The notes below the pieces were generated by a model. It was not told the DNA's origin. It searched no databases and saw only the letters and a list, made by a program, of their open reading frames with translations. Position numbers and translations under genes: made by a program. Shown here in pieces: positions 1 through 59,434 of a DNA stretch of 59,434 bases. The stretch lies in IMG/VR virus record IMGVR_UViG_3300017645_000001, positions 1-59,434 of that record. The stretch is one strand, 5' to 3'. How positions within the stretch are numbered: the first letter of the stretch is position 1; each line of letters begins with the position of its first letter. Source of the DNA: a virus. Lineage: Duplodnaviria; Caudoviricetes.

Positions 1-119
1 CCGGCTTCCGCCAGAACCTTCGTGATCGCTGCCGTCAGCGACGTCTTGCCGTGGTCAACGTGACCAATCGTCCCGATGTTGCAGTGCGGCTTGCTGCGGT
101 TGAACTTCTCTTTAGCCAT
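1..119 (-). CDS. tuf: Elongation factor Tu, N-terminal part (runs off window edge)
   Basis: Minus strand reads [38 protein letters not shown], the EF-Tu N-terminus with P-loop; not in the ORF track. Confidence 0.97.
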
Positions 120-238
120 TTTGGTCTGCGCTCTCTCTTTATGCTCTTTGTTTGACGGCCGCACGGTAGCGGCACGGGTTTGGCTCCGATCTCACTTTCG
201 GCCTTATATGAAAATGCGATGTCGGATTTTCAATGAAA

Positions 239-312
239 TGGAGCGGGTGAAGGGAATCGAACCCTCGTATTCAGCTTGGAAGGCTGCTGCTCTACCATTG
301 AGCTACACCCGC
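239..312 (-). tRNA. tRNA-Gly (TCC), intact copy reconstituted at the left prophage junction
   Basis: GCGGGTGTAGCTCAATGGTAGAGC...CTTCCAA anticodon loop...GGTTCGATTCCC...CCGCTCCA. Confidence 0.96.
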
Positions 313-313
313 A
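273..313. repeat. Attachment core, left copy (41-bp direct repeat)
   Basis: AGCTTGGAAGGCTGCTGCTCTACCATTGAGCTACACCCGCA is identical to 58335-58375. Confidence 0.95.
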
Positions 314-343
314 GATCGCGACTAGCGCGCTGATTTGATTGCC

Positions 344-349
344 ATTATA
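344..349 (-). promoter_or_regulatory. Candidate phage-supplied -10 element (TATAAT) for tRNA-Gly/tuf
   Basis: TATAAT on the minus strand about 31 bp upstream of the tRNA 5' end, inside phage DNA; no clean -35 at 17-bp spacing. Confidence 0.4.
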
Positions 350-422
350 GGCGCCAATCTGCAAGCCGGAAAACACAGCAAACCAGAACGAAAAGGCGCC
401 AAACGGAGATTCTCCGACCAAA

Positions 423-441
423 AGTCCCGCAGAAAATCCCG
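423..441. promoter_or_regulatory. Putative integrase arm-type site (tandem TCCCG)
   Basis: AGTCCCGCAGAAAATCCCG matches 58253-58271 (AGTCCCGTTGAAATTCCCG) at 16/19; the two flank the core in attP. Confidence 0.55.
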
Positions 442-447
442 CAGTTT

Positions 448-462
448 GTTCTGACGATGTTC
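448..462 (+). promoter_or_regulatory. Alphaproteobacterial LexA (SOS) box
   Basis: GTTC-tgacgat-GTTC (GTTC-N7-GTTC) upstream of ORF 531-998. Confidence 0.7.
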
Positions 463-530
463 TCGTGCTTAATTGGCTCTTGTGAGGGCAGCAACCATCA
501 CTCAGAGGAGATCGGCCGCAGGGCCGATGG

Positions 531-998
531 TTGCGCATGCGTCGTCTCCGATCTCTGCCGAAAGGCGACAATTACCGTCCGCTCGACCCGGCGGCGCCTC
601 TCACCCGTAGCCTCATCAAGGCCATGCTGGCGGCGCGCGACCCGCTGCCGTGGACGGCGACCGAGCCACCCGACGAACTGCCGCCTTTGGCCGCGCTGGC
701 GAAGCGGATCGAGGATCGGGCGAAGGCGGGGAAGACGGTACGGCTCACCCCGGAGACCGCTCGCCGCGTCGCCGCGGCGCTTTACCTGACGGCTGATGGT
801 CCGGTGCCGTGGACAGTGCTGCAAGACTACGGCTACCGGCTCGTCGAATATCCGACCGACGGTCCCGGCGAAGTCATCGCCTATTGCCGCAACCTCGACG
901 CTGGTATCGGCGCCTATGAGGCGGCGGTGCGAGCTGTGCCGGGGCGGCGGCTGGCGCTGCGCTGGGGCCAGTTTTCGCCGCGTAAGAACTTCAGATAG
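531..998 (+). CDS. Hypothetical protein, likely SOS-regulated moron
   Basis: 155-aa ORF downstream of a LexA box; start uncertain. Confidence 0.55.
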   Translation: MRMRRLRSLPKGDNYRPLDPAAPLTRSLIKAMLAARDPLPWTATEPPDELPPLAALAKRIEDRAKAGKTVRLTPETARRVAAALYLTADGPVPWTVLQDYGYRLVEYPTDGPGEVIAYCRNLDAGIGAYEAAVRAVPGRRLALRWGQFSPRKNFR

Positions 999-1027
999 GC
1001 GCTAGGCACGAACACGGACAACAAGCA

Positions 1028-1219
1028 ATGACGCGCATCCTAATGACGAAGACTTATCGCGGTCACACGATGGAACTGACGCGCGAGGGGCAGTTCTTCG
1101 TCGAGATCAAGGACGAGGGCGGTCTACACTTCGCAAAGACCGAGGGCTGCCGCACACCCGATTATGCCTTTACCGAGGCCCGCAAGATCATCGACAACGA
1201 GGACCGGCGCCGCCGATAA
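1028..1219 (+). CDS. Small hypothetical protein
   Basis: 63 aa, protein-like composition, followed by a GC hairpin at about 1238-1275. Confidence 0.55.
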   Translation: MTRILMTKTYRGHTMELTREGQFFVEIKDEGGLHFAKTEGCRTPDYAFTEARKIIDNEDRRRR

Positions 1220-1454
1220 AGCGCCGCCCCCATAGGTAGCCCGCCCGTGGGGTTCGGGCCGCCACGGACGGGCTGGGCAGGTGCGCTCGCGCGCACTGCG
1301 TTAATTGCACGCGGCGATAGTGGTTCCTAATAAAAAGAGCCTGCTTACGATTGGGGGCAATAAAGCAGTAGGCGGGATCGTTCCCCGGCGCAGTCGGAAC
1401 AGTCTGACGGCCTAGCCGCTTAGCAACACGGGCTGGCGGCAGCCGGAGGAACCT

Positions 1455-1640
1455 ATGAGCGACGATTTGAGCAAGCGTGCGCCGGCCGATGCCAGCCGGA
1501 TAGACCTCATCCTGCGGCCACCGCTGCTTGAGATTGCGCGCCGCCTGGACGGCGCGGGCTTCAACGTGCCGGAACGTACGGTCGACGCCGTTGACCACGA
1601 TGTCCCAGCCGTCGGTGTCTTCGAGAATGCCGTTCTTCAT
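1455..1640. pseudogene. Probable deletion-fused remnants of two convergent small genes
   Basis: Plus strand: GGAGG RBS then MSDDLSKRAPADASRIDL (DUF3606-like start). Minus strand: MKNGILEDTDGWDIVVNGVDRTFR...DEV. Both lose protein-like character near 1505. Confidence 0.35.
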
Positions 1641-1852
1641 GGCGGCCGCATAAGCGATTCCTCGGGAAGCCAAAACAAAATACCGCCCAGGGAAGGGGCT
1701 TGAAATCTGAGTCGGATTTTCTAAATTTTACAGCCGTCAGAAAGGAGGTTCTTGGAGGTCCCAATGATTCCAGAGCTTTTTGCCGTGACGGCTTTCCTGT
1801 CTACCCTGTGCGTCCTTTTCGCGTTTTGGCTCAACGATGGAGGGACCCTGGC

Positions 1853-2194
1853 ATGACAAACGCTATCCGCTATGCCGACACCCCCGTTGATCCGGCCCTC
1901 GCCGGGCTCCTGCGGCCTGGCGACACATACGCCCGCCCTCATGACGTCGTGGCGTCCCCACATCTCAGCCGGGAGGAAAAACGGGCGATCCTGTCGTCCT
2001 GGGCGTCGGATGCGTGCGCCGTCGAATCGGCCCCGACGCTTCGAAAGCCACCAGGTGCACCGGCGCCGGTATCATTCGACGAAATCATCGACGCGCTTCA
2101 GTCTCTGGACCACGATGATCCGCCGCCCCGTCCCGGCGGCAAATCAATGCCTGTGCTCTGGCCCCACGGGGGCCAGAGTCACGGCCTCACATAG
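1853..2194 (+). CDS. Conserved alphaproteobacterial hypothetical protein (EKRAILSSWASDACAVES motif)
   Basis: GGAGG RBS before ATG 1853; possible RpoH-like CTTGAA element near 1700. Confidence 0.65.
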   Translation: MTNAIRYADTPVDPALAGLLRPGDTYARPHDVVASPHLSREEKRAILSSWASDACAVESAPTLRKPPGAPAPVSFDEIIDALQSLDHDDPPPRPGGKSMPVLWPHGGQSHGLT

Positions 2195-2688
2195 GCAATG
2201 ACCCGCCCGCGCGGATACGTCGCCGTGCCCCAGCGCCGGTTATGGTTGCCGGAAAAGATGATCGGATTGCCGTTCGCATCGACGCCACGGACGATGCCGA
2301 CGTGCCCGCCCCGCCGGCCGCGCGACAGCACGGCGACGGCGCCCGGCACCGGCCCGGAGATGCGCGGAAACCGGAGCCAGGCGCGCGCCGGCCACAGCTC
2401 GCGGACATGCCGGCCGAATAGCTTGAGCGCCAGCCCGCAGCCACACCAGAGGGGCGGACAGCCGGCCGGACGGCCGCCGGAGGCTTGCTGGCGCGATATT
2501 CTGCCCTGCCCACTACCCACATAGCCGCCGATGCCAAAAGCCGCCTCAGCGACTTCCGTGGCGGCGATGCACCGTCCGTCATTGTCGCACCGCGCCTCCA
2601 TCTGCTGCTGGCGTGGTCCTGCATTGGCAGCCGTCACCGCCAGCGCCAATGCGCAAGCGATCACGACGGCGCTCCAGGCGCGCGTCAT
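2179..2688 (-). CDS. Signal-peptide CHAP/TIGR02594-like cell-wall hydrolase
   Basis: Hydrophobic leader; WCG...GAVAV...GGHVGIV...SGNH motifs. Confidence 0.7.
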   Translation of the reverse strand: MTRAWSAVVIACALALAVTAANAGPRQQQMEARCDNDGRCIAATEVAEAAFGIGGYVGSGQGRISRQQASGGRPAGCPPLWCGCGLALKLFGRHVRELWPARAWLRFPRISGPVPGAVAVLSRGRRGGHVGIVRGVDANGNPIIFSGNHNRRWGTATYPRGRVIAYVRP

Positions 2689-2717
2689 TGGCAAGGTCTC
2701 CGAAATCGACGAAGGGG

Positions 2718-3014
2718 TTACTTTGCCGCCGCCGGCTCGCGGCGGATCAGGCTTTTGATGTCGGCTTTGATCTCCGTCACGTCGCGCTGGACGGATTCCA
2801 TCTTGCTCTCGACGCGCGTGAGGCGATCGGACTGGACCGGCGCGGAGGCAGAGCTGACCGCACTCGCCTTTTCCAGCACGTTCACCCGCTCATTGAGCGA
2901 GGACGCCCACCAGATGAAGACGCCGGTTTGCCCGATGATCGTCAGGATCAGTGCGAGCGGCACTTTCTTGTCGAGACGCCAGAACCTCTCGGACGGGTCC
3001 GGTCGATCGTTCAT
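2718..3014 (-). CDS. Membrane protein with coiled coil, lysis region
   Basis: LDKKVPLALILTIIGQTGVFIWW transmembrane segment then coiled coil. Confidence 0.7.
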   Translation of the reverse strand: MNDRPDPSERFWRLDKKVPLALILTIIGQTGVFIWWASSLNERVNVLEKASAVSSASAPVQSDRLTRVESKMESVQRDVTEIKADIKSLIRREPAAAK

Positions 3015-3262
3015 TTCGCTGTCCCCCACCCGCACAGCGCCCTGCCAGCCGCGTTATGCCCCTTGATCTTGGCGACTGTCTCAGCCGTATCGCTGCCCGA
3101 CCAATAAATCGGCTCGAACGTTGCACAGGCGACGCGGATACTATCCGCGCTCGTCGTCACGCCGCTTGAAGCCGTCGTCGTCGCGCAGGATGCTGTCAGG
3201 ATCCCGAGCGAGATCAGCACGCACAAGGTCACGAGCGCTCTTGGCGCGGTTGATTGCATCAT
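3011..3262 (-). CDS. Putative o-spanin (Rz1-like lipoprotein)
   Basis: Lipobox LTAS-C; overlaps the 3' end of the i-spanin candidate in another frame. Confidence 0.6.
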   Translation of the reverse strand: MMQSTAPRALVTLCVLISLGILTASCATTTASSGVTTSADSIRVACATFEPIYWSGSDTAETVAKIKGHNAAGRALCGWGTAK

Positions 3263-3389
3263 CGGCCTCCCGAAGTCCTTTGAGGATGGCGGCGGCGGTT
3301 GCGTCGTCGATGGTCTTGCGATCCCGCAGGTACTCAGCGAGCACCCGCAGGATCGCCAGAGCCGACGCGATGGCGGAAAGCCAGGTCAT
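3141..3389 (-). CDS. Putative i-spanin (Rz-like)
   Basis: MTWLSAIASALAILRVL N-terminal TM then helical region ending DDDGFKR. Confidence 0.6.
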   Translation of the reverse strand: MTWLSAIASALAILRVLAEYLRDRKTIDDATAAAILKGLREADDAINRAKSARDLVRADLARDPDSILRDDDGFKRRDDERG

Positions 3390-3562
3390 GCGGCCGGCCG
3401 GGTGCGTTCCCAGAAGAACCACCAGACGAACGCACCGACGCTCAACACACCGCCGACCGCCGCCTGAAACTGCGCACTCTGCGCAACAGCATCGCCAAGG
3501 AGATAGCCGCCTGCCGCATACGCAACGATACGCACCACCTGCTGGATGGAATCCCAGGTCAT
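3386..3562 (-). CDS. Putative holin (58 aa, two TM segments; absent from ORF track)
   Basis: MTWDSIQQVVRIVAYAAGGYLLG...VGGVLSVGAFVWWFFWERTRPAA; AGGTG RBS; lies between endolysin and spanins. Confidence 0.7.
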   Translation of the reverse strand: MTWDSIQQVVRIVAYAAGGYLLGDAVAQSAQFQAAVGGVLSVGAFVWWFFWERTRPAA

Positions 3563-3607
3563 GTCTCACCTATGTTTTCGGAATTGCCCGGAGCCGCCGG
3601 GTACGGG

Positions 3608-3946
3608 TTACTCGTCAAACGGCCTCAACGGGACCGTCTGGCCTGCAAGAGCGTGCGTGCAGTCATTGAGAAACTGGATTTGACCGTCCGTCACGAATGA
3701 GTGGCAGACCGTCCGTTCCGGCTCGATTTTCTCGCCGGACAGAATGAGATCACGCTCTGCATCAGTGATACGGCGCGTGCCGCGCACCAGCACTGAAGGT
3801 GTGAAGGTGGGGCGCTCGTGATCGCCGTTGAAGCCCCAACGCGGCCCCGGCCCTTCCCCGACCTGCACCGCGTGCGCACCATCGCAGCCGGGACACCAGA
3901 ACATCAGTCGGCCACCCTTCGCGGACCGCAGAATCTCATTTTTCAT
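3608..3946 (-). CDS. DUF6527-like protein
   Basis: FWCPGC...H, W.FNGD..RPTFTPSVL, CHSFVTDGQIQFL.DCTH.LAGQTV. Confidence 0.8.
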   Translation of the reverse strand: MKNEILRSAKGGRLMFWCPGCDGAHAVQVGEGPGPRWGFNGDHERPTFTPSVLVRGTRRITDAERDLILSGEKIEPERTVCHSFVTDGQIQFLNDCTHALAGQTVPLRPFDE

Positions 3947-3967
3947 GTGATCCTCTAAATTGCGCGA

Positions 3968-4750
3968 TCACGCTTCGCGGACAGACACGGCCGCAGCGAA
4001 TGTCGTCTTGACCCGGCCGGTGTTCGGGACCGGCAGGCCCTTCGGCCACATCCACGTCACCGCCCGGCTGTGCGGGAATTTCGCGATGTTGACCTGATCG
4101 GACTGGTTGCCACCCCGGCCGAACCAGCCGGCGCCGTCCTCGCCCTCGTAGAGCGTGACGTGGCCCCCGCCAGACCGGGACATGACGCCGATGGCTCCCA
4201 GCGTCGGCCCTGGCAGGCGCACACCGTCCCGCCAGGCATCCCGCCAGTTCAGCGCCCAGAGCGGCGCCTCGGGCGGCTTCTGCCCGGCCATGGCGCAGGC
4301 ATAGGCCACGGCGAGTCCGCACCACGGCGTCTCGTCCGCCCCATACCAGCCGACCCCAGCCTTGAGGCTCGGATAGCGCGCAACGATCTCGGTGGCCCAG
4401 CCGAGGATGACCGGGTTATTGCCCTTGCCAGCGACCTCCTTCGTGCCGGTGATGGCGCGCATCACCGACAGGTGCGGCGCGATCTTCGCCGACGATGCCA
4501 GCGGCTTCTCCGCCGGCGCGGTCTTGACGCGATCGAGCGCCGCCGCAGTCAGCGAGCCGACGATGCCGTCCGGTTTCAGCCCGGCCGTGCGCTGGAATTG
4601 CTCGACGGCCGTCTTCGTGATCGGCCCGAACACCCTATCGGCGACGAGCTGGGCGCCCTGCGCCCGCAGCGCGATCTGAAGTGCAAGCACGGCGTCGCCC
4701 TTTGCGCCCAAGCGCAAGGGTGCGCGCGCCACGAGGGCGGCGATGGTCAT
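3968..4750 (-). CDS. Endolysin: peptidoglycan-binding domain plus TIGR02594/CHAP-like domain
   Basis: FGPITKTAVEQFQ...GLKPDGIVG; DETPWCG...GGGHVT...GGNQSD. Confidence 0.88.
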   Translation of the reverse strand: MTIAALVARAPLRLGAKGDAVLALQIALRAQGAQLVADRVFGPITKTAVEQFQRTAGLKPDGIVGSLTAAALDRVKTAPAEKPLASSAKIAPHLSVMRAITGTKEVAGKGNNPVILGWATEIVARYPSLKAGVGWYGADETPWCGLAVAYACAMAGQKPPEAPLWALNWRDAWRDGVRLPGPTLGAIGVMSRSGGGHVTLYEGEDGAGWFGRGGNQSDQVNIAKFPHSRAVTWMWPKGLPVPNTGRVKTTFAAAVSVREA

Positions 4751-4792
4751 GTCACATTGTCCTTAGAGATTGCGGGACGCTAGAATGCACCC

Positions 4793-5044
4793 ATGTTCTG
4801 GGTTGTCATGACGATGCTGGCTGTGGCGGCCGTGATCGGCGTTGCCACCGCCGTTCTCTCACCGCAGCACGCCGGCACCGCCGAGGCGGTTGCCTATGCG
4901 ACGGGCTTCGCGGCGCTCGCTCTGGTGTTCGGACGAGCCACGCTCTTTAAGTACCGCGGCAACTTCTCCCAACTCACCAACCATGCGCTGATCTGGGTGG
5001 CGATCGCTGTCATTGCCGCGATCGTCGGATGGATGGTCGGATAG
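4793..5044 (+). CDS. Small multi-TM membrane protein (moron, opposite strand)
   Basis: 83 aa with three hydrophobic helices, between tail fibre and lysis genes. Confidence 0.55.
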   Translation: MFWVVMTMLAVAAVIGVATAVLSPQHAGTAEAVAYATGFAALALVFGRATLFKYRGNFSQLTNHALIWVAIAVIAAIVGWMVG

Positions 5045-5069
5045 GCACCGCATGCCGCGAAGGTTGCCA

Positions 5070-6857
5070 TTACCGCAGCCTCGTCGCGGTGAAATAGGTG
5101 TCCGTCGCTGCGCCAGAAATCGTAGTCGAGCCGGTCGAGTTTCCGTAGGACAGATATAGCTCATAGTAATCAGAGCCATTGCCCACGACCGAAACGACCG
5201 GGAGAGCGACCCGTACCTGCCCGACAGCGCCGTTGTTCTGCTGTGGACCGACAAGATAGATGGTGCCGTTCTTGCGCAGCGTGATCGAGACGTAAGACCC
5301 ATCGCTAACGCTTAAGAGTGTCGCGTATCCCCCGAGCAGCCATCGCTCCCCATCTCCGGGCGTGAATCGGCTGTTCGATGTATCCCAGCGATTCCCCTCA
5401 TTGATGGCAGCTGTGCCGAAGGTGACGCCGACAACGTCGCCATTGTTGAGCGTTTGATTGGTGCCATTCTTGTGCGCCAGCACCATCGCGCCAACGGTCG
5501 GCTCGGCGGCCGGCACGTTGTAGAGATTCGACGCGTCGAGCGCCGGCAGCTTGCCGCCAGGCTGGACAACGACAACATCACCGGCATCGGTGCCGATATC
5601 GAGCGCGGTCAGAACCGGCGACCAGGTGCCGCCACTGTCCTTTGCTTCGATTGTGCCAGAGTTGTCGCGGATGCCGTAGCCGGTGCCGCCAAGAGTTGGC
5701 CCAAAGTTATAATAACCGCTTGCTGCCCGAATTTGAGAAGCAACAAAACTTGCTGTTCCTGATAGATCGGCAAGGTAAGCAACAAGTGTTGTGCCAGAAC
5801 GTCCCAAGGCAGGAAACGCACTCGTATTCCCGCCGAAGTTCAGCGAGGTAAATCCAGACTGCGCATTGTTTTGAAGAGTGATGACACCGTCTGATGGAGC
5901 AATGATCTTAGCTCTGGTATTGATAGCATAATAACCATCAGCCGCGATTGACCAGCTTCGATCGGTTACAAGTTCGGCGCCCGCTAGCGGAATCACAAAT
6001 GGCCGGCGGCCATCAAAACTTCCATCAGGGTCGCCGTCGGCGGTTAGCAACACATAAAAATTTACCGTATCCTTTCTTAAGATCGCAGACGCCGTCGTCC
6101 CGCTAGACGATTTTATAACAATGGCGTTGCCACCAGGTTTAATATTCAGCGTGCCGGCACCATCCAGCCCCGCATACCCGTTTGGCACACCCTTCTTCGC
6201 CGCGTTCTCCGGCGTGAAGCCGAGCGCGGTGACGATCTCGGCGGAGGTCAGCACACCCTCAACCTTAAGCCAGTTTCCGGCATAGGTCGTCGAACTCGCG
6301 TTATCCTTGATGGCGTACAGACAATCGCCAACGCTGAAAGAAACGCCCCCGACCGTCCCGGCAGTGCTCACCATGTAAAACCAGCCGGTCAGCGCCGCGC
6401 CGCCACCGGGGAACGTGCCGCCCGCTGCGCTCCATGCACCCTTGAAGACCAGAGCGCCGGAAACCAATGCGGCAAGCGTGTTGATCTCGCCACGAACAAA
6501 ACCACAGGTGGCGACCTGGGACGTATTGGTGCCATTCGGGGCGGTCGGCGCGGTCGGAGTCCCGGTGAATGCCGGCGATTGGGTCGGCGCCGCACCAAGA
6601 AGCGACAAAACCGCCGAGGCCGACGCCGCGGCAAGCAACGACCGAGAGTAATCGGTCAGCGTGGTCAACTTGCCGGTGCCTGCGCCATCCACATACGGAA
6701 CGCTGTTCGGCGTCGCCGCAAGTTCGGCCATCGCCAGAAACAGGCCGGTCAGCGTCACGCCATGATCGGCATTCCAGTCGCTGCCCTTGACGGCGCCAGC
6801 CGGCGCGCCGACATCGGGCGCATCGGAATGCGCCGCGTGCTTGATCGAGATACCCAT
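5070..6857 (-). CDS. Tail fibre / receptor-binding protein
   Basis: SPAFTGTPTAPTA...NTSQVAT fibre motif; C1q-like C-terminus; distal position in tail module. Confidence 0.85.
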   Translation of the reverse strand: MGISIKHAAHSDAPDVGAPAGAVKGSDWNADHGVTLTGLFLAMAELAATPNSVPYVDGAGTGKLTTLTDYSRSLLAAASASAVLSLLGAAPTQSPAFTGTPTAPTAPNGTNTSQVATCGFVRGEINTLAALVSGALVFKGAWSAAGGTFPGGGAALTGWFYMVSTAGTVGGVSFSVGDCLYAIKDNASSTTYAGNWLKVEGVLTSAEIVTALGFTPENAAKKGVPNGYAGLDGAGTLNIKPGGNAIVIKSSSGTTASAILRKDTVNFYVLLTADGDPDGSFDGRRPFVIPLAGAELVTDRSWSIAADGYYAINTRAKIIAPSDGVITLQNNAQSGFTSLNFGGNTSAFPALGRSGTTLVAYLADLSGTASFVASQIRAASGYYNFGPTLGGTGYGIRDNSGTIEAKDSGGTWSPVLTALDIGTDAGDVVVVQPGGKLPALDASNLYNVPAAEPTVGAMVLAHKNGTNQTLNNGDVVGVTFGTAAINEGNRWDTSNSRFTPGDGERWLLGGYATLLSVSDGSYVSITLRKNGTIYLVGPQQNNGAVGQVRVALPVVSVVGNGSDYYELYLSYGNSTGSTTISGAATDTYFTATRLR

Positions 6858-6898
6858 GAAAATGTCCTAAATAGAGATACCGGGCGACGAAGCGGCGA

Positions 6899-7279
6899 TC
6901 AGGTGCCGGCGGGATAAGCGGGGCGCGTCGGCAATACAGGCGGCGGACCCTCGGTCAAATTGACAACGCCGCGCAGCGCCGCGCGGTAGTCTTTCCACTC
7001 CTGCGGCACGGAGACATCCGCCTCGAAACAGCGCAGCACCGTGCGGTCACTCTCATAAAGCGCGGCACGGGCCTGCGCGCGCACATCGTCGAGCGTGACG
7101 ACAGTCGGCGGAGGCGGCCCAAACTGCTCATCCTGATAGGTGTCGCCAACCGCTACTTGCTCCGGATCGCACTCGACAAATGCGAGGGTTCCGGGAAATG
7201 CTTCGGTGATCGGCAGATCATCCGGCAACGCCACGATCTCGGCGACCAGATCGGTCTCGATGCGAGCATAGTGTTTCAT
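6899..7279 (-). CDS. Tail fibre assembly chaperone-like protein
   Basis: ALYESD...EWKDYRAALR...LPTRP pattern. Confidence 0.7.
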   Translation of the reverse strand: MKHYARIETDLVAEIVALPDDLPITEAFPGTLAFVECDPEQVAVGDTYQDEQFGPPPPTVVTLDDVRAQARAALYESDRTVLRCFEADVSVPQEWKDYRAALRGVVNLTEGPPPVLPTRPAYPAGT

Positions 7280-7293
7280 CGGAAATAGCCCTC

Positions 7294-8448
7294 TCAGTAG
7301 GACAGGATGACAAGGCCATCGCCGCCCTTGCCGCCAGCATTGGTGAAACCGGACTGCGAACCGCCGCCGGCACCGCCGGCACCGGGACCGCCGGCAATGC
7401 CCGTGCCATAGTTGCCCTGGCCGCCGCCACCGAGATACGGCGCATCACCGCCATTGCCACCGGCTGTAAACGCAATTGCAGGCGTCGCCGGGACAGCAAC
7501 CTTGCCGGCGCTCCCGGTCAGATTGAGATCGCCGCCGCTACCGACACCGGGAACGCCAGAACCGATGCCGAGCCCGCCCGCCGTACCGCCGAGACCTTTC
7601 TTGCCACCCGTCGCCGCGCAGTAAGCGCCGAACGACGACGATCCGCCGTCGACACCGTTGGCGCCGTTGCCCGCGCCGCCAGCACCGCCGGCGCCGATGG
7701 TCACGGAAATATTCGCGCCGGGTGTCACGGTGCAGAGCTTTTGCGAATAGCCGCCGCTATCACCGCCGCCGCCACCGCAGGGGCCAGACGAATGCGAGGC
7801 CCCGCCGCCACCCGCCGCGCCCCACACTTGCGCATAAACTTGGGTAACACTGGCCGGCACGGTCCAACTTTGCGAAGAACTGATGACGATAAGATTCCGA
7901 CCGAACATCGGCGGCAACGCCGGCGCCGTCGCAAAGGTGCAGAGCAACTGAAACTTGACGCCATCAAACATCATCAGCGCAATCGCGCTGGCCGGTAGAT
8001 CACCGGTCACGAGATCGGCGCCATCGATCTTTTTCAGCGCCTTGGTCGAGAGCGCATTCGCCTTGACGGTCGTCGCGCCGGTGACGTTGTTCGCGACTTT
8101 CACGGCCAGCATCAATCCGCCGCTGCCATAGTTCGTCACCGGCGGATCGAACGCCGCGACGATGGCATTCGCAGCCCCGCTGCTATCCTCAGCGTAGCGG
8201 GTCGAAACCGCCTGCATTGCGCGCCACAGCATGTCATCGCCGTTGTCGAGCGTGATGCCGGAATTGGCGAATGCCGTGCGTAGTTGCGCGAGCACGTCAT
8301 TAAGGAAGTCCGCCGGCAGAATTGTCCCGTCCCTCAGCGCAGGGTTGCTGCAATCACGAAACCAGGTTGGGTCCGCACCGCGCGAAATTGTGCGGGTAGG
8401 ACGAGTGACGACGGCATTAGTGGATGCCGGGCCAAGAACGTCGGTCAT
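7294..8448 (-). CDS. Tail fibre protein with Gly-rich C-terminal domain
   Basis: WTVPASVTQVY...GGGGG...GGDGLVILSY; follows baseplate genes. Confidence 0.8.
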   Translation of the reverse strand: MTDVLGPASTNAVVTRPTRTISRGADPTWFRDCSNPALRDGTILPADFLNDVLAQLRTAFANSGITLDNGDDMLWRAMQAVSTRYAEDSSGAANAIVAAFDPPVTNYGSGGLMLAVKVANNVTGATTVKANALSTKALKKIDGADLVTGDLPASAIALMMFDGVKFQLLCTFATAPALPPMFGRNLIVISSSQSWTVPASVTQVYAQVWGAAGGGGASHSSGPCGGGGGDSGGYSQKLCTVTPGANISVTIGAGGAGGAGNGANGVDGGSSSFGAYCAATGGKKGLGGTAGGLGIGSGVPGVGSGGDLNLTGSAGKVAVPATPAIAFTAGGNGGDAPYLGGGGQGNYGTGIAGGPGAGGAGGGSQSGFTNAGGKGGDGLVILSY

Positions 8449-8458
8449 CTTGGGAGCC

Positions 8459-9142
8459 TCAGATTGTGAGATAAACGAGCGAGACGTGCGCCGGGACGAT
8501 TCGTTCAAGCAGGCATTGCAGGCTTGAAATGTCAGGATCGCAGGCCAGAGGTAAACCCGCCATCAGTAGGCCGGGCTGCGGAGGCGTCTGAACGCTGCCG
8601 GTGAAAGACGGGCTGGCGTGTGTATCGACAGTGATCGTAAGAACGGCGGCAAGCGCATTACCGATCATGCCCGCACCAGCGAAGAAATCGCCGATCTGAT
8701 CTCCGCACCACTCGCTGCCATCGTCGCACCAAATTGCCCATCCTGCGCGCGATGCGATAACAGCAAAATACTCGCACCTTGTACCGCCAGTAGCAGCTAC
8801 CTTCGTGCAGAGGTCAGGATAGGCGTCGCACGGGTCTGGTAGACCGTATTCGATCATCCATTGGTCACGGGTCTCATTGGCGGTGGCGCAGAACATTTCG
8901 AGCGCAAGAGCGCAAAGACGTTGATGCGCAAAATCGATCACACCAGCGACCGCCGACCAAAAGCGGTACATGACAGAGCCGGAGGTCGGCTTTGCATCAT
9001 ATGCCGCCGGATCGAACGATCCGGCGGAAAAAGCCGCATCCCGATAAGGCTCGGGTCCACCCAAGTTTGATTGCCATGCGCGGCCGCGCGGCAACAGCGC
9101 CAGCAGCGCGGCCAGCGTTTCATCACGAGTTGGGCAGTGCAT
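8459..9142 (-). CDS. Baseplate wedge protein (YmfQ/DUF2313, Mu gp48-like)
   Basis: LLALLPRGRAW...W..EYGLPDPC...LQCLLERIVPAH. Confidence 0.85.
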   Translation of the reverse strand: MHCPTRDETLAALLALLPRGRAWQSNLGGPEPYRDAAFSAGSFDPAAYDAKPTSGSVMYRFWSAVAGVIDFAHQRLCALALEMFCATANETRDQWMIEYGLPDPCDAYPDLCTKVAATGGTRCEYFAVIASRAGWAIWCDDGSEWCGDQIGDFFAGAGMIGNALAAVLTITVDTHASPSFTGSVQTPPQPGLLMAGLPLACDPDISSLQCLLERIVPAHVSLVYLTI

Positions 9143-9146
9143 CGAA

Positions 9147-10250
9147 TTAGCTGAATGTCACGTTGCCGAGAACCGGGATTTGCCCTGCGGACAGCGCAAC
9201 GTCACTGCCCGGCGTTGTGATGCTATGCCGTTCCTCACCAGATGCATTCGCTACCGCCTGCCAAATCCACGACCTTGAGAAGCTGAATGGCGTAGCGAGG
9301 AACGGCATGCCGCCGACCGCCGTATCGCCTCCCGCAACTCGCCCAAGCCGCAGAAAAGCTTCGCGCAGCGATGCCTTTGCTTGCTCTCGCGCCTCGACTG
9401 TATCCGGCTCAAACCCGTCAATAACGACATCGATAGAGACAGCAGATGGCGCAGCGACCGTCACGATCGCACCAGCGGGTCGCATCGCTTCAATATGTTC
9501 CCGAACCCTGGCAATATCGTCGGTGCCCGGAACCCCATCAGAATATAGGCGATCCATCAGCACGAAAACGCGAACGGTGCCTGCGCCCGCCCAAAGACGC
9601 TCAACAAACACTCGCGTGACACCGCTCACCTCTCGCGCCCACATCACATAGTCTGATGCGGCGCCGCCGTGCGGCGGATAGCGTTTCCGAAACAAGATGC
9701 GCGTGCGAAAACTCTCCTTGTCCTCCACATCGGCACCACCGACGATATCTCCATGGACTAGCGCAGTCGCATCGCCTGTTACCCCGGAGACAATCGTAAC
9801 TCCTGCACCGTCGGGCACGTTTCCGGCCGCGCCATCGACAACCGCTGTCACGGGAACGTCGATGTCGCCAGCCCCGATCCTAGAAGCGCCGGCGGATGAA
9901 ACATACTGCACGCCATCTGTGCGGGCGAACACCGCACCTGCCGCCACCGTCAAATCGCCGGTGCTGGTCAAGCGCAAGACACCGCGCGCCGGCTCGGCCG
10001 GAAGCAGCGTCATGCCGTACTCGTTAGCATGCAGCTTCAGTGTTTCAAGATCGGGCGCGGTGCTTACGAAGATCATCTTCGCGATGTAGCCGGCAAAGCC
10101 GAACACCTCGAAGACTGCGCCAGCGATAACCTTTGCGGTCGGCGTGATGTTGTTGGGCCAAACCCAAGCATCGCTGCCAGGCAGAGACTTGCGGAATGCT
10201 TTGCGCGTACGATCCAGCAAATCCTGCAATGTCGGAAGCGCATAGCTCAT
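9147..10250 (-). CDS. Baseplate J-like protein (Mu gp47)
   Basis: GGADVEDKESFRTRIL...PPHGGAASDY..WA. Confidence 0.92.
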   Translation of the reverse strand: MSYALPTLQDLLDRTRKAFRKSLPGSDAWVWPNNITPTAKVIAGAVFEVFGFAGYIAKMIFVSTAPDLETLKLHANEYGMTLLPAEPARGVLRLTSTGDLTVAAGAVFARTDGVQYVSSAGASRIGAGDIDVPVTAVVDGAAGNVPDGAGVTIVSGVTGDATALVHGDIVGGADVEDKESFRTRILFRKRYPPHGGAASDYVMWAREVSGVTRVFVERLWAGAGTVRVFVLMDRLYSDGVPGTDDIARVREHIEAMRPAGAIVTVAAPSAVSIDVVIDGFEPDTVEAREQAKASLREAFLRLGRVAGGDTAVGGMPFLATPFSFSRSWIWQAVANASGEERHSITTPGSDVALSAGQIPVLGNVTFS

Positions 10251-10798
10251 TTCGCGGATGCCTGTTTCCAGATGTCGCTAAACTGCTCGCGATGGATGAT
10301 CTGATTGTCACGGCCGTAAACCTGAACGGACAGGTCAATCCGATTCACGGCCGCCTGCATCGTTGCCTCAACGTCGATACGCGCGGCCACCCCCTGCCGG
10401 ATCAGCGGCGCTAGCGCCTCCTGAGCGGCAACCTCGACAAACCGGCGGACTTCCTCGTTCAGCGGCGCGCGCTCATATATCCACAACAGCGAGCCAAGCT
10501 CGTCCTCGCCAAGATCAGCGCGAACGTCGATATCGTCGCCCCACCATCCCCGTGGATCATCGTCGCCGATGAACTTACGGTGCGGGTGTTGGTCAGGACA
10601 GCGCTTGTCCGTGAACAGCGCCACAATGATTGCGGTGTGCAGCGCTGCCTTGGCGCGCAGCCCGCCACGGTTTAACGGCTCGTCGTCGCCGGCCATTGCC
10701 CAATCGGCGCAGCCAGTCTGAGAATCCCAAACACTGTCCCATAGCAATTGAGGCTGGGGCCGGTCAGCTTCTCCAATCCGAACCCGAAGCGACGTCAT
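10247..10798 (-). CDS. Phage GP46 family baseplate protein
   Basis: LHTAIIVALFTD...RGWWGD...GSLLW...EALAPL. Confidence 0.9.
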   Translation of the reverse strand: MTSLRVRIGEADRPQPQLLWDSVWDSQTGCADWAMAGDDEPLNRGGLRAKAALHTAIIVALFTDKRCPDQHPHRKFIGDDDPRGWWGDDIDVRADLGEDELGSLLWIYERAPLNEEVRRFVEVAAQEALAPLIRQGVAARIDVEATMQAAVNRIDLSVQVYGRDNQIIHREQFSDIWKQASAK

Positions 10799-11349
10799 CA
10801 GTCGATCCTCGCCCAAAGCACCTCGGACGGCCCGCCTTCGGTCGAAACCTTGTACGGCGCATCTTCCGTCGGCGACTGCACCGCAAGGTCGATGCGGTGC
10901 TCTCGAACGCGGAGGTAACGCTTATTCTTGAGGCCGATCACGACCTCCGTGTCGGCCTCGATCGTCACCTTAGACGCATTGTGGATCACCACCGGCTTGC
11001 CGCCAGCATCGATCTCTGTTTCGTCCTCGATAACCTTGATGATCTTTCCGTATGCGTCGTAGATCGCTGCCCCGCCTTGAGGCAGGTTTTTCGGACGGTG
11101 CTTTTCATGGCCGCCGTCGAGATATGCCAGCCGGTCGGATCGGCCGCCGAGCGCCAACCCTAACCCATCGCTTCCTGCCGGCGGGTTCGACGTGAAACCG
11201 TGTGGCAGTACCCGAAGAACGCGCTTCGGCTTCTCGCCGTAGAGGCCGGCGAGGTCGAGGATCTGCTGCGTCCCGCTGTCGTCAACGTTAAGAACCTGAA
11301 ACCGCCTGATCATCGAGCGGATCGCGTCGTCGTGCTCCCAATAGCTCAT
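10798..11349 (-). CDS. Baseplate spike/assembly protein (Mu gp45-like)
   Basis: PHGFTSNPPAG...LGG...RPKNLPQGGAAIYD. Confidence 0.85.
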   Translation of the reverse strand: MSYWEHDDAIRSMIRRFQVLNVDDSGTQQILDLAGLYGEKPKRVLRVLPHGFTSNPPAGSDGLGLALGGRSDRLAYLDGGHEKHRPKNLPQGGAAIYDAYGKIIKVIEDETEIDAGGKPVVIHNASKVTIEADTEVVIGLKNKRYLRVREHRIDLAVQSPTEDAPYKVSTEGGPSEVLWARID

Positions 11350-11352
11350 TGA

Positions 11353-12492
11353 TCAGTCCGCCGGCGTCTCGTCGACAGCCTCGCTGTCGTCAATCTCATA
11401 CTCATCGCCGGACTTGTTGCCCTTCCCTCCACCCGCACCCTTGCCACCAAACGCGCGCGGATCGACAAGCGAAAGCAGTGCCAGCGATCCTTCGGGGCCG
11501 CTGCTAAAATCAACCGCCTCAATCAGCATGTCCTGAGCGATGTCGAGATACGGGCTCTCGATCCAGACCAGATAACCCGGTTCCCATATCTTCCCGGCTT
11601 GATCACGGAAGCCGGCTGTCGAAATCGTGGCCTTCAGCGCTTCGCCGGCCGCCCGGTTCCGGCGGTTCGTCGCCCGCCCCTTGAGGTCATCGATCGACCC
11701 GTCATCGTCATGGATAACGGCTTTGTGCCGCTTTCGCTTCACGACGCCGTCTTTTGACGTCGCGACCATATGCAAGCGCCGCGCGCCGTGACCAAGGATG
11801 CGCTGTCCTTTGAAACTGTACCGCGAATATCGGCTCGACCAGTTGTGATCAGCGTTGCCGACGAGCAAGTTCTGGCCCTCGAAGACGCCACCGGCATGCC
11901 GCTTTGAGCCATCCGGCTTGGTGATCAGAATGTCGCCCTCAGCGGTGCCGGAAAGCGTCATGCCCTGCCGCCGCGCCATCTTCTCAATCTCGCGAAAAAT
12001 GCTGGCGCCCGGCGTCAACTGGTACGATTCCAGCTTCGAAAGCGCTTGATCCGTCCTGAACGTTGCTCCGTAACCTTCCGCCAGTTCGGCACCGATCTCG
12101 GCCGGGTCCTTGTTCTCGAAATGCCCGGTGTCGTGGTCCGGATCACTATCGATCAGATCGCCTGCCTTTGAACGACCCGTGATGACCATGTGCGCGTTGC
12201 GTGCGCTGTAGTGCGGCCGCTTTTGGTCAACGAAGCCCGTCAGCAGCAGGTCATCGTTCGAATAGACCGAAACCTCGGCGCCGGCGCGGAATACCGCGTG
12301 CGTGGCTGACGCTCCAAGCTCTGCCGCGATCCTCAATTCGAAAGCCCGTGCAGCTTCTTTGTAGCCGGCGCGTGCCTGAGCACGGACGAAGGCCGTATAG
12401 CGGACCCCATCCACCTCGACCGATACAATCTCGGTCTGCCCGATCGGCTGATCGGGGAAGTACCAGCTAAGCTGGTTCAGCGGGGTCAGCAT
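11353..12492 (-). CDS. Baseplate hub (Mu gpP/gp44-like)
   Basis: LLLTGFVD...ITGRSKAGDLID...RYSRY...GKIWEPG. Confidence 0.88.
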   Translation of the reverse strand: MLTPLNQLSWYFPDQPIGQTEIVSVEVDGVRYTAFVRAQARAGYKEAARAFELRIAAELGASATHAVFRAGAEVSVYSNDDLLLTGFVDQKRPHYSARNAHMVITGRSKAGDLIDSDPDHDTGHFENKDPAEIGAELAEGYGATFRTDQALSKLESYQLTPGASIFREIEKMARRQGMTLSGTAEGDILITKPDGSKRHAGGVFEGQNLLVGNADHNWSSRYSRYSFKGQRILGHGARRLHMVATSKDGVVKRKRHKAVIHDDDGSIDDLKGRATNRRNRAAGEALKATISTAGFRDQAGKIWEPGYLVWIESPYLDIAQDMLIEAVDFSSGPEGSLALLSLVDPRAFGGKGAGGGKGNKSGDEYEIDDSEAVDETPAD

Positions 12493-13706
12493 CAGCGCGC
12501 CAGCGCCTCAAAGTCTGTCGGCATGAACGAGGGGTGCGCGACGCGGTTGCGCTCCGCCAGTTCGGTTGAGCGGGTAGGATCGCGATAGAGGCGATGCGCC
12601 CACCACAACGAAGGCATCCTGCGGTTTGCCTCAACCGGAATAACGGGCGCGCGATCAAGGATTGCCCGCGATAGGTAATCGATAGTCGCTCCGCTGAGAT
12701 CGACCACCGCACGGTAGATTTCCGGCTCGTAAGCAGAGAGCGCGTAGAGCACCGCGTCGAAGTATTCAGCCGCATCCGCCCTCAACGCGATAGCGGTTTG
12801 CCGATCCGAGATCACCGCGCTGGCAATACCCTCCGCATAAGCTGCCAAGGCGGCCATACGCATCATCAAGGCGGTCGCGAACTCGTTGTCCGCGGCAGCC
12901 TTCGCAGCCGGAGTCCTGAACGGACCCGCAGGCGGATCAAGCTGATCGCCGAGGATCGGCTCGAAAGCCCGAACCGCAGCGCCGCCCTCCATGCCGTCGG
13001 CAATGCCGCGCGCGATGGTCACGAGGTCGGCGAACGCTTCGCCGTTTACGCCGCTGGTCTGGCTCGCCGCTTCTGGCGCAGCATCGTAGAGCGTCTTGAT
13101 CGCATTGCGCTGCACGGCGCTCGACGCCGGGTCGATATTCCCCGACATGCGAACCACGTCGAGCGTGGCAGCCCCGGTCTGCAATCCCTCGGTCGCCGCC
13201 TCGATCACAAAGTCCGGCTGACCGAGCGCATAGATCGCGGTTTCGGCAAAGACGGAGACTGCACTCGCCAGCGCATCGGCGCGGGCAAAAACCATGTTTG
13301 CGAGCGAGGCAAACGAGACGAGCGAGGTCGCCGCGCCCTCGCGCACGAAACGCAGGGTGTATGCAATTCGTCCGGCCCTATCCTTCTCACGGCTGCGCCG
13401 GAAATTCAGACAGCGGACGGTAATCGGGCCATGCGTCGGCAGCACGAGAATGCCAGCGCCGCGCTGTGCGCAGACGGAAGTAAGCGCCGTCGCTTGAACG
13501 TCAACGGTGTCCGACGCCAGATAAGCCGTGACGTCGAAGTCGCGCTTTGCCTCACCCAGGTCCTCGTTGAACGGATCGTCCCGGCCGGGGAATTCATGGC
13601 TGACGATCCGGCGGCCGCCCTCTTCCTCGTCCCGCTCAGTCTGGAACGGGACGCCCTTGAACGACGCCGGAAAGAGAGTCCGCAGCCAGTCGCGCCCTAT
13701 GGCCAT
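12492..13706 (-). CDS. DNA circularization protein (Mu gpN-like)
   Basis: ASFKGVPF...HEFPGRD...EDLG; A.RLY.D..R..EL..RN...HP.F. Confidence 0.92.
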   Translation of the reverse strand: MAIGRDWLRTLFPASFKGVPFQTERDEEEGGRRIVSHEFPGRDDPFNEDLGEAKRDFDVTAYLASDTVDVQATALTSVCAQRGAGILVLPTHGPITVRCLNFRRSREKDRAGRIAYTLRFVREGAATSLVSFASLANMVFARADALASAVSVFAETAIYALGQPDFVIEAATEGLQTGAATLDVVRMSGNIDPASSAVQRNAIKTLYDAAPEAASQTSGVNGEAFADLVTIARGIADGMEGGAAVRAFEPILGDQLDPPAGPFRTPAAKAAADNEFATALMMRMAALAAYAEGIASAVISDRQTAIALRADAAEYFDAVLYALSAYEPEIYRAVVDLSGATIDYLSRAILDRAPVIPVEANRRMPSLWWAHRLYRDPTRSTELAERNRVAHPSFMPTDFEALAR

Positions 13707-16171
13707 TACGGACCTCCGACCGGCATTGCGGCAGCATCAGGCGACGAGGTGCCGAGAGAGCCGGGGCCGTTCGCGCTCATCGTGCCCGAGAGAGGGATCA
13801 TCGCCGAATGCACCCCAAAGCCGGGAATATTGATCGTCACTTCTGCCTTGCCGGAGACCTTCGCCTCACCCTTCAGCTCGGCCTCGACGGGGCGGTCACC
13901 ACCGAGCAACGGCAGGCCCATACGCGCGCGCTCTTCGTTGAAGGCTCGAATGCGAACGTCCCGCATCGATCCGCCGCCTTGGCTGGCAAGGCGCTCTTGA
14001 ACCGTCTTCCCCGCGTAGCCTTCGCCTTCGACGTATTGCCGAAGCCCATAGAGGGCGGCCGCACCACCGAGCGCACCACCTGCCAGACCGAGATACGGGG
14101 CCGCCGGCGCCAAGCGGGCGAGCCACGGCGATGCGGCGGCGGAGGCCACTGGCGCAGCGCTTGCCACGGCGCCGCCGGCCCCCAAGCGAGTTGCAGCCAC
14201 TGTCAGTGCGGCCGCCGCACCATCAAGCGCCGCGGCCGAACTCGCCAGACCGAAGCCAGAGAAAAGCTGCTTCAGCAGCAACGCCGAGCCGCCAAGGACA
14301 CCAATTGAAGCTAGCGCAGTCGCGGCTTGCCTTCCTCCCTCGCTCAGATTCGCGATCCAATCGAACCCCTTGCCGAGGGTGTCGAATGAAAACTTCAGCA
14401 GCGCAGCGTTCGCTTCGCCCAGCGCCTGCTGTAGGTTCTCGAAAGAGCCTTTGATGTTCTCCAAGGCGCCACCAAGACCAGCCATGATTTCGTCCGCGCG
14501 CGACTTGGCAAAGTCCGGGTCATTGTCGGTGTCGCGGATTGCCTTTCGATTGAGACTGTATTCTTCGCGCTGACGCTGAGTGATCGCAAAGCGGCCGCCC
14601 TGCCGATAGTCGAAGATTGAGTTGATCTGCGCGAGCGACAGGTTCGACATCATCAGGGCGTCGAGAAGACCCTGCGCGTCGACGCTTCCTGCCGAGAACT
14701 TGTAAAAATCGCCTGCCGCTTTCGCGATCTGCTTGCGATGTGCAGCCGAGACCGCGCCCTTCTTATTCGTCGGGAATAACGGCTCGACCGCCTTTGACAC
14801 AGCCTCTGTGAATGTATTGCGGTCCCCGATGATGTTCTTGTCAGCCAAAAGTCCGCTAAGCCGATCGCGGACACCGCTCGTAAACTTAACGCCAAGCTCT
14901 TGCTGAAACTGAGCCTCAAGACCGCCGGCGTCGAGCTTCGAGGGCATATTGACGAACTTATTGTAGTCGATGCCCGCCGCGCGCATCGCGGTGAGCCCCT
15001 TCTTGGTCGGCGCCGCGAGTTTGCCGGCCACCTGCCGCATGAAAACGCCTGTTTCCTCGCCATCAAGACCACCACGCTTCGCCAGAGCACCAATCGCAAG
15101 GAATGCATCCTCGCTCACGCCGACAACCGAGTTCGCGCCGGCGCCGTAGCGCAGATATTGCGGCACGTCCTCGGCACTCATTCCGCCGAGTTTTGCCATG
15201 CGCGCGATACGGTTTACAGCCAAACGGCTCTCCCGGACGGCCTTCTCCGGTGTGGAGATATCCTTGCCGGTCTGCTGAAGGTAGGTTCGGACCGTCTCCG
15301 CAGCTTGCTTGAGATCGGTTTCCATGATGATCGCGTAGTTGCGGATGTTCTCCATCATGCCGGCGCCGACTTGGGCGCGCTGGCGTCCCGTGATCGCCGT
15401 CGGTAGACCCTGCATGGATGCGGTCTGCGCCTGCACCACGTCCAGGTTGGTAAATCGGGTCTCCTGACCGATCCGCTTGGCCTGCGGGATCAGGATTTCC
15501 GCTTGATCCGCCTTGCTGATATCGCCCTCGGTCAGCAGGCGCTGCTTGCGCACCGCATAGTCAAACTCGGCCGCACTGGTGATCGACTGACCCGCAAAAC
15601 TACGAGCACGGTAGCCAAGCGCGGTTGCGCCGACGGCGCCCACTACCGCGTTGCCGATATTTGCCCGACGGTTTGCCCTCCGGTGCTGACGATCGATTGC
15701 TGCGTTGGCTCGGTTTACCGCCGCTTCGAGCTTGCGCTGCTGACCGGCGATATTGTTGATCGAACCGCCCATCCCTTCCAGGGAACGCTTGGCGGCCAAC
15801 ACGGCCGATTTCTGCCGCTCGAAGGCACTCGACGCCGCAATGACCGCGTTCTGGGCCTTTCGATAGTTGGCCGCCAGCGCGGCCGTCGGGCCATTGGCCG
15901 TCTGCATCGCCTTCGCAGCGCGCTCAACCGCGATCTGCGTCTCGCGAAAATGTGCCCGCGCCTTCTCGAAGCTGCCCCGAGCGGCGGCGAATTTGTCCAT
16001 CGCCGCCATTTGCTTGTTCGCGCGCGCCAGCGCCGCGCTCATCTTATCGACGGCCTCAGCGGTCTTCTTGTTCTTCTCGATCTGCGAGAGCTTCTTGGCG
16101 AGCTTGTCGATCAGCGGCGAAAGCTTTTCCTCGCCGGAAATGACAACCTTTGCCTCGATGATCTTCGCCAT
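13706..16171 (-). CDS. Tail tape measure protein
   Basis: 821 aa, Ala-rich helical, directly after the tail chaperone. Confidence 0.88.
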   Translation of the reverse strand: MAKIIEAKVVISGEEKLSPLIDKLAKKLSQIEKNKKTAEAVDKMSAALARANKQMAAMDKFAAARGSFEKARAHFRETQIAVERAAKAMQTANGPTAALAANYRKAQNAVIAASSAFERQKSAVLAAKRSLEGMGGSINNIAGQQRKLEAAVNRANAAIDRQHRRANRRANIGNAVVGAVGATALGYRARSFAGQSITSAAEFDYAVRKQRLLTEGDISKADQAEILIPQAKRIGQETRFTNLDVVQAQTASMQGLPTAITGRQRAQVGAGMMENIRNYAIIMETDLKQAAETVRTYLQQTGKDISTPEKAVRESRLAVNRIARMAKLGGMSAEDVPQYLRYGAGANSVVGVSEDAFLAIGALAKRGGLDGEETGVFMRQVAGKLAAPTKKGLTAMRAAGIDYNKFVNMPSKLDAGGLEAQFQQELGVKFTSGVRDRLSGLLADKNIIGDRNTFTEAVSKAVEPLFPTNKKGAVSAAHRKQIAKAAGDFYKFSAGSVDAQGLLDALMMSNLSLAQINSIFDYRQGGRFAITQRQREEYSLNRKAIRDTDNDPDFAKSRADEIMAGLGGALENIKGSFENLQQALGEANAALLKFSFDTLGKGFDWIANLSEGGRQAATALASIGVLGGSALLLKQLFSGFGLASSAAALDGAAAALTVAATRLGAGGAVASAAPVASAAASPWLARLAPAAPYLGLAGGALGGAAALYGLRQYVEGEGYAGKTVQERLASQGGGSMRDVRIRAFNEERARMGLPLLGGDRPVEAELKGEAKVSGKAEVTINIPGFGVHSAMIPLSGTMSANGPGSLGTSSPDAAAMPVGGP

Positions 16172-16238
16172 CAGCGCCGCTTCCTACGCTCGACCCAATC
16201 GACCGCGCGAGTGTGCCAATACATAACCTCGGAAAGGC

Positions 16239-16619
16239 TCAGTTGGCCGATTTCGAAGGGGCCGATTCCGAACCCGTTGAAGACGAGTTCGTCTCCGATG
16301 TCGCGGAGTCCTCGCCCGCCTCGCCTGCGGGCTGGAAAAAACCCAGAAGCGCCTGCTTCACCTCCCGGGCGACGCGCGCGCCGGCCTGCGAAAGCAGAGC
16401 CGGGTCCTTCGGCTCGACAAGACAGACGGTCAGGTACTGCTTGATGACCTCGACATTCTCGATGATGAACGGCGCACCCTCGGCGCTGCCCGCCACGGTG
16501 TAGGGGTCACCGAAGGACAGGAACTCGTCGAACGTCGGCTCGCGAAGAACGATGCGGCTCAGCGGGCCATTGTGCGTGACCAGCGGCTTCGCCAGCTTGA
16601 TCGTGACTGTTTCTCTCAC
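16239..16619 (-). CDS. Tail assembly chaperone; predicted -1 frameshift extension to 16171
   Basis: IKLAKPL...IVLREPT; slippery GGGTTTTTTC at 16335-16344. Confidence 0.85.
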   Translation of the reverse strand: MRETVTIKLAKPLVTHNGPLSRIVLREPTFDEFLSFGDPYTVAGSAEGAPFIIENVEVIKQYLTVCLVEPKDPALLSQAGARVAREVKQALLGFFQPAGEAGEDSATSETNSSSTGSESAPSKSAN

Positions 16620-16999
16620 CGCACTTCCTCATACTTTTCGCCGACCAGACGCAGGCCGGACACTTCGCCGGTCGCAAGATCGATCTGCGGATCACCGACG
16701 AATGTCGCATTGGTCAGAAGCTGCTGCGCGCCGGTGTCTTGCTCGGTGAAGGTCGCCGCGATGTTGTTCAGCAGCATCAGGTTCCCATTCCACTTCAGCG
16801 GGCGCCCATTCGCATCGACGAAGCGATCGAACGTGCACTCCGCCGTCACCGGCTGGGGTCGCACGGTCTTGTAGATCGTGCCATCCTGATTGGTGCCGAC
16901 ATCGGTGCTGATGTTCGACGGGTTGAACTTAATCTCGCCGCGCGCGCTGTAAACCAGATCGTCGATGACGATCGTGACGCGGCCGCCGGAAATGTGCAT
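16616..16999 (-). CDS. Tail tube protein (Mu-like)
   Basis: 127 aa between sheath and chaperone. Confidence 0.8.
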   Translation of the reverse strand: MHISGGRVTIVIDDLVYSARGEIKFNPSNISTDVGTNQDGTIYKTVRPQPVTAECTFDRFVDANGRPLKWNGNLMLLNNIAATFTEQDTGAQQLLTNATFVGDPQIDLATGEVSGLRLVGEKYEEVR

Positions 17000-17046
17000 G
17001 GCAGGCTCCGTTAGCTCAGAATGATGATGGGTGCGAACGGCGCCGG

Positions 17047-18555
17047 TCAGGCAGCCGGGTATTCGAGGAAGGTCGTGATATTCGCAGCGAAGACGACGAA
17101 CTGGTTCACCACGTCGACCGGCAGGTAGGCATTGACGCGGTTCGGATCGGAAGACCGCTCGACCACGAGACTGTCGGCGAAGAGTTCCGATTTCTCGACA
17201 AGCCCGCCCGCCTCCATCTCCTTGTAGGCATGGACGCAGGTCGCCTTGAGCAGTTTCGGCGTGACGATGCCCGGGCGCCCCTCCGCGCCATCGCTCGCGA
17301 GAGCGTGCCGCGGATAAGTCTGGGTGATCCGCTGGCGCATGTAGCGCGAGAAATAGGTAATCTGGGCGCGGGACTCGACTCCGAGCCAGGTGATATCCGG
17401 CTGCGAATGCGCGTTCAGTTGGTACGTCGTGATGACGCGGTTCAGCCGCACCGTTCCGTCGACGTCTGTGGTGAACGTCGAAATGCCGTCCTGAAGCAGA
17501 TTGTTTCGCTGCGTCGTCGAGAACCAGTCGAGCCGGTCCTTCGGGGGCAGGATGCCGACCAGTTCCAGCGTGTGCAAAGGCTGGCTCAGGCGGTACGTCT
17601 GGTCAACCTCCATACCGAGGTTCTTGTCGCGCGCGACCACGGCGCCGACGGCCGCCGCCCACCGCCACGGCGGCGACGGCGAGTTCGCCACGCCCATGAT
17701 GGTTTCCGTGGCAGAATTCCGACCGGACCCGGCCGACGCAAGGTTTGCATAGCTGTCGAACAGAGCGGTGATGTGATGGCCGTAGAGCATCTGAGACGGC
17801 GACCACCGCCCGGAGACGCCATCGAGGAACGTCTTGATCGCGTTCAGGCTGGTCGTGTCCGCATACGGCGTCGCAATCCAGTCGAACTCGATATCCCCGA
17901 GCTTGCCGAGCAGGGTACCAAGCGTCGGCGCTCCGGTGCCTGACGTCGTAGAGGCGACGGAGAGATACTGCTGCAACGCCCCTTCGTCCCCGACCAGATT
18001 GAAGTCGACGGCAATCTTGTTGCCAAGGGCGCCCTGATTGCGCGCGGTGAGGACCACCGTGTTCGTCGAGGCCGACGCCGAGACAGGGAACGCCAGGCTG
18101 CGGCCGAACTTCACATAACCGGCGTTGATCGCCGCCGCGAGGGCGGTCGCTACATTGTCGTCGGTGTCGGTCGAGGCAACAGAAACCTCGACGCGCTCGC
18201 CGGCGACATAGACGACCACCGTTCCCGACTTCCCCTCGATCCCCGATGCTACCGTAATCGTCTGGACGGCCGCGGTGCCGGTATCGGCGAGAGCGCCGAG
18301 CCAGATTTCACCGAACGCATGGTTCTGGCGCGCCCAGATCGCCATTTCGGCAAGCATAGAGCCAACGCCGGCGAGCGCCTGCGCGTCCCCGTCGAGGCGC
18401 TGGATCGTGTTGGCCGCCATGCTGGCGCCGGACGTGGTCTGACCGATCAGCAGCAGCCGGCTCTGGCCCTGATACGGCGACTGACCGGCATTGATCTCGG
18501 CGAAGAATAGCGGGACCCGCAGGTTTGCGGGGATTTGCGAAAACTGAACGCCCAT
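17047..18555 (-). CDS. Tail sheath protein (Mu gpL-like)
   Basis: IPANLRVPLFFAE...GSMLA.M...RNNLL.DGIST...RVITTYQ...DPNRVN. Confidence 0.95.
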   Translation of the reverse strand: MGVQFSQIPANLRVPLFFAEINAGQSPYQGQSRLLLIGQTTSGASMAANTIQRLDGDAQALAGVGSMLAEMAIWARQNHAFGEIWLGALADTGTAAVQTITVASGIEGKSGTVVVYVAGERVEVSVASTDTDDNVATALAAAINAGYVKFGRSLAFPVSASASTNTVVLTARNQGALGNKIAVDFNLVGDEGALQQYLSVASTTSGTGAPTLGTLLGKLGDIEFDWIATPYADTTSLNAIKTFLDGVSGRWSPSQMLYGHHITALFDSYANLASAGSGRNSATETIMGVANSPSPPWRWAAAVGAVVARDKNLGMEVDQTYRLSQPLHTLELVGILPPKDRLDWFSTTQRNNLLQDGISTFTTDVDGTVRLNRVITTYQLNAHSQPDITWLGVESRAQITYFSRYMRQRITQTYPRHALASDGAEGRPGIVTPKLLKATCVHAYKEMEAGGLVEKSELFADSLVVERSSDPNRVNAYLPVDVVNQFVVFAANITTFLEYPAA

Positions 18556-18558
18556 CGA

Positions 18559-18819
18559 TCAATCCTCCTTTACGGCGGAAGCACGACGGCCCCGGCCCTG
18601 ATGCATTGCGTTGGTGGAAGAGCGGTCCTCGACCGCCGGTGGCTCGGCATCCGGCACCGCGGGTGGATCGCATCGGACGACGTCGCCAGCGGCGATCAGA
18701 CGCTCATAGAACGAATCCAGCGGCACCCATGCGCCGCTATCCGGCATGACGCACCCATTGCGCTCAGGTTGGCGCACGCGTCCGCCCGCCGCCGGGGCGA
18801 CGAAAATCATATCAGTCAT
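18559..18819 (-). CDS. DUF2635 family protein (Mu gp38-like)
   Basis: FVAPAAGGRVRQPE...V....FYERLIAAGDV. Confidence 0.8.
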   Translation of the reverse strand: MTDMIFVAPAAGGRVRQPERNGCVMPDSGAWVPLDSFYERLIAAGDVVRCDPPAVPDAEPPAVEDRSSTNAMHQGRGRRASAVKED

Positions 18820-18829
18820 GTGGGCTTCC

Positions 18830-20221
18830 TCAGATGAGCAATGCGCTCGCGTTGGCGCGCGGCTTCACAGCCGGTCCAATCGTCGCAGCGGCCGAGAGAG
18901 ATGCGAGAGTTAAGTTCGCGGCAGCACTTGCCGGGTTCGTAACGATGATTGACGACAGCAACTCGCCAAGCGACGGCAGCGCGACAATGTCGACTGGATT
19001 GCTCGTCGTCGATGTCGCTTCCGAGCCGTTCAGAGACGCTGATAACGATGCGACAACGGAACTTTTTGCCTCCCCGGTCGCAGAACAGGCTTCGAGAGTC
19101 GGGCTGGCGGCTACAGAGGTCTCAACTGTCGCTGACGCGATAGACGTCGCCTCTCCGAGAACGATGTTCGCTAAGACCTCGGCCGACGATGCGTCCCCGG
19201 TCTGCGCATTGGCAGACAGCCCAACATCAGCGAGCAACACACCTGCCGAGACCGCAACGCCAACTGCTGCTGCGGCCACACACGCGACAGGATCGAGTGC
19301 AGCGTTCGTCTCCACCGCATCCGGATTGCTCGCCGCGGCAACCACAGTTGCCTGTTCAAGAACCACCGTCGCCTGCGCGGCGATAATGGCTCCCGCACCT
19401 ACGGATGCCGCCAAATCGCCGAACGTGGCAGAGGCGCTTGCCGCCACAGTGACCCCGACGGCCACTGCGGCAATCAGACCATCAAGCGGTCGGTCGAGCG
19501 AGACGCCGGCCGGTACCGACAAGCCCGCAGCAGCAGAGGCCCCCTCTAGCGTTACGGCGCTGCTTGCGGCGACCGGCACGGAAGCAGCCGCCGCGGCCGT
19601 TGCCGCGGAAAGCGACTTCGATAAGCCAACGTCAACCGGGACTGCGACAGAAGCCGCGACGACAACGCCGCCCAGCGTTTTCGCAAGCGCAGCGTTATTG
19701 CCCGAACTGGCTTGCGTCTCGATTTGAGCAAGCCCGTTGTAATTCCTCCCGTTGAACAGACCCCAACCGGCGCCGGTCGTCTTGTTCGCGTAGCTGCTCG
19801 TTGCCGCCTTGGCATTGGCGATGATACTGCTGTCGCCGCTGAGTTGCCGAATATTGGATGGGCTGCCCTCATCCGTGATGACGATGAGGCCCTGCGGCAG
19901 AGCGTAGTTTGTGATCTCCGAGTTGACGTCGGTGTTGATCCAATCGGACGTTACCGTGCCGCCCGCCGGGATTGTGACGCTCGCATTACCACCAAACGTG
20001 ATGGGGGTTGGCGTCGCGACAGTGTCCGTAAAGGTCGATGTGTTGCCGTCCCATCGTCCGAAGGACGCATGGTTGATGACGCGAGAGCCACTGCTTGCAG
20101 CAGCAAAAGTAAATCGGACCTGCCCTTGCGTGTTGCCAGTGACGTTCGTCAGTAGCCGCGCCGAGAACCCTTCATTCCCGCTATCGTCTGTCGTTAGCGT
20201 GAATGAACGAATTACAGCCAC
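18830..20221 (-). CDS. Ala/Val/Ser-rich repetitive virion fibre/decoration protein
   Basis: N-terminal beta-rich domain then imperfect ~22-aa periodic A/V/S repeats. Confidence 0.65.
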   Translation of the reverse strand: MAVIRSFTLTTDDSGNEGFSARLLTNVTGNTQGQVRFTFAAASSGSRVINHASFGRWDGNTSTFTDTVATPTPITFGGNASVTIPAGGTVTSDWINTDVNSEITNYALPQGLIVITDEGSPSNIRQLSGDSSIIANAKAATSSYANKTTGAGWGLFNGRNYNGLAQIETQASSGNNAALAKTLGGVVVAASVAVPVDVGLSKSLSAATAAAAASVPVAASSAVTLEGASAAAGLSVPAGVSLDRPLDGLIAAVAVGVTVAASASATFGDLAASVGAGAIIAAQATVVLEQATVVAAASNPDAVETNAALDPVACVAAAAVGVAVSAGVLLADVGLSANAQTGDASSAEVLANIVLGEATSIASATVETSVAASPTLEACSATGEAKSSVVASLSASLNGSEATSTTSNPVDIVALPSLGELLSSIIVTNPASAAANLTLASLSAAATIGPAVKPRANASALLI

Positions 20222-20246
20222 GGCTTCAGCCTCTGTAGATTAGGAA

Positions 20247-20654
20247 CTATGCGTTCCCATCCGTCAGCGTAAAGCTGGTGACGTTCACCGCTTGGCCGCT
20301 GGCGATCGAGGTATTGTCGATCGTCATATCCCCACCGCCGCCCGTCGCAGTGATGGTGCCCTGCATGTGGCAGGTTGTGCCGGAGCTATCCACGACACGG
20401 AAATATCCAGCAGACCCGCCCGCAAGGCCAGTGGTCGAGAGCGGAGTATTGCTGAAAGATTTCGACCCGCTGGAAGCGTTTGCCGCCCAATCCGAGCCAA
20501 GTGCAATCTCTGCAAGCTTAGTCCCGGTGGCAGAGGCCGCGCACGACGCCGGCATGGAACCGGAATAGATTTGTAGCTTCGCGCTCGCTCCGATCGCCGT
20601 CTCGACCGCGTCCAGACGTGCATTGCGCACGCTCACGGAAAGCTGAATGCCCAT
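20247..20654 (-). CDS. Conserved phage structural protein
   Basis: RNARLDA...LQIYSG..P...GTKLA...YFR...NTSIASGQAV. Confidence 0.75.
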   Translation of the reverse strand: MGIQLSVSVRNARLDAVETAIGASAKLQIYSGSMPASCAASATGTKLAEIALGSDWAANASSGSKSFSNTPLSTTGLAGGSAGYFRVVDSSGTTCHMQGTITATGGGGDMTIDNTSIASGQAVNVTSFTLTDGNA

Positions 20655-20668
20655 ATCGCATCCCTTCC

Positions 20669-21733
20669 TTAAGAGTAATCTTGCCCGACGGTATTGCCGA
20701 AGATTTCAGCCCCGCCGGAAACCGTTGTGAAAACGAAGATGTCTCGCTTCTCCGCGCCCGGCGTGACCTCGCCAACCGCGCCGCCCGCCCACACAAGTTC
20801 AGGCGCAGAAGGCCAGCCCGAGATTGCGAAATTGCCCGTATTCGTAACCTGAAGGATCAATCGGCCCGTCTTCCCTGCCGGCGGCCAGCCGACAAATCGC
20901 AGGTCCGTCACATTCGCTGCGAGGATCAGGTTTTGATACGGCCCCTTCGCATAGTCTATGACTACAGGAGCGCCACTTGCGACAACCTGCGGAACGTCAA
21001 GCGCGTTCTTGATCTCAACACTCACGTCCACCATGTCGCCGGCCTGCCCCACGCTGATCTGCATGTTGACGCCATCGAAATCGACGGCTTCGAACGGGGT
21101 TGGGCCAAGGCTTGCCGCGATCGTCGCGCATGTCTCGGCGCCATAGCTGTCGGACGGCATCAGCACCGCCACTGAATGAAGCGGTTCGGGCAGCCCCGTT
21201 GCGCCAATTTCGTATCTGTCATCGCTCAACTCGCAGGTCAGCGTCGTGACGCGGCGCGCGAGCTTAACTCCGGTCTCATCCTCGACCTGTCGATGGCTAT
21301 CCCGCTTCCAGACCCTCACATGGTTCTGAAACCAGATCGCCAGCGGGTCGCCGCCGGCAGCGAGTTGGCGGATGATCTGCGTTTCGAGCACATCAAGCGA
21401 CGCCTCAAGGCGAGCGTCAGTGTCGGGATAGACCAGAACGTAGCCGGACGGCTCGTCATCCGCCTTTTCCTGGCAGACCATGCCAATGTCGAGCACAAGC
21501 TCGATGTTCCTTCGGAATGGCGGGCCGCCATTCTGGTCGCTCAGTGCATCGCCTTCATCCCCGTCAGTGAGGACGAGAACAATTGCTTTGGCATCCTCTG
21601 CAAATGCTTCCGGCTGCTCGGCCGAGGCACGGCTGTCGTAGACGCGACCTTCCGCGATCGTTGGCCGATCGCCCTTGACGCCGGCGATCGCTTGCACGAC
21701 GGCAAGGCGAAGCGCGGTTCTCGCCAGTGTCAT
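20669..21733 (-). CDS. Putative tail terminator/neck protein fused to a fibre-type C-terminal domain
   Basis: LARTALRLAVV...TIAEGRVYDSR; C-terminal VIDYAKG..Q.L.L..N...ISGWP. Confidence 0.65.
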   Translation of the reverse strand: MTLARTALRLAVVQAIAGVKGDRPTIAEGRVYDSRASAEQPEAFAEDAKAIVLVLTDGDEGDALSDQNGGPPFRRNIELVLDIGMVCQEKADDEPSGYVLVYPDTDARLEASLDVLETQIIRQLAAGGDPLAIWFQNHVRVWKRDSHRQVEDETGVKLARRVTTLTCELSDDRYEIGATGLPEPLHSVAVLMPSDSYGAETCATIAASLGPTPFEAVDFDGVNMQISVGQAGDMVDVSVEIKNALDVPQVVASGAPVVIDYAKGPYQNLILAANVTDLRFVGWPPAGKTGRLILQVTNTGNFAISGWPSAPELVWAGGAVGEVTPGAEKRDIFVFTTVSGGAEIFGNTVGQDYS

Positions 21734-22125
21734 CGTTTTTTCGCCGTCAGGTAGAGCAGTGTCCGGCCGAAGCCATCAGGAACGGTGCGGGATACGGAGT
21801 ATGTTTCACCTGTCTCGACCCTGGTGCAGGTGTCACCGTCCCGCGGCAGCCACGGCAGAGCCACATCCTCGACAGTCACGCGCGGGCCCGAAACCACCGC
21901 TCCCTGAGCATTGTCCGACGCTAGACCCCTCGCATTTGGAAAACGCTCCTTCGAGGCGCCGGCGAAGACACCGACCACCGTAAAAGCCGACCGTGATGCA
22001 TCAGCAACGCGCGGCTTATTCACGTCCTCGTCGTCACCGACCCGGCGTGCCGTGAAGGTGAAATCCTCGCCAAAGGCGCGCGCAAGCGCAGCAGAAAGCT
22101 TCGCAGCACGTTGCGCGTTGACCAT
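21730..22125 (-). CDS. Head-tail joining protein
   Basis: PRDGD...TYSV....PDGFGRTLLYL; follows capsid gene. Confidence 0.7.
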   Translation of the reverse strand: MVNAQRAAKLSAALARAFGEDFTFTARRVGDDEDVNKPRVADASRSAFTVVGVFAGASKERFPNARGLASDNAQGAVVSGPRVTVEDVALPWLPRDGDTCTRVETGETYSVSRTVPDGFGRTLLYLTAKKR

Positions 22126-22161
22126 CGGCGAGGACCGGGGTTGTCGTGACCTAGGCCGCTA

Positions 22162-23190
22162 TCAGGTCCGCCGCGCTTTGTAGAGGGCGGCCGGCATGGT
22201 GCAGACCGGGAGCGGATACGAGTAAACCTCAACATCCGCCCAAGCATTGCGGTCCTTGTCGGTCACGATGGCCGAATAGCGCGCCTGGCCAAGCTGGCCG
22301 ACGTGCTCGAAGCTCTCGCCCGGCGACGTTGCCCAACGGAAGATGCCGGCCCCGACCGGGAAGAAGTGACACTTGTCGGTGTTGACGCCGAGCGTCGAGC
22401 CGTCGTCGGTCCCTCGATAGTTGACGAAGTCGATATTGCCATAACGGAACGTCGACCATTCCTGCCCGTGGTTGTTCCGCAGGTCACTCGCCTGCTGTTG
22501 GTTCAGGAACGTCTCACGGACCTCAGTATTGTTCGTCAGGTCGTCATAGAAATTGTCGCCACACAGAGCGACGATCCGCGACGGCGAGCCAACGCCTTTC
22601 AGCCCCTTCAGCACTGAGCGGCGGACGGCGTTGCACTTCTTACGGATGGCGCCGGGCGCCGGGCTCACGTTGTCGAGGTCGAAATCGACTTCACCCGGGA
22701 TCGACTGGCCGAATTCTGTCGCCCAATCGTAGACCACGGTGCCGTTCTTATCTTTCACCTTCGCATCGGTGAGGCAGTTGAACCGATGGTACTCAAAGGT
22801 GAGGTTGAAGTTCTGGCCGATCTTGAACTGGCGACGACCGACTTCGCTTTGAAGCGTCTTCAGCGCCGTTTCCGAGCCGAATGCACGGATTCCCAAGAGT
22901 TCGCTCGCGGTGATCCGCGAACTGTCGGCGACGCGCATCGTGCTGAAGGCACGCGCCTTGCGAATATCGCCACCTTCCGAGTTCGGGGCGCTGCCGCGCG
23001 GCGAGAACGGCAGAATGATTGCACCAGTCTCTCGTTCCTCGATCCAGACTTCCGTTGTGCGAACCGGATCGGGCACCCAAAGACCGGGAATCGAGCCGAG
23101 AAAATCCGGGACGAAGTCCATTTTGTCGATTGCCGCCGTCAGCGAGACAGCGCTGAAGGCATCCTGCTTGAAAACGTCCATCGTAAGCAT
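22162..23190 (-). CDS. Major capsid protein (lambda gpE family)
   Basis: DVFKQDAFSAVSLTAAI...TFEYHR...SYPLPVCT.P. Confidence 0.93.
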   Translation of the reverse strand: MLTMDVFKQDAFSAVSLTAAIDKMDFVPDFLGSIPGLWVPDPVRTTEVWIEERETGAIILPFSPRGSAPNSEGGDIRKARAFSTMRVADSSRITASELLGIRAFGSETALKTLQSEVGRRQFKIGQNFNLTFEYHRFNCLTDAKVKDKNGTVVYDWATEFGQSIPGEVDFDLDNVSPAPGAIRKKCNAVRRSVLKGLKGVGSPSRIVALCGDNFYDDLTNNTEVRETFLNQQQASDLRNNHGQEWSTFRYGNIDFVNYRGTDDGSTLGVNTDKCHFFPVGAGIFRWATSPGESFEHVGQLGQARYSAIVTDKDRNAWADVEVYSYPLPVCTMPAALYKARRT

Positions 23191-23300
23191 GGTCGATGTT
23201 CCTTATGGTGGGTTTTGCTTCAGCGCAGAACGACATCGCCGGCAGCTATGCCGCCGGCGCTATGCCTTGCCTTCAGCTTTTCGGTTGAGTGAGCGGCGCT

Positions 23301-23975
23301 TTACCGGCAGACGATGCCGAGCGCTTCGAGCTGACGAACGGCCTCGGCTTTCTGAACCGCAGTAATGCCGGCGGGCCAGGTCAGGTCAGCCCCGCGAACC
23401 TCGCACGGGCCGCGAACGATCGCGGCAATCTTCGCGGTTTCGCCCGCGCCAGTGACAGCGCCATAGACGGCAACGCCAGCCGCCTTGGCGAAGTCGCCGG
23501 TCTTGGTGAGGTCGAGAGCAGAATACTCGTAGTCGTCCTGCTCGATGCCGACATTGATACTGAATGCGTCGCCAACAACGAAGTCGGCGGCATCGGCAAT
23601 CACGAACTTGATCTGATTGGCGAATGTCGCGCCAACCGCAACGCTGCCGATCTGCACACCCTGCGGATCAAAGACCGCAAAAGTCCCTGCGTTCGAGGCC
23701 GGTTCCACACAGACAGCCCGATAGCGGCCGTCTTGCGCACCATCGAGGACCGGAGTCGTCGGGTCCATCGTGATCGCGCCGGAGCCCGCAGTGTTGCTGG
23801 CGTCAGCCGCCGCCGAAACGGTCGTGTTGGCCGCAACCGCGTTGCGCGCGAGCACCGTGCCCGGAAGGATCGTCTGCGACGCCGCAATCGTCACGGCTTC
23901 GCGCGTGTAGTAAGGCCCATTGCTCTCGCTGATGATGAAAGCGCCGGGATGAAGGGTTTCGGTAAGGGTGACCAT
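23301..23975 (-). CDS. Head decoration protein (gpD-like) with insertion
   Basis: FIISES...TRE.VTI...GTVL; LTWPAGIT..QK..A..QL..LGI. Confidence 0.85.
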   Translation of the reverse strand: MVTLTETLHPGAFIISESNGPYYTREAVTIAASQTILPGTVLARNAVAANTTVSAAADASNTAGSGAITMDPTTPVLDGAQDGRYRAVCVEPASNAGTFAVFDPQGVQIGSVAVGATFANQIKFVIADAADFVVGDAFSINVGIEQDDYEYSALDLTKTGDFAKAAGVAVYGAVTGAGETAKIAAIVRGPCEVRGADLTWPAGITAVQKAEAVRQLEALGIVCR

Positions 23976-24028
23976 TTTTCACCTATCTGGATGATGTTGC
24001 GGCGCTGCCGCGGTGTCTCGCCGGGCGC

Positions 24029-25363
24029 TTACTGACGCGCACCGAACTGCTTGTTGATGCTGGCCGCCACTTCCTCGGGCGAGAGCGTTTCGGCCGAACC
24101 GCCCGGCTTGCCGGGATCAAGAGCCAACCCGATCGGGCTGTCCGCAGACCTCGCGCCCGGCGCGGTCTCTTTCGGGAGCGCCGCGAGAGTTACCTTCGCC
24201 GCATCGGCCGACATATCCGTCGTCAGGGCGAGCGAGAGTGCGGCAGCCTGGCGGCCCTTGGATTCCTCAAGGGAGGTGATCGCCTTGATGCGCTCGCGCT
24301 CGGCGGACGCCCCCTCTTTGATGCCGTCCGCTTTCGCGCTGGCAACGGCAGTTTCCTTCTCTTTCGCAGCAACCTCGCGAGCTTCCGTTGAAGCCGCTGC
24401 AACAGCCTGATCGACGTCCGCCTGGGTGAACGTCTTCGTCGTCTTGTCCGTCATTTCTTCGGTTCCCTCTACTGGGTTCAGTTCACCCGCAAATGCGGTC
24501 ACAGCGTCCACGACAACCCCGGTCCCATCGACGAGGCCGACGCGCTGTGCTTCGTCGGCCATGTAGGTGAGCGCTTTGGTTGCGCGAACGTCTTCCTCCT
24601 GCATGCCGCGATTACGCGCGACAGCCTCAACAAAGATCGAGTAGAGTGCCTCTGTGCGCTCGCGCAGCCGCGCTTCGCCGGCTGCATTCAATCTCTTGTG
24701 CGGATAGGTGTCGGTCTTATGGCCGCCCTTCGGTGCATCGATGAGCGTGACCTTGATCCCGGCTGCATCGAGAGCACCGGAGATGTCAACGTGCATTGAC
24801 ACAGTGCCGATGCTGCCAACCCCGCCGGTTCTGGTTACAAGAACGCGATCAGCAGCCGATGACAGTGCATAGGAGGCTGAGTACGAAAACTCACAGAAGG
24901 CACGCATCGGCTTCTTGCCACGCTGCGCATAGATGAAATCACAGAGGTCCATGCACTCCTGAACCTCGCCACCACCGCTATCGTGCAGCCACGCGATGCC
25001 TTTCACATTTTGGTCGGATAGCCCGCGCTCCAATGCACGGCGCAAATAGGTGTATCCAGTCGCGAGCGAGCCGACAGCGAAAGAGAAATCTGCGAGTAGA
25101 ATTCCCTTGACCGGAATTTGCAGAAGCCCATCAACAACGACGTATGGACGATATTGCGCCTTCCAGCTACCCGGCTCTGGCCAGAAGCCGTCTTCCGAAG
25201 CCGTTTCGGTCAGCATATCGCAGAGGCGATCGACGCCGGACAGAGCTGCAAGCGCGCCCTCAAAGCGGTCAATAGCCTCGGCTGCCAACATGACCGGCGC
25301 ATTCACGAAGCGCGAGAAGAGCGGGCTGCCCGTCGCCTCACTCGATAGGTTGATTTCTCGCAT
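24029..25363 (-). CDS. S49 family prohead protease/scaffold (gpC-like)
   Basis: DSGGGE, SASYALSS, GSIGTV; C-terminal ERERIKAI scaffold. Confidence 0.9.
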   Translation of the reverse strand: MREINLSSEATGSPLFSRFVNAPVMLAAEAIDRFEGALAALSGVDRLCDMLTETASEDGFWPEPGSWKAQYRPYVVVDGLLQIPVKGILLADFSFAVGSLATGYTYLRRALERGLSDQNVKGIAWLHDSGGGEVQECMDLCDFIYAQRGKKPMRAFCEFSYSASYALSSAADRVLVTRTGGVGSIGTVSMHVDISGALDAAGIKVTLIDAPKGGHKTDTYPHKRLNAAGEARLRERTEALYSIFVEAVARNRGMQEEDVRATKALTYMADEAQRVGLVDGTGVVVDAVTAFAGELNPVEGTEEMTDKTTKTFTQADVDQAVAAASTEAREVAAKEKETAVASAKADGIKEGASAERERIKAITSLEESKGRQAAALSLALTTDMSADAAKVTLAALPKETAPGARSADSPIGLALDPGKPGGSAETLSPEEVAASINKQFGARQ

Positions 25364-25368
25364 TCCGT

Positions 25369-25632
25369 TCACCATCGACGCGCCCCGCCGCGGATCGCAA
25401 ACCGCCTCACCCGCCCCGGCACGTCAGTTCCGTTCGCGGCAGCACACTCGCTTTCCGCCGCGTCCAACTCGGCCTTGAGGCGCGCCAGATCGGCGCGCAC
25501 GAAGCGCACTTCCTGGTCTCCCTCGCTCGTCGAGTGCCGGATCAAGCTTTCCGACGCACCGCTGATCAGCGCGTAGTAGGCGCCGCGTAGCGCGTTGGCG
25601 CGATCGCATGGATTGGTCCAATCGACAGCCAT
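25369..25632 (-). CDS. Head-to-tail joining protein (gpW-like)
   Basis: Follows portal; EVRF..ADLARLKAEL. Confidence 0.7.
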   Translation of the reverse strand: MAVDWTNPCDRANALRGAYYALISGASESLIRHSTSEGDQEVRFVRADLARLKAELDAAESECAAANGTDVPGRVRRFAIRGGARRW

Positions 25633-25636
25633 CGCG

Positions 25637-27232
25637 TCAGTCCTGTGTCACAAGCTTGTCGGCGACCGGATCGGCCGGCGCGGGTTGCAGCGTGTCCGTC
25701 TCGGGCAGGCCGAGTTTCGCGCGCAGCTTTTTCTCGCGATCGCGCTGTTCGTACTCGTCTTCCCAATCGAAACCGAGATCAGCGCTGATCCGCTCGTCAG
25801 ACATGATGCCGAGGCGCTTATAGACCTCATGCGCCTTGGCTGTTTTCAGGTCATCGGCCTGCGGCTTCGCCGGGCCGCGCCATTCTGCGCGGCACACAGC
25901 GTCTCGATTTTCGAGAAATGCCTCGATCCCGCCAGGGAACGGAAGCCGGCCAGCCTCGATTTCTTCCTCAAGCCACGCCTCGTAAACGGTCTGGTAGAAC
26001 CGACCGACGATATTTTGCCGGCGGGCGAGAATGATCGGCCATGTCTCTGACGTCGCCATCCGGACCGACGAATAGGTCGCACCGCTGTAATCGCCCGTTA
26101 GCGTCTCAAAGGTCATGCCGAGACAGCGAGCAATTTCACGCAGCAAGAACTTCGCGAACGCCTCATATGTCGCGTTTGGCGATTTCGAAGCGTGAAATTC
26201 CAGCTTCTCGCCGGGGAACAGATGCGCAATCCGACCAGACCGCCCTAGATCGATCTTCGTCGACTTGTACCAACTCGTTTTCGCGGAAAGATAACCGTCG
26301 ATCGATGGGGACCCGACGCCTTGCCTCTGCTCTTCCTCGTCTTGAAGCGCAGAAAGAATCTGCTCGGTCGGCGCCTCACTCTGAATTGTTGCTGCAAAGA
26401 TCGCTTGGATCAGTGCGGCGGTCAGTGTCGCATCCGACAATTGATCGAACTGACGGACGACGCGCAGGGCCGGCGCCATCGGCGTGATGCCGCGAACCTG
26501 ATCTGGCAAACCGTCGAAGATGTGGAAGACCTGCGGGCGCCCAAAACTGTCGCGCGCCGGGACATCGACCGTATCCTCGTAATCGCTGCCGATCTTCAGA
26601 CGGAGCCGGTAGCCCTTCGGGAAGCCCCAATCGTCCATCAAGACGCCTTGGAACATCCGAATGTTATCGCCGTCCTGCGTCAGCTTGTGAGCCGGCAGCA
26701 ACTTGACCTTTGTCTTGGTGCGAGACACACGGCGGCGGACGGCAGGAAGCAGCCCAAGGGCCTCGCCGTGGCTGAAGTAGCTCATCAACACCGAGCGGGC
26801 CAACTGGCCCATGTTGTGCTTGCCTGCGGCGTCGCACTCGATCGGATTGTCGGCCCATCCCTCAAAGCGGCGCTCCACCGTGCGCGCCCACGAACCGGCC
26901 TCGTCGGTCGTCCAACCGAGAACATCGAACTCTGGCTTTGACGCAAGCCGCAGGCCGTTGCCGACGGTGACCGCTGTCGCCTGCTCTACCGCGCCGGCCA
27001 GCCAGCCAGAGTTTTGCAGGCCATCCACGGCGCGCGCCGCGGCTTCGATGTAGCTCGCGCTGACGTCGTCGCGCTGGTCGCGGAGCGACGGCGTCCAACT
27101 GAAGAAGAAAGGGCTCTCATTCCCGCGCATGTAATGCGCACTGGTACGCCCATGTATGGCAGGTACTTGCACAGGACGCGCATTTGTCCCGTCGCTTCCA
27201 ATGCGGAAGCGCGGTTTTGCCTGTGCTTGCAT
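25637..27232 (-). CDS. Portal protein, lambda family
   Basis: VFHIFD...QVRGITPMAP...LTGDYSGATYSSVR. Confidence 0.93.
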   Translation of the reverse strand: MQAQAKPRFRIGSDGTNARPVQVPAIHGRTSAHYMRGNESPFFFSWTPSLRDQRDDVSASYIEAAARAVDGLQNSGWLAGAVEQATAVTVGNGLRLASKPEFDVLGWTTDEAGSWARTVERRFEGWADNPIECDAAGKHNMGQLARSVLMSYFSHGEALGLLPAVRRRVSRTKTKVKLLPAHKLTQDGDNIRMFQGVLMDDWGFPKGYRLRLKIGSDYEDTVDVPARDSFGRPQVFHIFDGLPDQVRGITPMAPALRVVRQFDQLSDATLTAALIQAIFAATIQSEAPTEQILSALQDEEEQRQGVGSPSIDGYLSAKTSWYKSTKIDLGRSGRIAHLFPGEKLEFHASKSPNATYEAFAKFLLREIARCLGMTFETLTGDYSGATYSSVRMATSETWPIILARRQNIVGRFYQTVYEAWLEEEIEAGRLPFPGGIEAFLENRDAVCRAEWRGPAKPQADDLKTAKAHEVYKRLGIMSDERISADLGFDWEDEYEQRDREKKLRAKLGLPETDTLQPAPADPVADKLVTQD

Positions 27233-27237
27233 GCAAA

Positions 27238-29229
27238 TTACCTGTTCAGGTCTTCAGCAAACCGCGAGAAGCGGTCGTTGCCTTTTGGCTTTGCCGACGA
27301 CGGGGGCGCTGAGTTGTCAGCCTCGACAGCCGCTCGCCTACGGCGCGCGCCCAGCTTGATATGCTGCACGTTCAGCATGTAGCCCGCGGCGGATGCCATC
27401 GCCTCGGCGTCGAGGAAATGGTTGTCGCGGGCCTTCTCAATCCAGACCGGCTTTCCGCCCGGTCCGCGCACCATCGCCTCGGCCACGATCTGTCGGCAAT
27501 AATCCTCGGTTACGTCCTCGGGCAGATGCCACGCGCCCGGTTGATCGAGCGGCCACGCCAGGCGTTCATGCACCCACGATTTCCAATGGTTCGGATCGAG
27601 CCGGATAAGGTCGAGCCCATACTTCGACTGCTTGCCCTGCTGCGTGACCTCGATCTTTCGCCGCACCAGCGGCGTCACCATCGCGTGGGAACTGCCCTTT
27701 GTCGCAAAAACGAAGCTGCGGAAGCGCCGCGCGAACTCGTAGACGCGATTAACTGGCACATCGAGCTTCTTGCCAGGCCGAAATCCGCTATCGACGAACG
27801 CCAGCTTGATCAACAGGCCATCGATCGGCGCGGTCAGCAGTTCTGCAAGATCATCCCAGACCTGCGGCTCCGCAGTGTTGCCCCACAACTCACCAAAACC
27901 GACCAGCCACGACGTAGCGCGGGCGCCCCATGCCCTCACCACCCACGGGATACGGTTCTTTTGAACGTCTCCACCGAAGGTCAGAAACAGCGCCTCATCC
28001 GGCACACTGCCGCAGGAATACGGCTCAGCGCGGGCCTTGATCGCCTCCCACTCCGGCAGATCACCACCATCGTCGGTGAATACCTCACCGAATCCAGCGT
28101 TGATAGCGACTTGGATCTTCTCAGCTTCGCCAGACTTGAGCGCCGTCAGGTATTCTTCAGCCCGCTCGCCAAGTGTTACGAAGGGCGAAGCAAGGCCGCT
28201 GCACCATCGCGAGAGCGTCGCGCTATCAGGCGGATCACCAACGACGTTGCCGTCTTCGTCGATCGTCTGACCTGGCGCCACATAGCGGCCAGCGGCATTC
28301 ATGCCGGCCTTGTCTTCCTCCCGAATGACGCAACCGTTCTTCGGGCACTCGATCCAGGCATCACGGCGCGCTTGAGCAGGCGTCGCTGCCTTCGGCCACC
28401 GCAGCAGCTTGAACCGCGGCACAAACCACTCACCGCAGTGAGGGCAGCGCCACACCCAATGATATCGCGTCCCCTCCTGCCAAAGCTTCCAGATGGGCGA
28501 GAAGTCCTCACCGGGGTCTTCGACCATCTTCCAGAACTCTAGGCCGTTCGCCGCGTCCCGCTCGATTTCGACCAGCCCGCGCGACGGCGTCGACGTAACC
28601 CCGACGACAAAGTCCGCGTAGGTGTAGCCGCGGGCCTCGACGAGCCCGAGCGGGTCGCCCTGCCCCTGCACATCGGTGCGCATCGCATCGTATTCGTCGA
28701 TTAGCGCGATTGCAGCCGGGTCGGACTTCAAAGCCGTCTGCGAACCCGCGTGCGCCAGACGCACCCGGACACCCGCAACGCGCTTGAGCGTCCGTTTCTG
28801 CCGCTTCCCCTCGACGCCGCCGATCATCTTCGTGTGCAGCGACGATTGCCGGAAAAGTTCGTTCAGCCGCGGCTCGAACTGGTCGGTATTGAACTCCTTC
28901 GACGGCCCGACATACAGGATTGGGGCTGGCCGGTTATCGAGACGCTCCCCGATGATGTCGAGAAAGGTCTCGGTTTTGCCCATCTGGGCACCCTCGACCT
29001 GAACAACCCGGCGATATCGCTGATCGCCAAAAGAGCGCCCAAACGGCACGTTGTAGGCCGCAAGATACGGGTCGCGCCGACCGGGCCTACCGGTTTCCGG
29101 TCCGTAAACCCTCTGCCGGCCCCACTCGTCAGGCTCCTGTCTCCTCGCTCTCCACAAGCACTTCGCGGCCAGCCCGTAAATCGCGCTCCGCTTGCTGGAA
29201 GCGGTCGCGACAGCGATCAATTGCCCCAT
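27238..29229 (-). CDS. Terminase large subunit (GpA family); true start may be slightly downstream
   Basis: GAQMGKTE Walker A, IDEYD Walker B, TSTP, CPHCGE, NHFLDAE. Confidence 0.95.
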   Translation of the reverse strand: MGQLIAVATASSKRSAIYGLAAKCLWRARRQEPDEWGRQRVYGPETGRPGRRDPYLAAYNVPFGRSFGDQRYRRVVQVEGAQMGKTETFLDIIGERLDNRPAPILYVGPSKEFNTDQFEPRLNELFRQSSLHTKMIGGVEGKRQKRTLKRVAGVRVRLAHAGSQTALKSDPAAIALIDEYDAMRTDVQGQGDPLGLVEARGYTYADFVVGVTSTPSRGLVEIERDAANGLEFWKMVEDPGEDFSPIWKLWQEGTRYHWVWRCPHCGEWFVPRFKLLRWPKAATPAQARRDAWIECPKNGCVIREEDKAGMNAAGRYVAPGQTIDEDGNVVGDPPDSATLSRWCSGLASPFVTLGERAEEYLTALKSGEAEKIQVAINAGFGEVFTDDGGDLPEWEAIKARAEPYSCGSVPDEALFLTFGGDVQKNRIPWVVRAWGARATSWLVGFGELWGNTAEPQVWDDLAELLTAPIDGLLIKLAFVDSGFRPGKKLDVPVNRVYEFARRFRSFVFATKGSSHAMVTPLVRRKIEVTQQGKQSKYGLDLIRLDPNHWKSWVHERLAWPLDQPGAWHLPEDVTEDYCRQIVAEAMVRGPGGKPVWIEKARDNHFLDAEAMASAAGYMLNVQHIKLGARRRRAAVEADNSAPPSSAKPKGNDRFSRFAEDLNR

Positions 29230-29710
29230 TCAGAGCACCTTCAATCGCCAACCGGGCGTCCAGATCGCGCGTCGCAGCAGCAGGGATGCCAGCAAGCTCA
29301 GAGCGAAACGTGCCAAGAATGTCGGCAACCACAGCAAAAACGTCATCGGTTTCGATAAGCTGGCCGTCTTCGCGCGCCATCCTCTGCTCAATTGCCCGCC
29401 GCTTCGTGGCCGCCAGACGAGCCTGCGGTGTGTCGGCCGCCGCCTTCTGCTCAAGATCGTCCCGATAGGCCAAATATCCGTCCAGAACGTCGCCGATCCG
29501 GTAGGCATTCGAGCCCGATTTCTTGATCCAGCCGGCCTTTGTAAGCTGCCGGACCCGCTCGCCACTGACTTTGATGATCGATCCAGCGTCGTCGGTGGAG
29601 ACGACCAGAGCCCGCCAATCTGTGACTTTCGCATGTCCCGATTTGGCGGGCCTTTTCGATTTCGATCCAGACTTTCGTCCCGATGGGCGTTTCGGCGGGC
29701 TCAATGGCAA
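29129..29710 (-). CDS. Terminase small subunit (Nu1-like)
   Basis: Winged HTH VSGERVRQLTKAG then coiled coil, EDGQLI; overlaps terL start. Confidence 0.8.
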   Translation of the reverse strand: MPLSPPKRPSGRKSGSKSKRPAKSGHAKVTDWRALVVSTDDAGSIIKVSGERVRQLTKAGWIKKSGSNAYRIGDVLDGYLAYRDDLEQKAAADTPQARLAATKRRAIEQRMAREDGQLIETDDVFAVVADILGTFRSELAGIPAAATRDLDARLAIEGALNGAIDRCRDRFQQAERDLRAGREVLVESEETGA

Positions 29711-29793
29711 AAACCCTAATCAAAACAGCGATTTCCAGAACCCGGGTATGCTCGAAGATCGGGCCGATCTATCGCCGCACTGCAAAGCACAAA

Positions 29794-29810
29794 AAACACG
29801 GTCCCTTTTC
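29794..29810 (+). promoter_or_regulatory. Protospacer-like target of the spacer at 37537-37567, in the terS-upstream (cos/late promoter) region
   Basis: AAACACGGTCCCTTTTC is the exact reverse complement of 37550-37566. Confidence 0.8.
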
Positions 29811-29860
29811 GCATCCGCGAACATTTGGGACCCACTTTCTTCGCACCCGCGAGATAGGCG

Positions 29861-30421
29861 TCAGAGCTTGCGGAGCACCTCGTGCTCCAGGCGTGCAGGC
29901 AGGTCTCTCTCCACTGTGGCGTGGAAGACCTTGAGGCTATCGCCACTCACCAACTCTTCGGCGATGAAGAGACCGCTCTTGACGGTCTTGAGCGGGTAGC
30001 GGGCCTTGCCTGCCCTGACGACTACGGCGCCGTTCATGCGCAGAGCGACACGGTTCGGGAAGTGTCCGCCCTTGGTGAAGGTCTTGGGGTAGAGCCTGCG
30101 CTTGCTCCAAGGGGCTGCGGTTACGCCTGCCCTTGTTTCTCGGGCAGAGAAGAACTTCAAGCGGATATCCCCGCCCTTGGCCTTGATCGTGTAGCCGGTG
30201 CTGCCGTGGAGCGCGGCGCGTGTGCTGGTGACCGCCTTGTTGATGGTCTTGCGCTTGAGCCCTGTCTGCTTGGGCAGGACTGCCCGCATGGCGGTGCGGG
30301 CCTTGTCCCCGGTGTGGTTGATTGCCCGGCGCATGGCGTCGGGCTGATCCTTTGCCAGTGCCGCGAAGCGGTTGCCGAGGTCTGCTAGAGCCTTGGCGTC
30401 AACGCGGACGTTGCTGAACAT
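29861..30421 (-). CDS. Minor tail / gpZ-like protein
   Basis: AMRRAINHTGDKART...QTGLK...RLEHEV. Confidence 0.7.
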   Translation of the reverse strand: MFSNVRVDAKALADLGNRFAALAKDQPDAMRRAINHTGDKARTAMRAVLPKQTGLKRKTINKAVTSTRAALHGSTGYTIKAKGGDIRLKFFSARETRAGVTAAPWSKRRLYPKTFTKGGHFPNRVALRMNGAVVVRAGKARYPLKTVKSGLFIAEELVSGDSLKVFHATVERDLPARLEHEVLRKL

Positions 30422-30600
30422 CAGCGCCTCGCAAGGTTGGCTTTGGCAGTAGCGATCTTGGACCGAAAGTCGCGGGCATCGTCGCGGATGGTGGCCGCGA
30501 TGTCGCGGACGCTGGCGCCGACGGTCTTGAGGTCGCCGCGGGCCACGGCTTTGGCAGCGGCCAGCATGTGCTGGCCGCGTTCGTTGCAGCGACAGCCCAT
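30421..30600 (-). CDS. Small hypothetical protein (59 aa; absent from ORF track)
   Basis: MGCRCNERGQHMLAAAKAVARGD...; stop overlaps the next ATG. Confidence 0.5.
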   Translation of the reverse strand: MGCRCNERGQHMLAAAKAVARGDLKTVGASVRDIAATIRDDARDFRSKIATAKANLARR

Positions 30601-30869
30601 AACGCTTTACCGTGCCGCTGCGCCCAATCTCACAGGAAGCACCTTTACCGGCCAAGGTGGCAGATAGTACATGCCGCGCCCGAGCCAAGAAAAGCCAAGA
30701 CGGAGCGAGATGAACCGTGGCGGCCACGTCTGATTGTCCGCCTTACCGTCTGCGTTTACGGGAATCCACTTCCACCCAATGAACGGGAGAAAACTGCCGA
30801 ACAGCGGATAACCGCCCTGACCACCAAGGCTCAAGATAAATTCGCCCGTATACTCGCAACGCCAAATCT

Positions 30870-31067
30870 TCATCCTGCCCGCCTCTTCTGCCCATACAGC
30901 CGCCGACAAGCGCCCTCGATGATCTCGCGATCCTGCCACGGAATGCGGCTGTCCGTCAGGTCGATGATCGCAATCCCCTGATCGTGGTAAGCATTGCGCT
31001 TCACCGCCTCGTAATCGACGGCCCTCCCGATCTGCTGCGTCGGGTAATTCGTGGCCAGACGCATCAC
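30870..31067 (-). CDS. Small hypothetical phage protein
   Basis: Translationally coupled to the cold-shock gene. Confidence 0.6.
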   Translation of the reverse strand: MMRLATNYPTQQIGRAVDYEAVKRNAYHDQGIAIIDLTDSRIPWQDREIIEGACRRLYGQKRRAG

Positions 31068-31273
31068 GCGGCGAGGCTCACATTGACGGCCTTGGCGCCT
31101 TTCGTGTCTTCTTTGACGTCGAAGGAAAGCCTTGTTCCGTCTACCAGTGTCTTCCCGTTGATGCCGGCGGCATCGAGAACCTTCGCGTGGAGGAACACGT
31201 CCTTATCGCCTTCCCTCTCGATAAAGCCGTAGCCCTTGTCCGAATTGAACCACTTCAGTTTACCTGTTGCCAC
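31064..31273 (-). CDS. Cold-shock domain protein
   Basis: GKLKWFNSDKGYGFI (RNP1), DVFLH (RNP2). Confidence 0.95.
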   Translation of the reverse strand: MATGKLKWFNSDKGYGFIEREGDKDVFLHAKVLDAAGINGKTLVDGTRLSFDVKEDTKGAKAVNVSLAA

Positions 31274-31274
31274 G

Positions 31275-31937
31275 TCACGCTCCTACGGGCGCCGGCTCCA
31301 ATCCGAGCTTGCGCCGCTTCTTTGCCTCGATCTTTGCCCGTCGCTCGGCTTGATGCTGAGCCCAGGAGAAGTCTCTTTGTTCAGGAAGATCGGACCAGAC
31401 CGATTCAGTTCGTTCAGTCACTCGTTGTCCGATCGTATGTGTTTCTTGTCGCTCAAGGCTCGAAGTTGCGCAACAATGATTGCTTGTTGTGGGCTTCAAC
31501 AAAATTTGGTCGTTGTCTAGATCGCCGGCGATTTTAACAAACAACCGCTCAAGCCGGTCATAGGCGGTTCGCCGCTGCCATCCAAATGCGCGACATACAC
31601 GTGAGAATGAGTGACCACTCGCTGCGCTGAACGCCCAGAACCAAACTAAACGGCGCCGGTCCTCGACAACATACTTTGGAGTCCATTCGCACAGCACTTC
31701 GTCATAGCGACTGATAGCATCGGCAGAAGGCGGCAACCGCCGGAACCGCATTTCGCGTTCCTCAGCAAGTCGCTTGCTCCCCCATCCGCTCATATCCGCG
31801 AAAGAGTGAACGTACTCCGGCCAGAAAGTGGTTTTCTCAGATGGTCCAAAACGGCCGAGCGGAGAACGCCTTTCAACGTCGGCAGCTTCGACGAAACGCG
31901 CACGCACAATTTCGGCGGTCCACATGTTCGTCCTCAT
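31275..31937 (-). CDS. Putative late transcription regulator (DUF6362-like, C-terminal HTH)
   Basis: WT...V..RF.EAA...WPE...PS..AISR.DEV..W...RRLVW; Q-like position. Confidence 0.65.
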   Translation of the reverse strand: MRTNMWTAEIVRARFVEAADVERRSPLGRFGPSEKTTFWPEYVHSFADMSGWGSKRLAEEREMRFRRLPPSADAISRYDEVLCEWTPKYVVEDRRRLVWFWAFSAASGHSFSRVCRAFGWQRRTAYDRLERLFVKIAGDLDNDQILLKPTTSNHCCATSSLERQETHTIGQRVTERTESVWSDLPEQRDFSWAQHQAERRAKIEAKKRRKLGLEPAPVGA

Positions 31938-32359
31938 ATCAATGTCGGCTGCGTTTCCGGCTTAAAATGCACTCTGAGTTGATCTAGCAGCAACGTAGCG
32001 ATCGTGTCATGCGCTGCGACGACCCCCTTATTGGCTTTTGCCCTGGAATACATTTCAGCCAAGTCGGCGCCATCCAGCACTTCAAGAAACTTACTTGCGT
32101 CATTGGCATACCAGGTCGGATTCTCGGCCATGATCCGGCTTACTGCCTTTATGACTGGCGCAATCAGCATGTTGCGATTGTTCTCGCTCTCCGTCAGGAC
32201 GGTCAACACGTCACGTAAGTGCGTCTCGCCTTTCACGCGTAGAATCTTTGCCAGCGTGTTGCCGGCCGCCGTCTGCATCGACGTAAACGGCCGATGTTGC
32301 GCGGGCTGCACAACGGTGACGCCGAAATCTTGGCAGATTTTGCAAAGATCGTTTGTCAT
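31934..32359 (-). CDS. Conserved phage hypothetical protein
   Basis: Coupled ORF, GE.HLR.VL....ESENN. Confidence 0.65.
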   Translation of the reverse strand: MTNDLCKICQDFGVTVVQPAQHRPFTSMQTAAGNTLAKILRVKGETHLRDVLTVLTESENNRNMLIAPVIKAVSRIMAENPTWYANDASKFLEVLDGADLAEMYSRAKANKGVVAAHDTIATLLLDQLRVHFKPETQPTLI

Positions 32360-32760
32360 GCCGGGAACTGGATCACGTTCTGCGGCTCAGTTTGACGCGA
32401 TCTATCCTCTTCGTATGCCCGCAACAGGTCTAAGCCGCTCCAAAGGCTAAATTCGAATAAGATTTCTTCGTCTTCAACTGCCACGGCCGGATGGCGTTCT
32501 CGAACATTCCTTAGCACAAGGTGATACGACGGCGCCGTCCCGCCTCGGTATCCTCCGGCAAGGATGGCAATACTGGCCAATACCTGTTCACGCTCCAAAT
32601 CTCTCAACGCATCCTTAATTGCCTCAAGTCTCACTAACGGCGATACCTCTCTGAACGCGTCCAAACTATTATTATTGACCACTTCTGCTGACCCGCCCTC
32701 CCATTCAGAAAAATGGCATCTGATTTTCAGCGTGAGCCCCTTCGGATGATTTTTTATCAT
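32356..32760 (-). CDS. Hypothetical protein, AT-richer than neighbours
   Basis: Coupled to flanking genes by ATGA overlaps. Confidence 0.55.
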   Translation of the reverse strand: MIKNHPKGLTLKIRCHFSEWEGGSAEVVNNNSLDAFREVSPLVRLEAIKDALRDLEREQVLASIAILAGGYRGGTAPSYHLVLRNVRERHPAVAVEDEEILFEFSLWSGLDLLRAYEEDRSRQTEPQNVIQFPA

Positions 32761-34124
32761 TCAACACTCCCGAACGTGTAAGTGCGCCCGTTGAAAGGCA
32801 TCGTCAGCCATTGGCCGTCGTCGTCATCGCGCATCTTGAGCGCGCCAATTTCAGCTTGGTCTCGCCACTTCTCCATCTTCCCGGCCCATTCATCGTGAGC
32901 GCGGTGATCGGATTCCTCCGGTTCGCGCTGTTTCAGCCATTTCCGCGGCAGCGTGACGCCGAGCATCACGTCGCTAGCCTGTTTGATGGCGTCACCGCCG
33001 TACAGCGCCTGATCCGTGAACCGCCAGGTATTGGCGTTGCCCTGAGACCCGCGAGTAAGCTGCGCAAGCAGGATGATCGGGATATCCAGTTCCTTGGCTA
33101 GTTCCTTAAACGCCATCGCCGCGTATTCGACCGTTTCGACCTTGGTCCAGCGCGGATTTTCTGGCCTGACAAGCAGGGCATGATCAATCGCCACACAGCC
33201 GAGCCCGTGTTGGCGGTGGAATGATCTGATCTTCGAGCAGATGGCCGATGTTCGCTGCTGCCCGCAGTCGTCGATATAGAGGCGAACACTCTGAGCCTCG
33301 TCGGCGGCCTCCCGCAGGCTGTCAAAACCGAACATGTCGATATCGCCGGCCCGCTGCTTCCTGACCGGGATCTGAGTCCAGGATGACAAGGTCCGCATCG
33401 CAATCTGCGTCGCGGTCATCTCTTGGCTTATGAGCAACGCAGGCTTTCCGTTCGGACCGCTGGCCGCATGACGGAGCATCTGCAGGGCCAGTGTGGTCTT
33501 CCCCTCGCCGCTCCGCGCAGCGATCGTTACAAGGTCACCGCCCATCATCGGGCCGATCAGGCGATCCAATTCGAGGATGCCCGTGGTGACGCCGATCTGG
33601 ACTTCGCCCTTGCACCGAAAGTTCTCGGCCGTTCGATCCAATGATGTCCGCACCGCATCGCCGAGCCGGGTTATGTGCGACGACACCCCATCGAACACGG
33701 TCGAGAGCAGGACTGTCTCGATGTCCGCAATGATATCGCTGATCGATTTGGACGGGTCCTGAGCAGCGTTGCGAGCCGAGACCGCCATATCCGCGATCCT
33801 GCGACGGCCGAACGCCTCCAAAATGCTGTCCGCATAATCCTGCGCCGAACCTGCATCCTCTGCGTTGGCGCGCAGCACAGCGATGATCGCTGCCTTTGGT
33901 CCGCCCTCGTCTGGATATTCAGGCTGGATTCCAGGATGCGCCGCCAGTGTGGTCAGCGAGACCCTGCGACCCTTCTCGGCAAGATCGATGATCGCCTTGT
34001 AAATATCCCGGCAGGCCGAGCTGACCAGCATCTCAGGCTTAACCGTCATCACAGTCCAGACGGATTCGGGAGACCGAAGCAGGCAACCGATAAAGGCACG
34101 TTCGATGGCGAGGAGGTCGCTCAC
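32757..34124 (-). CDS. dnaB: Replicative DNA helicase
   Basis: AARSGEGKT, SQEM, AIDH, KELAKELDIPIILLAQL. Confidence 0.92.
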   Translation of the reverse strand: MSDLLAIERAFIGCLLRSPESVWTVMTVKPEMLVSSACRDIYKAIIDLAEKGRRVSLTTLAAHPGIQPEYPDEGGPKAAIIAVLRANAEDAGSAQDYADSILEAFGRRRIADMAVSARNAAQDPSKSISDIIADIETVLLSTVFDGVSSHITRLGDAVRTSLDRTAENFRCKGEVQIGVTTGILELDRLIGPMMGGDLVTIAARSGEGKTTLALQMLRHAASGPNGKPALLISQEMTATQIAMRTLSSWTQIPVRKQRAGDIDMFGFDSLREAADEAQSVRLYIDDCGQQRTSAICSKIRSFHRQHGLGCVAIDHALLVRPENPRWTKVETVEYAAMAFKELAKELDIPIILLAQLTRGSQGNANTWRFTDQALYGGDAIKQASDVMLGVTLPRKWLKQREPEESDHRAHDEWAGKMEKWRDQAEIGALKMRDDDDGQWLTMPFNGRTYTFGSVE

Positions 34125-35185
34125 GCCGCCTCTCCCACGCCGTTCTGCCAGAGGTCGAGATAATCGAGACCGGCTGGCGGCTCAGCGACGATCAGGCAAT
34201 CCACGCTTGCCGCGGCGAGCTTCTCCTTCAGTGTGAGAGCCGCTTTGCGGCCGGCCGGGATGGCAGGGACAAAACCTCCATCCTTGCGCCGCATCGGGCG
34301 GTCGCCGTCCGGGTAAATATCAACACGATCAACAAAGAGCGGCGCGTCGAACCCGGTCATCCCCGCGGTCGAGAGCACCGACCAAACTGGATAGGCAAAC
34401 TCGATCAGCGCCCATGCACCGAGAGCCGTTCTGACGCCCTCGGCGACGCCGATCCGCGCAGCGCCGCCGCCAAGCCGCACAGCTCCGCCAGATACCGGGC
34501 CAAGCCCGAGCTTCTGCAGTTCAACGTCGGCCTTCTGCCCATCCGGCGAGATAAACTCCCGCCAGACGCCGATCTGATCGCCATGCAGGTTGTCGACGCG
34601 GGCCACAAGCGCAGGCATCCGGCCCTTGTCGGGATACGGCAGCGCTGGATGAAAGCCCAAACACTCCGGCCATCCTCCGGGCGGCGTCGGCAATCCAAAG
34701 TTATGCAGATAGGTCTCAGCCAAGGTGCCAGCGATCGGCTTGGCCTCTGACCAGATGCGTTGAGCCGTGGCGAGCGTGTTCTCCTGATATGCCCGTTCCT
34801 CGGCGTCTCGCTGGCGCTGAGCGGCTTCCGCTTCCTGCCTGCGCCGATCTCGCTCCGCCCGTTCTTCCGCGCTCAGCGGCCTCGCCTTGCCGTTTGGCGG
34901 TGGCTCCCCGGTCAGGCTCTCGCAAGCCTGTGTAAACGACAGGCCGGCAACGTGCATCACGAGGCCGATGGCATCGTTGCCACCTTTCGCGCCGCGGCAG
35001 TTCCAGACTGACTTCGCCGGATGGATGGACATTCGGTCGCGCCCGCCGCACGCCGGGCACGGCCCCATCCATTCAGCACCATGGCGCTTGAGTTTGGCAC
35101 CGTGCTGCGCTGCCGCCGTCAGCAGGTCGACGGCGTTCGCGTCTTCCTTCCATTTGGCGAAGCGTTCGTCGGCGGCTCGGCTCAT
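34121..35185 (-). CDS. DNA primase (Zn finger plus Toprim)
   Basis: GPCPACGGRDR...WNCRG; VAEGVRTAL; YPDGD. Confidence 0.88.
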   Translation of the reverse strand: MSRAADERFAKWKEDANAVDLLTAAAQHGAKLKRHGAEWMGPCPACGGRDRMSIHPAKSVWNCRGAKGGNDAIGLVMHVAGLSFTQACESLTGEPPPNGKARPLSAEERAERDRRRQEAEAAQRQRDAEERAYQENTLATAQRIWSEAKPIAGTLAETYLHNFGLPTPPGGWPECLGFHPALPYPDKGRMPALVARVDNLHGDQIGVWREFISPDGQKADVELQKLGLGPVSGGAVRLGGGAARIGVAEGVRTALGAWALIEFAYPVWSVLSTAGMTGFDAPLFVDRVDIYPDGDRPMRRKDGGFVPAIPAGRKAALTLKEKLAAASVDCLIVAEPPAGLDYLDLWQNGVGEAA

Positions 35186-35187
35186 GG

Positions 35188-36294
35188 CTAAATCCGCATC
35201 GGCATCAGCACGTAGAGCGCGCCGTTGCCGTCTTTGGATTTGATGATTGTCGGTGAGCCGGCCTGATCGAGGTCCATTACAACCGTGTCGCCCTCGATCT
35301 GGGCGACGATGTCGAGCAGATATCGGGCGTTGAAACCGATCTCCAACGGTTCAGCGTCATAGCCGGCCTCGACCTCTTCCGACGCACTGCCGCTGTCCGG
35401 GTTTGTTACCGATAGATCGAGATTGCCTTTGGACAGCGTTAGCTTGGTTGCCTTACCCTTCTCGCTCGACACCGTTGCGACGCGATCAATGGCGGCGTGA
35501 AACTCGGCGCGGTCGATCTCCAAGGTCTTGTCGTTGCCTTGCGGTATGACCCGACGATAATCGGGAAACGTGCCGTCGATAAGCTTCGAGGTTAGAACGG
35601 CATCCCCACAAGTTACCCTGATCTTGCTGTCGGATAGTTCGACAGTGACGGCCTCAGCACCGTCCAAGAGCCTCTGGATTTCCCCGACCGTCTTGCGCGG
35701 AATAATCACCCCGGACATGTCTGCGGCGCCGGCGGGAAGATCAAGATCAACAAGCGCCAGTCTATGGCCGTCCGTCGCCACGCCGCGCAGTTTACCGTTC
35801 TCGACGTGCAGATAGATACCGTTGAGGTAGTAGCGGGTTTCCTCTGTTGAGATAGCGAACTCAGTCTTTTCAATCAGCCGCCGCAGGTCGCCGGCCGCGA
35901 TGTCGAACCGGGTCGGCAGCTCTCCCGGTGCCATGTCGGGAAAATCGCTAACTGGTAGAACCGGCAGTTTGAACCGTGACCGACCGCAAGCCACGGTCAA
36001 AGTCGCGTCATCGGCCTTCAACGAGACTTCCGATCCCTCCGGCAGCTTTCGAGCGATATCGTAGAGCGTCGTGGCCGGCACGGTGATGGCGCTCTTACTG
36101 GCTGACGCCACCTCCACCGAAGCAACGACCTCGATATCAAGGTCCGTGGCGGTGATTGCCAACGTCTTGCTCGAGTTGCGTAACAGGACGTTAGCCAGGA
36201 TCGGGATTGTGCTTCTCCGAGGCACGACGCGATGCACACGGCCAAGGCAACCGATCAACGCATCACGGCTCAAAACGACATTAAAACCCGTCAC
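35188..36294 (-). CDS. dnaN: DNA polymerase III beta sliding clamp (phage copy)
   Basis: RRSTIPILANV, ATDLD, STEETRYYLNG, ATDGHRL, FPDY.RVIP, VLMPMR; GTG start overlapping upstream stop. Confidence 0.95.
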   Translation of the reverse strand: MTGFNVVLSRDALIGCLGRVHRVVPRRSTIPILANVLLRNSSKTLAITATDLDIEVVASVEVASASKSAITVPATTLYDIARKLPEGSEVSLKADDATLTVACGRSRFKLPVLPVSDFPDMAPGELPTRFDIAAGDLRRLIEKTEFAISTEETRYYLNGIYLHVENGKLRGVATDGHRLALVDLDLPAGAADMSGVIIPRKTVGEIQRLLDGAEAVTVELSDSKIRVTCGDAVLTSKLIDGTFPDYRRVIPQGNDKTLEIDRAEFHAAIDRVATVSSEKGKATKLTLSKGNLDLSVTNPDSGSASEEVEAGYDAEPLEIGFNARYLLDIVAQIEGDTVVMDLDQAGSPTIIKSKDGNGALYVLMPMRI

Positions 36295-36809
36295 AGCCCC
36301 ATCTCCATCGTCCGCAATTCCCCGTTCAGCCACCACGCCACTCCAAGTGCGTCGCTGGCATCCTTCGATTTCAGGCCCGGCACAATCCGTTGCGCCAGCG
36401 CCAACACGTCGTCCTTGGTTGCCCGGCCACTGCCGGTGAATGCCTTCCGCCATGAAGCTTGATGGACCTCCCGGCATTCGAGGCCGAGCCGGGCGCATGT
36501 CTCAATGGCATGGGCGCGAAGCCCGTAAAGCCGGAGATACGTCTTCATCGTGACCGGGTTCATCTTCTCGCCCGGATTTGCGCCACGCCGACGGTCCGCA
36601 ACCTCAATGTCAGTACGTAGCGGCTGCTCTACTGCCACCATCTCAACGCGATGATCGAGCAAGGTCCGCCGAAGCCACTTGCGGAAGGAGAGAAAGACCT
36701 CTCCCTCCGTTTTGCCGGTGGCTCTGAACGCCTCAACATGCAGGACACGCGATCCGTCAAGGATCGCGCACCCGGTTGTCGTGGCAATGTCGAGGCCGGC
36801 CACGATCAT
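36291..36809 (-). CDS. RuvC-like Holliday junction resolvase
   Basis: GLDIAT, VAVEQP, WRK.FTG.G.A.K, DASDALG. Confidence 0.85.
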   Translation of the reverse strand: MIVAGLDIATTTGCAILDGSRVLHVEAFRATGKTEGEVFLSFRKWLRRTLLDHRVEMVAVEQPLRTDIEVADRRRGANPGEKMNPVTMKTYLRLYGLRAHAIETCARLGLECREVHQASWRKAFTGSGRATKDDVLALAQRIVPGLKSKDASDALGVAWWLNGELRTMEMGL

Positions 36810-37070
36810 CTAGGCCGCTCTTTTCTGATGGCTGAGCGCCTTCTTGCCTGCTCCTGCCTGAATGAGCTTGGCCTCAACCTCGACAAGGCGACCCTGGTTA
36901 AGACGGGATTCGAGGCGAACCTTGACGGCGGTATTCACCCGGCCAAATGCTTCGGAAGCGAGCTTGCCCTGTTTCAAATCCGCCTTGCGCTGTAGCGCCT
37001 CTGCCGCCAGCGCCGACGCGCCTTCGATGACCGCATCAAGCGCAGCGAGTTCTTTACTGATAGTGCTCAT
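36810..37070 (-). CDS. Hypothetical protein
   Basis: 86-aa helical ORF tightly coupled in the operon. Confidence 0.6.
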   Translation of the reverse strand: MSTISKELAALDAVIEGASALAAEALQRKADLKQGKLASEAFGRVNTAVKVRLESRLNQGRLVEVEAKLIQAGAGKKALSHQKRAA

Positions 37071-37075
37071 TGTGA

Positions 37076-38482
37076 TTATGCCTTCTTCAACGCCCGTTTT
37101 GCTTTGCGAACTGCCTTGCCAGCGGCAACGAGCTTTCCGCCGATGGCAATATTCGGTTGATCATCCTCAATGATGTCACACCGAATCCCTGCTTCCTCGG
37201 CCTTGTATCTGAGCATCTGAACCGCGAGGCCCGGTGCTTGGCCGAGAATATGTCTGTTGAGAGATGAAACCGTCTTGACGTTTGCGCCCCAGACCTTCGC
37301 GTCTCCACGGGGCGTAGCTGTAAGCGCCCTTACGTCGCTGGCGATTACCGAGATATCGCAAGCGGAACGCACGATGCTTGTGGACCATGCATGCAGCGCG
37401 TGCTTGCGCCGTCGCGCCTCCATCGCTCGAAGCCGAGCAACACGTCTTTTCTCACGACGCCAACGCCATGAGAACTTGCGGTACCGACGATCCCGTTCTG
37501 ACTGTACTCGATCTGCCAAATCGCCGGTGACGACACCCTGGATCGGAGTGAAAAGGGACCGTGTTTCCCTGTCGTCACCACCCAAATCGCCGGTGACGAC
37601 ACGGGATGTCGTCTTATGTTGTTGAGCTTGGGTGGTAATTTGCTCTTTCGAGCGGGCGAGACATTCGCCCTTCGCGCGCTCAACACGCGCAAACTCGTCA
37701 ATTAGATCAAACTTGATCTCTACTTTATCTGCACCCGCCGTCATGCGGGGCTTCATCTTCACAACGATTGAAACCCACCACGCGCCGTCACGACGCATGA
37801 TGACGCAATTCCGAATTGATTCAGGATCGGCGGGGAACTTGCCACGAGCCTTTATAAAGCCGGGGACGCCTTTGACATACATTCGCCAGATGTTTGACGA
37901 TTTACAATTTGCGGGTGTCTCGACCCGACATCGCCGTCTTCGGACTAAAACTGTTCTTTCATTCACCCCACAATTCGAGGTGGTCTCGGCCTGATCAGAA
38001 GATAACCCCCTCGAATTGCGACGTGATTTGCCGTTACGGCAGGCCGTGAACCGGCCCTTTTCGGATTTCTCCGAAAACTCTGAAGCGGAATACAGACGCC
38101 ATCCTCTTCCATGTTCTGGAAAAGGAATGCTGTTTCCGTCCTTTGTCCTCTTGTATCGCGGATAACCTGACGCCGCGCCCGCGCCAGACTTCGCGCGCTT
38201 GAAGAACGCTTTGAACGCATCGTCCAGTTTGAAGATAACTTGCGCCGGAGTACTTGCATTCAACTCCTGCCACTCCGGGCACTCGCGGCGCAAATGCTTG
38301 ATCTCTTTGCAAAGATCGTACGCGGATAGCGTCTTCCCTTCGCGGCGATAAACGTCCTCACGACGCTGCAAAGCAGCATTATACAACTCGGCGCACATCA
38401 CGGCATGACGATCTAGCGCGCGTTCCTGCTCGCGATTTTGGTAAAGTTTGAACGTGTAGCGCCGAGTCACGGGGTCGGACAT
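37076..38482 (-). CDS. tnpB: Nuclease-dead TnpB/Cas12-like RNA-guided protein with two in-frame insertions
   Basis: RRYTFKLY...LYNAAL..R...LDDAFKAFF.R...GYPRYK, WWVSI, LNR.IL...MLRYKAEEAG. RuvC-I and RuvC-II acidic residues replaced (VEIKFDL, VIASDV); Zn finger and RuvC-III absent. Confidence 0.85.
   Translation of the reverse strand: MSDPVTRRYTFKLYQNREQERALDRHAVMCAELYNAALQRREDVYRREGKTLSAYDLCKEIKHLRRECPEWQELNASTPAQVIFKLDDAFKAFFKRAKSGAGAASGYPRYKRTKDGNSIPFPEHGRGWRLYSASEFSEKSEKGRFTACRNGKSRRNSRGLSSDQAETTSNCGVNERTVLVRRRRCRVETPANCKSSNIWRMYVKGVPGFIKARGKFPADPESIRNCVIMRRDGAWWVSIVVKMKPRMTAGADKVEIKFDLIDEFARVERAKGECLARSKEQITTQAQQHKTTSRVVTGDLGGDDRETRSLFTPIQGVVTGDLADRVQSERDRRYRKFSWRWRREKRRVARLRAMEARRRKHALHAWSTSIVRSACDISVIASDVRALTATPRGDAKVWGANVKTVSSLNRHILGQAPGLAVQMLRYKAEEAGIRCDIIEDDQPNIAIGGKLVAAGKAVRKAKRALKKA
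37516..37602 (-). CRISPR. Intragenic mini-array B: 35-nt repeat, 31-nt spacer, 21-nt partial repeat
   Basis: GTGTCGTCACCGGCGATTTGGGTGGTGACGACAGG (37568-37602, hairpin GTCGTCACC/GGTGACGAC); spacer GAAACACGGTCCCTTTTCACTCCGATCCAGG; exact 21-nt second copy at 37516-37536. Confidence 0.75.
37603..37672 (-). ncRNA. Scaffold/anti-repeat preceding mini-array B
   Basis: Hairpins GGGCGA-ATGTC-TCGCCC and GCTC-GAAA-GAGC; TTACCACCCAA (37628-37638) can pair with repeat TTGGGTGGTGA. Confidence 0.5.
37904..37991 (-). CRISPR. Intragenic mini-array A: 36-nt repeat, 30-nt spacer, degenerate partial repeat
   Basis: GGCCGAGACCACCTCGAATTGTGGGGTGAATGAAAG (37956-37991, ends ATGAAAG); spacer AACAGTTTTAGTCCGAAGACGGCGATGTCG; second copy GGTCGAGACACCCGCAAATTGT, 17/22 identical. 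Confidence 0.6.
37992..38080 (-). ncRNA. Scaffold/anti-repeat preceding mini-array A
   Basis: GCAATTCGAGGGGGTT (38004-38019) pairs 15/16 (with G-U) with repeat GACCACCTCGAATTGT; hairpins at about 38029-38041 and 38058-38077. Confidence 0.5.
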
Positions 38483-38485
38483 TGG

Positions 38486-39016
38486 TCAGTCCTCGTCGCC
38501 TTCTTCATCGTCTGCGTCGAGTTCGTCCGCCGCCATCGAGAGAATGATGTCCCTCTCGGCGCGGCCCTGCCGGAATGCGTTCAGCCATGCCTGCCCGGCC
38601 TTGGTATTCAGATCGTGCGGGTTTGATGCCTCCGTCACGAGGTCATCGACGTCGAGACCTGCCGCGCGACCGTCGAGTTCAGCCTTTTCGTCCAGCGGCT
38701 CCAACGTCGTGCCAAAATCCAGGTTGAGTTGGTTCGACGTGATGCCGTGCCGCATGATCCGCAGATAGCGCGTGACCTCCTGCGTTTCTTCCAGCCATGC
38801 CTCGGGATCGCCGTTCTTGACGATGGACAGCGCCCGCTTCGCAGCCTTGAGATGGACGCCTTTTCCCTCGGCGTGCTTGAGAACAGACCGCAGCGTGCCG
38901 TGATGACTCGCCGCTTCGTCCTGCGCTTTCCTGATCTTGCTCAGATTGACCGCGATGACCGATTCATCGCTCGGCATGTTCTGAGTTACTCGTTCCTGTA
39001 CTGCTGCTTCTGCCAT
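38486..39016 (-). CDS. Hypothetical protein with GapR/DUF2312-like helical N-terminus
   Basis: RSVLKHAEGKGVHLKAAKRAL; C-terminal GRAAGL...NPH...AW...F..G. Confidence 0.55.
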   Translation of the reverse strand: MAEAAVQERVTQNMPSDESVIAVNLSKIRKAQDEAASHHGTLRSVLKHAEGKGVHLKAAKRALSIVKNGDPEAWLEETQEVTRYLRIMRHGITSNQLNLDFGTTLEPLDEKAELDGRAAGLDVDDLVTEASNPHDLNTKAGQAWLNAFRQGRAERDIILSMAADELDADDEEGDED

Positions 39017-39025
39017 AATTGGCTC

Positions 39026-39625
39026 CTATGCCTGCTTCACCTTGTCTCGATGCAACCAACGGACTTCCGCTCTGCCGTCGTATCCTTTGAGAAATACGAG
39101 CCAGCAGAAGTCCTGCTTCCCGCCTGACGGCTCTTTACCTTTGGCCTCGTATTCCAAGACCAGCGGTCCCGGCGGCATTGAGGGCCGTGGCGTCAAATAC
39201 CAAAGCCGGTAGAGCGGAAGGTCTTTGATCCAAGCGCCGGCCGCGTTAAGACGACGGGTCGGCATAATCATCGCCACTTTGCGCGAGGCACGACGATGCG
39301 CTTGCCGCGCGAACTCTTCGCTCAGATCAAATGGCTGATTCATGACGATGTTGTCGGCTTCGATGCCGGACGTCAGAAAATCGCAGATTGCGTAGTAATC
39401 ACAGCCGCGATCAACGATGTCGCAGCCGCGCGCCACGTAGCCCGCCTCGCGAGCAGCTTCGACAATTCGACCAGACCCGCAGCATGGATCGAGAATATCG
39501 CCATCAAACGGCTCTTCCTCGAACAACCGACGTGAACACCAGCGGTTTTCGACGTACCATTCGCGCTCTTCCCTAGCCCAGGAATGAGCGGCAACAGCTT
39601 TCGCTACGGTGGCAGTCTCGATCAC
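39026..39625 (-). CDS. DNA methyltransferase-like protein
   Basis: ILDPCCGSG SAM motif; motif IV reads NQPF. Confidence 0.75.
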   Translation of the reverse strand: MIETATVAKAVAAHSWAREEREWYVENRWCSRRLFEEEPFDGDILDPCCGSGRIVEAAREAGYVARGCDIVDRGCDYYAICDFLTSGIEADNIVMNQPFDLSEEFARQAHRRASRKVAMIMPTRRLNAAGAWIKDLPLYRLWYLTPRPSMPPGPLVLEYEAKGKEPSGGKQDFCWLVFLKGYDGRAEVRWLHRDKVKQA

Positions 39626-39785
39626 GCCGCAACCTCACGGCGTTCGGCGCGGACAATCTCGCTGCAAACCTCGCAAAGAACCTCTCGCGCAATGATTTCT
39701 GGCGATGTGTGCTCACGCTTCGCTGCGTGCTGGTACGCGGCCCAGACATCGGCGGGAAGGCTGATGGCGATAGGAACGAGCCGCG

Positions 39786-40304
39786 TCACGCCACCCTCCG
39801 CGCGGTCCGGGCCGCGTCTCGAAGCGCTCGGCGCTCAGACTTGGTACCGACGCCGATGCTCAATTGGGTGTGCGCGGGGCAATAGCTTGAGCCGGGGCGC
39901 TTGATATGGCCGCAGAACGTGTGCTGCCCGGTTTTGACGTCCCGCTCATCATCGGGCCAACGGCAATGAAAGGGGTTCAATTCGATAAGCGGAATCCGCT
40001 GAGAAACGACGTCAGCGGCGCGTGGCGTGAACGGGGCAGCCCCGATCTTCGGCACAATCACAACCTTTGGGCCGATTGGTGCTTTGACCGAAGTTGTGGG
40101 CTTTGGTGGTGGGGGCTTCCGCTCGATCGGCTTGCCGGTCTTGGTGTATCGCAGTTTCCGATCGTTCAGCGCGATCCCCCGCCGATGGCAGAGGCCGATA
40201 ATCGCGTTGCGCGTGACGCCGAGACGCCTGCCCATCTCAGCAGCACTCAAATGCTCAGCCGCGAGACTGCGCACCAACTCCACTTGGTCGGGGTGCCACG
40301 CCAT
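39786..40304 (-). CDS. gcrA: GcrA family cell-cycle regulator (phage copy)
   Basis: W...VE.....S...G.RLGVTRNAIIGL.HR; CRWP...FCG.....SSYCPAH. Confidence 0.9.
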   Translation of the reverse strand: MAWHPDQVELVRSLAAEHLSAAEMGRRLGVTRNAIIGLCHRRGIALNDRKLRYTKTGKPIERKPPPPKPTTSVKAPIGPKVVIVPKIGAAPFTPRAADVVSQRIPLIELNPFHCRWPDDERDVKTGQHTFCGHIKRPGSSYCPAHTQLSIGVGTKSERRALRDAARTARRVA

Positions 40305-40317
40305 CTATGCCACCCTC

Positions 40318-40713
40318 TCAATCGAGCGCCATTTCAAGCTGCGCGATGCGGCGTTGCTGGTCGGCAAGCTGCCGGCGCATGTCGCCAAGCCCCCTCGCCT
40401 TGCGCACCGCCTTCCACCACTTGGGCGAGACGTCGCCCATCGCATATTCGAGAAAGTCAAAGCCGTGCTCGCTGCGCAGAACGGCAACGACGTCGGTGTA
40501 AGACGGGTGCGTGCGGCCAGCGATTTGGTACTTTGCGGCGCGCTCGGATTTGCCCGTAAGTCGCATGTAGTTCTTGGTTTGGTCCGATGGCCAAACAGCC
40601 CGTAAAAACAGCTCAAATGGAAGAATTTGGTGCAACTTGTTGCACTTTGAGGTGCAACTTCTTGCACCCCCGGTTTTTGCCTTTTCGACCCGGACAGCCG
40701 ACACTCTACGCAT
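40318..40713 (-). CDS. Putative CII-position regulator
   Basis: HTH-like GKSERAAKYQ; HGFDFL...M...P.WW; downstream of cro. Confidence 0.55.
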   Translation of the reverse strand: MRRVSAVRVEKAKTGGARSCTSKCNKLHQILPFELFLRAVWPSDQTKNYMRLTGKSERAAKYQIAGRTHPSYTDVVAVLRSEHGFDFLEYAMGDVSPKWWKAVRKARGLGDMRRQLADQQRRIAQLEMALD

Positions 40714-40791
40714 GACAACGCAACTCCTGACGCTACGCGAACAAAACCGCCCCGAGACGACGGGACGGGCAATGACTGGAAGGAAGCAGAG

Positions 40792-41070
40792 ATGAGCAAT
40801 GGCGATGCCCTCGAACTAGCCGCCGTTCTGGCGGCCGCAATTAACGCGATGCACGTCGAGACGATTTCCGGCCTTATTGAGGTCGAAGCGATCTCCGCCG
40901 ACGATGGCGCTGCGATAACGACACGCATCACAAGGACCCTCGCAAACGTGGCGTCCCAGTCCTCGCTGAGCGAGGCTCAACGACTTCATCTGGAAAGCAT
41001 TGCGGAGCCGCTACGCGCATTCGCTGCCGCTCTAAAGGAACAGTCACACCGAGCCGAGCGATATCCCTGA
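40792..41070 (+). CDS. Small hypothetical protein, antisense to early operon
   Basis: GGAAG RBS-like element; helical 92 aa. Confidence 0.45.
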   Translation: MSNGDALELAAVLAAAINAMHVETISGLIEVEAISADDGAAITTRITRTLANVASQSSLSEAQRLHLESIAEPLRAFAAALKEQSHRAERYP

Positions 41071-41166
41071 ACCTACGGTTCGCGTCGGGCTGCGCGGCCG
41101 GCGCAGCGGCCGACGTCAGCGTCGTGACCGGAGCCGCCGCAACCAGCGAGAGGAAAGCGCGCCGGT

Positions 41167-41391
41167 TCATGCCGCGCTCCGAGATATGCAGATATCCACG
41201 AAGCGGCTTGCTGAGACCCGGCCACGCGTCACCCGCTCAATGTCGCGCGCCAGCGCTACGGACGGGTTTCTCTCCCCATTCAGCACTCGCGTCAGAGTGC
41301 TCGGAGCCCTGCCCATCCGAGCAGCCAGCGACGACAGGCTTTCGCCTGTTTCGCGGAGGTAGATCGTGAGTTCATTGTCCAAATCAGCCAT
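41167..41391 (-). CDS. Cro-like HTH repressor
   Basis: SLSSLAARMGRAPSTLTRVLNGERNPS; divergent from cI. Confidence 0.88.
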   Translation of the reverse strand: MADLDNELTIYLRETGESLSSLAARMGRAPSTLTRVLNGERNPSVALARDIERVTRGRVSASRFVDICISRSAA

Positions 41392-41402
41392 AAGACGAGA
41401 TT

Positions 41403-41476
41403 TTGCCTATTTGGCAAGATTTAGCAAGGACAATTTTTGCCTATTTGGCGGTGGAGCAAATTTGCCAAACAGGCAA
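41403..41476. promoter_or_regulatory. OR-like operator triplet (TTGCC-N5-GGCAA)
   Basis: TTGCCTATTTGGCAA 41403-17, TTGCCTATTTGGCGG 41437-51, TTGCCAAACAGGCAA 41462-76, between cro and cI. Confidence 0.85.
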
Positions 41477-41485
41477 TCTGCCAAG

Positions 41486-42157
41486 ATGGCCGGAAACCGT
41501 ATAGAAGAACTGCGAAAAGCCCAGGGAATGACGCTAGAGGAACTCGCGGACGCCGTTGGCCTCTCGGTTCCCTACGTTCAGCGGCTCGAAAAGGGGCAGC
41601 GGAACCTATCAATCAAGCATTTGGACAGTTTCGCGGCGGCCCTAAAGGTCAGAGCCCGTGAGATCGTGACCGATGAGAATGATGGCCATATCGATTCAAT
41701 TCAGGTCGCGGCTGACCTCGGCAGCCCCCATATGCGGTCAGAAGATGTCGCAGCATCAATAGATGCCGGACCGAAGAAAACGGTCCGTGTAAAGGGCTAC
41801 GTCGGGGCCGGCGGAGAAGCACATTTCTATAGGCTATCCGACGAAGCGTTCGAGGAAGTCCTTGCCCCCGAAGGCTCGACCGATTGCACGGTCGCTGTGG
41901 AAATTCGCGGCACAAGCTGGGGTCCGCAAATGAACTCCTGGCTCGTCTTCTACGACGACGTGCGTTCACCAATCACAGAGGACCTATTGGGGAAGCCTTG
42001 TGTCGTCGGCCTAGCCGATGACCGTATTCTGATCAAAGTAATCCAACGCGATCGCAATGGCGATTATCGCCTCGTGTCGAACAACCCATCAGAACCAGAT
42101 ATCGAAGATGCGCAGATTGAGTGGGCAGCGAAGGTCACATCGATGAAGCCACGCTAG
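41486..42157 (+). CDS. CI-like repressor (XRE HTH plus S24 peptidase domain)
   Basis: IEELRKAQGMTLEELADAVGLS...LEKGQR; VGAG cleavage motif; GTS...LIK. Confidence 0.92.
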   Translation: MAGNRIEELRKAQGMTLEELADAVGLSVPYVQRLEKGQRNLSIKHLDSFAAALKVRAREIVTDENDGHIDSIQVAADLGSPHMRSEDVAASIDAGPKKTVRVKGYVGAGGEAHFYRLSDEAFEEVLAPEGSTDCTVAVEIRGTSWGPQMNSWLVFYDDVRSPITEDLLGKPCVVGLADDRILIKVIQRDRNGDYRLVSNNPSEPDIEDAQIEWAAKVTSMKPR

Positions 42158-42166
42158 GAGTCTACT

Positions 42167-42643
42167 ATGGCTGCGAAAGCACCTTTAGCGTATCGCTCGT
42201 TCATACTTGGCGTTTTAGCCACAGTGTTCTTCTCAACGCCATCACCAAGCTTTGCGCAGTCAGAGGAATGTCTAGCAACCGCAAAGCGCATAGAAAAGCT
42301 CGGATTTAGGATTTCGTCTGCCGACAGCGTCAAAATTGAGTTTACTCATCCAAGGCTCGCATCCTCGCCTCGGCCAACTGAACTATCTCTTGGTTGCGAT
42401 AGAATGGTTTTGTTTGGTGGCTGGCCCGCGCGTCGCGCGCCAAAATATTTTCTAGAGATATTCTCCAAAGCTGCGTCTGCAATACTGAGCGAAAAAAACA
42501 TGCTCGGACCGATCGAGAGATGCCACAACAGCGCCGCCATCGACTGGGATCGCGAGACAGACAACTCGTCCGGAACAACCTATCTTATGTGCCAGTCCGG
42601 CCGCGTGTTTACTATCGCAGTTAGGGAATTGCGCAAGCCTTAG
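42167..42643 (+). CDS. Secreted hypothetical protein downstream of cI
   Basis: Signal-peptide-like leader; four Cys. Confidence 0.55.
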   Translation: MAAKAPLAYRSFILGVLATVFFSTPSPSFAQSEECLATAKRIEKLGFRISSADSVKIEFTHPRLASSPRPTELSLGCDRMVLFGGWPARRAPKYFLEIFSKAASAILSEKNMLGPIERCHNSAAIDWDRETDNSSGTTYLMCQSGRVFTIAVRELRKP

Positions 42644-42654
42644 GCCGCGCGCCG

Positions 42655-43449
42655 ATGGAAACTACCGCAATGCTCAAGACGCTCGCATCTGCACTTGTTC
42701 TATTTTCCTTTTCTGCTGCTGTCGCTGCCCCGACGATCATTGAAGGCCGCGCCCAGGTCATCGACGGTGACACAATAGCCATAGACGGCGCTCCTACCCG
42801 CATCAGGCTTGATTCCATCGACGCGCCGGAGAGCACACAGCCTTGCTATGACGCAGCGGGAAAGCGCTATCTGTGCGGATCACGCGCGGCGGATGCCCTG
42901 GCTGAAATCATCGGCCGAAACGGACGGGTGCGTTGCGTTGAGCGGGATCGGGACAGGTACAAAAGGATCGTGGCTCAGTGCTTTGTCGGAAAAATAGATA
43001 TCGGCCGCGAGTTGGTGCTGCGCGGCTGGGCGATCGAATACAAACGATATTCTGACGGCCGCTACGCTGACGTCGAGGCTGAGGCGAAGAAAGCGAAACG
43101 CGGAATGTGGGCTGGACACTTTGAGGAACCATCCGTCTGGCGTCACCGCGGCAGCGCCAGCAAGGTCCAGTCATTTGCACCGGTAATGCTGGCGGCCAGC
43201 GCCGCAGCCACGTCGAAGACCGGGGGCGAGGACAAAAGCTTTTACGATGATGAAGCCGACGCAAAGGCGCTCCCGGTAACGTCAGCAAGAAGCTGCAAGT
43301 CTGCCCGCACATGCCGCGATGCAGTGATCCTCTGGTGCGGCGGATATAGCCGAGCCGATAACGATGACGACGGCATTCCCTGCGAGAACGTCTGCCGAAC
43401 ACTCAAGCAAGTCGAAGCGATAAAGAAGCAGATTGGCTGCGAGAAATGA
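42655..43449 (+). CDS. Secreted thermonuclease (SNase) with C-terminal excalibur-like Ca-binding domain
   Basis: VIDGDT, IRL..IDAPE, DRYKR, G.W; DNDDDGIPCE. Confidence 0.9.
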   Translation: METTAMLKTLASALVLFSFSAAVAAPTIIEGRAQVIDGDTIAIDGAPTRIRLDSIDAPESTQPCYDAAGKRYLCGSRAADALAEIIGRNGRVRCVERDRDRYKRIVAQCFVGKIDIGRELVLRGWAIEYKRYSDGRYADVEAEAKKAKRGMWAGHFEEPSVWRHRGSASKVQSFAPVMLAASAAATSKTGGEDKSFYDDEADAKALPVTSARSCKSARTCRDAVILWCGGYSRADNDDDGIPCENVCRTLKQVEAIKKQIGCEK

Positions 43450-43468
43450 TCAGGGAGTGGAAACTCCA

Positions 43469-43708
43469 ATGCCCGACGACCTTACCCCTCTCGAATCCGT
43501 TGCCGCGTCTGGACTTGTGTCAGCATCGCTGATTGCTTCGCTTATTCCGACGCTGGTTGATCGTGGCGTGCTGTCCGCACAAGATGCTCGCGAGGTGTAC
43601 GAGCAAGCCCTACTACTACTTGAGACACAGCGCAGCAGCGAGCCCGCGATGCAGCGAATTTATGAGGCGGCGCGCGAGATGATCGAGGCGCATTTGAGGG
43701 CGAGATAA
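43469..43708 (+). CDS. Small hypothetical protein
   Basis: GGAG RBS; LVDRGVLS. Confidence 0.55.
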   Translation: MPDDLTPLESVAASGLVSASLIASLIPTLVDRGVLSAQDAREVYEQALLLLETQRSSEPAMQRIYEAAREMIEAHLRAR

Positions 43709-43727
43709 GTGTTATCAGGGGGCGGCA

Positions 43728-44552
43728 ATGGGGGATTTGATCGACGGCGACGATGGCTTACCTGTGGAAATCGTCGGGATATGGGCTAAGGAGAAGCAAG
43801 ATTATCTTTGCCGATATGTTCAAATCTCATCTGCCGCACGCAAGAAATACCTAGGGCCCTCCAAAGGAGGTGCAGCCTATATCGATCTCTTTTGTGGCCC
43901 TGGGCGCTCATTCATCCGCGAAACAAACGAGTTCATCGATGGGAGCTCAGTCGCAGCTTGGAAACAAAGCGTTGTAGCAAAATCTCCATTTTCAAAAATC
44001 ATCGTTGGTGACGCCGATCCGGTAAGACTCAGCGCCACCATTCAGCGCTTGACAGTGCTGGGAGCGCCGGTAGTAAGCATCGATGGCCCGGCTAGCGACA
44101 CAGCGTTCACCGCAATTCAAAAATCTGCGGGTGGCGGCTTAAATTTTGCGTTCCTTGATCCCTACAGCCTCGGCGCGTTGAACTTCGAGATTATTCAAAC
44201 CCTTTCAAGACTCAGGCGCATCGACATTTTGGTGCATGTGAGTGCAATGGATCTTCAGCGGAATCTTGGTGCAAACTTAGCGAACGAACAATCGGCATTC
44301 GACGTATTCGCTCCAGGCTGGAGCGAGAATATTAACATCGCTCAGTCGCAGAAAAGAATTCGACAGGACGTATTCACATATTGGCAAACGCTGGTCGCAG
44401 GACTCGGCGTCTGGACATCGTCTGAAATTAAGCTAATTACGGGGTCTAATAATCAACCTCTGTATTGGCTTCTCCTCGCGGCGCGCCACGCGCTAGCTCA
44501 CAAATTCTGGGCAACTGCGTCAAACCGCGATGGTCAAGCAAGTTTGTTTTAG
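43728..44552 (+). CDS. tcmP: Three-Cys-motif partner protein (methyltransferase-like fold)
   Basis: W..EK...L..Y, YIDLFCGPG, GS, FAFLDPY; adjacent to DUF5131. Confidence 0.88.
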   Translation: MGDLIDGDDGLPVEIVGIWAKEKQDYLCRYVQISSAARKKYLGPSKGGAAYIDLFCGPGRSFIRETNEFIDGSSVAAWKQSVVAKSPFSKIIVGDADPVRLSATIQRLTVLGAPVVSIDGPASDTAFTAIQKSAGGGLNFAFLDPYSLGALNFEIIQTLSRLRRIDILVHVSAMDLQRNLGANLANEQSAFDVFAPGWSENINIAQSQKRIRQDVFTYWQTLVAGLGVWTSSEIKLITGSNNQPLYWLLLAARHALAHKFWATASNRDGQASLF

Positions 44553-45298
44553 ATCGCAATCAATGTTGGCATTTCGTCGTAGGTGCGACCACGCAACATT
44601 CTACCTGCCGCCTTCTTATTTTTCCCGCCCCACTGCTTGAAGAAAAACGCCGCATCTGCGCGCCGGCACATCAACTCAATCTCATCAACCCACGCGGGAT
44701 CCATGTGTCGCGCCTTAGGACCACTTTCGCCGCCGACAATTGCCCAGTGTATGTCGGTCAAGTCCGCACCAGCGACGGAACCTATCAACGGTTCAAATGA
44801 GATGAACCGGATCACCGCGGGAACGCGACGCAATTCCTCAATGCGATGCAGAACGCGGCCGTCCTCCACACTCGTGCCCAGCCAGACATTCGGCAACTCT
44901 GGCAGACCGGGGACGATCTCCATCATCCGGTCCGGGCGCTTCGTCAAAATCTGATAAGTGTGGCGTGGCGTCTGCGCCATGACTTTCCAGACGGCGGCAA
45001 TAAAGTCGGCCGGGACATCGGCATGGAAAAGATCGGACATCGAGTTGACGAACACTCGTCGCGGCTTCGACCACTTTGCCGGAATCGCCAGCGCCGCATG
45101 ATCGAGCTTGATCTTGCCAGTCCACTTGGCGCGCCCGCCGCTCTTGCGCGTAAGACCTTTGTATTTTTCAACACCCATAGCCTCAAGGCGCGCTGCCATC
45201 CGCATTGCATAGCAATTCGTGCAGCCAGCAGTGATGATCGTGCAGCCCGCGACCGGATTCCAAGTCGCGTCTGTCCACTCAATTGAGGTTTCGGCCAT
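44549..45298 (-). CDS. Phage Gp37/Gp68 (DUF5131) protein
   Basis: SIEWTDATWNP..GC....GC.NCYA, FVNSMSDLFH, ILTKRP, GGESG, FFFKQWGG. Confidence 0.95.
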   Translation of the reverse strand: MAETSIEWTDATWNPVAGCTIITAGCTNCYAMRMAARLEAMGVEKYKGLTRKSGGRAKWTGKIKLDHAALAIPAKWSKPRRVFVNSMSDLFHADVPADFIAAVWKVMAQTPRHTYQILTKRPDRMMEIVPGLPELPNVWLGTSVEDGRVLHRIEELRRVPAVIRFISFEPLIGSVAGADLTDIHWAIVGGESGPKARHMDPAWVDEIELMCRRADAAFFFKQWGGKNKKAAGRMLRGRTYDEMPTLIAI

Positions 45299-45360
45299 TG
45301 GTGTCGCTCCCGGAGCAAAACGAGGTCCTAGTCATTACCTTGCCCGCCCTAACATCCCGT

Positions 45361-45376
45361 TGTTTCACGTGGAACA
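45361..45376. promoter_or_regulatory. parS-like palindrome
   Basis: TGTTTCACGTGGAACA; reverse complement TGTTCCACGTGAAACA fits consensus TGTTNCACGTGAAACA. Confidence 0.6.
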
Positions 45377-45386
45377 TAACGAGAAC
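45372..45386 (-). promoter_or_regulatory. LexA box upstream of the DUF5131 gene
   Basis: GAAC-ataacga-GAAC, i.e. GTTC-N7-GTTC on the coding strand. Confidence 0.75.
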
Positions 45387-45389
45387 ATA

Positions 45390-46022
45390 TCAGGCCGTCG
45401 ACCCGGCCGCCAGCGCCCCGGCAGCTCTCTCCGCCCGCCTCGCCAGAAACCGCTCCGCGTCCTCGATTGCGGCCAGCAGGCGCTGGCGTTTGGCCGGTAA
45501 GGCTTTGAGGTAGCCCCGCGAAGCCGCCAGATCGCGCTCGGCATTCCGGATTTCGTCAACAATCTCAGATGACGGCGGCAGGCGGCGGTTCTGGAAGTCA
45601 TTCGGTTTCCGAGTAAGTCGCAGCGTCCGGCCCGCCGCAGCGATTGCGCCGGAACTGGGGCTGAGGCTGGCGATATCGTCGAGTAGCGTGGTGCTCCACA
45701 GTTCGCTGATTTTGCGGGTGCCATGGAGCTTTCCGGCCCGATCCCATTCGTCCGGCTTAGACGCGACCAGCAGCATGAACAGCTCGGAGATTTCCGCGGT
45801 CGTCGCTGACCTTGATGCCTTATCGAGATAGCCCGATAGCGCCGGCGTCGCCGCGATCAGTGCATCGAGCCCACCGAGCTTGGCCTTGGCCGCCACGATC
45901 CCTTCCCCGATCCCCTCATCGGCGGCACGGCAGACACCCCGCAGGCGGTCACAGATCAGGCTCAGGTTCGCTTTCGCCAGCGCCGGAAGGGATTTCCCCG
46001 GCAAGGTGATTTCCGTCGTCAC
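45390..46022 (-). CDS. Hypothetical protein coupled to the replication initiator (possible helicase loader/partner)
   Basis: Overlapping start/stop; RLPPSSEI motif. Confidence 0.55.
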   Translation of the reverse strand: MTTEITLPGKSLPALAKANLSLICDRLRGVCRAADEGIGEGIVAAKAKLGGLDALIAATPALSGYLDKASRSATTAEISELFMLLVASKPDEWDRAGKLHGTRKISELWSTTLLDDIASLSPSSGAIAAAGRTLRLTRKPNDFQNRRLPPSSEIVDEIRNAERDLAASRGYLKALPAKRQRLLAAIEDAERFLARRAERAAGALAAGSTA

Positions 46023-47008
46023 TGGGTGCTCCTACTGTTGATGAAATGGCGCACGCCGGCCAAAAGCGGATGCTCGAGATCCGGCTGTTGTGGCTGCGCC
46101 TCGTCGGTCCAGCATCCCTGGTTCAGCCAGGTCGCTGGGTGTTTCGTGTATCGGGGGTCTTGCCCGGAGCGCTCGGCGGCGTATCGCATCACCCCCGCGA
46201 GCAGATCGGCAGGCGTGGCCCGCCCCTTGGAAACAATCAGGCTGTAGCGCTTGGCGGCTTCCGCCCGAGCCTTTTTGAGCGGGTATTGCAGCCACCACTC
46301 CGCAAATTCTGGATGTTCTGGATCGTCAGATTTGGCCGATTTACGGCGTGCCGGCTGCTGACTGCCCTGCCCGTTGGTCGACGATGCTGGCTCCGGACTC
46401 GGTGCTGGCGGATCTGATAACCGGCCTCCGAAGTCTTCCATCGGAGGGTCTTGGGGGAGTGAATCGCCCGTAAGGGCGATATCTATATCTTCGTTTCCTT
46501 TCTCTTCTATTCCCTTCCCTTCCCTTCTATTGATCGACTCCTGCGTGACCGAACGTGCATCGGTTGATGATCGTTCGATCTCTTCTGAGTGTGTATTTTC
46601 AATAGCTTGCTCTTTTTTTCTGGCCTCTCTCGCCGCCGTTGCCGCCTTCGCGGCTCGCGACTTTTCCAAGAGTACCAGCACTTTTTTCGTGACAACTTGG
46701 TGATAAAGGCGCCCGTCAGCGTGCCGGACCCATCCTTTGAGAGCACCTTTCGCCCTCATCTTCCGCCAAGTTCTGACATCCCGGCCAAGCCGGACGATGT
46801 AGGCCAACATCGCGTCGTCGTCGGGCAATGACCCGGCGGGCAGCTGGTGCAGCGAAGCGCACCACGACAGGACCGCAAACCAGTTGGCGGCTGGATCACC
46901 GAAGGCGGCAAGGTCGCTGTCTAGCAGCGCCTGCACGTCAATCATGTAGCTCGGCATGTGCCGCAGGTCGGCATCCGGTGGAATGGGCGGCTCAGGCAAA
47001 ACTGTCAT
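46019..47008 (-). CDS. DUF1376 (YdaU-like) phage replication protein
   Basis: DLRHMP...LLDSDL...QLPAGSLPDDD..LA; C-terminal F..WW..YP.K...HPATWLNQ..W.DE. Confidence 0.85.
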   Translation of the reverse strand: MTVLPEPPIPPDADLRHMPSYMIDVQALLDSDLAAFGDPAANWFAVLSWCASLHQLPAGSLPDDDAMLAYIVRLGRDVRTWRKMRAKGALKGWVRHADGRLYHQVVTKKVLVLLEKSRAAKAATAAREARKKEQAIENTHSEEIERSSTDARSVTQESINRREGKGIEEKGNEDIDIALTGDSLPQDPPMEDFGGRLSDPPAPSPEPASSTNGQGSQQPARRKSAKSDDPEHPEFAEWWLQYPLKKARAEAAKRYSLIVSKGRATPADLLAGVMRYAAERSGQDPRYTKHPATWLNQGCWTDEAQPQQPDLEHPLLAGVRHFINSRSTQ

Positions 47009-47044
47009 GGTTAAACCCCGTGCAAAGTCGGGTGTAAAATTATT

Positions 47045-47096
47045 TTGCCTATTTGGCAAGATTTCCCTTGACGAATATTTGCCTATTTGGCAATCT
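47045..47096. promoter_or_regulatory. OL-like operator pair overlapping a sigma70-type promoter
   Basis: TTGCCTATTTGGCAA at 47045-59 and 47079-93; TTGACG(47068)-N17-CAATCT on the plus strand. Confidence 0.85.
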
Positions 47097-47122
47097 CCCT
47101 CCCATCAACCGGGGAGACCGCC

Positions 47123-47497
47123 ATGCAGACCCTCTACTTCGTCGAATGTGACTTCGGAAAATCGGGCCGAGCCTTCGTCGAGACCGATCCGGAGAAGAAC
47201 AGCCGGTCGAACGTCATCGACGATATCGTGGATGGCCAGGTCGAGGCTGTGCTTCGGGTCCTGCAAGTCCTCCCCGAGGAAGGCACCTGCCGCGACGTGA
47301 CCGAGGATATCGCTCGGGACGTCTATGCCCGTCTCGACGAGACCGGCTCGGGCTGTCCGGCCCATCTGCGGGACTGGATTGATCGTTGGGTTGAGGCCGA
47401 CGCTGCTGACCGTCTCGATATCGCAGCCGGGCTCTATGACTTCGCCGCAACCCGCGCCGACCACCTGATCGACCTGCGCAAGCACGAGGCGGCGTGA
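47123..47497 (+). CDS. Conserved phage hypothetical protein, first gene of the pL-like operon
   Basis: GGGGAG RBS; DFG..GRAF.ETD...DVTEDIA. Confidence 0.75.
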   Translation: MQTLYFVECDFGKSGRAFVETDPEKNSRSNVIDDIVDGQVEAVLRVLQVLPEEGTCRDVTEDIARDVYARLDETGSGCPAHLRDWIDRWVEADAADRLDIAAGLYDFAATRADHLIDLRKHEAA

Positions 47498-47788
47498 TGC
47501 TGATGCCCCGCCACCGCCTGAGCGCGCCTGAAATTATCCTCGGCACATTCGCCGAACTCATCGCGATAGCCGTCTGGCTTGTGGCCATCGCGGTCTGGGC
47601 CGGCGTGGCGACGGGGACGATCTGATGCGCGTCCTTAGCTTCACTGAAATCAAGCGCATGGCCGCCGAGGCGAGAAAGTATCCCGATCGCAGCATACGCA
47701 AGGCGATCCTTCTGGATCGCGTCGGTCGCGAGAACCTGCGCTGCTTGCAAAAAGAAATCGGGTTCAAGCCGAAGAAAAGGAAGTCGGC

Positions 47789-47977
47789 ATGAACAACCCC
47801 GCGCAAATAACGCTGCGCTTGCCCCGGCGAGTAAGAAACCGGGTTTGCCAGAGCGCTGCGCATCACAGCCGCTCCATGAACTCCGAGATTGTTGCGAGGC
47901 TTGAGGCTTCGTTCCGGCGCGACGAGACGAATTCCATGTTGCGGAAAATTCTCGACAGGTTGGATGGCCGAGCATGA
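47789..47977 (+). CDS. Arc family DNA-binding protein
   Basis: ITLRLP...A....RSMNSEIVARLE. Confidence 0.88.
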   Translation: MNNPAQITLRLPRRVRNRVCQSAAHHSRSMNSEIVARLEASFRRDETNSMLRKILDRLDGRA

Positions 47978-48813
47978 CCAACGTCGAACCGCTGAACAGC
48001 TTCGAGAAGATCGGCGATGCCGCGGCGCGGGTCGTCGAGAAGATCGAGAAAGGACCGCAGATGAACGAGATCGTCCAGCGCACCGAAGCCGCGGCGCCTA
48101 TTCACCACGGCAATATGACGCCGATGGAAATGCTATCGCGCGCCGTCGAATCTGGCGCGCCGATGGATGTCCTTGAGCGGCTGATGTCGTTGCAGGAACG
48201 CTGGGAGGCCAACCAAGCGCGCAAGGCATTCGATGAAGCGATGGCAGCGGCTAAGGCCGAAATTCCGACCATCGTCAAAAATCGACACGTCGATTTCACT
48301 GGCAAAACGGGAGTGCGCACAAATTACCGACATGAAGACCTTGCCGAGATCGCGCGCACGGTCGATCCGATCCTGAGCAGGAATGGCCTCTCCTACCGCT
48401 TCCGTGCTACGTCAAACATCAACGAGCCGATCATGGTGACGTGCATCATTTCGCACCGGCTCGGCCACTCCGAAGAAACGACGCTGACTGCTGCCCGCGA
48501 CGACAGTGGCAATAAGAACAGCATTCAAGGCGTCGGATCAACCATCACTTACCTACAGCGCTACACGCTGAAAGCGGCGCTCGGGCTCGCAGCGTCGAAC
48601 GATGACGACGCGCGAGCGGTGAGCATTGACGACGCCGGCGGCTCCGTCTCGCCAGAACAGATTTCTACCCTCGACGCACTGCTGGCGGAGACCGGCACGA
48701 ATCCGCGGCGCTTCTGCGCCTACATGAAGGTGGAGAACGTCTCCGATATTTTAGCATCGCAATATCAGCGTGCGGTTGACGCCTTGAACGCTAAGAAGGC
48801 CAAGGCGTCGTGA
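47974..48813 (+). CDS. ERF family ssDNA-annealing protein
   Basis: Q.VGSTITYLQRYTL.AALGLA...DDD. Confidence 0.9.
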   Translation: MTNVEPLNSFEKIGDAAARVVEKIEKGPQMNEIVQRTEAAAPIHHGNMTPMEMLSRAVESGAPMDVLERLMSLQERWEANQARKAFDEAMAAAKAEIPTIVKNRHVDFTGKTGVRTNYRHEDLAEIARTVDPILSRNGLSYRFRATSNINEPIMVTCIISHRLGHSEETTLTAARDDSGNKNSIQGVGSTITYLQRYTLKAALGLAASNDDDARAVSIDDAGGSVSPEQISTLDALLAETGTNPRRFCAYMKVENVSDILASQYQRAVDALNAKKAKAS

Positions 48814-49436
48814 GCATCCAAATTATCGATTGTGTCCAAGGGACACCTGAATGGCACGCCGCCCGCCTCGGCATTCCGACCGCATCTGAATTTGCAACGG
48901 TGATGGCAAAAGGCGAAGGCAAGACCAGAGCGAAGTATATGCGCCGTCTAGCCGCCGAGATCATCACCGGCACGTTGGCCGAAACATACACCAACGCGCA
49001 CATGGAGCGCGGCCACGTCCAAGAGGACGAGGCACGATGCCTCTATGCAATGCAATACGACATCGACCCGCAGCAGGTCGGATTTATCAGAAACGGCTCA
49101 AAGGGCTGTTCACCAGATTCGCTGATCGGCACCGACGGAGGCTTGGAGATCAAGTGTTGCCTCCCAGACATCCAGATCGAGCGCATCGAGCGCGACGGCA
49201 TCCCGCCAGAATACCGGGCGCAGGTTCAGGGAAGCATCTGGGTCTGCGAACGTGAATGGTGGGATTTCATGAGCTACAGCCCTGGCCTGCCGCCGGTTGT
49301 TCGTCGGGTAAAGCGAGACAATGGCTACATCGCCAATCTTGCTGGCGAGGTCGATCGTTTCAACGACGATCTGGCGGCACTTGTCGATCGTGTCCGCCGC
49401 TATGGCGGCTTTGAACGGCGGAGCGCCGCAGCATGA
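48810..49436 (+). CDS. YqaJ/lambda exonuclease family protein
   Basis: QGTPEW...RLG..TAS, M.RG...E, CSPD.L, EIKC, QVQ. Confidence 0.92.
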   Translation: MSIQIIDCVQGTPEWHAARLGIPTASEFATVMAKGEGKTRAKYMRRLAAEIITGTLAETYTNAHMERGHVQEDEARCLYAMQYDIDPQQVGFIRNGSKGCSPDSLIGTDGGLEIKCCLPDIQIERIERDGIPPEYRAQVQGSIWVCEREWWDFMSYSPGLPPVVRRVKRDNGYIANLAGEVDRFNDDLAALVDRVRRYGGFERRSAAA

Positions 49437-50179
49437 GCCGCGCCACGATCACGCTCAGCGATAGGATCGATCGGTCCAGAGCGGTGAACTGGATTGAGAG
49501 GGCACCAGCCGGGACCCGCGTGGAGTTTAAGGCCGCGCAGAGGTCCAATGCCCAAAACGATCGCATGTGGGCGATGCTAACGGACGTGGCGACACAGGTT
49601 CGTTGGCATGGGCTGTCGCTCAAGGCCGATGATTGGAAACTAATCTTCCTCGACGCCTTGAAGCGTGAGTTGCGGACCGTGCCGAATATCGACGGCACCG
49701 GCATTGTGGTCCTCGGAAAGTCATCGTCCGACCTTTCCAAGTCGGAAATGTCCGATCTGATCGAACTGATCCACGCCTTTGGCGCCGAGCACGGCGTAAC
49801 TTTTCACGACAACACATCCAATTCGTCTCAGCCCGAATCCTCCCTGGTTGATGCTGAGACGAAGCCCGCGGCGGATACCGCCCCCCGCGCCGCCGCGGGC
49901 ACCGATTCATCGGAGCTGGATGCGCCCGGCGCTGAACCGTCATTGCTCAAGCAAGGCTGGCAGCAGACCTATCTGCGCGCCATGGAGCGCGTGACGGATA
50001 AACCGAGATCGCTCGCCGCTAGGCATGAAGAAGCCATCAACGCAATCGGCAAAGGCAAGGCCAATGCTGATGAACGTGAATGGATGAAGTCCGTTCTCCG
50101 CCTCCGCGAACGCCTCCTCAGCGCTGAGATCACCAAGGACGACTACGACGCCGCGATCAGGGAGATGATCGATGGCTAG
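49433..50179 (+). CDS. ninB: NinB-like recombination protein with C-terminal extension
   Basis: RSNAQNDRMWAMLTDVA.QV.W.G...DWK..F...SS.L...EMSDLIELI.AFG. Confidence 0.85.
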   Translation: MSRATITLSDRIDRSRAVNWIERAPAGTRVEFKAAQRSNAQNDRMWAMLTDVATQVRWHGLSLKADDWKLIFLDALKRELRTVPNIDGTGIVVLGKSSSDLSKSEMSDLIELIHAFGAEHGVTFHDNTSNSSQPESSLVDAETKPAADTAPRAAAGTDSSELDAPGAEPSLLKQGWQQTYLRAMERVTDKPRSLAARHEEAINAIGKGKANADEREWMKSVLRLRERLLSAEITKDDYDAAIREMIDG

Positions 50180-50534
50180 AAGTGTCAAGGAGTGGATCGG
50201 CCGGCATGATGACGAGGCGGTCCCGCCGCGCGTGCGCCTTCGCATCTTCGAACACCATAAGGGTATCTGCCACCTAACTGGGCGGCAAATCCGTCCGGGC
50301 GACGCTTGGGATCTGGATCACGTCATCGCCCTGTGCAACGGCGGAGAACACCGAGAAAGCAACCTAGCCCCAGCGCTTCGCGATAAACACCGCGAAAAGA
50401 CCAAGCTAGACGTAAAGCTGAAAGCAAAGGTTGCCCGTATCCGAAAGCGTGAACTGGGCATCAAGAAACCCCGGACAATCCGTGCCTGGCGTCGATTCGA
50501 CGGATCACCCGTCTTTGCGCCGAGGGAGCGCTGA
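50172..50534 (+). CDS. HNH endonuclease
   Basis: DHVIAL.NGG.H.ESNL...H..KT. Confidence 0.85.
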   Translation: MARSVKEWIGRHDDEAVPPRVRLRIFEHHKGICHLTGRQIRPGDAWDLDHVIALCNGGEHRESNLAPALRDKHREKTKLDVKLKAKVARIRKRELGIKKPRTIRAWRRFDGSPVFAPRER

Positions 50535-50672
50535 CATGCGAACAGCATTCAAGCCCGGCTTCACAATCGAGCCAGACAGCTTTCGATCCTACGCAATCGT
50601 CGTCTCGATGGCGCTGACTGCATCAACGCTCGGCGTGATCGCCGCGCTCCTTCCATACATCAATTTCTAACG

Positions 50673-51131
50673 GTGCAATCCATGACTTCCCCCGACACCA
50701 TGCCCGTGCCCCAGACCGCTGCCGAGGCCATCGCTCAATGTCGTGAGCAGGGTCTTGCTGAACCTAACGATGTGGCCCAGCGTTCGTGGCCTTATCTGTT
50801 TGCCGAGCACAGCAAGCCGACGCCGGGGCCGTGGCTCAAAGATGAGGATAATGGCATCTATCGCCTCCTGGACGGGGACCGCGACTACATCTTCTCCACC
50901 GCTGGGCAAGACGAGGATCGGGCAAACGCGTTGCTCGCCGTCGAAGCCTCCAACGTCCATGACGACACCGGCCTGACGCCGCGCGAATTGCAGAAGCAGC
51001 GAGACGAGTTGCTGGCGGCGTTGAAGCCGTTGGCGGGTGTCTTAATCACCCACGACGGACACATTATCGGACTGATGCGCGAGGATATCAGAAAGGCCCG
51101 CGCCGCCATCGCCAGCGTGGAGGCTCAATAA
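50673..51131 (+). CDS. Hypothetical phage protein
   Basis: TPGPW...ANA.L...ELLAAL pattern typical of phage accessory ORFs. Confidence 0.6.
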   Translation: MQSMTSPDTMPVPQTAAEAIAQCREQGLAEPNDVAQRSWPYLFAEHSKPTPGPWLKDEDNGIYRLLDGDRDYIFSTAGQDEDRANALLAVEASNVHDDTGLTPRELQKQRDELLAALKPLAGVLITHDGHIIGLMREDIRKARAAIASVEAQ

Positions 51132-51346
51132 TGGCACGGCACAAGGACGAGGACTGGAATTTACCTGAACGGTTGATCGGATGGGATCAGGTGAACGCAG
51201 CGATCCTGATGGATATCCGCGCCGAGCTGAAGCGGCTAAACACGTTGCTCCATTGTGGCAATTTTATCCGCATCCCGGCCGTGCTCGACAAGATCAATGC
51301 AAACACCAGAAAGCCCAAGCGCAAGCGTGCTGCGAGGAAGTCATGA
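51131..51346 (+). CDS. Small hypothetical protein
   Basis: GGAGG RBS; coupled to upstream gene. Confidence 0.55.
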   Translation: MARHKDEDWNLPERLIGWDQVNAAILMDIRAELKRLNTLLHCGNFIRIPAVLDKINANTRKPKRKRAARKS

Positions 51347-51982
51347 CCCTCGACCATCGCACCATAGAAGCCTGCGCGAAGGTGGCGGAGACAGTCGGCG
51401 TCTATCCAGAATTGACCGTTTTTGGCGGCGGCCCAGAATGGTATCGCCACGGGAAACGCATCGCCGCAGCCATCCGCGCGCTTGCGAGCGAGACCTGTGA
51501 CCACCCGATGGCTTCACGCTTCGGAAGCGGCACGGTGTCAACAGACGGGAAATGGGCATACGAGTGGTATTGCACAAAGTGCGGCCATCGCCACCTGAGA
51601 TTCCACGAAAGGCATGCAGTATGAAACCGTCAGAAACCCCAGCCGGCGTTGGTTTAGGCTCTCATCCTCGCGGTGAGAGTGATCCTGTAGTGATGCAGGA
51701 TTTCGCGCCGGCTGGGGTTGCTTTGACCGCGGACGAATTAGAACTGGTTTCGCTCTGTCGTATGGCAGGTCGAAAAGACGCATGGAACGGCCATTACATT
51801 CTTGATCTCGTTACCATCATCGACCGTCTCACCACGTCATCTCCGGCAACAAGTGCAGAAAATGCACAAGTTGCAGAGGTGAGCGAGGATGAGTTGGCGC
51901 GCGCACTTCGCGATCGAGGTGCAATAAATCCGGTCGCTGATGCCCGCGCCCTTAGCGCGCAGTTCTTCATCAGGAGGCGGGT

Positions 51983-52225
51983 ATGAGACTGGCATGTGCA
52001 AAATGCCATGGCGAAGGGTCGCTATATGCCTCGCGCTACGGAGGCAATGATCCTGACGTATGGCGCACCGGGCGATGCGATGTCTGCAACGGCTCCGGCG
52101 ATCAGCAATGCGAGCGGCGCGGCTGCAAAGAACCGGCCATCGGCTTTAACGATGATGGCGAGGCGATGTGCGCCGATTGCTTGGTCGAATGGGCTGAGGA
52201 ACAGATGTGGAGCGACGAACTATGA
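51983..52225 (+). CDS. Cys-rich zinc-finger protein (CxxCxGxG motifs)
   Basis: CAKCHGEG, CDVCNGSG, CADC. Confidence 0.6.
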   Translation: MRLACAKCHGEGSLYASRYGGNDPDVWRTGRCDVCNGSGDQQCERRGCKEPAIGFNDDGEAMCADCLVEWAEEQMWSDEL

Positions 52226-52965
52226 CCGCCAAGCATGCGCCGACGATGCGCGAGGCGCTGACACAGATCGCTGCAGTGTGTGCGGACAACGCGGCGGAAT
52301 CGTGTGACAAGGCGCTTTCCCTCAAGTTTGTTGCTGATGTTGCGCGCGCCGCCCTCTCCCAACCCGAGTCCTCTGGCTCAATCGCGACCTGTTGCGTGAC
52401 CGGCGCAATCCCCGGCGATGGTGGTGCATGCGGTGATTGCGATCCTTGCATCATGGGCGAAGCATCCGTTCCAGTCGCCGTTAAACGGCTCATCGCTGAG
52501 AAGAACAGCCTGATCAATCGAGTTTCGGAACTTGAAGATCGGCTGTCACAGCCCGACCCGCAACCGAGCGAGCCGAAAGACGAGCCGTACGCTTACGCCT
52601 ATGTGTACCCGCATTACGCTGGCGGCGAGGTCACTCGCTTTTCGTGTGGCCAAGAAATAAACGGCAGCAAGCCGGTTCGTGCGATCCCCCTCTACACCCG
52701 CCCCGCTCTCGACCAGGAGAAGGTGGCGTTGCCGGGCGATGGATGGCGGCCGATAGAGAGCGCGCCGAAGGATGGTACGTTTGTCCTTTTGTATTCGCCA
52801 GACAGCGAAAGGAATCCATTCATCGGGCAATGGATTGAAGACAACGACTACCCTGATGGGGGCGCTTGGTGGAGTGATTGCGAATGCTCTGGCTTTTCAA
52901 TTGATGCAGACCCCACCCACTTCATGCCTCTCCCCGCCCCTCCCGCGAAGCCCGAGGGGAAGTAG
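52222..52965 (+). CDS. Mosaic phage protein with C-terminal DUF551-like domain
   Basis: WRPIESAPKDG...PTHFMPLP.PP. Confidence 0.7.
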   Translation: MTAKHAPTMREALTQIAAVCADNAAESCDKALSLKFVADVARAALSQPESSGSIATCCVTGAIPGDGGACGDCDPCIMGEASVPVAVKRLIAEKNSLINRVSELEDRLSQPDPQPSEPKDEPYAYAYVYPHYAGGEVTRFSCGQEINGSKPVRAIPLYTRPALDQEKVALPGDGWRPIESAPKDGTFVLLYSPDSERNPFIGQWIEDNDYPDGGAWWSDCECSGFSIDADPTHFMPLPAPPAKPEGK

Positions 52966-54282
52966 ATGGAATGTGAAGTTCCCGCCCTTCAGCGCAGCCT
53001 CCCGGATGTAGTTGCGGAATACGAGCATAAGCTCGCCGCCGTCCCCGACGCCATAGCCACATTCAACGCGGCCGGCGACGCCCTTAAGATGGCGGCCACG
53101 ATCGGCGGCACCTGGGGCGAAACCACGATCAACACTGGTAGCGTCTACGAGTGTACGCTGGAGGAGAGCCTTCTTAAATCAGCATGGAAGCATGTTTACG
53201 ACGGACTCAACATCGATCGATTGGCAAGCGCGGATGACAAGCGCCGGTTTAAACTGTCGATGGAGACTCCGGCACCGTTCACCATCGAAAATATCCGCGA
53301 GACGTTTGGAAAATTTATTCTCGACCCGCGTGGCAACATTTTGCGGGGCTTGGCGGAGGTCTTTTGCAGCCTAGACCAAGCCTACAAGAGCCACGATAAG
53401 GTGAAGATCGGCGTTAAGGGACTTCCGAAGCGGGTCATCATCAACGGTTTGTCGGACTATGGTGGGTGGGGTCGGGACAAGCTCGAAAGCGTCTTGAATG
53501 CCCTCGCGGCTTACCAGGGGAAACCGCTTGTAACGTGGCCGGAACTGAATGCTTTGATGAAGGATGAGGCCGCCTTACTCGTCGCTAGCGATCTCCCAAA
53601 GGGCCGATACGACACGGAAACTAACCGAACGCCAGGCCGCGGTGTCCGTCTCCGCCGCTTCGCAAACGGTAACGGACACCTATTCTTTGAGCCCGACACG
53701 CTGCGCGATATCAACAGGGCGCTCGCCGAATACTATGGCGACGTGCTGCCGGATGCGGCTGAGGAGAAGCCGACACAAAAGCAGGCCAGCACGGCCATCG
53801 CTAAGGATCTGCAATATTACCCCACGCCTAGCGCCGTGGTGGATAATATCGTGGCCGATCTATATCCACTCAAAGGCCAGAAGGTACTGGAGCCGTCATG
53901 CGGCGATGGGCGATTTATGGACGCCTTACGAAAGGCCGGCGCGCGCGTGATGGGGATTGAAGTTGATGCGAGCCGGGCAGCGCAATCTCGCGCAAAGGGG
54001 CACTCGGTTCTGGTCGCGAATTTTCTGGAGACCGCGCCGACGGGCGATTTTGACCGCGTAGTGATGAACCCGCCGTTCTATGGCCGGCACTACGCAAAGC
54101 ACGTCAACCACGCCATAAAATTCTTGAAGCCGGGCGGCATCCTAACGGCAATCTTGCCCGCCACGGCTAGGTATGATCATGGCCTCCTTGAGGGTCGATG
54201 GTCCGATCTGCCGGTCGGCTCCTTTTCAGAGAGCGGGACCAACATCAACACAACCATTCTGACACACGAGGCCGCAGAATGA
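52966..54282 (+). CDS. DUF4942 domain fused to an N6/N4-type DNA methyltransferase
   Basis: F.NGNGHL.F; YYPTP, VLEPSCGDG, MNPPF, F.ESGT. Confidence 0.85.
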   Translation: MECEVPALQRSLPDVVAEYEHKLAAVPDAIATFNAAGDALKMAATIGGTWGETTINTGSVYECTLEESLLKSAWKHVYDGLNIDRLASADDKRRFKLSMETPAPFTIENIRETFGKFILDPRGNILRGLAEVFCSLDQAYKSHDKVKIGVKGLPKRVIINGLSDYGGWGRDKLESVLNALAAYQGKPLVTWPELNALMKDEAALLVASDLPKGRYDTETNRTPGRGVRLRRFANGNGHLFFEPDTLRDINRALAEYYGDVLPDAAEEKPTQKQASTAIAKDLQYYPTPSAVVDNIVADLYPLKGQKVLEPSCGDGRFMDALRKAGARVMGIEVDASRAAQSRAKGHSVLVANFLETAPTGDFDRVVMNPPFYGRHYAKHVNHAIKFLKPGGILTAILPATARYDHGLLEGRWSDLPVGSFSESGTNINTTILTHEAAE

Positions 54283-54926
54283 CCGATGATCGCGTGCGAG
54301 AGATTGCGCCTTGTCCGTTTTGCGCGAGCACTAATCTAACCATGACAGTCGATGCGCAAAACTGGAATGTCGTTCAATGCGACAACTGCGGTGCGTCCGG
54401 ACCTTGCATTGATCTTGAGGGAGACGCCTATATCAATCGTTGGAACGAGCGCGCCATTGCCTCACTTCCCGCGCCTGTCGGGGTGCCGGAAGGCTGGAAA
54501 CTGGTGCCTGTCGAGCCGACGCCGGAGATTCTCTCATCCTTATTTGTCCTCCCTGATATGGGGCCGAACGGTCAGATAATTCGACATTCCGTTGATAAGT
54601 TGCCTGACGCCTATCGCGCCATGCTCTCCGTCTCTCCGCCACCTCCGCAGTCAGGCGAGATCGAGACTGAGATCGTTAGCGGCGTTCGCGTCCATCACGT
54701 CAGCGAAGCTGTACGCCTCAAATTGGAGATCGACACGTTAGAAGATTGCATTCGTAAGCAATCTTCCGAGATCGAGGCGCTGCGGGCGCGGGTGAAGGAG
54801 TTGGAGGCGGAGCGGAACGAGCTTTTTGCGGCTAACGGAGATGTCGCGAAAGCTATGCACGAGTTGCAATACCGCGCCGAATCCGCCGAGCGCAAGCTAT
54901 CAGAACTGACGGGCGGTCATGGCTGA
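54279..54926 (+). CDS. Lar-family (restriction alleviation) Zn-ribbon fusion protein
   Basis: PCPFC...V.C..CGA.GP...WN.R; coiled-coil C-terminus. Confidence 0.7.
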   Translation: MTDDRVREIAPCPFCASTNLTMTVDAQNWNVVQCDNCGASGPCIDLEGDAYINRWNERAIASLPAPVGVPEGWKLVPVEPTPEILSSLFVLPDMGPNGQIIRHSVDKLPDAYRAMLSVSPPPPQSGEIETEIVSGVRVHHVSEAVRLKLEIDTLEDCIRKQSSEIEALRARVKELEAERNELFAANGDVAKAMHELQYRAESAERKLSELTGGHG

Positions 54927-55416
54927 GCACGAACCATCAATCGGGCAGTCCGACGACTGGTATACGCCGCCTGAAATCTTCACGGCGCTTGGCCTGACGT
55001 TCGACCTTGACCCGTGCTCGCCAGGTGCTGGGCATTGGGTGCCAGCACGTAAGATCTACACAAAGGTCGCCAACGGGCTACAGCTTCAGTGGTCTGGCCT
55101 CGTGTTCATGAACCCACCGTTCGGCGGCCGGTTCGGACAAGTGCCGTGGCTGGAGAAATTCCTCGACCACGCCAATGGCGTCGCCATCGTCCGTGCCTAC
55201 ACGTCATCTAGTTGGTGGCACGATCTGATGCCGCGAGCCGAGATGCTGCTTTTCCCGCGCGGCAAGACGAAGTTTATCCGGCCTGACGGATCGGTCGGGT
55301 CATCGCCCGGTCACGGCGTTGTCCTGATTGGGATGGGAGACGATGCCTGTAACGCGCTGGCACGGTGCGGCCTCGGAATGATCTGGGACCGACGCAATGA
55401 TGCGAGGGCTGCCTGA
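54919..55416 (+). CDS. Phage DNA N6-adenine methyltransferase
   Basis: DDWYTPP, FDLDPCS, W.G.VFMNPPF. Confidence 0.88.
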   Translation: MAEHEPSIGQSDDWYTPPEIFTALGLTFDLDPCSPGAGHWVPARKIYTKVANGLQLQWSGLVFMNPPFGGRFGQVPWLEKFLDHANGVAIVRAYTSSSWWHDLMPRAEMLLFPRGKTKFIRPDGSVGSSPGHGVVLIGMGDDACNALARCGLGMIWDRRNDARAA

Positions 55417-55946
55417 TGCTCTCAGAACTGACGCAACGGTAAATGGAGATGAGGATGGCGAAAGGCAAACAAACGCGAGAACTCACCCCATTCAGAGCGT
55501 GGTTTCTCGTCGTGCCTGACGAGCGTACCGAGAGCAGATGGTACTTCGCGTGGCACGCAGGGTTCGACCGCCGGAAAGATGCAATCGCGTTTGCTCAGCA
55601 GAACCGCTGGACTGCGCCGTACCGCGCAATACGTGCGGAAGTCGTCCCGGTGAAGCCATGACCCCCACACCCCAAGCGATTGAGAACGCGGCGCGGGCCT
55701 TGGCTAGGCGCCGCGGCTTCGATTTTCCCAGCGATTGGGAATATCTGTACCACCCTAAAAGCGACATCGGCCTAGCCGTTGCTGACGCAACCGCCGCCCT
55801 CTCAGCCGACCTCGGAGATTTGGTGTTGGTACCCAAGGAGGCGACGGACGCGATATGTGAAGCTGGCGTCTCGTTCGATGAAGCCGCGGGCGGGAAGGGA
55901 TATGAATACCGCGAACTCTACCGCGCCATGATCGCTGCGGCGGAGG

Positions 55947-56171
55947 GTGAGTAAGATGGCACGACGAATGACGCTTGAGCGCATCTTGCGCGACGATGAT
56001 GACGCTAGCGGTCAGACAATCCGTAACTGGCTTATTGAGGAAGATTCCGGGATGTTGACGATCCGCCCGCGTGAGGATTTGAACTTCATCCTCATCCGAG
56101 CCAGCGATGCGAAGCAATTCGCGGATGATCTATTGATGATGGCCGCTCAGGAGACCGAGCCATGCAAGTGA
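55947..56171 (+). CDS. Small hypothetical protein
   Basis: Coupled ORF with GGAGG RBS. Confidence 0.5.
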   Translation: MSKMARRMTLERILRDDDDASGQTIRNWLIEEDSGMLTIRPREDLNFILIRASDAKQFADDLLMMAAQETEPCK

Positions 56172-56609
56172 CAGACGGGATGATTGAGGCGGAAGATTGC
56201 AGTATCTGCGGTTGGCACCCTTTGGACTTCGCTAACAACCTAGAGATTTCAGATGAACCAGACCACAAGTTGGCCGCTCACATGATCCGTGAGTTATACA
56301 ATCGATCAGCGGTATCCGAGCGTGAGCGCGCGAAGATAAGGATTCTTGAGAAAAAATTGGAGAGATGTGCTGCCGCTCTTAAGGCGCGGGAGGTGAAGCC
56401 GTGAGTCTTTCTCGCAGAGAGATAGCTGAGCTTACTTATCTGGCAGATCAAGTCTACCCGATATGGGGAGGACATTTGCATCGTGGCCAGCCTCAAACCG
56501 ATCCCCTGATGCAGCGCTGGCTAGCACTCGGGTTGATCGTTCAGGTTCGTAACGATGGCTACTGCATAACAGGGCTTGGCCGCGCCGCGCTGGCGCAGGA
56601 GGATGGGAA

Positions 56610-56975
56610 GTGAGAGTCCTTGTCTGCGGCGGGCGCAACTTCAACGATCGGCAATTGCTATATCGCGTGCTGGACGCTCTGCACGCGAAAACTCCAATTA
56701 CGGGCCTCATAGAGGGCGGCGCGGGTGGCGCGGACTATCTCGCCGCGAGATGGTCTGCCATCCGTGACATCGAACATCATGTGCGCATGTCGGCGGATTG
56801 GACCCTATACGGCAAAGCCGCCGGACCCATCCGCAACCAGCGCATGCTCGACGAAGGCAAGCCTGATCTCGTCATCGCCTTTCCCGGCGGCCGAGGCACC
56901 GCTGACATGATCAACCGGGCAGAACAAGCTGGCGTACCTGTGCGGCGTGTCAGCCCCAACGCTGAACCACGGTAA
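56610..56975 (+). CDS. DUF2493 / YspA-like SLOG family protein
   Basis: RVLVCGGR, I.GGA.GAD, AGPIRN..ML, AFPGGRGT..M. Confidence 0.9.
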   Translation: MRVLVCGGRNFNDRQLLYRVLDALHAKTPITGLIEGGAGGADYLAARWSAIRDIEHHVRMSADWTLYGKAAGPIRNQRMLDEGKPDLVIAFPGGRGTADMINRAEQAGVPVRRVSPNAEPR

Positions 56976-56978
56976 GAG

Positions 56979-57353
56979 ATGAGCCAGCGCGCCGCAGACC
57001 AGCAACCCACTCAACCCCTTCTCACTGCCGGGGAAGTCGCCGCGCGCTTGCACATGTCGGACAAGCAGTTGCGCGGCCATATCCGGGCTGGCAACATACC
57101 ATTTATAAACATCGGTCTGGGCGCTCGTCCGAGTTATCGGTTCCGTGCCTCCGATATTGTGGCGTTTGAATTGGCGCGAGCAACGATATGCACAAGGCCG
57201 TGCGAGGCATCTACCGCCGCAAAGGCGAAGACACATGGTCGTACGACCTCGTCGTACGAGGTCATCGATTTTGCGGCTCAACGGAGTGCAAGGAAAGGCG
57301 CGCCGCTGAAAGATGGATCACGACGTTCCGGGCCGAAAAGCGAGCCGCGATAG
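56979..57353 (+). CDS. Excisionase-like HTH protein
   Basis: LLTAGEVAARL.MS...G.IP...RP.YRF; overlaps integrase start. Confidence 0.8.
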   Translation: MSQRAADQQPTQPLLTAGEVAARLHMSDKQLRGHIRAGNIPFINIGLGARPSYRFRASDIVAFELARATICTRPCEASTAAKAKTHGRTTSSYEVIDFAAQRSARKGAPLKDGSRRSGPKSEPR

Positions 57354-58306
57354 CTCAGCTCGATGGCCGAGAACCGATGAACTTCGGCGCGGCGTCTACG
57401 CGATGGTGGAACGAGCGCGGACAGCACAGGAAGGATGCCCGGTCGCTTGAGGGCTATCTGGCGTTACTGCAAAGCCGGATCGGGATGAAAACAGCCCTCG
57501 CCTCAATCGATGACAATACCGTCGCGAAGCTTGTCGCGCTCCGCCGAGCCGACGGTGTCTCGCCTTCGACAGTCAACCGATCGATGACCGAGCCGCTGCG
57601 TGCAATCATCACTCGCGCGCGGCTGTGGAAACAGCCAGTTCAAACTATCGACTGGCGCGCACACAAGCTCAAGGAACCGGAGGGGATCGTCAGGGAGGCA
57701 AGCGCGGAGGAAGAGGCAAAAGCCTTTGCTGCGCTGCGGACGGACCTACGCGCGATCACCATGTTCTTGCTGGTGACAGGCTGGCGGCGAGCCGAGGCTT
57801 GCCGCTTGAAATGGTCCGATATCAACTTTGAGACGGGATTTGCCACGGTCGAAGGCAAGGGAGGGATTATCCATCGCCGCCCCCTCCCCGCAGCGGCGAT
57901 CGCCATCCTGCGCGGCGAGCAGGATCGTCATGCGGAAACTGTGTTTACCTATATGGTGAGACACCCCAACGGCGGCACGCGCGGGTCCAGACAGCCGATC
58001 CTACCGGGGACGCTAACCACAGCCTGGTGCCGCATGCGAGACGCCGCCGGGCTGAACGGACTACGCCTGCATGACCTGCGTCACACCACGGCCACCCGCG
58101 TCCTGCGCAAGACGGGGAACCTTGTCGCCGTCCAGAAGGCGCTGGGGCACAGCCGGGTATCCACGACCCAGAGGTACGCTCACATGCTGGCGGAGGATGT
58201 ACGGGCGGCCTTGGATGCGGCTGCTCCCGTGGCTACGCAGGTCGCCGCTCAGAGTCCCGTTGAAATTCCCGAGGCAAAAGCCTCAGCGGCCGGTAAATAC
58301 AAGTAG
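57188..58306 (+). CDS. int: Tyrosine recombinase (phage integrase)
   Basis: TGWRRAE (R), K, HDLRH, LGHS, RYAH catalytic set. Confidence 0.96.
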   Translation: MHKAVRGIYRRKGEDTWSYDLVVRGHRFCGSTECKERRAAERWITTFRAEKRAAIAQLDGREPMNFGAASTRWWNERGQHRKDARSLEGYLALLQSRIGMKTALASIDDNTVAKLVALRRADGVSPSTVNRSMTEPLRAIITRARLWKQPVQTIDWRAHKLKEPEGIVREASAEEEAKAFAALRTDLRAITMFLLVTGWRRAEACRLKWSDINFETGFATVEGKGGIIHRRPLPAAAIAILRGEQDRHAETVFTYMVRHPNGGTRGSRQPILPGTLTTAWCRMRDAAGLNGLRLHDLRHTTATRVLRKTGNLVAVQKALGHSRVSTTQRYAHMLAEDVRAALDAAAPVATQVAAQSPVEIPEAKASAAGKYK

Positions 58307-58334
58307 ATAAAGGATTTTCTGGAACACAGGGCGA

Positions 58335-58375
58335 AGCTTGGAAGGCTGCTGCTCTACCATTGAGCTACACCCGCA
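58335..58375. repeat. Attachment core, right copy (truncated 5' half of tRNA-Gly)
   Basis: Identical to 273-313; lacks the T-arm and acceptor 3' strand. Confidence 0.95.
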
Positions 58376-58492
58376 AACCATTCTGCTCGCCCGGCCTGCG
58401 CTGCCGGGTCTGCCGAACCCGGACGGACGGGCCGGACCGGCAGAGCCGGCCCAACCGCTGACGGCTGGCTGTCCGCCAGCCGCTCCGTTTGA

Positions 58493-58577
58493 TGGTGGGG
58501 GAAGTAGGACTCGAACCTACGAAGGCATAGCCAGCGGATTTACAGTCCGCCCCCTTTGCCGCTCGGGACATTCCCCC
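58493..58577 (-). tRNA. tRNA-Tyr (GTA)
   Basis: GGGGGAATGTCCCGAGCGGC...CTGTAAA loop, long variable arm, GGTTCGAGTCC...CCA. Confidence 0.96.
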
Positions 58578-58817
58578 TTAGCCGTCACACCGCATTGATC
58601 TCGAAAGATAAAGCGCCGATCGCAGGCCATCGGATCGGACGGCTTTATGGGCGAGCCGGCCCGACAAAGTCAATGCACGGCTGCCCTTATATAATGAAGA
58701 TTTCCCGCCGCGCCGCCCCACCTGTCGCAGAGGCACCTTACGAGGCTTGCGCCGGCCAAAGCGTGGCGGTGCAGGATTTGCTTGCACGGGCGGCGGCCGC
58801 GGCCCAGGAATGGCCGC

Positions 58818-59434
58818 ATGCCTGAAAAACACGCACCGAAACCAGCCTCTCGCAAACCAGCGCCTCGCAAATCCGCGCCGCCACGCTCCGCCGGCGGGCC
58901 GGAACACCGGCCCAAACCCGGCCACCAACCCGGCACGAAGCCCGGAGAAACTCACGAGCACCGGCGCCGCCGCGAGCGCTTCGAGCAGGCGCGGCGCGAG
59001 TCGCTGCGGCCGGCCGATCTCGGCGCGCCCGACGGGCCGGTGGTCCTCTATGGCTGGCATACGGTGAAGGCGGCGCTGCTCAACCCGGCGCGGCGCATCC
59101 ACACCTTCCTCGCCACCGAGAACGCGGCGCGGCGGCTCGGCGAGGAAGGCGTGCGGCTCAAGCCGGCGCCGCAGATCGTGCGCCCCGGCGATATCGCCGC
59201 CCGGTTGCCAGCGGACGCGGTGCATCAGGGTCTCTATATCGAGGCCGAGCCGCTGCCCTCCCCGGAGATCGCCGACCTGCCGGCGACCGGACTGGTGCTG
59301 GTCCTCGACCAGATCACCGACCCGCACAATGTCGGGGCGATTTTCCGCTCCGCCTCGGCATTCGGGGTCGGCGCCATCCTCACCACCCAGCGGCACAGCC
59401 CGGATGCGCATGGGGCGCTGGCCAAGGCCGCGAC
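58818..59434 (+). CDS. rlmB: TrmH/SpoU family rRNA methyltransferase (RlmB-like), partial
   Basis: VLYGWHTV.AAL.NP, VHQG, LDQITDPHNVGAIFRSA; runs off the window. Confidence 0.88.
   Translation, partial: MPEKHAPKPASRKPAPRKSAPPRSAGGPEHRPKPGHQPGTKPGETHEHRRRRERFEQARRESLRPADLGAPDGPVVLYGWHTVKAALLNPARRIHTFLATENAARRLGEEGVRLKPAPQIVRPGDIAARLPADAVHQGLYIEAEPLPSPEIADLPATGLVLVLDQITDPHNVGAIFRSASAFGVGAILTTQRHSPDAHGALAKAA

Follow-up and report, generated by a model that had tools for sequence, protein, structure and literature searches.

The interval 37904..38077 (minus strand) is best read, with moderate confidence, as the second of two guide-RNA modules located inside an open reading frame (ORF), serving the protein that this same ORF encodes. 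The window, by which we mean the whole stretch of 59,434 nt analysed from a phage record, holds two such modules, A and B, both in frame within the coding sequence of a TnpB-like gene (37076..38482, minus strand). As read here, each consists, 5′→3′ on the mRNA strand, of two short hairpins, an anti-repeat initiated by AAAUCA, a linker of approximately 20-35 nt and a 36-nt repeat complementary to the anti-repeat, after which come the guide of 30 nt and the decayed remnant of a second repeat. A second complete guide-RNA-like copy (scaffold, repeat and 30-base guide) inside an ORF is an arrangement absent from the literature searched, which yielded no paper on TnpB, TldR or Cas12 ORFs with internal guide modules or arrays.

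Architecture and covariation of module A

All parts of module A are read from the minus strand, and its scaffold and repeat (37955..38061) match a covariance model, R1, over its full length. Hairpin 1 (HP1; GGCCG...CGGCC, 38041..38057) and hairpin 2 (HP2; GCCG-TAA-CGGC, 38030..38040, then AAATCA) were placed by alignment to the corresponding hairpins of the model. Immediately 5′ of the module an extra 8-bp hairpin, TTTTCGGAGAAATCCGAAAA (38058..38077), was seen in both the MFE and the centroid fold and is outside model R1. The hairpins are followed by anti-repeat A, TCACGTCGCAATTCGAGGGGGT (38005..38026), recognised as inverted repeat I3 and by RNAduplex, and by repeat A, GGCCGAGACCACCTCGAATTGTGGGGTGAATGAAAG (37956..37991). 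The putative guide, spacer A, AACAGTTTTAGTCCGAAGACGGCGATGTCG (37926..37955), was delimited by direct reading of the layout, and is succeeded by the degenerate partial repeat GGTCGAGACACCCGCAAATTGT (37904..37925), which agrees with the first repeat at 17 of 22 positions, 66 nt downstream. Past the partial repeat the conserved coding sequence resumes. The original prediction of a 36-nt repeat with the 3′ end ATGAAAG, a 30-nt spacer and a 17/22 second copy was thus borne out in each of its parts. The alignment of repeat A to the family repeat consensus places ...GGGGTGAATGAAAG opposite ...ggggGguGAcGGCAGG.

With one full and one partial repeat (17/22) the cassette has the two or more direct repeats at constant spacing that are expected of a CRISPR array; no array was called by Tandem Repeats Finder anywhere in the 59,434-nt window. 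When the surrounding 271-nt region was shuffled with dinucleotides preserved, none of 1000 shuffles produced 17/22 agreement at offset 66, and 2 of 200 did so at any offset of 40-90. The sense RNA (201 nt) folded to −76.8 kcal/mol (z = −4.68; none of 200 shuffles as low) and the antisense strand of the region gave z = −3.02.

The anti-repeat that had been claimed upstream of the repeat is real and covaries across 33 modules, but its stated pairing of 15/16 was too short. The inverted-repeat search gave arms of 22 nt at 38005-38026 and 37963-37984, the latter being the portion of repeat A complementary to the anti-repeat, with 82% complementarity and a gap of 20 nt. On a manual base-by-base reading of the sense RNA, two of the four mismatches are G-U pairs, and on this strand only, so that 20 of 22 positions pair. 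The duplex of anti-repeat A and repeat A was assigned −33.4 kcal/mol by RNAduplex (z = −6.7; 0/300 shuffles), the strongest among 16 modules tested. Repeat A alone has an internal stem of only 4 bp, unlike repeat B, within which a stem of approximately 10 bp forms; the cassette B region by itself folded no better than shuffles (z −1.6), though the repeat B hairpin is present.

Model R1 was built from the site-2 modules of 13 other loci, the window being excluded. Across the 59,434 nt, cmsearch with R1 returned exactly two strong matches, both on the gene strand and both spanning the full model: module B at variable site 2 (37567..37674, minus strand; 78 bits, E 1.8e-22) and module A (38061..37955; 43 bits, E 8.2e-12, model positions 1-129 of 129), these E-values resting on a shortened calibration. 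The next-best match outside the modules scored 13.5 bits. Since a model made from other loci finds both cassettes at full length, A and B are diverged paralogues of one module, and the earlier view of an unrelated repeat family and two independent captures is not supported. Judged from its sequence, module A is a paralogous copy of the whole module, comprising two hairpins, anti-repeat, repeat and guide. The likeness in layout to cassette B did hold: in each, 36 nt of repeat and 30 nt of spacer are followed by a second repeat of which only the initial 21-22 nt are present. In B these are repeat B (37567..37602, part of module B), spacer B (37537..37566, by direct reading) and a 21-nt partial repeat (37516..37536, an exact 21-nt direct repeat at a spacing of 66), all on the minus strand, and the register of the anti-repeat:repeat helix is common to the two modules.

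Covariation of the repeat:anti-repeat duplex, put forward by the original prediction as a check, is evident across the 33 modules. The helix was paired at 74.6%, versus 58.5 ± 2.2 in shuffles (0/500), and showed changes on both sides in 9 of 9 pairs, the helix-3 register having been taken from the window's own two modules before counting. HP1 was paired at 98.5% with compensatory changes in four of six pairs, and HP2 at 96.6% with such changes in three of four. The covariation score was 0.429; shuffles gave 0.158 (none of 500 as high), and sliding the partners gave no more than 0.133. Module A thus combines a complementary anti-repeat with compensatory changes in the manner of a tracrRNA:crRNA pair. 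Repeat sequences vary from locus to locus, yet each still pairs with its own anti-repeat in cis.

These data bear on the alternative that the interval is a fortuitous resemblance, a plain protein linker or an inserted small mobile element (MITE or REP). Long open frames do persist in high-GC genomes, and the gene call of the source record (P0002) begins only at Met199, past the module A insertion. We nevertheless find this explanation hardly credible in view of the R1 match (E 8e-12), the shuffles that failed to reach the repeat match (0/1000) or the fold energy (0/200), and the compensatory changes. Nor is the module dispersed as such an element would be: the window contains two copies, both in this gene, and related records one or two.

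Distribution of the module and difference of the spacer in a relative

R1 matches in 66 family loci lay on the strand of the gene in 35 of 35 cases, and the scaffold hairpins were found only within or adjoining this TnpB-like gene family (35/35 at the gene). Related records gave 1-2 R1 matches each and a 5.2-Mb host MAG gave one, while a search of Rfam matched the module to no family. A second module copy at site 1, the position of module A, occurs also in L026, L073 and L106; in L003, L011, L031, L045, L053, L104, L025, L037 and L054 the second copy is outside the ORF. The hairpins are present in these extragenic copies as well, and coding constraint therefore cannot account for them there. 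L028 is the same as L025, its tree label 'noR1' reflects omission from the R1 search, and the quick family tree, rooted at the midpoint only, carries no claim of evolutionary direction.

The lower score of module A relative to module B (43 vs 78 bits), the decay of its second repeat to 17/22 and the still weaker scores of the other site-1 copies (L026 40 bits, L106 30, L073 24.5) indicate that site-1 modules may be decaying. The L026 copy, in a reading of alignment A4, has no distinct spacer, conserved coding sequence following it directly. Module A could accordingly be a decaying duplicate, either a formerly working copy of the site-2 module or a transposed extragenic copy, carried as a neutral in-frame passenger in a permissive loop; that searches with spacer A gave no target would agree with this. 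We hold such decay to be rather unlikely, although it deserves consideration, because the duplex of module A is the strongest of the 16, HP1 and HP2 are intact, and a 94% identical relative has other letters at spacer A while its flanks are kept.

The phage occurs in soil and biofilm samples (X1-X15), and the evidence for this spacer difference is a single X11 contig of low depth (4.6). It matches 37568-37926 with 20 differences in 359 aligned nt (~94% identity), and at either end its further sequence departs from that of the window, so that the match ends within 1-2 nt of the edges of spacer B and spacer A. An invariant spacer had been named beforehand as evidence against a cassette, and the relative, by ceasing to match at the inner edges of both spacers, favours one. 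The pattern of differing spacers and kept repeats in close relatives that characterises CRISPR arrays is therefore seen at both spacers in this one contig. The spacer letters of the relative had no match in the window at up to three or up to two mismatches. Different letters at spacer A between retained flanks suggest, as far as sequence comparison can tell, replacement of the spacer rather than slow decay.

The spacer evidence is weakened by another X11 record, which ends at 37949, inside spacer A. Holes in contig cover at 37880-37971 (X2) and 37864-38044 (X4) carry no evidential weight. The one RNA-library contig over 37919-38069, with 19 differences, does not reveal its strand and may stem from DNA carry-over; transcription is not demonstrated by the X16 contigs from RNA libraries.

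The host gene and candidate targets of its spacers

The ORF at 37076..38482 encodes a protein of 468 aa that was assigned to the TnpB superfamily by profiles and by fold. Its N-terminal residues 1-50 match Pfam HTH_OrfB_IS605 (PF12323; E 1.2e-9), and the whole protein scored 108.9 bits with NCBIfam guided_TnpB (cut-off 100). The AF2 model (pLDDT 83.6) has ISDra2 TnpB, 8exa_A (E 2.3e-15) and 8h1j_A, as its top Foldseek matches, in accordance with the N-terminal HTH_OrfB / WED-REC architecture and the fold of TnpB. The best sequence match of the C-terminal half is a chain of 9j09, titled in the Foldseek listing as an RdCas12n-sgRNA-DNA complex.

The first RuvC Asp (FDLID) is retained. When the profile is aligned with a solved Cas12n/TnpB chain, the RuvC-II motif 'fEDLnv' stands opposite 'viAPPik' (VIASDV in the window), and the RuvC-II glutamate is thereby absent. 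The whole ZnF/RuvC-III end is missing, the protein stopping approximately 30 residues past the YKAxEAG motif, and Pfam Cas12f1-like_TNB reached only 12 bits in it (cut-off 26.3). The complete RuvC D-E-D triad and zinc-finger/TNB domain of an active nuclease are accordingly lacking, and the protein is probably nuclease-dead and TldR-like, with the inactivated RuvC and truncated C-terminus by which TldR are recognised among TnpB homologues.

A profile search found no Cas1 in the 59,434-nt phage record. The Y1 transposase PF01797 was likewise not found in it, while the positive control was found in 6 of 14 reference genomes; the Y1 TnpA that together with LE/RE ends defines an IS200/IS605 transposon is thus missing from the record. 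The search of IMG/VR with the single 468-aa protein returned no loci of close relatives, and GenBank phages contained no member of the gene family, only the distant TnpBs of Thermus phages.

Module A lies at approximately codons 134-193, in frame and free of stops, where the shortest homologues have a loop of 13 aa. In the AF2 model pLDDT falls below 50 only at residues 148-188 and 287-315, which are the two insertions. The same constraint is apparent in the family: 41 of 41 non-redundant intragenic repeat units are multiples of three, versus 62 of 150 outside genes (Fisher p 2e-13), the intragenic lengths being 66 nt (25 units), 72 (7), 60 (5), 75 (3) and 57 (1), and no in-frame stop was found within any inserted array. 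A CRISPR locus is expected to be non-coding, with a leader and adaptation genes; here the cassette is in frame inside an ORF, without Cas1.

Searches with spacer A gave no convincing target. In an ungapped scan of the window the best match was 19/30, compared with a mean of 18.7 and a maximum of 22 for shuffled spacers, and the 16/27 match at 29724-29750 near terS put forward in the original prediction is at chance level. The first 17 nt had no site in the window at up to four mismatches, and the first 20 nt no exact match in IMG/VR. With up to three mismatches spacer A was found 0 times in 401 genomes of the class to which the host of one homologue (G005) belongs. Blastn yielded none in GenBank plasmids and, in GenBank phages, nothing better than 23/26 at E 0.6, confined to a single lineage of Erwinia jumbo phages. 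No target having been found, spacer A is probably directed at the host or at a competing element rather than at the phage itself.

Spacer B, on the other hand, has a self-target at 29794..29810 (plus strand) that is an exact match (17/17) to its first 17 nt; the control of 200 shuffles, which used the 17-nt prefix of spacer A and not of spacer B, reached at best 14/17 in the window. The site is in a 150-nt gap upstream of the small-terminase-side operon, flanked by terL (27238-29229) and a neck/tail-completion-like gene (29861-30727). A scan of 29600-29950 for promoters and terminators found none, including no sigma-70-like promoter, and the first 20 nt of spacer B had no exact match in IMG/VR. 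In locus L003 the first intragenic spacer has a full-length match (30/30) elsewhere in the same genome, within a replication-like ORF. This spacer is in the same sense as the mRNA of that ORF and hence cannot act as antisense RNA, and together with the match of spacer B it speaks for DNA as what the guides are aimed at. No TAM emerged from the two targets.

One may also consider the module as a cis-regulatory binding site by which the protein limits the translation or stability of its own mRNA, the 'spacer' then having no guide role. TnpB processes its own mRNA into omega-RNA, the scaffold here is mid-message on the sense strand, and the failure to find a target for spacer A is in keeping with this view. 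Such a role is nonetheless improbable as the sole function, as it leaves unexplained the repeat-spacer-repeat layout, the arrays of up to seven repeat units with unique spacers in homologues, the self-targets of sister modules (17/17 and 30/30) and the different spacer of the close relative. Autoregulation could exist in addition to guiding.

A proposed self-contained regulator and its relation to known systems

Under the guide-module reading, the transcript of the gene would be both message and guide precursor, and the peptide encoded by the module would be accommodated as a disordered loop on the protein surface. The protein may bind the scaffold, either in the mRNA or as a processed fragment, and the guide would direct it to complementary DNA without cutting, most likely with repression of transcription as the outcome. 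We give about an even chance to a broader interpretation, a self-contained programmable regulator made up of one gene, whose mRNA is the pre-guide RNA and whose in-ORF arrays, with exchangeable spacers, are read as both peptide and guides. Module B would silence the packaging/late operon of the phage and module A would be aimed outside the phage, the clades with in-ORF and with external arrays representing two states of one route between omega-RNA and CRISPR array.

Guides and multi-spacer arrays in the frame of their own effector would constitute a new packing of an RNA-guided system. Such packing implies dual selection, for RNA structure and guide as well as for an open frame, which is seen as the multiples-of-three rule. 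Single modules within the ORF, arrays within the ORF and ordinary arrays outside it all occur in the family, which makes the passage from omega-RNA to CRISPR array directly testable, and a protein of approximately 400 aa with guides within its own gene would be a very compact programmable DNA binder. Loci of this kind are missed by gene callers and CRISPR finders alike, as exemplified here by the gene call past the insertion and the silence of Tandem Repeats Finder.

Virus-borne mini-CRISPR arrays copy the repeat of the host and rely on host Cas proteins. Module A resembles these arrays and solitary repeat units in its short repeat-spacer-repeat form and in a virus without adaptation genes, and it might be supposed that the phage borrows a host Cas effector for an array merely located inside the gene. 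Repeats of 36 nt and spacers of 30 nt are the usual sizes of type II arrays, an anti-repeat is present and the phage has no Cas1 of its own. Unlike in mini-CRISPR arrays, the repeat is part of a scaffold co-occurring only with this TnpB-like gene and is tied to two covarying hairpins, 35/35 at this gene family. We therefore judge such borrowing very improbable, the more so as a 5.2-Mb host MAG has only one R1 match, Rfam gave no family, and repeats that differ between loci are each paired with their own cis anti-repeat. The suggestion that the cassette loads a different host Cas effector is for the same reason unlikely, since the module travels with this gene only.

The gene shares protein family and fold with canonical TnpB of IS200/IS605, as well as a scaffold that overlaps coding sequence and has the guide at its 3′ side, a layout that is that of an omega-RNA (reRNA) or a natural single-guide RNA. 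It differs from canonical TnpB in that the phage has no Y1 transposase, the catalytic Glu and third RuvC motif are missing, the scaffold is internal and not at the 3′ end, a repeat recurs downstream of the guide, and the guide, instead of consisting of transposon-flanking DNA, is exchangeable. With type V CRISPR-Cas systems employing a tracrRNA (Cas12f, Cas12n), and with natural or engineered sgRNAs, it has in common an anti-repeat:repeat duplex that precedes a spacer on the 3′ side and, in relatives of this gene, repeat-spacer arrays with unique spacers. Unlike in type V systems, the transcript that carries the repeat also carries the anti-repeat, in cis and 20 nt further upstream, the effector ORF encloses the array in multiples of three, there is no Cas1, and the effector is probably nuclease-inactive.

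A close parallel is offered by the TldR, TnpB-like nuclease-dead repressors that are TnpB homologues with inactivated RuvC and/or truncated C-terminus, a paper on which comprises 506 proteins (Wiegand et al., bioRxiv 10.1101/2023.11.30.569447). The present gene departs from TldR in having modules mid-ORF at two loop sites, two per gene and translated in frame, and in the multi-spacer arrays of its relatives. From a TldR one expects a guide that matches a TAM-flanked site in a promoter; here a scaffold and guide are present, but within the ORF, and the match of guide B is intergenic, ahead of the terminase-side operon. The systems are alike in the TnpB fold, the deteriorated RuvC site, the truncated ZnF/RuvC C-terminus and the frequent carriage by phages. 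In both, moreover, the guide RNA is encoded at the gene and joins an invariant scaffold to a guide on the 3′ side, and DNA binding and repression would be expected of both.

The host gene and its two insertions

The whole of 37904-38080 is enclosed by a TnpB-like ORF of 468 aa on the minus strand (37076..38482) of this complete virus record of 59,434 nt. The encoded protein matches guided_TnpB (NCBIfam) at 108.9 bits, the cut-off being 100, and its residues 1-50 are Pfam HTH_OrfB_IS605; it is a member of the TnpB family. The top structural matches of its AF2 model (built on 55 homologues; pLDDT 83.6, pTM 0.73) are to ISDra2 TnpB (8exa_A, E 2.3e-15; 8h1j_A), followed by dCas12f and Cas12f. In a profile alignment against the solved chains, RuvC-II 'fEDLnv' stands opposite the family's 'viAPPik' (VIASDV in the window) and the protein ends soon past the YKAxEAG motif, with zinc finger and RuvC-III absent, while the first RuvC Asp (FDLID) is retained. 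The altered RuvC-II and the missing zinc finger and RuvC-III argue that, by sequence, the protein is a TldR-type TnpB, nuclease-dead and truncated at its C-terminus, as TldR is defined in excerpts of 10.1101/2023.11.30.569447. The neighbouring genes are those of replication and recombination, and neither Cas1 nor Y1 TnpA was found in the phage record.

Two hypervariable sites were evident in an alignment of 55 proteins, made up of the window's protein plus 54 from a set of 98 homologues. Site 1 (between window residues 128 and 204) comprises 75 aa in the window but no more than 13 aa where it is shortest, and site 2 (between FDLIDEFA and SxRDRR) 62 aa versus a minimum of 26 aa; the cassette under study, module A, is the site-1 insertion and cassette B the site-2 insertion. 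In the AF2 model pLDDT falls below 50 solely in the two insertions, at 148-168, 170-188 and 287-315, and exceeds 90 in the strands flanking them. The recorded protein P0002 (37076-37882, 268 aa) begins at Met199, immediately past the site-1 insertion, leaving the N-terminal 198 residues unannotated; the gene caller did not cross module A.

Structure and recurrence of the putative guide-RNA module

The elements of the original prediction were all located on the minus strand: a 36-nt repeat ending in ATGAAAG (37991..37956), a 30-nt spacer (37955..37926), a 22-nt partial second copy exactly 66 nt downstream (37925..37904; 17/22 match) and an upstream anti-repeat (38026..38005) with its partner at 37984..37963. 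The observation of a cassette at 37904-38080 stands. Not one dinucleotide shuffle in 1000 produced a 17/22 copy at offset 66; with every offset between 40 and 90 allowed, 2 of 200 did. The 22-nt anti-repeat arms are 82% complementary, and a base-by-base reading that allows for two G-U pairs in the sense strand brings the pairing to 20/22. As sense RNA, 38090..37890 has a folding energy of -76.8 kcal/mol (z -4.68; 0/200 shuffles as low); the antisense gives z -3.02.

Thirteen related loci share, 5' of the first site-2 repeat, two hairpins, GAAUCA, a linker and a repeat ending in ...GACGGCAGG; RNAalifold recovered both hairpins, with compensatory changes. A covariance model, R1, was trained on 13 site-2 sequences, excluding the window and the poorly aligning L025, and scanned against the window with all filters off. 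It matched cassette B (37674..37567) at 78 bits (E 1.8e-22) and module A (38061..37955) at 43 bits (E 8.2e-12) over model positions 1-129 of 129, the third-ranking match scoring 13.5 bits; these E-values are rough owing to a shortened calibration, of which the gap in bit score is independent. Given the full-length match, the site-1 cassette is paralogous to the module at site 2 and has diverged from it. An unrelated repeat family and two independent captures had been proposed, which is contradicted by the matching of both cassettes by R1 and by the alignment of repeat A, its end 'ATGAAAG' opposite the family 'ACGGCAGG'. The R1 alignment places hairpin 1 at 38057..38041, hairpin 2 at 38040..38030 and AAATCA with the anti-repeat at 38029..38005, followed by linker and repeat. 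An additional 8-bp hairpin, TTTTCGGAGAAATCCGAAAA, lies outside R1 directly 5' of module A (38058-38077, minus strand).

Covariation was tested on 33 modules aligned to R1, which includes both hairpins (HP1, HP2) and a repeat-internal stem and leaves out the anti-repeat helix. Pairing reached 98.5% in HP1, 96.6% in HP2 and 74.6% in the anti-repeat:repeat helix, where all 9 pairs showed changes on both sides. The covariation score was 0.429 for the whole structure (0.158 shuffled, 0/500; slid partners at most 0.133) and 0.362 for the anti-repeat helix alone (0.163 shuffled, 0/500; slid partners at most 0.201), with a small bias since the helix register was taken from the window's two modules. 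RNAduplex gave p < 0.05 in 11/16 modules, module A being the strongest (-33.4 kcal/mol, z -6.7). The pairing of the proposed tracr-like anti-repeat is thus supported; its placement is in cis, like that of an omega-RNA or single-guide RNA.

Across 66 family loci R1 gave 35 matches at E <=0.001, every one on the strand of the gene. A second module was found at site 1 in L026, L073 and L106, and outside the ORF in L003, L011, L031, L045, L053, L104, L025, L037 and L054; as the extragenic copies retain the hairpins, coding constraint is not their cause. No similar family was found in Rfam. In whole records R1 matched at the gene only (2, 1 and 2 matches in three phage records, 1 in a 5.2-Mb MAG), and a dispersed element was rejected on these grounds; a fourth phage record, with arrays of another repeat type, had none. 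The notion that the module is chance or a mobile element explains less and is hardly credible. In L003 (4621-4823) the coding scaffold of about 70 nt preceding site 2 is duplicated nearly exactly some 270 nt past the stop codon, and is followed by two further repeat-spacer units.

In-frame arrays across the family

In other members, sites 1 and 2 are occupied by exact peptide repeats alternating with variable spacers at a fixed period, for instance GAEPLQMRGDDR followed by 10 aa, or SSRARGEEG followed by 11 aa; at the DNA level the units measure 66 or 60 nt. We surveyed 177 related loci, re-locating genes by tblastn, for exact direct repeats spaced 50-90 nt, units identical across loci being counted once. 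All 41 intragenic units were divisible by 3 (66 nt x25, 72 x7, 60 x5, 75 x3, 57 x1) versus 62/150 extragenic units (Fisher p 2e-13), 'inside' meaning between the outermost tblastn matches, so that two L041 units may sit immediately 5' of the start. Five loci had in-frame stops, none within an inserted array. The arrays in the ORF are therefore translated and evolving under frame constraint. With repeats and unique spacers they look like CRISPR arrays; that the module is a mini-array for a host Cas explains less and is very unlikely.

In many other members the sites are minimal (site 2 of 78 nt), and most of these carry ordinary arrays adjoining the gene, with 36-37-nt repeats and units of 72-82 nt. 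Minimal loops with such arrays beside the gene characterize a large clade (L005, L006, L010, L016, L017, L019, L101 and others; for example L006 4622-4950), several of its loci being in viral contigs; the repeat there is of another type (e.g. GTTTCAACACCCGGCTCGCCGGGCCAAAAGCGAGAG) and R1 does not match these loci. In-ORF arrays of a third repeat type, with up to 7 repeats, occur at L063 1425-1900 and L014 3571-3860; no unit size other than 72 or 75 nt (36- or 39-nt spacers) is seen in them, so that the frame is kept. In L041 a 32-nt spacer of an upstream array (1306-1343), whose 28-nt repeat (unit 60/61) is a shortened family repeat, is identical to a site-1 array spacer (L041 1923-1954; L023 2978-3009).

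A quick tree of 45 genes, with midpoint rooting only and hence uninformative on evolutionary direction, placed the window and L003 as sisters (support 95) to a 26-row clade (support 96) lacking R1 modules, which unites members with in-ORF 72/75-nt arrays and members with external arrays. The remaining module-bearing genes branch outside this clade.

Candidate guide targets and relation to known systems

The first 17 nt of spacer B (37566..37537) match the window exactly at 29794-29810 (+), inside the 150 nt that separate the terminase side from a neck/tail-completion-like gene; shuffled 17-nt prefixes, of spacer A and not of spacer B (n=200), reached 14/17 at best. This match suggests an effective guide of about 17 nt and a putative self-regulation of packaging or late genes. 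The site is intergenic, upstream of the terminase-side operon, and the remaining 13 nt of spacer B (37537-37566, minus strand) match it poorly (20/30 overall). The first intragenic spacer of L003 has a 30/30 match in its own phage, within a replication-like ORF of 433 aa and in the sense of that ORF's mRNA; this guide therefore cannot work as antisense to the message, and DNA is its expected pairing partner. Sister modules have DNA-sense self-targets. In L106 the first site-1 spacer (1726-1758) holds 18-19 nt identical to the same gene's site-2 repeat (2226-2309), apparently directing one of the two modules against its partner.

For spacer A no target was found in the window, IMG/VR, 401 bacterial genomes, GenBank phages or GenBank plasmids, and the 16/27 alignment near terS noted previously is at chance level. 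Near-identical DNA is present in soil and biofilm metagenomes of several studies. A contig of sequencing run X11 (426 nt, depth 4.6) matches 37568-37926 with 20 differences in 359 aligned nt and has at its ends roughly 30-35 letters per side unlike the window, the match stopping at most 1-2 nt from two edges, the one where spacer B meets its repeat and the one where spacer A meets the partial repeat; a second X11 contig aligns to 38026-38175 and differs at 2 positions. An invariant spacer had been held to speak against a guide; the spacer is not invariant, as judged by this single low-depth contig that diverges there. X11 also yielded a record that breaks off at 37949 and is unexplained. In X16, a sludge metatranscriptome RNA-seq library, contigs cover 37919-38069 over module A (19 differences) and 37637-37787 at the start of module B (0 differences); they show neither strand nor transcription.

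The main rival is that module A is a decaying duplicate, favoured by its score below that of module B, its decayed second repeat, the lack of a target for spacer A in the searches made and the weak site-1 copies of other loci. We consider this unlikely, as the duplex of module A is the strongest among the modules and the relative carries a different spacer. An autoregulatory protein-binding site explains less and is more doubtful still. We favour, with moderate confidence, the reading of module A as a second guide RNA that is embedded in the ORF, serves the dead TnpB encoded there and has a target outside the phage; its RNA would be processed, loaded and used in repression.

No member of this TnpB-like family was found in GenBank phages, and neither full-text literature searches nor the excerpted TldR preprint (10.1101/2023.11.30.569447) yielded a description of guide modules or arrays within a TnpB, TldR or Cas12 ORF. 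Within the reach of these searches, an effector gene that carries guide modules and arrays in its own frame is a new architecture. The system of the window belongs with the RNA-guided proteins of the TnpB/TldR type; in excerpts of the same preprint TldR guides are adjacently encoded and essentially single, whereas in this family modules and arrays lie in frame within the ORF.

Follow-up and report, generated by a model that had tools for sequence, protein, structure and literature searches.

The effector gene and its neighbourhood

The stretch of DNA analysed here (the window) is a viral record of 59,434 bp, which is the whole genome available, and carries on its minus strand a gene for a TnpB/Cas12f-like protein, referred to below as the effector (Table 1). 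The gene is packed in an operon of phage genes, the adjacent ORFs ending 3 bp upstream (position 38486) and starting 5 bp downstream (position 37070), as an earlier reading of the DNA made from its letters alone (the sequence-only reading) had placed them. That reading had also noted the lack of tnpA, which holds for the whole record, since neither a Y1 transposase (TnpA) nor a TNB domain was found anywhere in it. Rfam at gathering thresholds detected two tRNAs only in the window, and a scan of the effector region for promoters and terminators found none of the former and, on the opposite strand, 2 sites resembling the latter, versus 2.6 expected. With no transposase, phage genes this close on either side and nothing but tRNAs from Rfam, the locus lacks the context of an IS element, namely TnpA and a 3' omega-RNA.

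Table 1. Positions of the features discussed, numbered from the first letter of the window.
Feature	Position	Strand	Remarks
Small terminase gene	29129-29710	-	putative target just upstream
Putative cassette 2 target	29794..29810	+	in 150-bp gap between Neck1/tail-completion gene and small terminase gene
Neck1/tail-completion gene	29861-30727	-	borders putative target gap
86-aa gene	36810..37070	-	adjoins effector downstream; conserved; possible partner protein
Effector gene	37076..38482	-	uninterrupted ORF, 468 aa, TnpB/Cas12f-like, predicted nuclease-dead
Cassette 1 scaffold	37991..38077	-	codes aa 136-164; hairpins 38058-38077, 38042-38056, 38029-38041; anti-repeat ~38005-38020
Cassette 1 full repeat	37955..37990	-	36 nt; 19/36 positions same in register as cassette 2 repeat
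Cassette 1 spacer	37925..37954	-	30 nt; target not found
Cassette 1 degenerate terminal partial repeat	37889..37924	-	runs into conserved 'W.MYVKGVPG' codons
Cassette 2 scaffold	37603..37692	-	codes aa 264-294; hairpins 37671-37692, 37654-37670, 37642-37653; anti-repeat 37628-37638
Cassette 2 full repeat	37567..37602	-	36 nt, 10-bp palindromic stem
Cassette 2 spacer	37537..37566	-	30 nt; first 17 nt identical to 29794-29810 (+)
Cassette 2 terminal partial repeat	37501..37536	-	first 21 nt identical to full repeat; remainder codes conserved 'DRVQSERDRR'

Pfam HTH_OrfB_IS605 matches residues 1-50 of the effector (E 1.2e-9) and NCBIfam guided_TnpB scores 108.9 bits (cut-off 100). The scores of Pfam OrfB_IS605 (22.5 bits, cut-off 30.5) and of the TNB zinc-finger domain PF07282 (12 bits, cut-off 26.3) fall under their thresholds. 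According to Pfam, NCBIfam and Foldseek, the TnpB N-terminal HTH/WED/REC region and the RuvC core fold are present. The closest folds to the AF2 model, which has a mean pLDDT of 79.8, are ISDra2 TnpB 8exa (8exa_A, E 1.7e-14, Foldseek), 8h1j and dCas12f 9n9c. The NCBIfam type V models remained far under cut-off (c2c8, 31.4 versus 350 bits; Cas12f2, 11 versus 450), the PADLOC profiles of Cas12f, Cas12u2 and Cas12u4 gave partial matches only, and no named Cas12 subtype was assigned.

The sequence-only reading had held that the acidic residues of RuvC-I and RuvC-II are both replaced. This stands for RuvC-II, where 25 of 25 rows of the alignment have no acidic residue (I, A or S at this position), but not for RuvC-I: the effector retains the Asp, D259 within 'FDL', and the same column contains D in 19 rows, N in 4 and G in 2. 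The RuvC-III and zinc-finger region, which had been said to be missing, is indeed missing, as the protein ends about 35 aa beyond 'YKAEEAGI' and the TNB score is far under cut-off. The effector thus does not possess the complete RuvC D-E-D triad and TNB zinc finger of a TnpB, and presents the inactivated and truncated RuvC domain, in a TnpB homologue, that characterises TldR.

Homologues of the 86-aa protein are encoded immediately downstream of the effector in 24 of 59 family loci (tblastn with queries from the window and from locus L004, a relative). Prediction of a complex between the effector and the 86-aa protein gave a score of 0.60, versus 0.00 for the best control, which is weak support, and the 86-aa protein is a possible partner of the effector.

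Two cassettes within the reading frame and their conservation

Hairpins, an anti-repeat, a full repeat, a spacer and a partial repeat had been claimed to follow each other twice in the ORF, in mRNA sense, and the repeat search, folding and covariation agree with this layout. An exact 21-nt direct repeat is present at 37516-37536 and 37582-37602, 66 nt apart, in two copies in the window and no more. Cassette 1 has the same layout as cassette 2 with a diverged repeat, and a long anti-repeat:repeat stem is predicted in it. Both cassettes fold much more stably than shuffled sequences (z values of -3.95 and -3.80, each matched or surpassed by 0/200 shuffles). The peptides encoded by the repeats are hydrophilic and predicted to be disordered. 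Structure prediction had been proposed by the sequence-only reading as a way to place the inserts; in the AF2 model both correspond to regions of pLDDT <50 (aa 148-194 and 278-315) within a TnpB fold that is otherwise confident. Two contigs of the RNA library X16 match the gene: one of 151 nt is identical to 37637-37787, and another is 87% identical over 37919-38069. As RNA-library contigs they carry no evidence on transcription, ends or processing, and segments lacking coverage in a run are uninformative.

Relatives were collected from phage and metagenome contigs, the metagenome part consisting of the best 80 of 218 matches. Canonical TnpBs, recognised by a match that stops near residue 432-442 (L018, L019 and otherwise mostly L072-L100), are excluded from the family counts, and the lists of arrays and cassettes were assembled by hand. 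In 14 hand-picked cassettes 94% of the cells pair, versus 73% in shuffles (0/500 as high) and 36-53% with slid partners, and compensatory changes were found at 13 of the 16 scaffold pairs (0/500 shuffles as good). The anti-repeat:repeat helix (helix 3) is 88.5% paired and six of its seven pairs have changed on both sides, so that the anti-repeat both pairs and covaries with the repeat, as expected of a tracrRNA-dependent guide.

A search of 328,655 nt with a covariance model resulted in 44 cassettes, all 44 in gene sense, of which 30 are outside the training rows; about 30 of the 44 are intragenic, at the same two sites, and 13 are downstream, in non-coding DNA. The two cassettes of the window, whose own sequences are training rows, were matched at 37956-38067 (cassette 1, 78.4 bits) and 37568-37680 (cassette 2, 93.5 bits). 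The model had zero matches in four canonical TnpB loci and in a clade of relatives with stand-alone arrays. L004 has, downstream in non-coding DNA, a near-identical copy of the scaffold with a two-repeat array; the copies agree over about 90 nt and differ by 2 nt at the junction. The scaffold is kept even in loci with a single repeat (L024, L026 and L037). Conservation of the inserts at the protein rather than the RNA level had been named beforehand as an outcome that would count against guide cassettes; the base pairs covary within the coding sequence. Judged from these alignments, the cassettes are RNA modules.

Arrays, reading frame and spacer matches

The arrays of the relatives have up to 7 repeats within the ORF and up to 16 in intergenic DNA, and ordinary intergenic arrays, which the sequence-only reading had not foreseen, exist among them, downstream of the gene. 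An effector-linked array with conserved repeats and variable spacers, as in type V CRISPR systems, is thus found, here within the ORF. Three loci with flanks 92-96% identical (L024, L043 and L044) have 1, 2 and 5 repeats, respectively, and share no spacers. In variant contigs 90-95% identical to the window, the match breaks off at 37538, 37568 and 37926, which are borders between repeat and spacer. When canonical TnpBs are used as the root, a quick tree places the in-ORF state as a basal grade and the stand-alone-array clade as derived. As for adaptation genes, a search of 5 viral records for cas1 (PF01867) was negative in all of them; three of these records are at least 90% complete. A tblastn search of GenBank phages found no family member, with N-terminal TnpB matches only, in three Thermus phages.

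Every one of the 46 repeat periods within ORFs is divisible by 3, versus 28 of 91 in intergenic arrays; as both intergenic arrays of the window's repeat type also have the 66-nt period, divisibility by 3 may be intrinsic to that type, and the frame argument therefore rests on the 60- versus 61-nt arrays, the 72/75-nt arrays and the absence of stops. The 46 distinct in-ORF spacers contain 0 in-frame stops in 466 codons, versus 10 in 464 and 9 in 451 codons in the other two frames (19 in total; P ~6e-5), and the gene is uninterrupted at every locus with an in-ORF array. Forty of the 50 full-length family genes are intact; the 10 interrupted loci have no in-ORF arrays, their breaks being located elsewhere. 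The sequence-only reading had expected that an alignment of homologs at the DNA level would display conserved repeats and anti-repeats, varying spacers and a maintained frame, and all three were observed. It had also allowed that the gene might be a decaying IS remnant; the proportion of intact genes and the confident fold argue against this.

The spacer of cassette 2 has an exact match of 17 nt in the window that begins at its first base. The 17-mer occurs twice in the window, with 0.01 expected, and the longest other matches between the gene and the genome are of 13-14 nt. This putative target is located where the packaging and structural (late) genes begin, and a sigma-70 and terminator scan of the gap gave 0 sites and no recognisable promoter. 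For the spacer of cassette 1, the best match in the window has 11 mismatches, the same as for shuffles. IMG/VR, a collection from which the window's own record is possibly absent, contained 0 exact matches to the initial 18 nt of spacer 1 or the initial 17 nt of spacer 2.

Among the relatives, a spacer of L004 is identical over 30/30 nt to an HTH_36 replication-type gene of its own contig, in a different frame; such a perfect self-match is compatible only with a non-cutting effector. A spacer of L023 agrees at 28/29 nt (E 1.8e-6) with a capsid-like gene, which is located on a different contig of the same MAG. Targets were found for 1/2 spacers in the window, 1/5 in L004, 0/7 in L017 and 0/4 in L013, and the long intergenic arrays of relatives match their own genomes with 0/25, 0/18, 1/9 and 0/6 spacers. 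The 5' flanks of the three protospacers (window, L004 and L023) have no evident common motif, and no TAM is thus defined. At L021, a 27-nt exact match was seen elsewhere on the contig, 12 nt of which correspond to the repeat.

Proposed function, alternatives and known systems

The central claim of the sequence-only reading, which places in-frame guide cassettes within a phage ORF for a nuclease-dead TnpB/Cas12-like protein, is supported by covariation, non-coding copies, spacer turnover, the frame and stop signal, matches to phage DNA and the position of the inserts in segments of low pLDDT. The product is probably a DNA binder or repressor guided by RNA, and its mRNA would double as guide precursor. 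The TnpB-derived protein would have lost DNA cleavage and retained its RNA- and DNA-binding core. Two coding stretches would double as cassettes, each with a tracrRNA/omega-RNA-like scaffold, a 36-nt CRISPR-like repeat, a 30-nt spacer and a truncated terminal repeat, and these would be transcribed within the gene's own mRNA and translated as disordered surface loops. We infer that the protein binds the cassette RNA, which may then be trimmed to guides, the messenger being their precursor, and that the ribonucleoprotein would bind complementary double-stranded phage DNA without cutting it, transcription being blocked as in CRISPR interference. One guide appears to be directed to the gap immediately preceding the small terminase gene, and the purpose could be to time or silence the late genes of the phage itself, or to exclude related phages.

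A further proposal, to which we give somewhat less than an even chance, is that the effector mRNA is at once pre-crRNA and tracr-like RNA, and that the family could record the transition from an embedded omega-RNA-like scaffold to a free CRISPR array without Cas1/Cas2, since the in-ORF state is basal on the quick tree. If the mRNA is a pre-crRNA, each guide made would cost one messenger, resulting in built-in autoregulation, and spacers would be filtered for 30-nt length, frame and absence of stops.

The guide modules could be real and serve in conflict, silencing superinfecting relatives or host genes, with self-matches as by-products of sequence common to related phages. The long intergenic arrays almost never match their own genome, the majority of in-ORF spacers have no self-match either, and the L023 target is on another contig with one base different, all of which fit such a role; the full-length identity of the L004 spacer to its own contig and the location of the window match at a regulatory-looking site, at the head of the late genes, do not, and we consider this explanation rather unlikely. 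The two roles are not exclusive, as an immunity-type repressor does both. It is improbable that the structured RNA acts only in cis, with the protein controlling the translation or stability of its own mRNA and the spacers not being guides: the retention of the scaffold at the three single-repeat loci and the reported processing by TnpB of its own mRNA (PMC10278001) would agree with this, but the arrays have up to 7 units and undergo turnover between close relatives, matches to phage DNA exist for three spacers, and some cassettes stand alone outside any ORF.

Slightly more improbable again is antisense control, in which the guides pair with RNA and not with DNA. The spacers of the window and L023 are complementary to transcripts of the genes at their targets; however, the L004 spacer is in the sense of its target-gene mRNA and unable to pair with it, and the fold is that of the DNA-targeting TnpB/Cas12f. 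CRISPR-like patterns within genes are usually protein repeats, and the inserts might accordingly be protein repeats, low-complexity linkers or selfish DNA without RNA function, or the gene a decaying IS remnant, to which the hydrophilic, predicted disordered peptides and the 10/50 interrupted loci would correspond. This is the least probable explanation of all, given base-pair covariation within the coding sequence, the same modules in non-coding DNA, 44/44 model matches in gene sense, spacers that copy phage DNA in another frame or strand, interruptions confined to loci without in-ORF arrays and located elsewhere, 40/50 intact genes and a confident fold.

If the effector is an RNA-guided repressor with its mRNA as guide precursor, TldR is one system to compare it with. 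TldRs are TnpB-derived proteins with a degraded RuvC and a C-terminal truncation that removes the zinc finger and RuvC-III; they are often phage-borne, bind DNA under RNA guidance and repress transcription, short guide matches of 9-16 nt being enough, and the clades described are fliC, csrA and oppF (10.1101/2023.11.30.569447, PMC13622181). One guide RNA is described, and the word 'array' occurs 0 times in PMC13622181. The effector is similarly TnpB-derived, RuvC-degraded, C-terminally truncated and phage-borne; unlike TldR as described, it has a scaffold and multi-spacer arrays within the ORF and an anti-repeat, and in its relatives the arrays reach 16 repeats. The guide RNA of TldR adjoins the TldR gene. 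A single guide RNA beside the gene was not found here, the cassettes lying in the ORF and arrays being present in relatives. As to a guide matching a promoter or gene, the 17-nt match lies upstream of terS, where no promoter was recognised.

The arrays and tracrRNAs of Cas12m, Cas12k and dCas12f are separate non-coding loci. With these proteins (8hhl, 7n3o, 9n9c) the effector shares the fold, repeat-spacer arrays and a predicted lack of DNA cleavage, with a tracr-like anti-repeat here, and it differs from them by its guides within the ORF, by type V profiles far under cut-off and by cas1 not being found in the five viral records. Like canonical TnpB, the effector has a guide scaffold overlapping protein-coding sequence and would use its mRNA as guide precursor. 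Canonical TnpB has this overlap at the gene's 3' end, and its one guide is located beyond the element, whereas the cassettes here are internal, at two sites, with exchangeable spacers, and translated, and there is no TnpA and, by prediction, no active nuclease. The effector, like TranC (structure 9jfo), is TnpB-like and stands between the omega-RNA type of guide and the tracrRNA-plus-crRNA type; TranC is nuclease-active, its RNA loci are separate, and we know of no in-ORF array for it. Type V effectors that bind without cutting include exapted dCas12f (PMC13472631), and IS200/IS605 TnpB is reported to process its own mRNA (PMC10278001).

A search of the literature, covering main texts, found no description of guide cassettes inside an effector ORF, and we thus found no earlier account of one DNA serving for both protein and guide in the effector's own gene. 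If confirmed, the same DNA read as a protein and as an exchangeable guide-RNA array would be an extreme case of dual coding, and the effector, scaffold and guides in one gene of ~1.4 kb would form a very compact RNA-guided regulator. The family would represent an additional phage lineage of dead TnpB/Cas12-like proteins using multi-spacer arrays and a link between transposon omega-RNAs and CRISPR arrays. It would raise the questions of how spacers change without Cas1/Cas2 and how translation of the mRNA is balanced against its cutting. For annotation, the locus is a warning that repeat finders drop in-gene arrays; the source annotation gives a product of 268 aa, identical to 57% of the 468-aa ORF and probably its C-terminal part.

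Genomic context and effector protein

By PHROGs, the 59,434-bp viral record is that of a temperate tailed phage with an integrase and a CI-like repressor (coordinates are collected in the table). A long minus-strand operon starts with GcrA-like and DNA methyltransferase genes, passes through the effector gene and leads to genes for a RuvC resolvase, a sliding clamp, a primase and a DnaB helicase. Beyond these come a Neck1/tail-completion gene, the terminase genes terS and terL, and those for portal, protease, major head, sheath and tape measure. The GcrA-like gene, so labelled by eye from its sequence and of unknown function according to PHROGs, lies with the methyltransferase gene just upstream of the effector. 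The effector ORF (468 aa) is uninterrupted, with gaps of 3 bp and 5 bp to the adjoining genes; its GC3 is 0.58, compared with 0.64-0.73 in neighbouring genes. The collection's own gene call (P0001, 268 aa) is 100% identical to this ORF and covers 57% of it. It probably starts at M201, just past cassette 1, and spans approximately 37076-37882. The N-terminal 200 aa appear to have been missed by the gene caller.

In Pfam, the effector matches the TnpB HTH domain (E 1.2e-9), and no TNB zinc finger (PF07282) reaches its cut-off. The NCBIfam model guided_TnpB scores above cut-off, its best stretch spanning model positions 1-184 of 389 only. AlphaFold2, given a 25-row alignment, yields a model with a mean pLDDT of 79.8 in which confidence drops under 50 at aa 148-194, 278-281 and 284-315, and the closest solved structures are ISDra2 TnpB (8exa, E 1.7e-14; 8h1j), ISFba1 TnpB, dCas12f and Cas12f. 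In a profile alignment to RdCas12n, the RuvC-I motif 'GVDLG' aligns with 'LDL' of the family. The sequence-only reading had both the RuvC-I and RuvC-II acids replaced; the RuvC-I aspartate is in fact retained as D259, in a column with D in 19 sequences, N in 4 and G in 2. The rest of that claim stood: I/A/P-type residues occupy the RuvC-II glutamate position in the family, and the protein ends approximately 35 aa past 'YKAEEAGI', ahead of the zinc finger and RuvC-III. Neither a TNB domain nor a Y1 transposase is encoded anywhere in the 59,434-bp record. Because the RuvC-II glutamate is missing and the protein ends before the zinc finger and RuvC-III, we conclude from its sequence that the effector is a nuclease-dead TnpB derivative with a TnpB fold.

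Structured cassettes within the ORF

Both proposed in-ORF cassettes could be located part by part, as hairpins, anti-repeat, full repeat, 30-nt spacer and partial repeat. For cassette 1, which keeps the order of cassette 2 with another sequence, a long anti-repeat:repeat stem is predicted. The two cassettes fold with z of -3.95 and -3.80, and none of 200 shuffles of either folded as well. They encode aa 136-198 and 264-328, and both ranges contain low-confidence loops of the AlphaFold2 model.

Features of the phage and repeats in relatives
Feature	Record	Positions	Strand	Remark
Effector ORF	window	37076..38482	-	
Cassette 1	window	38077 down to 37889	-	
Cassette 2 hairpins	window	37671-37692, 37654-37670, 37642-37653	-	mRNA sense
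Cassette 2 anti-repeat	window	37628-37638	-	11 nt
Cassette 2 repeat	window	37567-37602	-	36 nt, palindromic
Cassette 2 spacer	window	37537-37566	-	30 nt
Cassette 2 terminal repeat	window	37516-37536	-	first 21 nt of full repeat; then conserved 'VQSERDRR' codons
Small downstream gene	window	36810-37070	-	
Small downstream gene	L004	4355-4594		
GcrA-like and methyltransferase genes	window	39026-40304	-	
CI-like repressor	window	41366-42157		PHROGs
Integrase	window	57188-58306		PHROGs
Scattered ~29-nt unit	L006	2218-2942, 4187-5400		
Scattered ~29-nt unit	L007			
Scattered ~29-nt unit	L010			
Scattered ~29-nt unit	L048-L052			upstream regions
Array repeats	G006	10372-11333, 13204-13658, 37561-37658		copies at 89 and 69538

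RNAalifold was run on 14 aligned, hand-picked cassettes. The structure it predicts comprises the middle hairpin, the basal part of the third one and the helix between anti-repeat and repeat, and 13 of the 16 base pairs show changes on both sides. Paired cells amount to 94.0%, compared with 73.4% in shuffles (0/500 as high, a count that is not a probability because the sequences are related) and 36-53% with the partners slid; the slid controls retain the relatedness, yet fall far short of the observed pairing. Searched against the window and 60 loci (328,655 nt; metagenome loci from the best 80 of 218 matches), a covariance model built from these cassettes gave 44 matches with E of at most 0.01, all 44 in gene sense and 30 of them non-training rows. 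Neither the loci of the stand-alone-array clade nor four canonical TnpB loci gave a match. The 42 matches in loci were classed as 27 in-gene, 14 downstream and 1 upstream, one 'downstream' match (L034) lying at a contig end within a cut gene and being really in-gene. A cassette at site 1 occurs in five sources (the window, L027, L068, L021 and L035).

Reading frame, spacer turnover and putative targets

For dual coding, a list compiled by hand from 20 arrays supplied 46 distinct in-ORF spacers. Every one of the 46 periods is divisible by 3 (57 once, 60 four times, 66 in 29 cases, 72 in eight and 75 in four), compared with 28 of the 91 periods of 14 intergenic arrays. The spacers have no stop in the gene frame (0/466 codons) and 10/464 and 9/451 in the other frames (P ~6e-5); intergenic spacers have 65 stops in 3051 codons. 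Since the 66-nt period is also kept outside ORFs (L004, L046), the frame signal is clearest in the 72/75-nt in-ORF arrays, which keep frame as well, and in the short-repeat type, whose periods measure 60 nt in ORFs (4/4) but, between genes, 61 or 62 nt in 12 cases out of 14. Of the full-length family loci, some of them duplicate records, 40 of 50 are without stop or frameshift (metagenomes: best 80 of 218), and the ten interrupted ones (L048-52, L058-60, L065, L066) have no in-ORF arrays, their breaks lying elsewhere. By sequence and comparison, selection keeps the ORF open. Several interrupted genes from soil metagenomes contain a single stop, more than one stop or a frameshift outside the insertion sites; they may reflect decay of the copy or faulty assembly.

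The spacers are exchangeable. Three loci with flanks 92-96% identical (L024, L043, L044) differ at site 2, where they have 1, 2 and 5 repeats; their spacers are not shared, and all keep the frame. A variant of 90-95% identity is present in contigs of a biofilm metagenome (X11). The alignments of these contigs end at 37538, start at 37568 and end at 37926, with unlike letters beyond; these break points are repeat/spacer borders. Aligning homologs at the DNA level, as had been suggested, gave conserved scaffold pairing, varying spacers and a kept frame. In a 151-nt X11 contig (record 6), only 32 nt align to the window, at 37925-37956, with 2 differences from the cassette 1 spacer; this stretch may represent a protospacer from a different genome or belong to a variant array. 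Cas1 was found in none of five viral records.

From its first base on, the cassette 2 spacer is identical over 17 nt to positions 29794-29810 (+), within the 150-bp gap from the Neck1 gene to terS. This 17-mer occurs twice exactly in the window (0.01 expected), other gene-versus-genome matches reaching at most 13-14 nt; by eye, five further bases agree past one mismatch and one 1-nt gap. In L004, a relative on a 45.5-kb phage with terminal repeats, spacer 1 matches 30/30 nt within a 433-aa HTH_36 gene of the same phage. The match is in another reading frame and therefore reflects a nucleotide copy, not a common protein motif. Spacer 1 of L023 matches 28/29 nt (E 1.8e-6) on the opposite strand in a 413-aa ORF, which by eye resembles a major capsid gene of the HK97 type, on a different contig of the same Rhizobium MAG. 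No target was found for window spacer 1 and 4/5 L004 spacers, nor for the spacers of the L017 record (0/7) and L013 fragment (0/4); own-record matches in long-array relatives were 0/25, 0/18, 1/9 and 0/6. The single match, in G008 (the record of L014; spacer 8075-8112 of nine stand-alone-array spacers), pairs the last 22 spacer nt with 36227-36248 of its own phage; the window match covers the first spacer nucleotides.

These matches indicate spacers copied from phage DNA. Guide cassettes in frame within the effector ORF, the central claim of the sequence-only reading, are thus backed by several independent lines (covariation, frame and stop counts, spacer turnover and spacer matches to phage DNA), and we consider the finding real.

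Relatives, possible mode of action and downstream partner

The protein search gave 98 matches, the best 85 (E up to 2.4e-36) without a TNB Pfam domain on record and the weakest 13 all with one. DNA of relatives came from IMG/VR (19 loci), species genomes (4 loci, all alphaproteobacterial MAGs) and metagenomes (77 distinct loci from the best 80 of 218 matches). On this basis, 64 sequences (63 loci and the window) extend to the family C-terminus; the rest, canonical TnpBs, were left out. An alignment of the query with 24 hand-picked matches shows two hypervariable insertion sites with 22-aa peptide repeats, and many members have clean repeat-spacer arrays at these same sites: L042 and L044 (5 repeats each), L061 (7), L013 (4) and L021 (4 and 3). 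L004, whose effector is 46% identical, has a 3-repeat site-2 cassette in its ORF and a second scaffold, with 2 repeats and different spacers, in non-coding DNA past the small downstream gene; the two scaffolds share ~90 equal nt apart from a 2-nt difference at the junction. In a second group without inserts (L002, L003, L008, L011, L012, L014, L020, L022), ordinary arrays lie ~400-500 bp 3' of the gene, with 5 to 16 repeats of ~36 nt. A quick IQ-TREE analysis of 39 rows, with four canonical TnpBs as the root, places the cassette-bearing loci in a basal grade and all eight loci labelled with stand-alone 72-77-nt arrays in one derived 17-row clade (SH-aLRT 95), which tentatively suggests that the in-ORF state is basal and stand-alone arrays derived.

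Other repeats were noted in these relatives. Some without inserts have a ~29-nt unit scattered between genes at irregular 41-155 nt spacings, with no regular array; it shares a hairpin core and 3' motif with array repeats of related phages and also adjoins gene starts and ends. At site 2 of L054 (~570-870), a short-period repeat (units ~22-33 nt, 12-nt core) stands in place of a 66-nt array. In L021, 19 nt of the first site-1 spacer are identical to the site-2 repeat (1727-1758 vs 2226-2309), and 27 nt across the last, truncated site-1 repeat recur 8 kb away on the opposite strand of the contig (G003:C64:674-700). The complete 69.6-kb phage G006, the record of L008, carries 14 repeats in one array and 7 in another, together with a mid-genome repeat pair and single repeats near both ends.

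As to function and RNA processing, we infer that the protein would bind scaffold and repeat in its own transcript, the RNA being trimmed to guides, and that the complex would bind DNA beside a TAM and block RNA polymerase. Guides would then be made at the expense of the mRNA, giving feedback. A promoter scan found no promoter-like site within the effector gene, and the perfect L004 self-match fits only a non-cutting effector. The closest systems in function are the non-cutting Cas12m, Cas12k and dCas12f, and TldRs, dead TnpBs described with a single guide; closest in logic is TnpB, which is reported to turn its own mRNA into omega-RNA. Full-text literature searches and passages of the two TldR papers (10.1101/2023.11.30.569447 and PMC13622181) yielded no description of arrays within an effector ORF. 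To that extent the architecture appears undescribed so far, as had been supposed.

Directly after the effector lies a gene for a conserved helical protein of 75-90 aa (alignment A3), with homologues by tblastn in 24 of 59 family loci having at least 300 nt downstream (metagenome loci from the best 80 of 218). It falls in no family of Pfam, PHROG or PADLOC. A predicted complex of this protein and the effector scored 0.60 versus 0.00 for the best control, with contacts agreeing at least 84% between runs and a partner pLDDT of at least 74. In calibration the mark was reached by 58/80 solved complexes and 2/110 mismatched pairs, a score of 0.60 or less being that of just 7 of those 80 complexes and of both mismatches that passed; the prediction weakly supports binding of the small protein to the effector.

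Follow-up and report, generated by a model that had tools for sequence, protein, structure and literature searches.

Nuclease-dead derivatives of TnpB and Cas12, namely TldR, Cas12m and dCas12f-sigmaE, form a recent class of natural transcription regulators, and to our knowledge their role in phages is established for one case only, the remodelling of flagellin. TldR proteins descend from TnpB, have lost the RuvC triad together with the C-terminal zinc finger/RuvC part, are often encoded by prophages, and bind DNA uncut and repress transcription (Wiegand et al., PMC10705468; 10.64898/2026.09.22.753285); their guide RNA has a scaffold of about 100 nt and a short 3' guide with seed-proximal recognition (PMC10705468). 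Cas12m (type V-M) is small, carries an inactivated RuvC and silences by blocking transcription, its loci comprising an array, many without adaptation genes, on plasmids and some prophages (PMC11656645), and dCas12f-sigmaE activates transcription in a guide-directed manner through a linked sigma factor (PMC13472631). Altae-Tran et al. (2023; PMC10691335) described about 50 independent recruitments of TnpB into CRISPR systems, with inactivated branches, and a zinc-finger-less TnpB clade, RIIIr-4, enriched in viruses; virus-borne mini-arrays, in turn, consist of 1-4 spacers on phage genomes directed against related viruses (PMC11656645). The comparisons drawn below with these systems are comparisons by description.

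The locus discussed here lies in a phage sequence of 59,434 nt (IMG/VR record IMGVR_UViG_3300017645_000001), which as a whole is called the window (Table 1). By description, its effector resembles TldR in its descent from TnpB and in the loss of both RuvC catalysis and the C-terminal zinc finger/RuvC part, and its covarying scaffold, with a 17-nt anchored match, may be the counterpart of the cognate guide RNA of TldR. It departs from TldR in that the guide module stands in frame inside the ORF, whereas in TldR it is downstream of the gene, in that many members of the family repeat its last 36 nt in alternation with 30-nt spacers, in the manner of a CRISPR array, and in that it is proposed to target the boundary of the phage's own packaging operon rather than a host promoter. 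With Cas12m it shares a small type V effector, an inactivated RuvC and the lack of adaptation genes (no cas1 or cas2 among the 17 ORFs scanned between 25.6 and 40.9 kb of the window), but Cas12m arrays adjoin the gene, Cas12m2 comes only 18th in the fold search (E 2.6e-7), behind TnpB and Cas12f, and Cas12m was not retrieved by the effector's sequence profile. Like the dCas12f of dCas12f-sigmaE it is a nuclease-dead miniature protein of TnpB/Cas12f type whose guide is here proposed to act on transcription; that system has a sigma factor and a guide outside the ORF, whereas here the guide is within it and a scan of 17 neighbouring ORFs turned up no gene for a sigma factor.

By both sequence and fold the nearest proteins are the TnpBs of IS200/IS605, which have the same layout of scaffold and 3' guide. 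The omega-RNA of TnpB also overlaps coding sequence, namely the 3' end of tnpB, whereas in the present effector, which has a dead RuvC, no transposase beside it and a phage rather than a transposon context, the scaffold sits in mid-ORF in a loop after RuvC-I, a second copy occupies a WED/REC loop, and the repeats are arrayed. The effector family may belong among the type V-U* variants or the RIIIr-4 clade of PMC10691335, the accessible part of which makes no mention of arrays inside an effector ORF, and no description of in-ORF guide arrays was found in the literature searched. The viral mini-arrays use or inhibit the Cas proteins of the host, whereas here the effector is phage-encoded and the array is within its coding sequence; the solitary repeat units described for viruses do have a likeness in the solitary repeat-like copies of one related phage (L083).

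Table 1. Coordinates of the features discussed, in positions of the window.
Feature	Position	Strand	Basis or remark
Portal gene	25637-27232	-	downstream of terS; lambda-family portal
TerL	27238-29229	-	downstream of terS; GpA_ATPase, GpA_nuclease
terS (small terminase), longest ORF	29129..29710	-	phrog_57, E 4e-18
Terminator-like imperfect palindrome	29782..29850	-	RNA fold -33.3 kcal/mol, z -2.1
Proposed target	29794..29810	+	+ strand identical to guide
288-aa gpZ/tail-completion-like gene	29861..30727	-	PF06763, 24.5 bits; phrog_27, E 4e-20
86-aa ORF directly after effector gene, conserved	36810..37070	-	35% identity over 54 aa, E 3e-7, to ORF in same position of L004
Effector ORF, 468 aa (P0001), TnpB/Cas12f-like	37076..38482	-	profiles, fold, alignments
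Truncated terminal repeat	37516..37537	-	5' arm and loop present, 3' arm missing
30-nt spacer (guide)	37538..37567	-	nt 2-18 (37550-37566) match target
HV2 guide-RNA scaffold	37568..37693	-	covariance model R1, 113.9 bits; fold z-score -3.25
HV1, second, degenerate scaffold copy	37959..38077	-	R1, 40.9 bits

The effector and the guide-RNA module within its gene

The N-terminus of the effector matches PF12323 (HTH_OrfB_IS605, E 1.2e-9), and the protein scores 108.9 bits against NCBIfam NF040570 (guided_TnpB, cut-off 100), 22.5 bits against PF01385, below the cut-off of 30.5, and 31.4 bits against NCBIfam C2c8, far under the cut-off of 350; partial PADLOC hits are to Cas12f (PDLC01700, 9.4e-21, residues 332-440 only) and Cas12u4 (1.6e-17). 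Its top Foldseek hits are ISDra2 TnpB (E 1e-15) and ISFba1 TnpB, with a dCas12f structure in 4th place. An earlier sequence-only reading of this DNA had called the effector dead, and the alignments and fold search agree, in that the fold is of TnpB/Cas12 type and the RuvC site is not intact: the position of the RuvC-II Glu is A, P or S across the family and S in the window, the RuvC-II segment reads 'viapaik' in the family against 'GFEDLNV' in RdCas12n, the RuvC-III Asp position is occupied by Lys in the window effector, and the CxxC...CxxC zinc finger is absent from the alignment. The AlphaFold model is a confident TnpB fold except at residues 146-194 and 279-318, precisely the two array-bearing segments, where pLDDT is below 50. 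Leaving out these loops, the effector comes to about 400 aa and the system is compact and self-contained. Its gene has phage replication, methylase and resolvase genes as neighbours, among which no fliC, oppF or csrA was found in the scan, and its expression in the lysogen is uncertain because it sits in a presumed early operon.

The HV2 scaffold, which codes for effector residues ~264-305, consists of a three-helix leader (37604-37693) and a 36-nt hairpin repeat (37568-37603), and the window itself has a single complete repeat, a single spacer and a truncated repeat, with perfect 21-nt direct repeats (37516-37536 and 37582-37602) lying 66 nt apart. Terminal repeats are likewise degenerate in two relatives, L085 and L082. 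The family layout is a covarying scaffold of ~126-150 nt with the 36-nt hairpin repeat at its end, followed by 30-nt spacers, and it is these last 36 nt of the scaffold that are iterated as the 'repeat' in relatives. What had been called 'mini-array B' is a real guide module rather than a chance repeat, as the family-wide arrays and the covarying scaffold attest, but it is no free-standing mini-CRISPR array, since it is in frame in the effector ORF; its appearance is rather that of an omega-RNA/sgRNA-type scaffold (126 nt) plus guide, and the 87 nt in question would be the 3' part of a guide-RNA gene in the disordered HV2 loop. The degenerate HV1 copy, probably the region earlier called 'mini-array A', has a putative guide without an anchored match of at least 9 nt in the window, and a gathering-threshold scan of the window with Rfam returned two tRNAs only.

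Intragenic arrays occur in 15 non-duplicate loci of the effector family, with repeat periods of 57, 60, 66 or 72 nt that are divisible by 3 in 36/36 cases, whereas the extragenic array periods of the same family leave remainders of 0, 1 and 2 in 42, 35 and 31 cases; in-frame stops number 0 in 1069 codons of intragenic array, where the two remaining frames have 17 and 41. That the frame is always kept, that in-frame stops are nil and that the segments are predicted to be disordered would also be expected if the 66-nt units were simply fast-evolving coding repeats of a disordered linker, with no nucleic-acid function, a reading already disfavoured and, to our minds, scarcely credible in view of how the DNA itself varies. 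Perfectly conserved blocks of 35-40 nt alternate with unrelated blocks of 30 nt, and compensatory base-pair changes are present although the encoded peptides differ. Across 13 loci 88.1% of cells in the scaffold are paired, compared with 69.6% after shuffling (0/500 shuffles as high) and 39-50% in slid controls, and 16/23 scaffold base pairs show double changes. In 57 sources the covariance model R1 makes 39 hits, every one of them on the effector strand, among them loci that had no part in building it. Moreover, L004 carries an extra copy of the 88-nt leader and two repeats outside the ORF, from which it follows that the unit functions as nucleic acid; L082 too has this leader and these repeats outside the ORF, and spacers of L004 and L085 match distant phage genes, which again speaks against a purely protein-level repeat. 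In members without an intragenic array, ordinary multi-spacer arrays adjoin the gene, and the family as a whole has arrays upstream of, inside or downstream of the effector gene.

A 17-nt match in front of the packaging genes

Of the sequence AAACACGGTCCCTTTTC the window has exactly two copies, one at 29794-29810 (+) and the other at 37550-37566 (-), and allowing up to 2 mismatches adds no third site, which bears out the earlier claim of a 17/17 match of spacer nt 2-18. The copies are on opposite strands, the one in the gene reading as the sense of the minus-strand ORF, and because the plus strand of the target has the guide sequence, pairing of the guide RNA would be with the minus strand. 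The spacer takes its boundaries from a repeat set to 36 nt (minus strand) through homology and the covariance model, and with these boundaries the match does fall at the scaffold-proximal end of the guide, as had been supposed, whereas the 'weaker similarity' reported past spacer nt 18 is dismissed because only 3/12 positions agree there without gaps, which is not significant.

The site was said to be non-coding and about 85 bp upstream of terS, and so it is: it lies 84-100 nt before the start of the terS ORF, in a 150-nt gap with the last gene of the early/replication block on one side and terS on the other. The ORF at 29861-30727 (-) stops just upstream of the target, and 11 nt past that stop begins the palindrome, with stems GGUCCC/GGGACC and UUCGC/GCGAA, preceded by an A-tract and followed by a U-tract; the target spans its 3' arm and the beginning of the U-tract. 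For gpA-type (lambda-like) terminases, cos is usually in the region upstream of terS.

How surprising the match is depends on what is counted. That a 17-mer match within 59 kb is very unlikely by chance, as was asserted, does not hold for an unspecified pair, but it does for this spacer when the match is anchored to the repeat. Inverted exact 17-mer pairs number 5 in the window, where no longer inverted pair exists; in Markov simulations the average is 1.1-1.6 such pairs per window, with single runs up to 6, and the four other pairs are presumably due to chance. It may be argued from these pairs, and from the lack of any longer one, that the spacer of a genuine module lacks a target in this genome, the 17-mer being one accidental inverted pair; spacer positions 19-30 are unmatched, a target-adjacent motif (TAM) is not shared between protospacers and most family guides have no self-match, all of which would fit. 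We nevertheless regard this as distinctly unlikely, since the match hits the one 30-nt guide in 59 kb and begins at guide nt 2, its partner site is within the 150-nt intergenic gap at a regulatory boundary, and the L004 guide shows that guides of this family can match their own phage genome. When the whole 1407-nt gene was compared with the rest of the window, the sole match of at least 15 nt was this 17-mer. In an anchored test, in which 139 spacer-like sequences were compared with their own loci and the match had to start within 2 nt of the repeat, only 2/139 reached at least 12 nt, namely L004 (30) and the window (17); the longest matches in the controls were 13 nt (139 reversed sequences) and 12 nt (417 shuffled), so that 0/556 reached 14 nt, which also counts against chance.

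The guides of relatives and their targets

The first guide of L004 matches inside the phage's own replication-initiator gene at 30/30 positions, the only spacer hit in its 5-Mb genome, and the first guide of L085 matches a major-capsid gene at 28/30, on another contig of the same MAG; the expectation that homologous cassettes would aim upstream of terS finds no support in these two, and in the window the matched part of the spacer is shorter (17/30, vs 28-30 nt in these two). Linkage of the effector to repeat-spacer arrays, one criterion for type V systems, was found across the family, and spacers matching mobile elements, a second criterion, are seen in the phage genes matched by L004 and L085. 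Anchored matches were lacking for 32/34 first guides, the DNA compared being mostly short contigs, and no spacer self-match was found in L012, a complete 62-kb phage, or in the fragments L015 and L016. A target-adjacent motif common to the three protospacers is lacking, as their sequences on the 5' side are GCACAAA, AATGCGTG and CGTGGCCC.

Relative to the local transcript, the guide is antisense in the window and in L085 but sense in L004. The window guide is complementary to the transcript strand at a terminator-like hairpin, and as the L085 guide is likewise antisense to the capsid mRNA, one can imagine pairing of RNA with RNA, in which the guide would bind the nascent 3' arm and U-tract of the terminator, block termination and switch the late operon on, with the protein as an optional chaperone. 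We think this highly improbable: TnpB, TldR and Cas12f, to which the effector is related, act on DNA, the L004 guide reads in the sense direction of its target gene, and a simple promoter/terminator scan of 29400-30100 flagged nothing, the hairpin included.

A different purpose for the guide would be as a weapon between phages, the spacer having been taken from a related competitor to silence superinfecting relatives, in the way of phage mini-arrays and Cas12m, and the self-match being residual homology of a constrained terminator or cos element that plays no part in self-regulation. Multi-spacer arrays in relatives are typical of adaptive or competitive systems, the L085 guide has 2 mismatches to a capsid gene on a different contig that perhaps belongs to another phage (the 9.4 kb downstream in L085, a stretch with masked N, yielded no homologue of TerL, portal or capsid), the match falls on the 3' arm and U-tract of a structured element and with that on the part likeliest to be kept between relatives, and beyond the 17-mer there is a weak, gapped similarity (GGAT/ATCC). 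This explanation we judge unlikely, because the L004 guide matches its own genome perfectly, because no IMG/VR phage was found with either half of the window spacer as a protospacer, and because a perfect 17-nt seed-proximal match would still bind the phage's own DNA if TldR rules apply. In exact scans of IMG/VR the window 17-mer had 0 hits and the 19-mer of the spacer's 3' half had one, inside a long ORF of an unrelated AT-rich 4.4-kb contig, which by our own estimate is at chance level for a database of this size; 24-mers of the L004, L015 and L016 spacers hit their own arrays only.

Two other candidate sets of targets were set aside. The seeming mass self-targeting by the ordinary arrays of L083 and L035, whose own contigs gave 8 and 3 additional hits, really reflects solitary repeat-like copies and not spacers, and the 12 true spacers tested from the ordinary array of L083 had no match; a 27-nt match in L086 was rejected as a target, being a GC-rich palindrome made up partly of repeat sequence.

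A predicted switch at the early/late boundary

The explanation that we favour, and hold to be somewhat likelier right than wrong, is that an in-frame guide-RNA gene inside a dead TnpB/Cas12-like effector directs that effector to a predicted binding site upstream of terS, and the best reading of the protein is as a putative RNA-guided binder of the TldR/Cas12m kind, aimed at the boundary between the early and late genes of the phage. The host of the module is a temperate phage of lambda-like type with a tRNA gene as its integration site, and the effector mRNA would carry the scaffold of ~126 nt, then the 30-nt guide, then the truncated repeat. The effector would bind this RNA, as TnpB, TldR and Cas12f do theirs, the ~17 scaffold-proximal nt of the guide would form an R-loop with the minus strand at 29794-29810, and the target DNA would be left uncut. 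Since the site overlaps a terminator-like palindrome in the usual cos region, we propose that the bound complex would control either read-through or initiation of the head/packaging operon or the access of terminase, on the phage's own DNA and on that of close relatives with the same site; the steps that we infer here are processing of the RNA, assembly of the RNP, its binding to DNA and the effect on regulation. Guides of TnpB and TldR are ~16 nt long, or 9-11 nt in one clade, with a seed of ~6 nt (PMC10705468), and 17 matched nt would therefore amount to a complete guide in a protein of this type.

Extending this to the family is more tentative, and we would put it at less than an even chance: the dead effectors of temperate phages from soil Alphaproteobacteria may represent an undescribed architecture in which guide-RNA scaffold and repeat-spacer array are translated as disordered loops of the protein and the guides both programme the phage's own developmental switch, at the early/late boundary or the replication initiator, and exclude relatives. 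As scaffold and array are translated as effector loops, the effector mRNA would also be the pre-guide RNA, and guide processing, which would destroy the message, would provide built-in autoregulation; the arrays might then capture stages on the way from omega-RNA to CRISPR. Several things would be new if this is borne out, including a guide-RNA gene and array held in frame within an effector ORF, where selection to keep the frame can be measured, a guide that a phage directs at its own packaging-operon boundary, and a single family with arrays before, inside and after the gene, which bears on the emergence of CRISPR arrays out of omega-RNAs. If the proposed binding is true, lytic development or superinfection exclusion would include an RNA-programmed step.

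The conserved 86-aa ORF directly after the effector gene has no PHROG or Pfam match and may encode an accessory protein. Among named phages there was no DNA match to the effector gene or the target region, and by protein only the N-terminal quarter of two Thermus phage transposases matches the effector. Contigs from four soil runs were compared with 29600-38600 of the window: runs X7 and X9 contain relatives of ~97% that cover the target region, with thin cover of the array, and X2 is identical over both sites.

A guide module inside the effector gene

The repeats lie within the minus-strand ORF of the effector, a protein that carries the HTH_OrfB_IS605 domain and scores above the threshold of the NCBI guided_TnpB model, and whose AlphaFold model (mean pLDDT 76.5) finds its best structural match in ISDra2 TnpB (E 1e-15), then ISFba1 TnpB, dCas12f and Cas12f, with Cas12m2 at rank 18. 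Aligned with active TnpBs and RdCas12n, it has the RuvC-II glutamate substituted (VIAPxI in the family, VIASDV in the window) and lacks the CxxC...CxxC zinc finger; the RuvC-III aspartate position is a lysine. The protein therefore has a TnpB/Cas12f-type fold in which the RuvC site is predicted not to work, in line with the dead effector proposed by the sequence-only reading.

The model turns disordered precisely where the two segments that bear arrays lie (residues 146-194 and 279-318), and the homologues form a family with these hypervariable segments (HV1 and HV2), many members having internal repeats of their own. DNA of related loci, drawn from viral contigs, genomes and metagenomes, consists here of repeat-spacer arrays, identical 35-40-nt blocks alternating with unrelated blocks of about 30 nt. 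Intragenic repeat periods are divisible by three in 36/36 instances (57, 60, 66 and 72; 15 non-duplicate loci), whereas those of family arrays outside the gene fall 42/35/31 across the three remainders; the 1069 codons read in frame contain 0 stops, while the two alternative frames contain 17 and 41, and the conserved protein blocks flanking the arrays share one frame. Together with the predicted disorder, this means that the intragenic arrays are maintained as translatable loops of the effector; members without one have just a linker of about 60 nt at that place and bear ordinary arrays downstream of the gene, and in other members arrays stand upstream of it.

Ahead of the first repeat, some 90-115 nt form three helices, both in the window and in the relative L004, with compensatory changes between them, and the duplicate of L004 outside the ORF comprises exactly the 88-nt leader and two repeats. 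Across 13 aligned loci, leader and first repeat hold 23 pairs, 16 of them changed on both sides, and 88.1% of scaffold cells are paired, compared with 69.6% in shuffles (0/500 as high) and 39-50% with slid partners; G-U pairs favour the sense strand. A covariance model (R1) derived from these loci gave 39 matches over 57 sources, every one on the strand of the effector; some fall at loci outside the model-building set, and one is the degenerate copy in HV1 of the window. By covariation and these matches, the putative unit looks like an omega-RNA/sgRNA-type scaffold of about 126-150 nt whose final 36 nt recur as the "repeat", with a guide after each copy. A repeat meaningful at the protein level only is disfavoured by the scaffold covariation, the extragenic copies and the identities between spacers and genes; the helices persist where the encoded peptides differ (over helix 2, both KGECLAR and SGGSPAC). 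Since the scaffold-guide module is in frame, the effector mRNA would also be the guide precursor, and guide processing that cuts this message could provide negative feedback. Full-text searches of the literature turned up no account of a guide scaffold or array lying inside an effector ORF.

Features of the window and arrays at loci of effector relatives (L-numbers)
Feature	Position or locus	Strand	Detail
Effector ORF	37076-38482	(-)	468 aa
Scaffold in HV2	37568-37693	(-)	
Guide (spacer)	37538-37567	(-)	30 nt
Second, degenerate scaffold copy, in HV1	37959-38077	(-)	R1 40.9 bits
terS	29129-29710	(-)	193 aa; phrog_57, E 4e-18
DNA polymerase III beta clamp	35188-36498	(-)	
DNA methyltransferase	39026-39625	(-)	phrog_799
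GcrA-like cell-cycle regulator	39786-40304	(-)	
CI-like repressor	41366-42157	(+)	
att repeats	273-313 and 58335-58375		41 nt, exact, direct; overlap tRNA gene 242-312
Second tRNA	58496-58577		
Intragenic array	L004/L081 (same locus)		3 repeats
Intragenic array	L015		4 repeats
Intragenic array	L016		4-5 repeats
Intragenic array	L012		4 repeats, period 72
Intragenic array	L085		
Intragenic arrays	L086		in HV1 and in HV2
Intragenic arrays	L157, L167		
Ordinary arrays, few hundred bases downstream of gene	L002, L003, L005, L013, L035, L083, L084		periods 71-82
Arrays upstream of gene	L157, L161, L202		periods 60-62

The duplicate leader and repeats of L004 (6419-6640; L081 11604-11825) carry two further spacers and sit between the effector and replication-initiator genes. 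In L086 the HV1 array has 28-nt repeats at period 60, and its spacer 1 includes 19 nt found unchanged in the repeat of the same gene's HV2 array (1727-1758 and 2226-2309). A hairpin motif, CCGGGCTCGCCCGG..AGCGAGAG, recurs in irregularly spaced copies directly 3' of the effector gene in L001 (11277-11600), L006 (10734-10830) and L007 (10230-10620), and belongs in one class with the repeats that make up the ordinary arrays of L002, L003 and L083, the last with 15 repeats.

The guide match and its chance expectation

The window holds AAACACGGTCCCTTTTC at 29794-29810 (+) and 37550-37566 (-), with no third site even at up to two mismatches, so that the 17/17 match claimed from the sequence stands, starting at base 2 of a spacer flanked by perfect 21-nt direct repeats (37516-37536 and 37582-37602, 66 nt apart). 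The accompanying claim, that a 17-mer match is very unlikely by chance, fails for any such pair, five inverted exact 17-mer pairs (none longer) being present where simulated windows (Markov orders 1, 3 and 5) average 1.1-1.6, but holds for a match anchored in the guide: an unspecified pair is unremarkable, and it is the position of this one that is remarkable. Between the effector gene (1407 nt) and the rest of the window it is the sole match of at least 15 nt. When 139 spacer-like sequences from 33 arrays were each compared with their own locus (anchor at most 2 nt from the repeat), anchored matches of at least 12 nt were confined to L004 (30 nt) and the window (17 nt), and the longest in controls were 13 nt (139 reversed) and 12 nt (417 shuffled). 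The observation is confirmed, and the window guide's match is more than chance; a chance match is among the rival readings.

With first guides defined by R1 scaffold ends, the same two, window (offset 1) and L004/L081 (offset 0), had such matches among 34 in the DNA available, a count in which non-matches say little because most loci are short contigs. The L004 guide targets its own replication-initiator gene, 2.3 kb off, the sole spacer match within a 5-Mb genome, and the first guide of L085 matches 28/30 in a major-capsid gene on a different contig of the same MAG, possibly not the same phage. No spacer self-match was found in L012, a complete phage, nor an anchored match of at least 9 nt in the window for the 30 nt after the HV1 scaffold copy. 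A spacer derived from a competitor, its self-homology incidental, is another rival; IMG/VR scans with five spacer words returned no protospacer.

Solitary repeat-like copies are scattered on both strands in phages with a downstream array (L214, G006:C447 20001-40000; L035/L215/L216), at least eight in L083's contig and one L035 copy in a terminal repeat; apparent multiple self-targeting by the L083 and L035 arrays was rejected, its matches being these copies and not spacers.

The target in its prophage, and a possible mode of action

The surroundings are those of a lambda-like prophage, the 41-nt repeats being likely attL and attR of about 58 kb, and its minus strand reads GcrA-like, methyltransferase, effector, 86-aa ORF, RuvC-like resolvase, beta clamp, primase, DnaB, gpZ-like, terS, gpA-type TerL and lambda-family portal. 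Between terS and the gpZ-like gene, the target is 84-100 nt upstream of the terS ORF, as had been read, and 51-67 nt past the gpZ-like stop. In lambda, whose terminase is of the gpA type, cos lies near the terS-upstream region; since TerL here is of that type, cos would be expected near the target. On the minus, transcribed strand the region is predicted to form a two-step hairpin (GGUCCC/GGGACC around UUCGC/GCGAA; -33.3 kcal/mol, z -2.1) with an A-tract ahead and UUUUUU behind, the target taking in the 3' arm and the first part of the U-tract, and a simple terminator scan called no terminator there. The guide has the plus-strand sequence, so that its partner in DNA would be the minus strand; it would also be antisense to a leftward transcript, and RNA-RNA antitermination is a further rival.

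The best-supported reading is an RNA-guided DNA binder like TldR or Cas12m. TldRs, as PMC10705468 describes them, are TnpB derivatives that have lost the RuvC triad and C-terminal zinc finger and repress transcription with scaffolds of about 97 nt, guides of 16 nt or 9-11 nt and a seed of about 6 nt, so that the 17-nt scaffold-proximal match would be a full-length guide for this type of protein. A complex bound at 29794-29810 would occupy the single gap that separates the early/replication block from the packaging operon; there it could impede terminase or stop read-through or initiation, the purpose perhaps being self-timing or exclusion of relatives; the earlier interpretation along these lines is partly supported. 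The 2023 TnpB/Cas12 survey (PMC10691335) counts about 50 CRISPR recruitments, with inactivated branches and a virus-enriched clade without the zinc finger, and the effector family may be among its groups. The system is best classed with the nuclease-dead, RNA-guided TnpB/Cas12 regulators, as a variant whose guide architecture, inside the ORF, is unexpected.

The phage beta clamp, methyltransferase and GcrA-like genes point to an alphaproteobacterial host. An exact direct repeat of 23 nt that contains a palindrome (TTGCC..GGCAA; 41400-41422 and 47042-47064) may be an operator, since its first copy is at the start of the CI-like gene. The 86-aa ORF (36810-37070, minus strand), directly 3' of the effector gene, had no family match and may encode an accessory protein; its position and sequence are kept in L004 (35% identity over 54 aa, E 3e-7), and by eye a similar small ORF follows the effector gene in L001, L002, L006 and L007. 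The phage or relatives of about 97% identity are present in soil metagenome runs X1-X10 of several study codes (window 29600-38600), and many short contigs of these runs stack up over 35018-35619 in the beta clamp gene, host homologues being their probable source.
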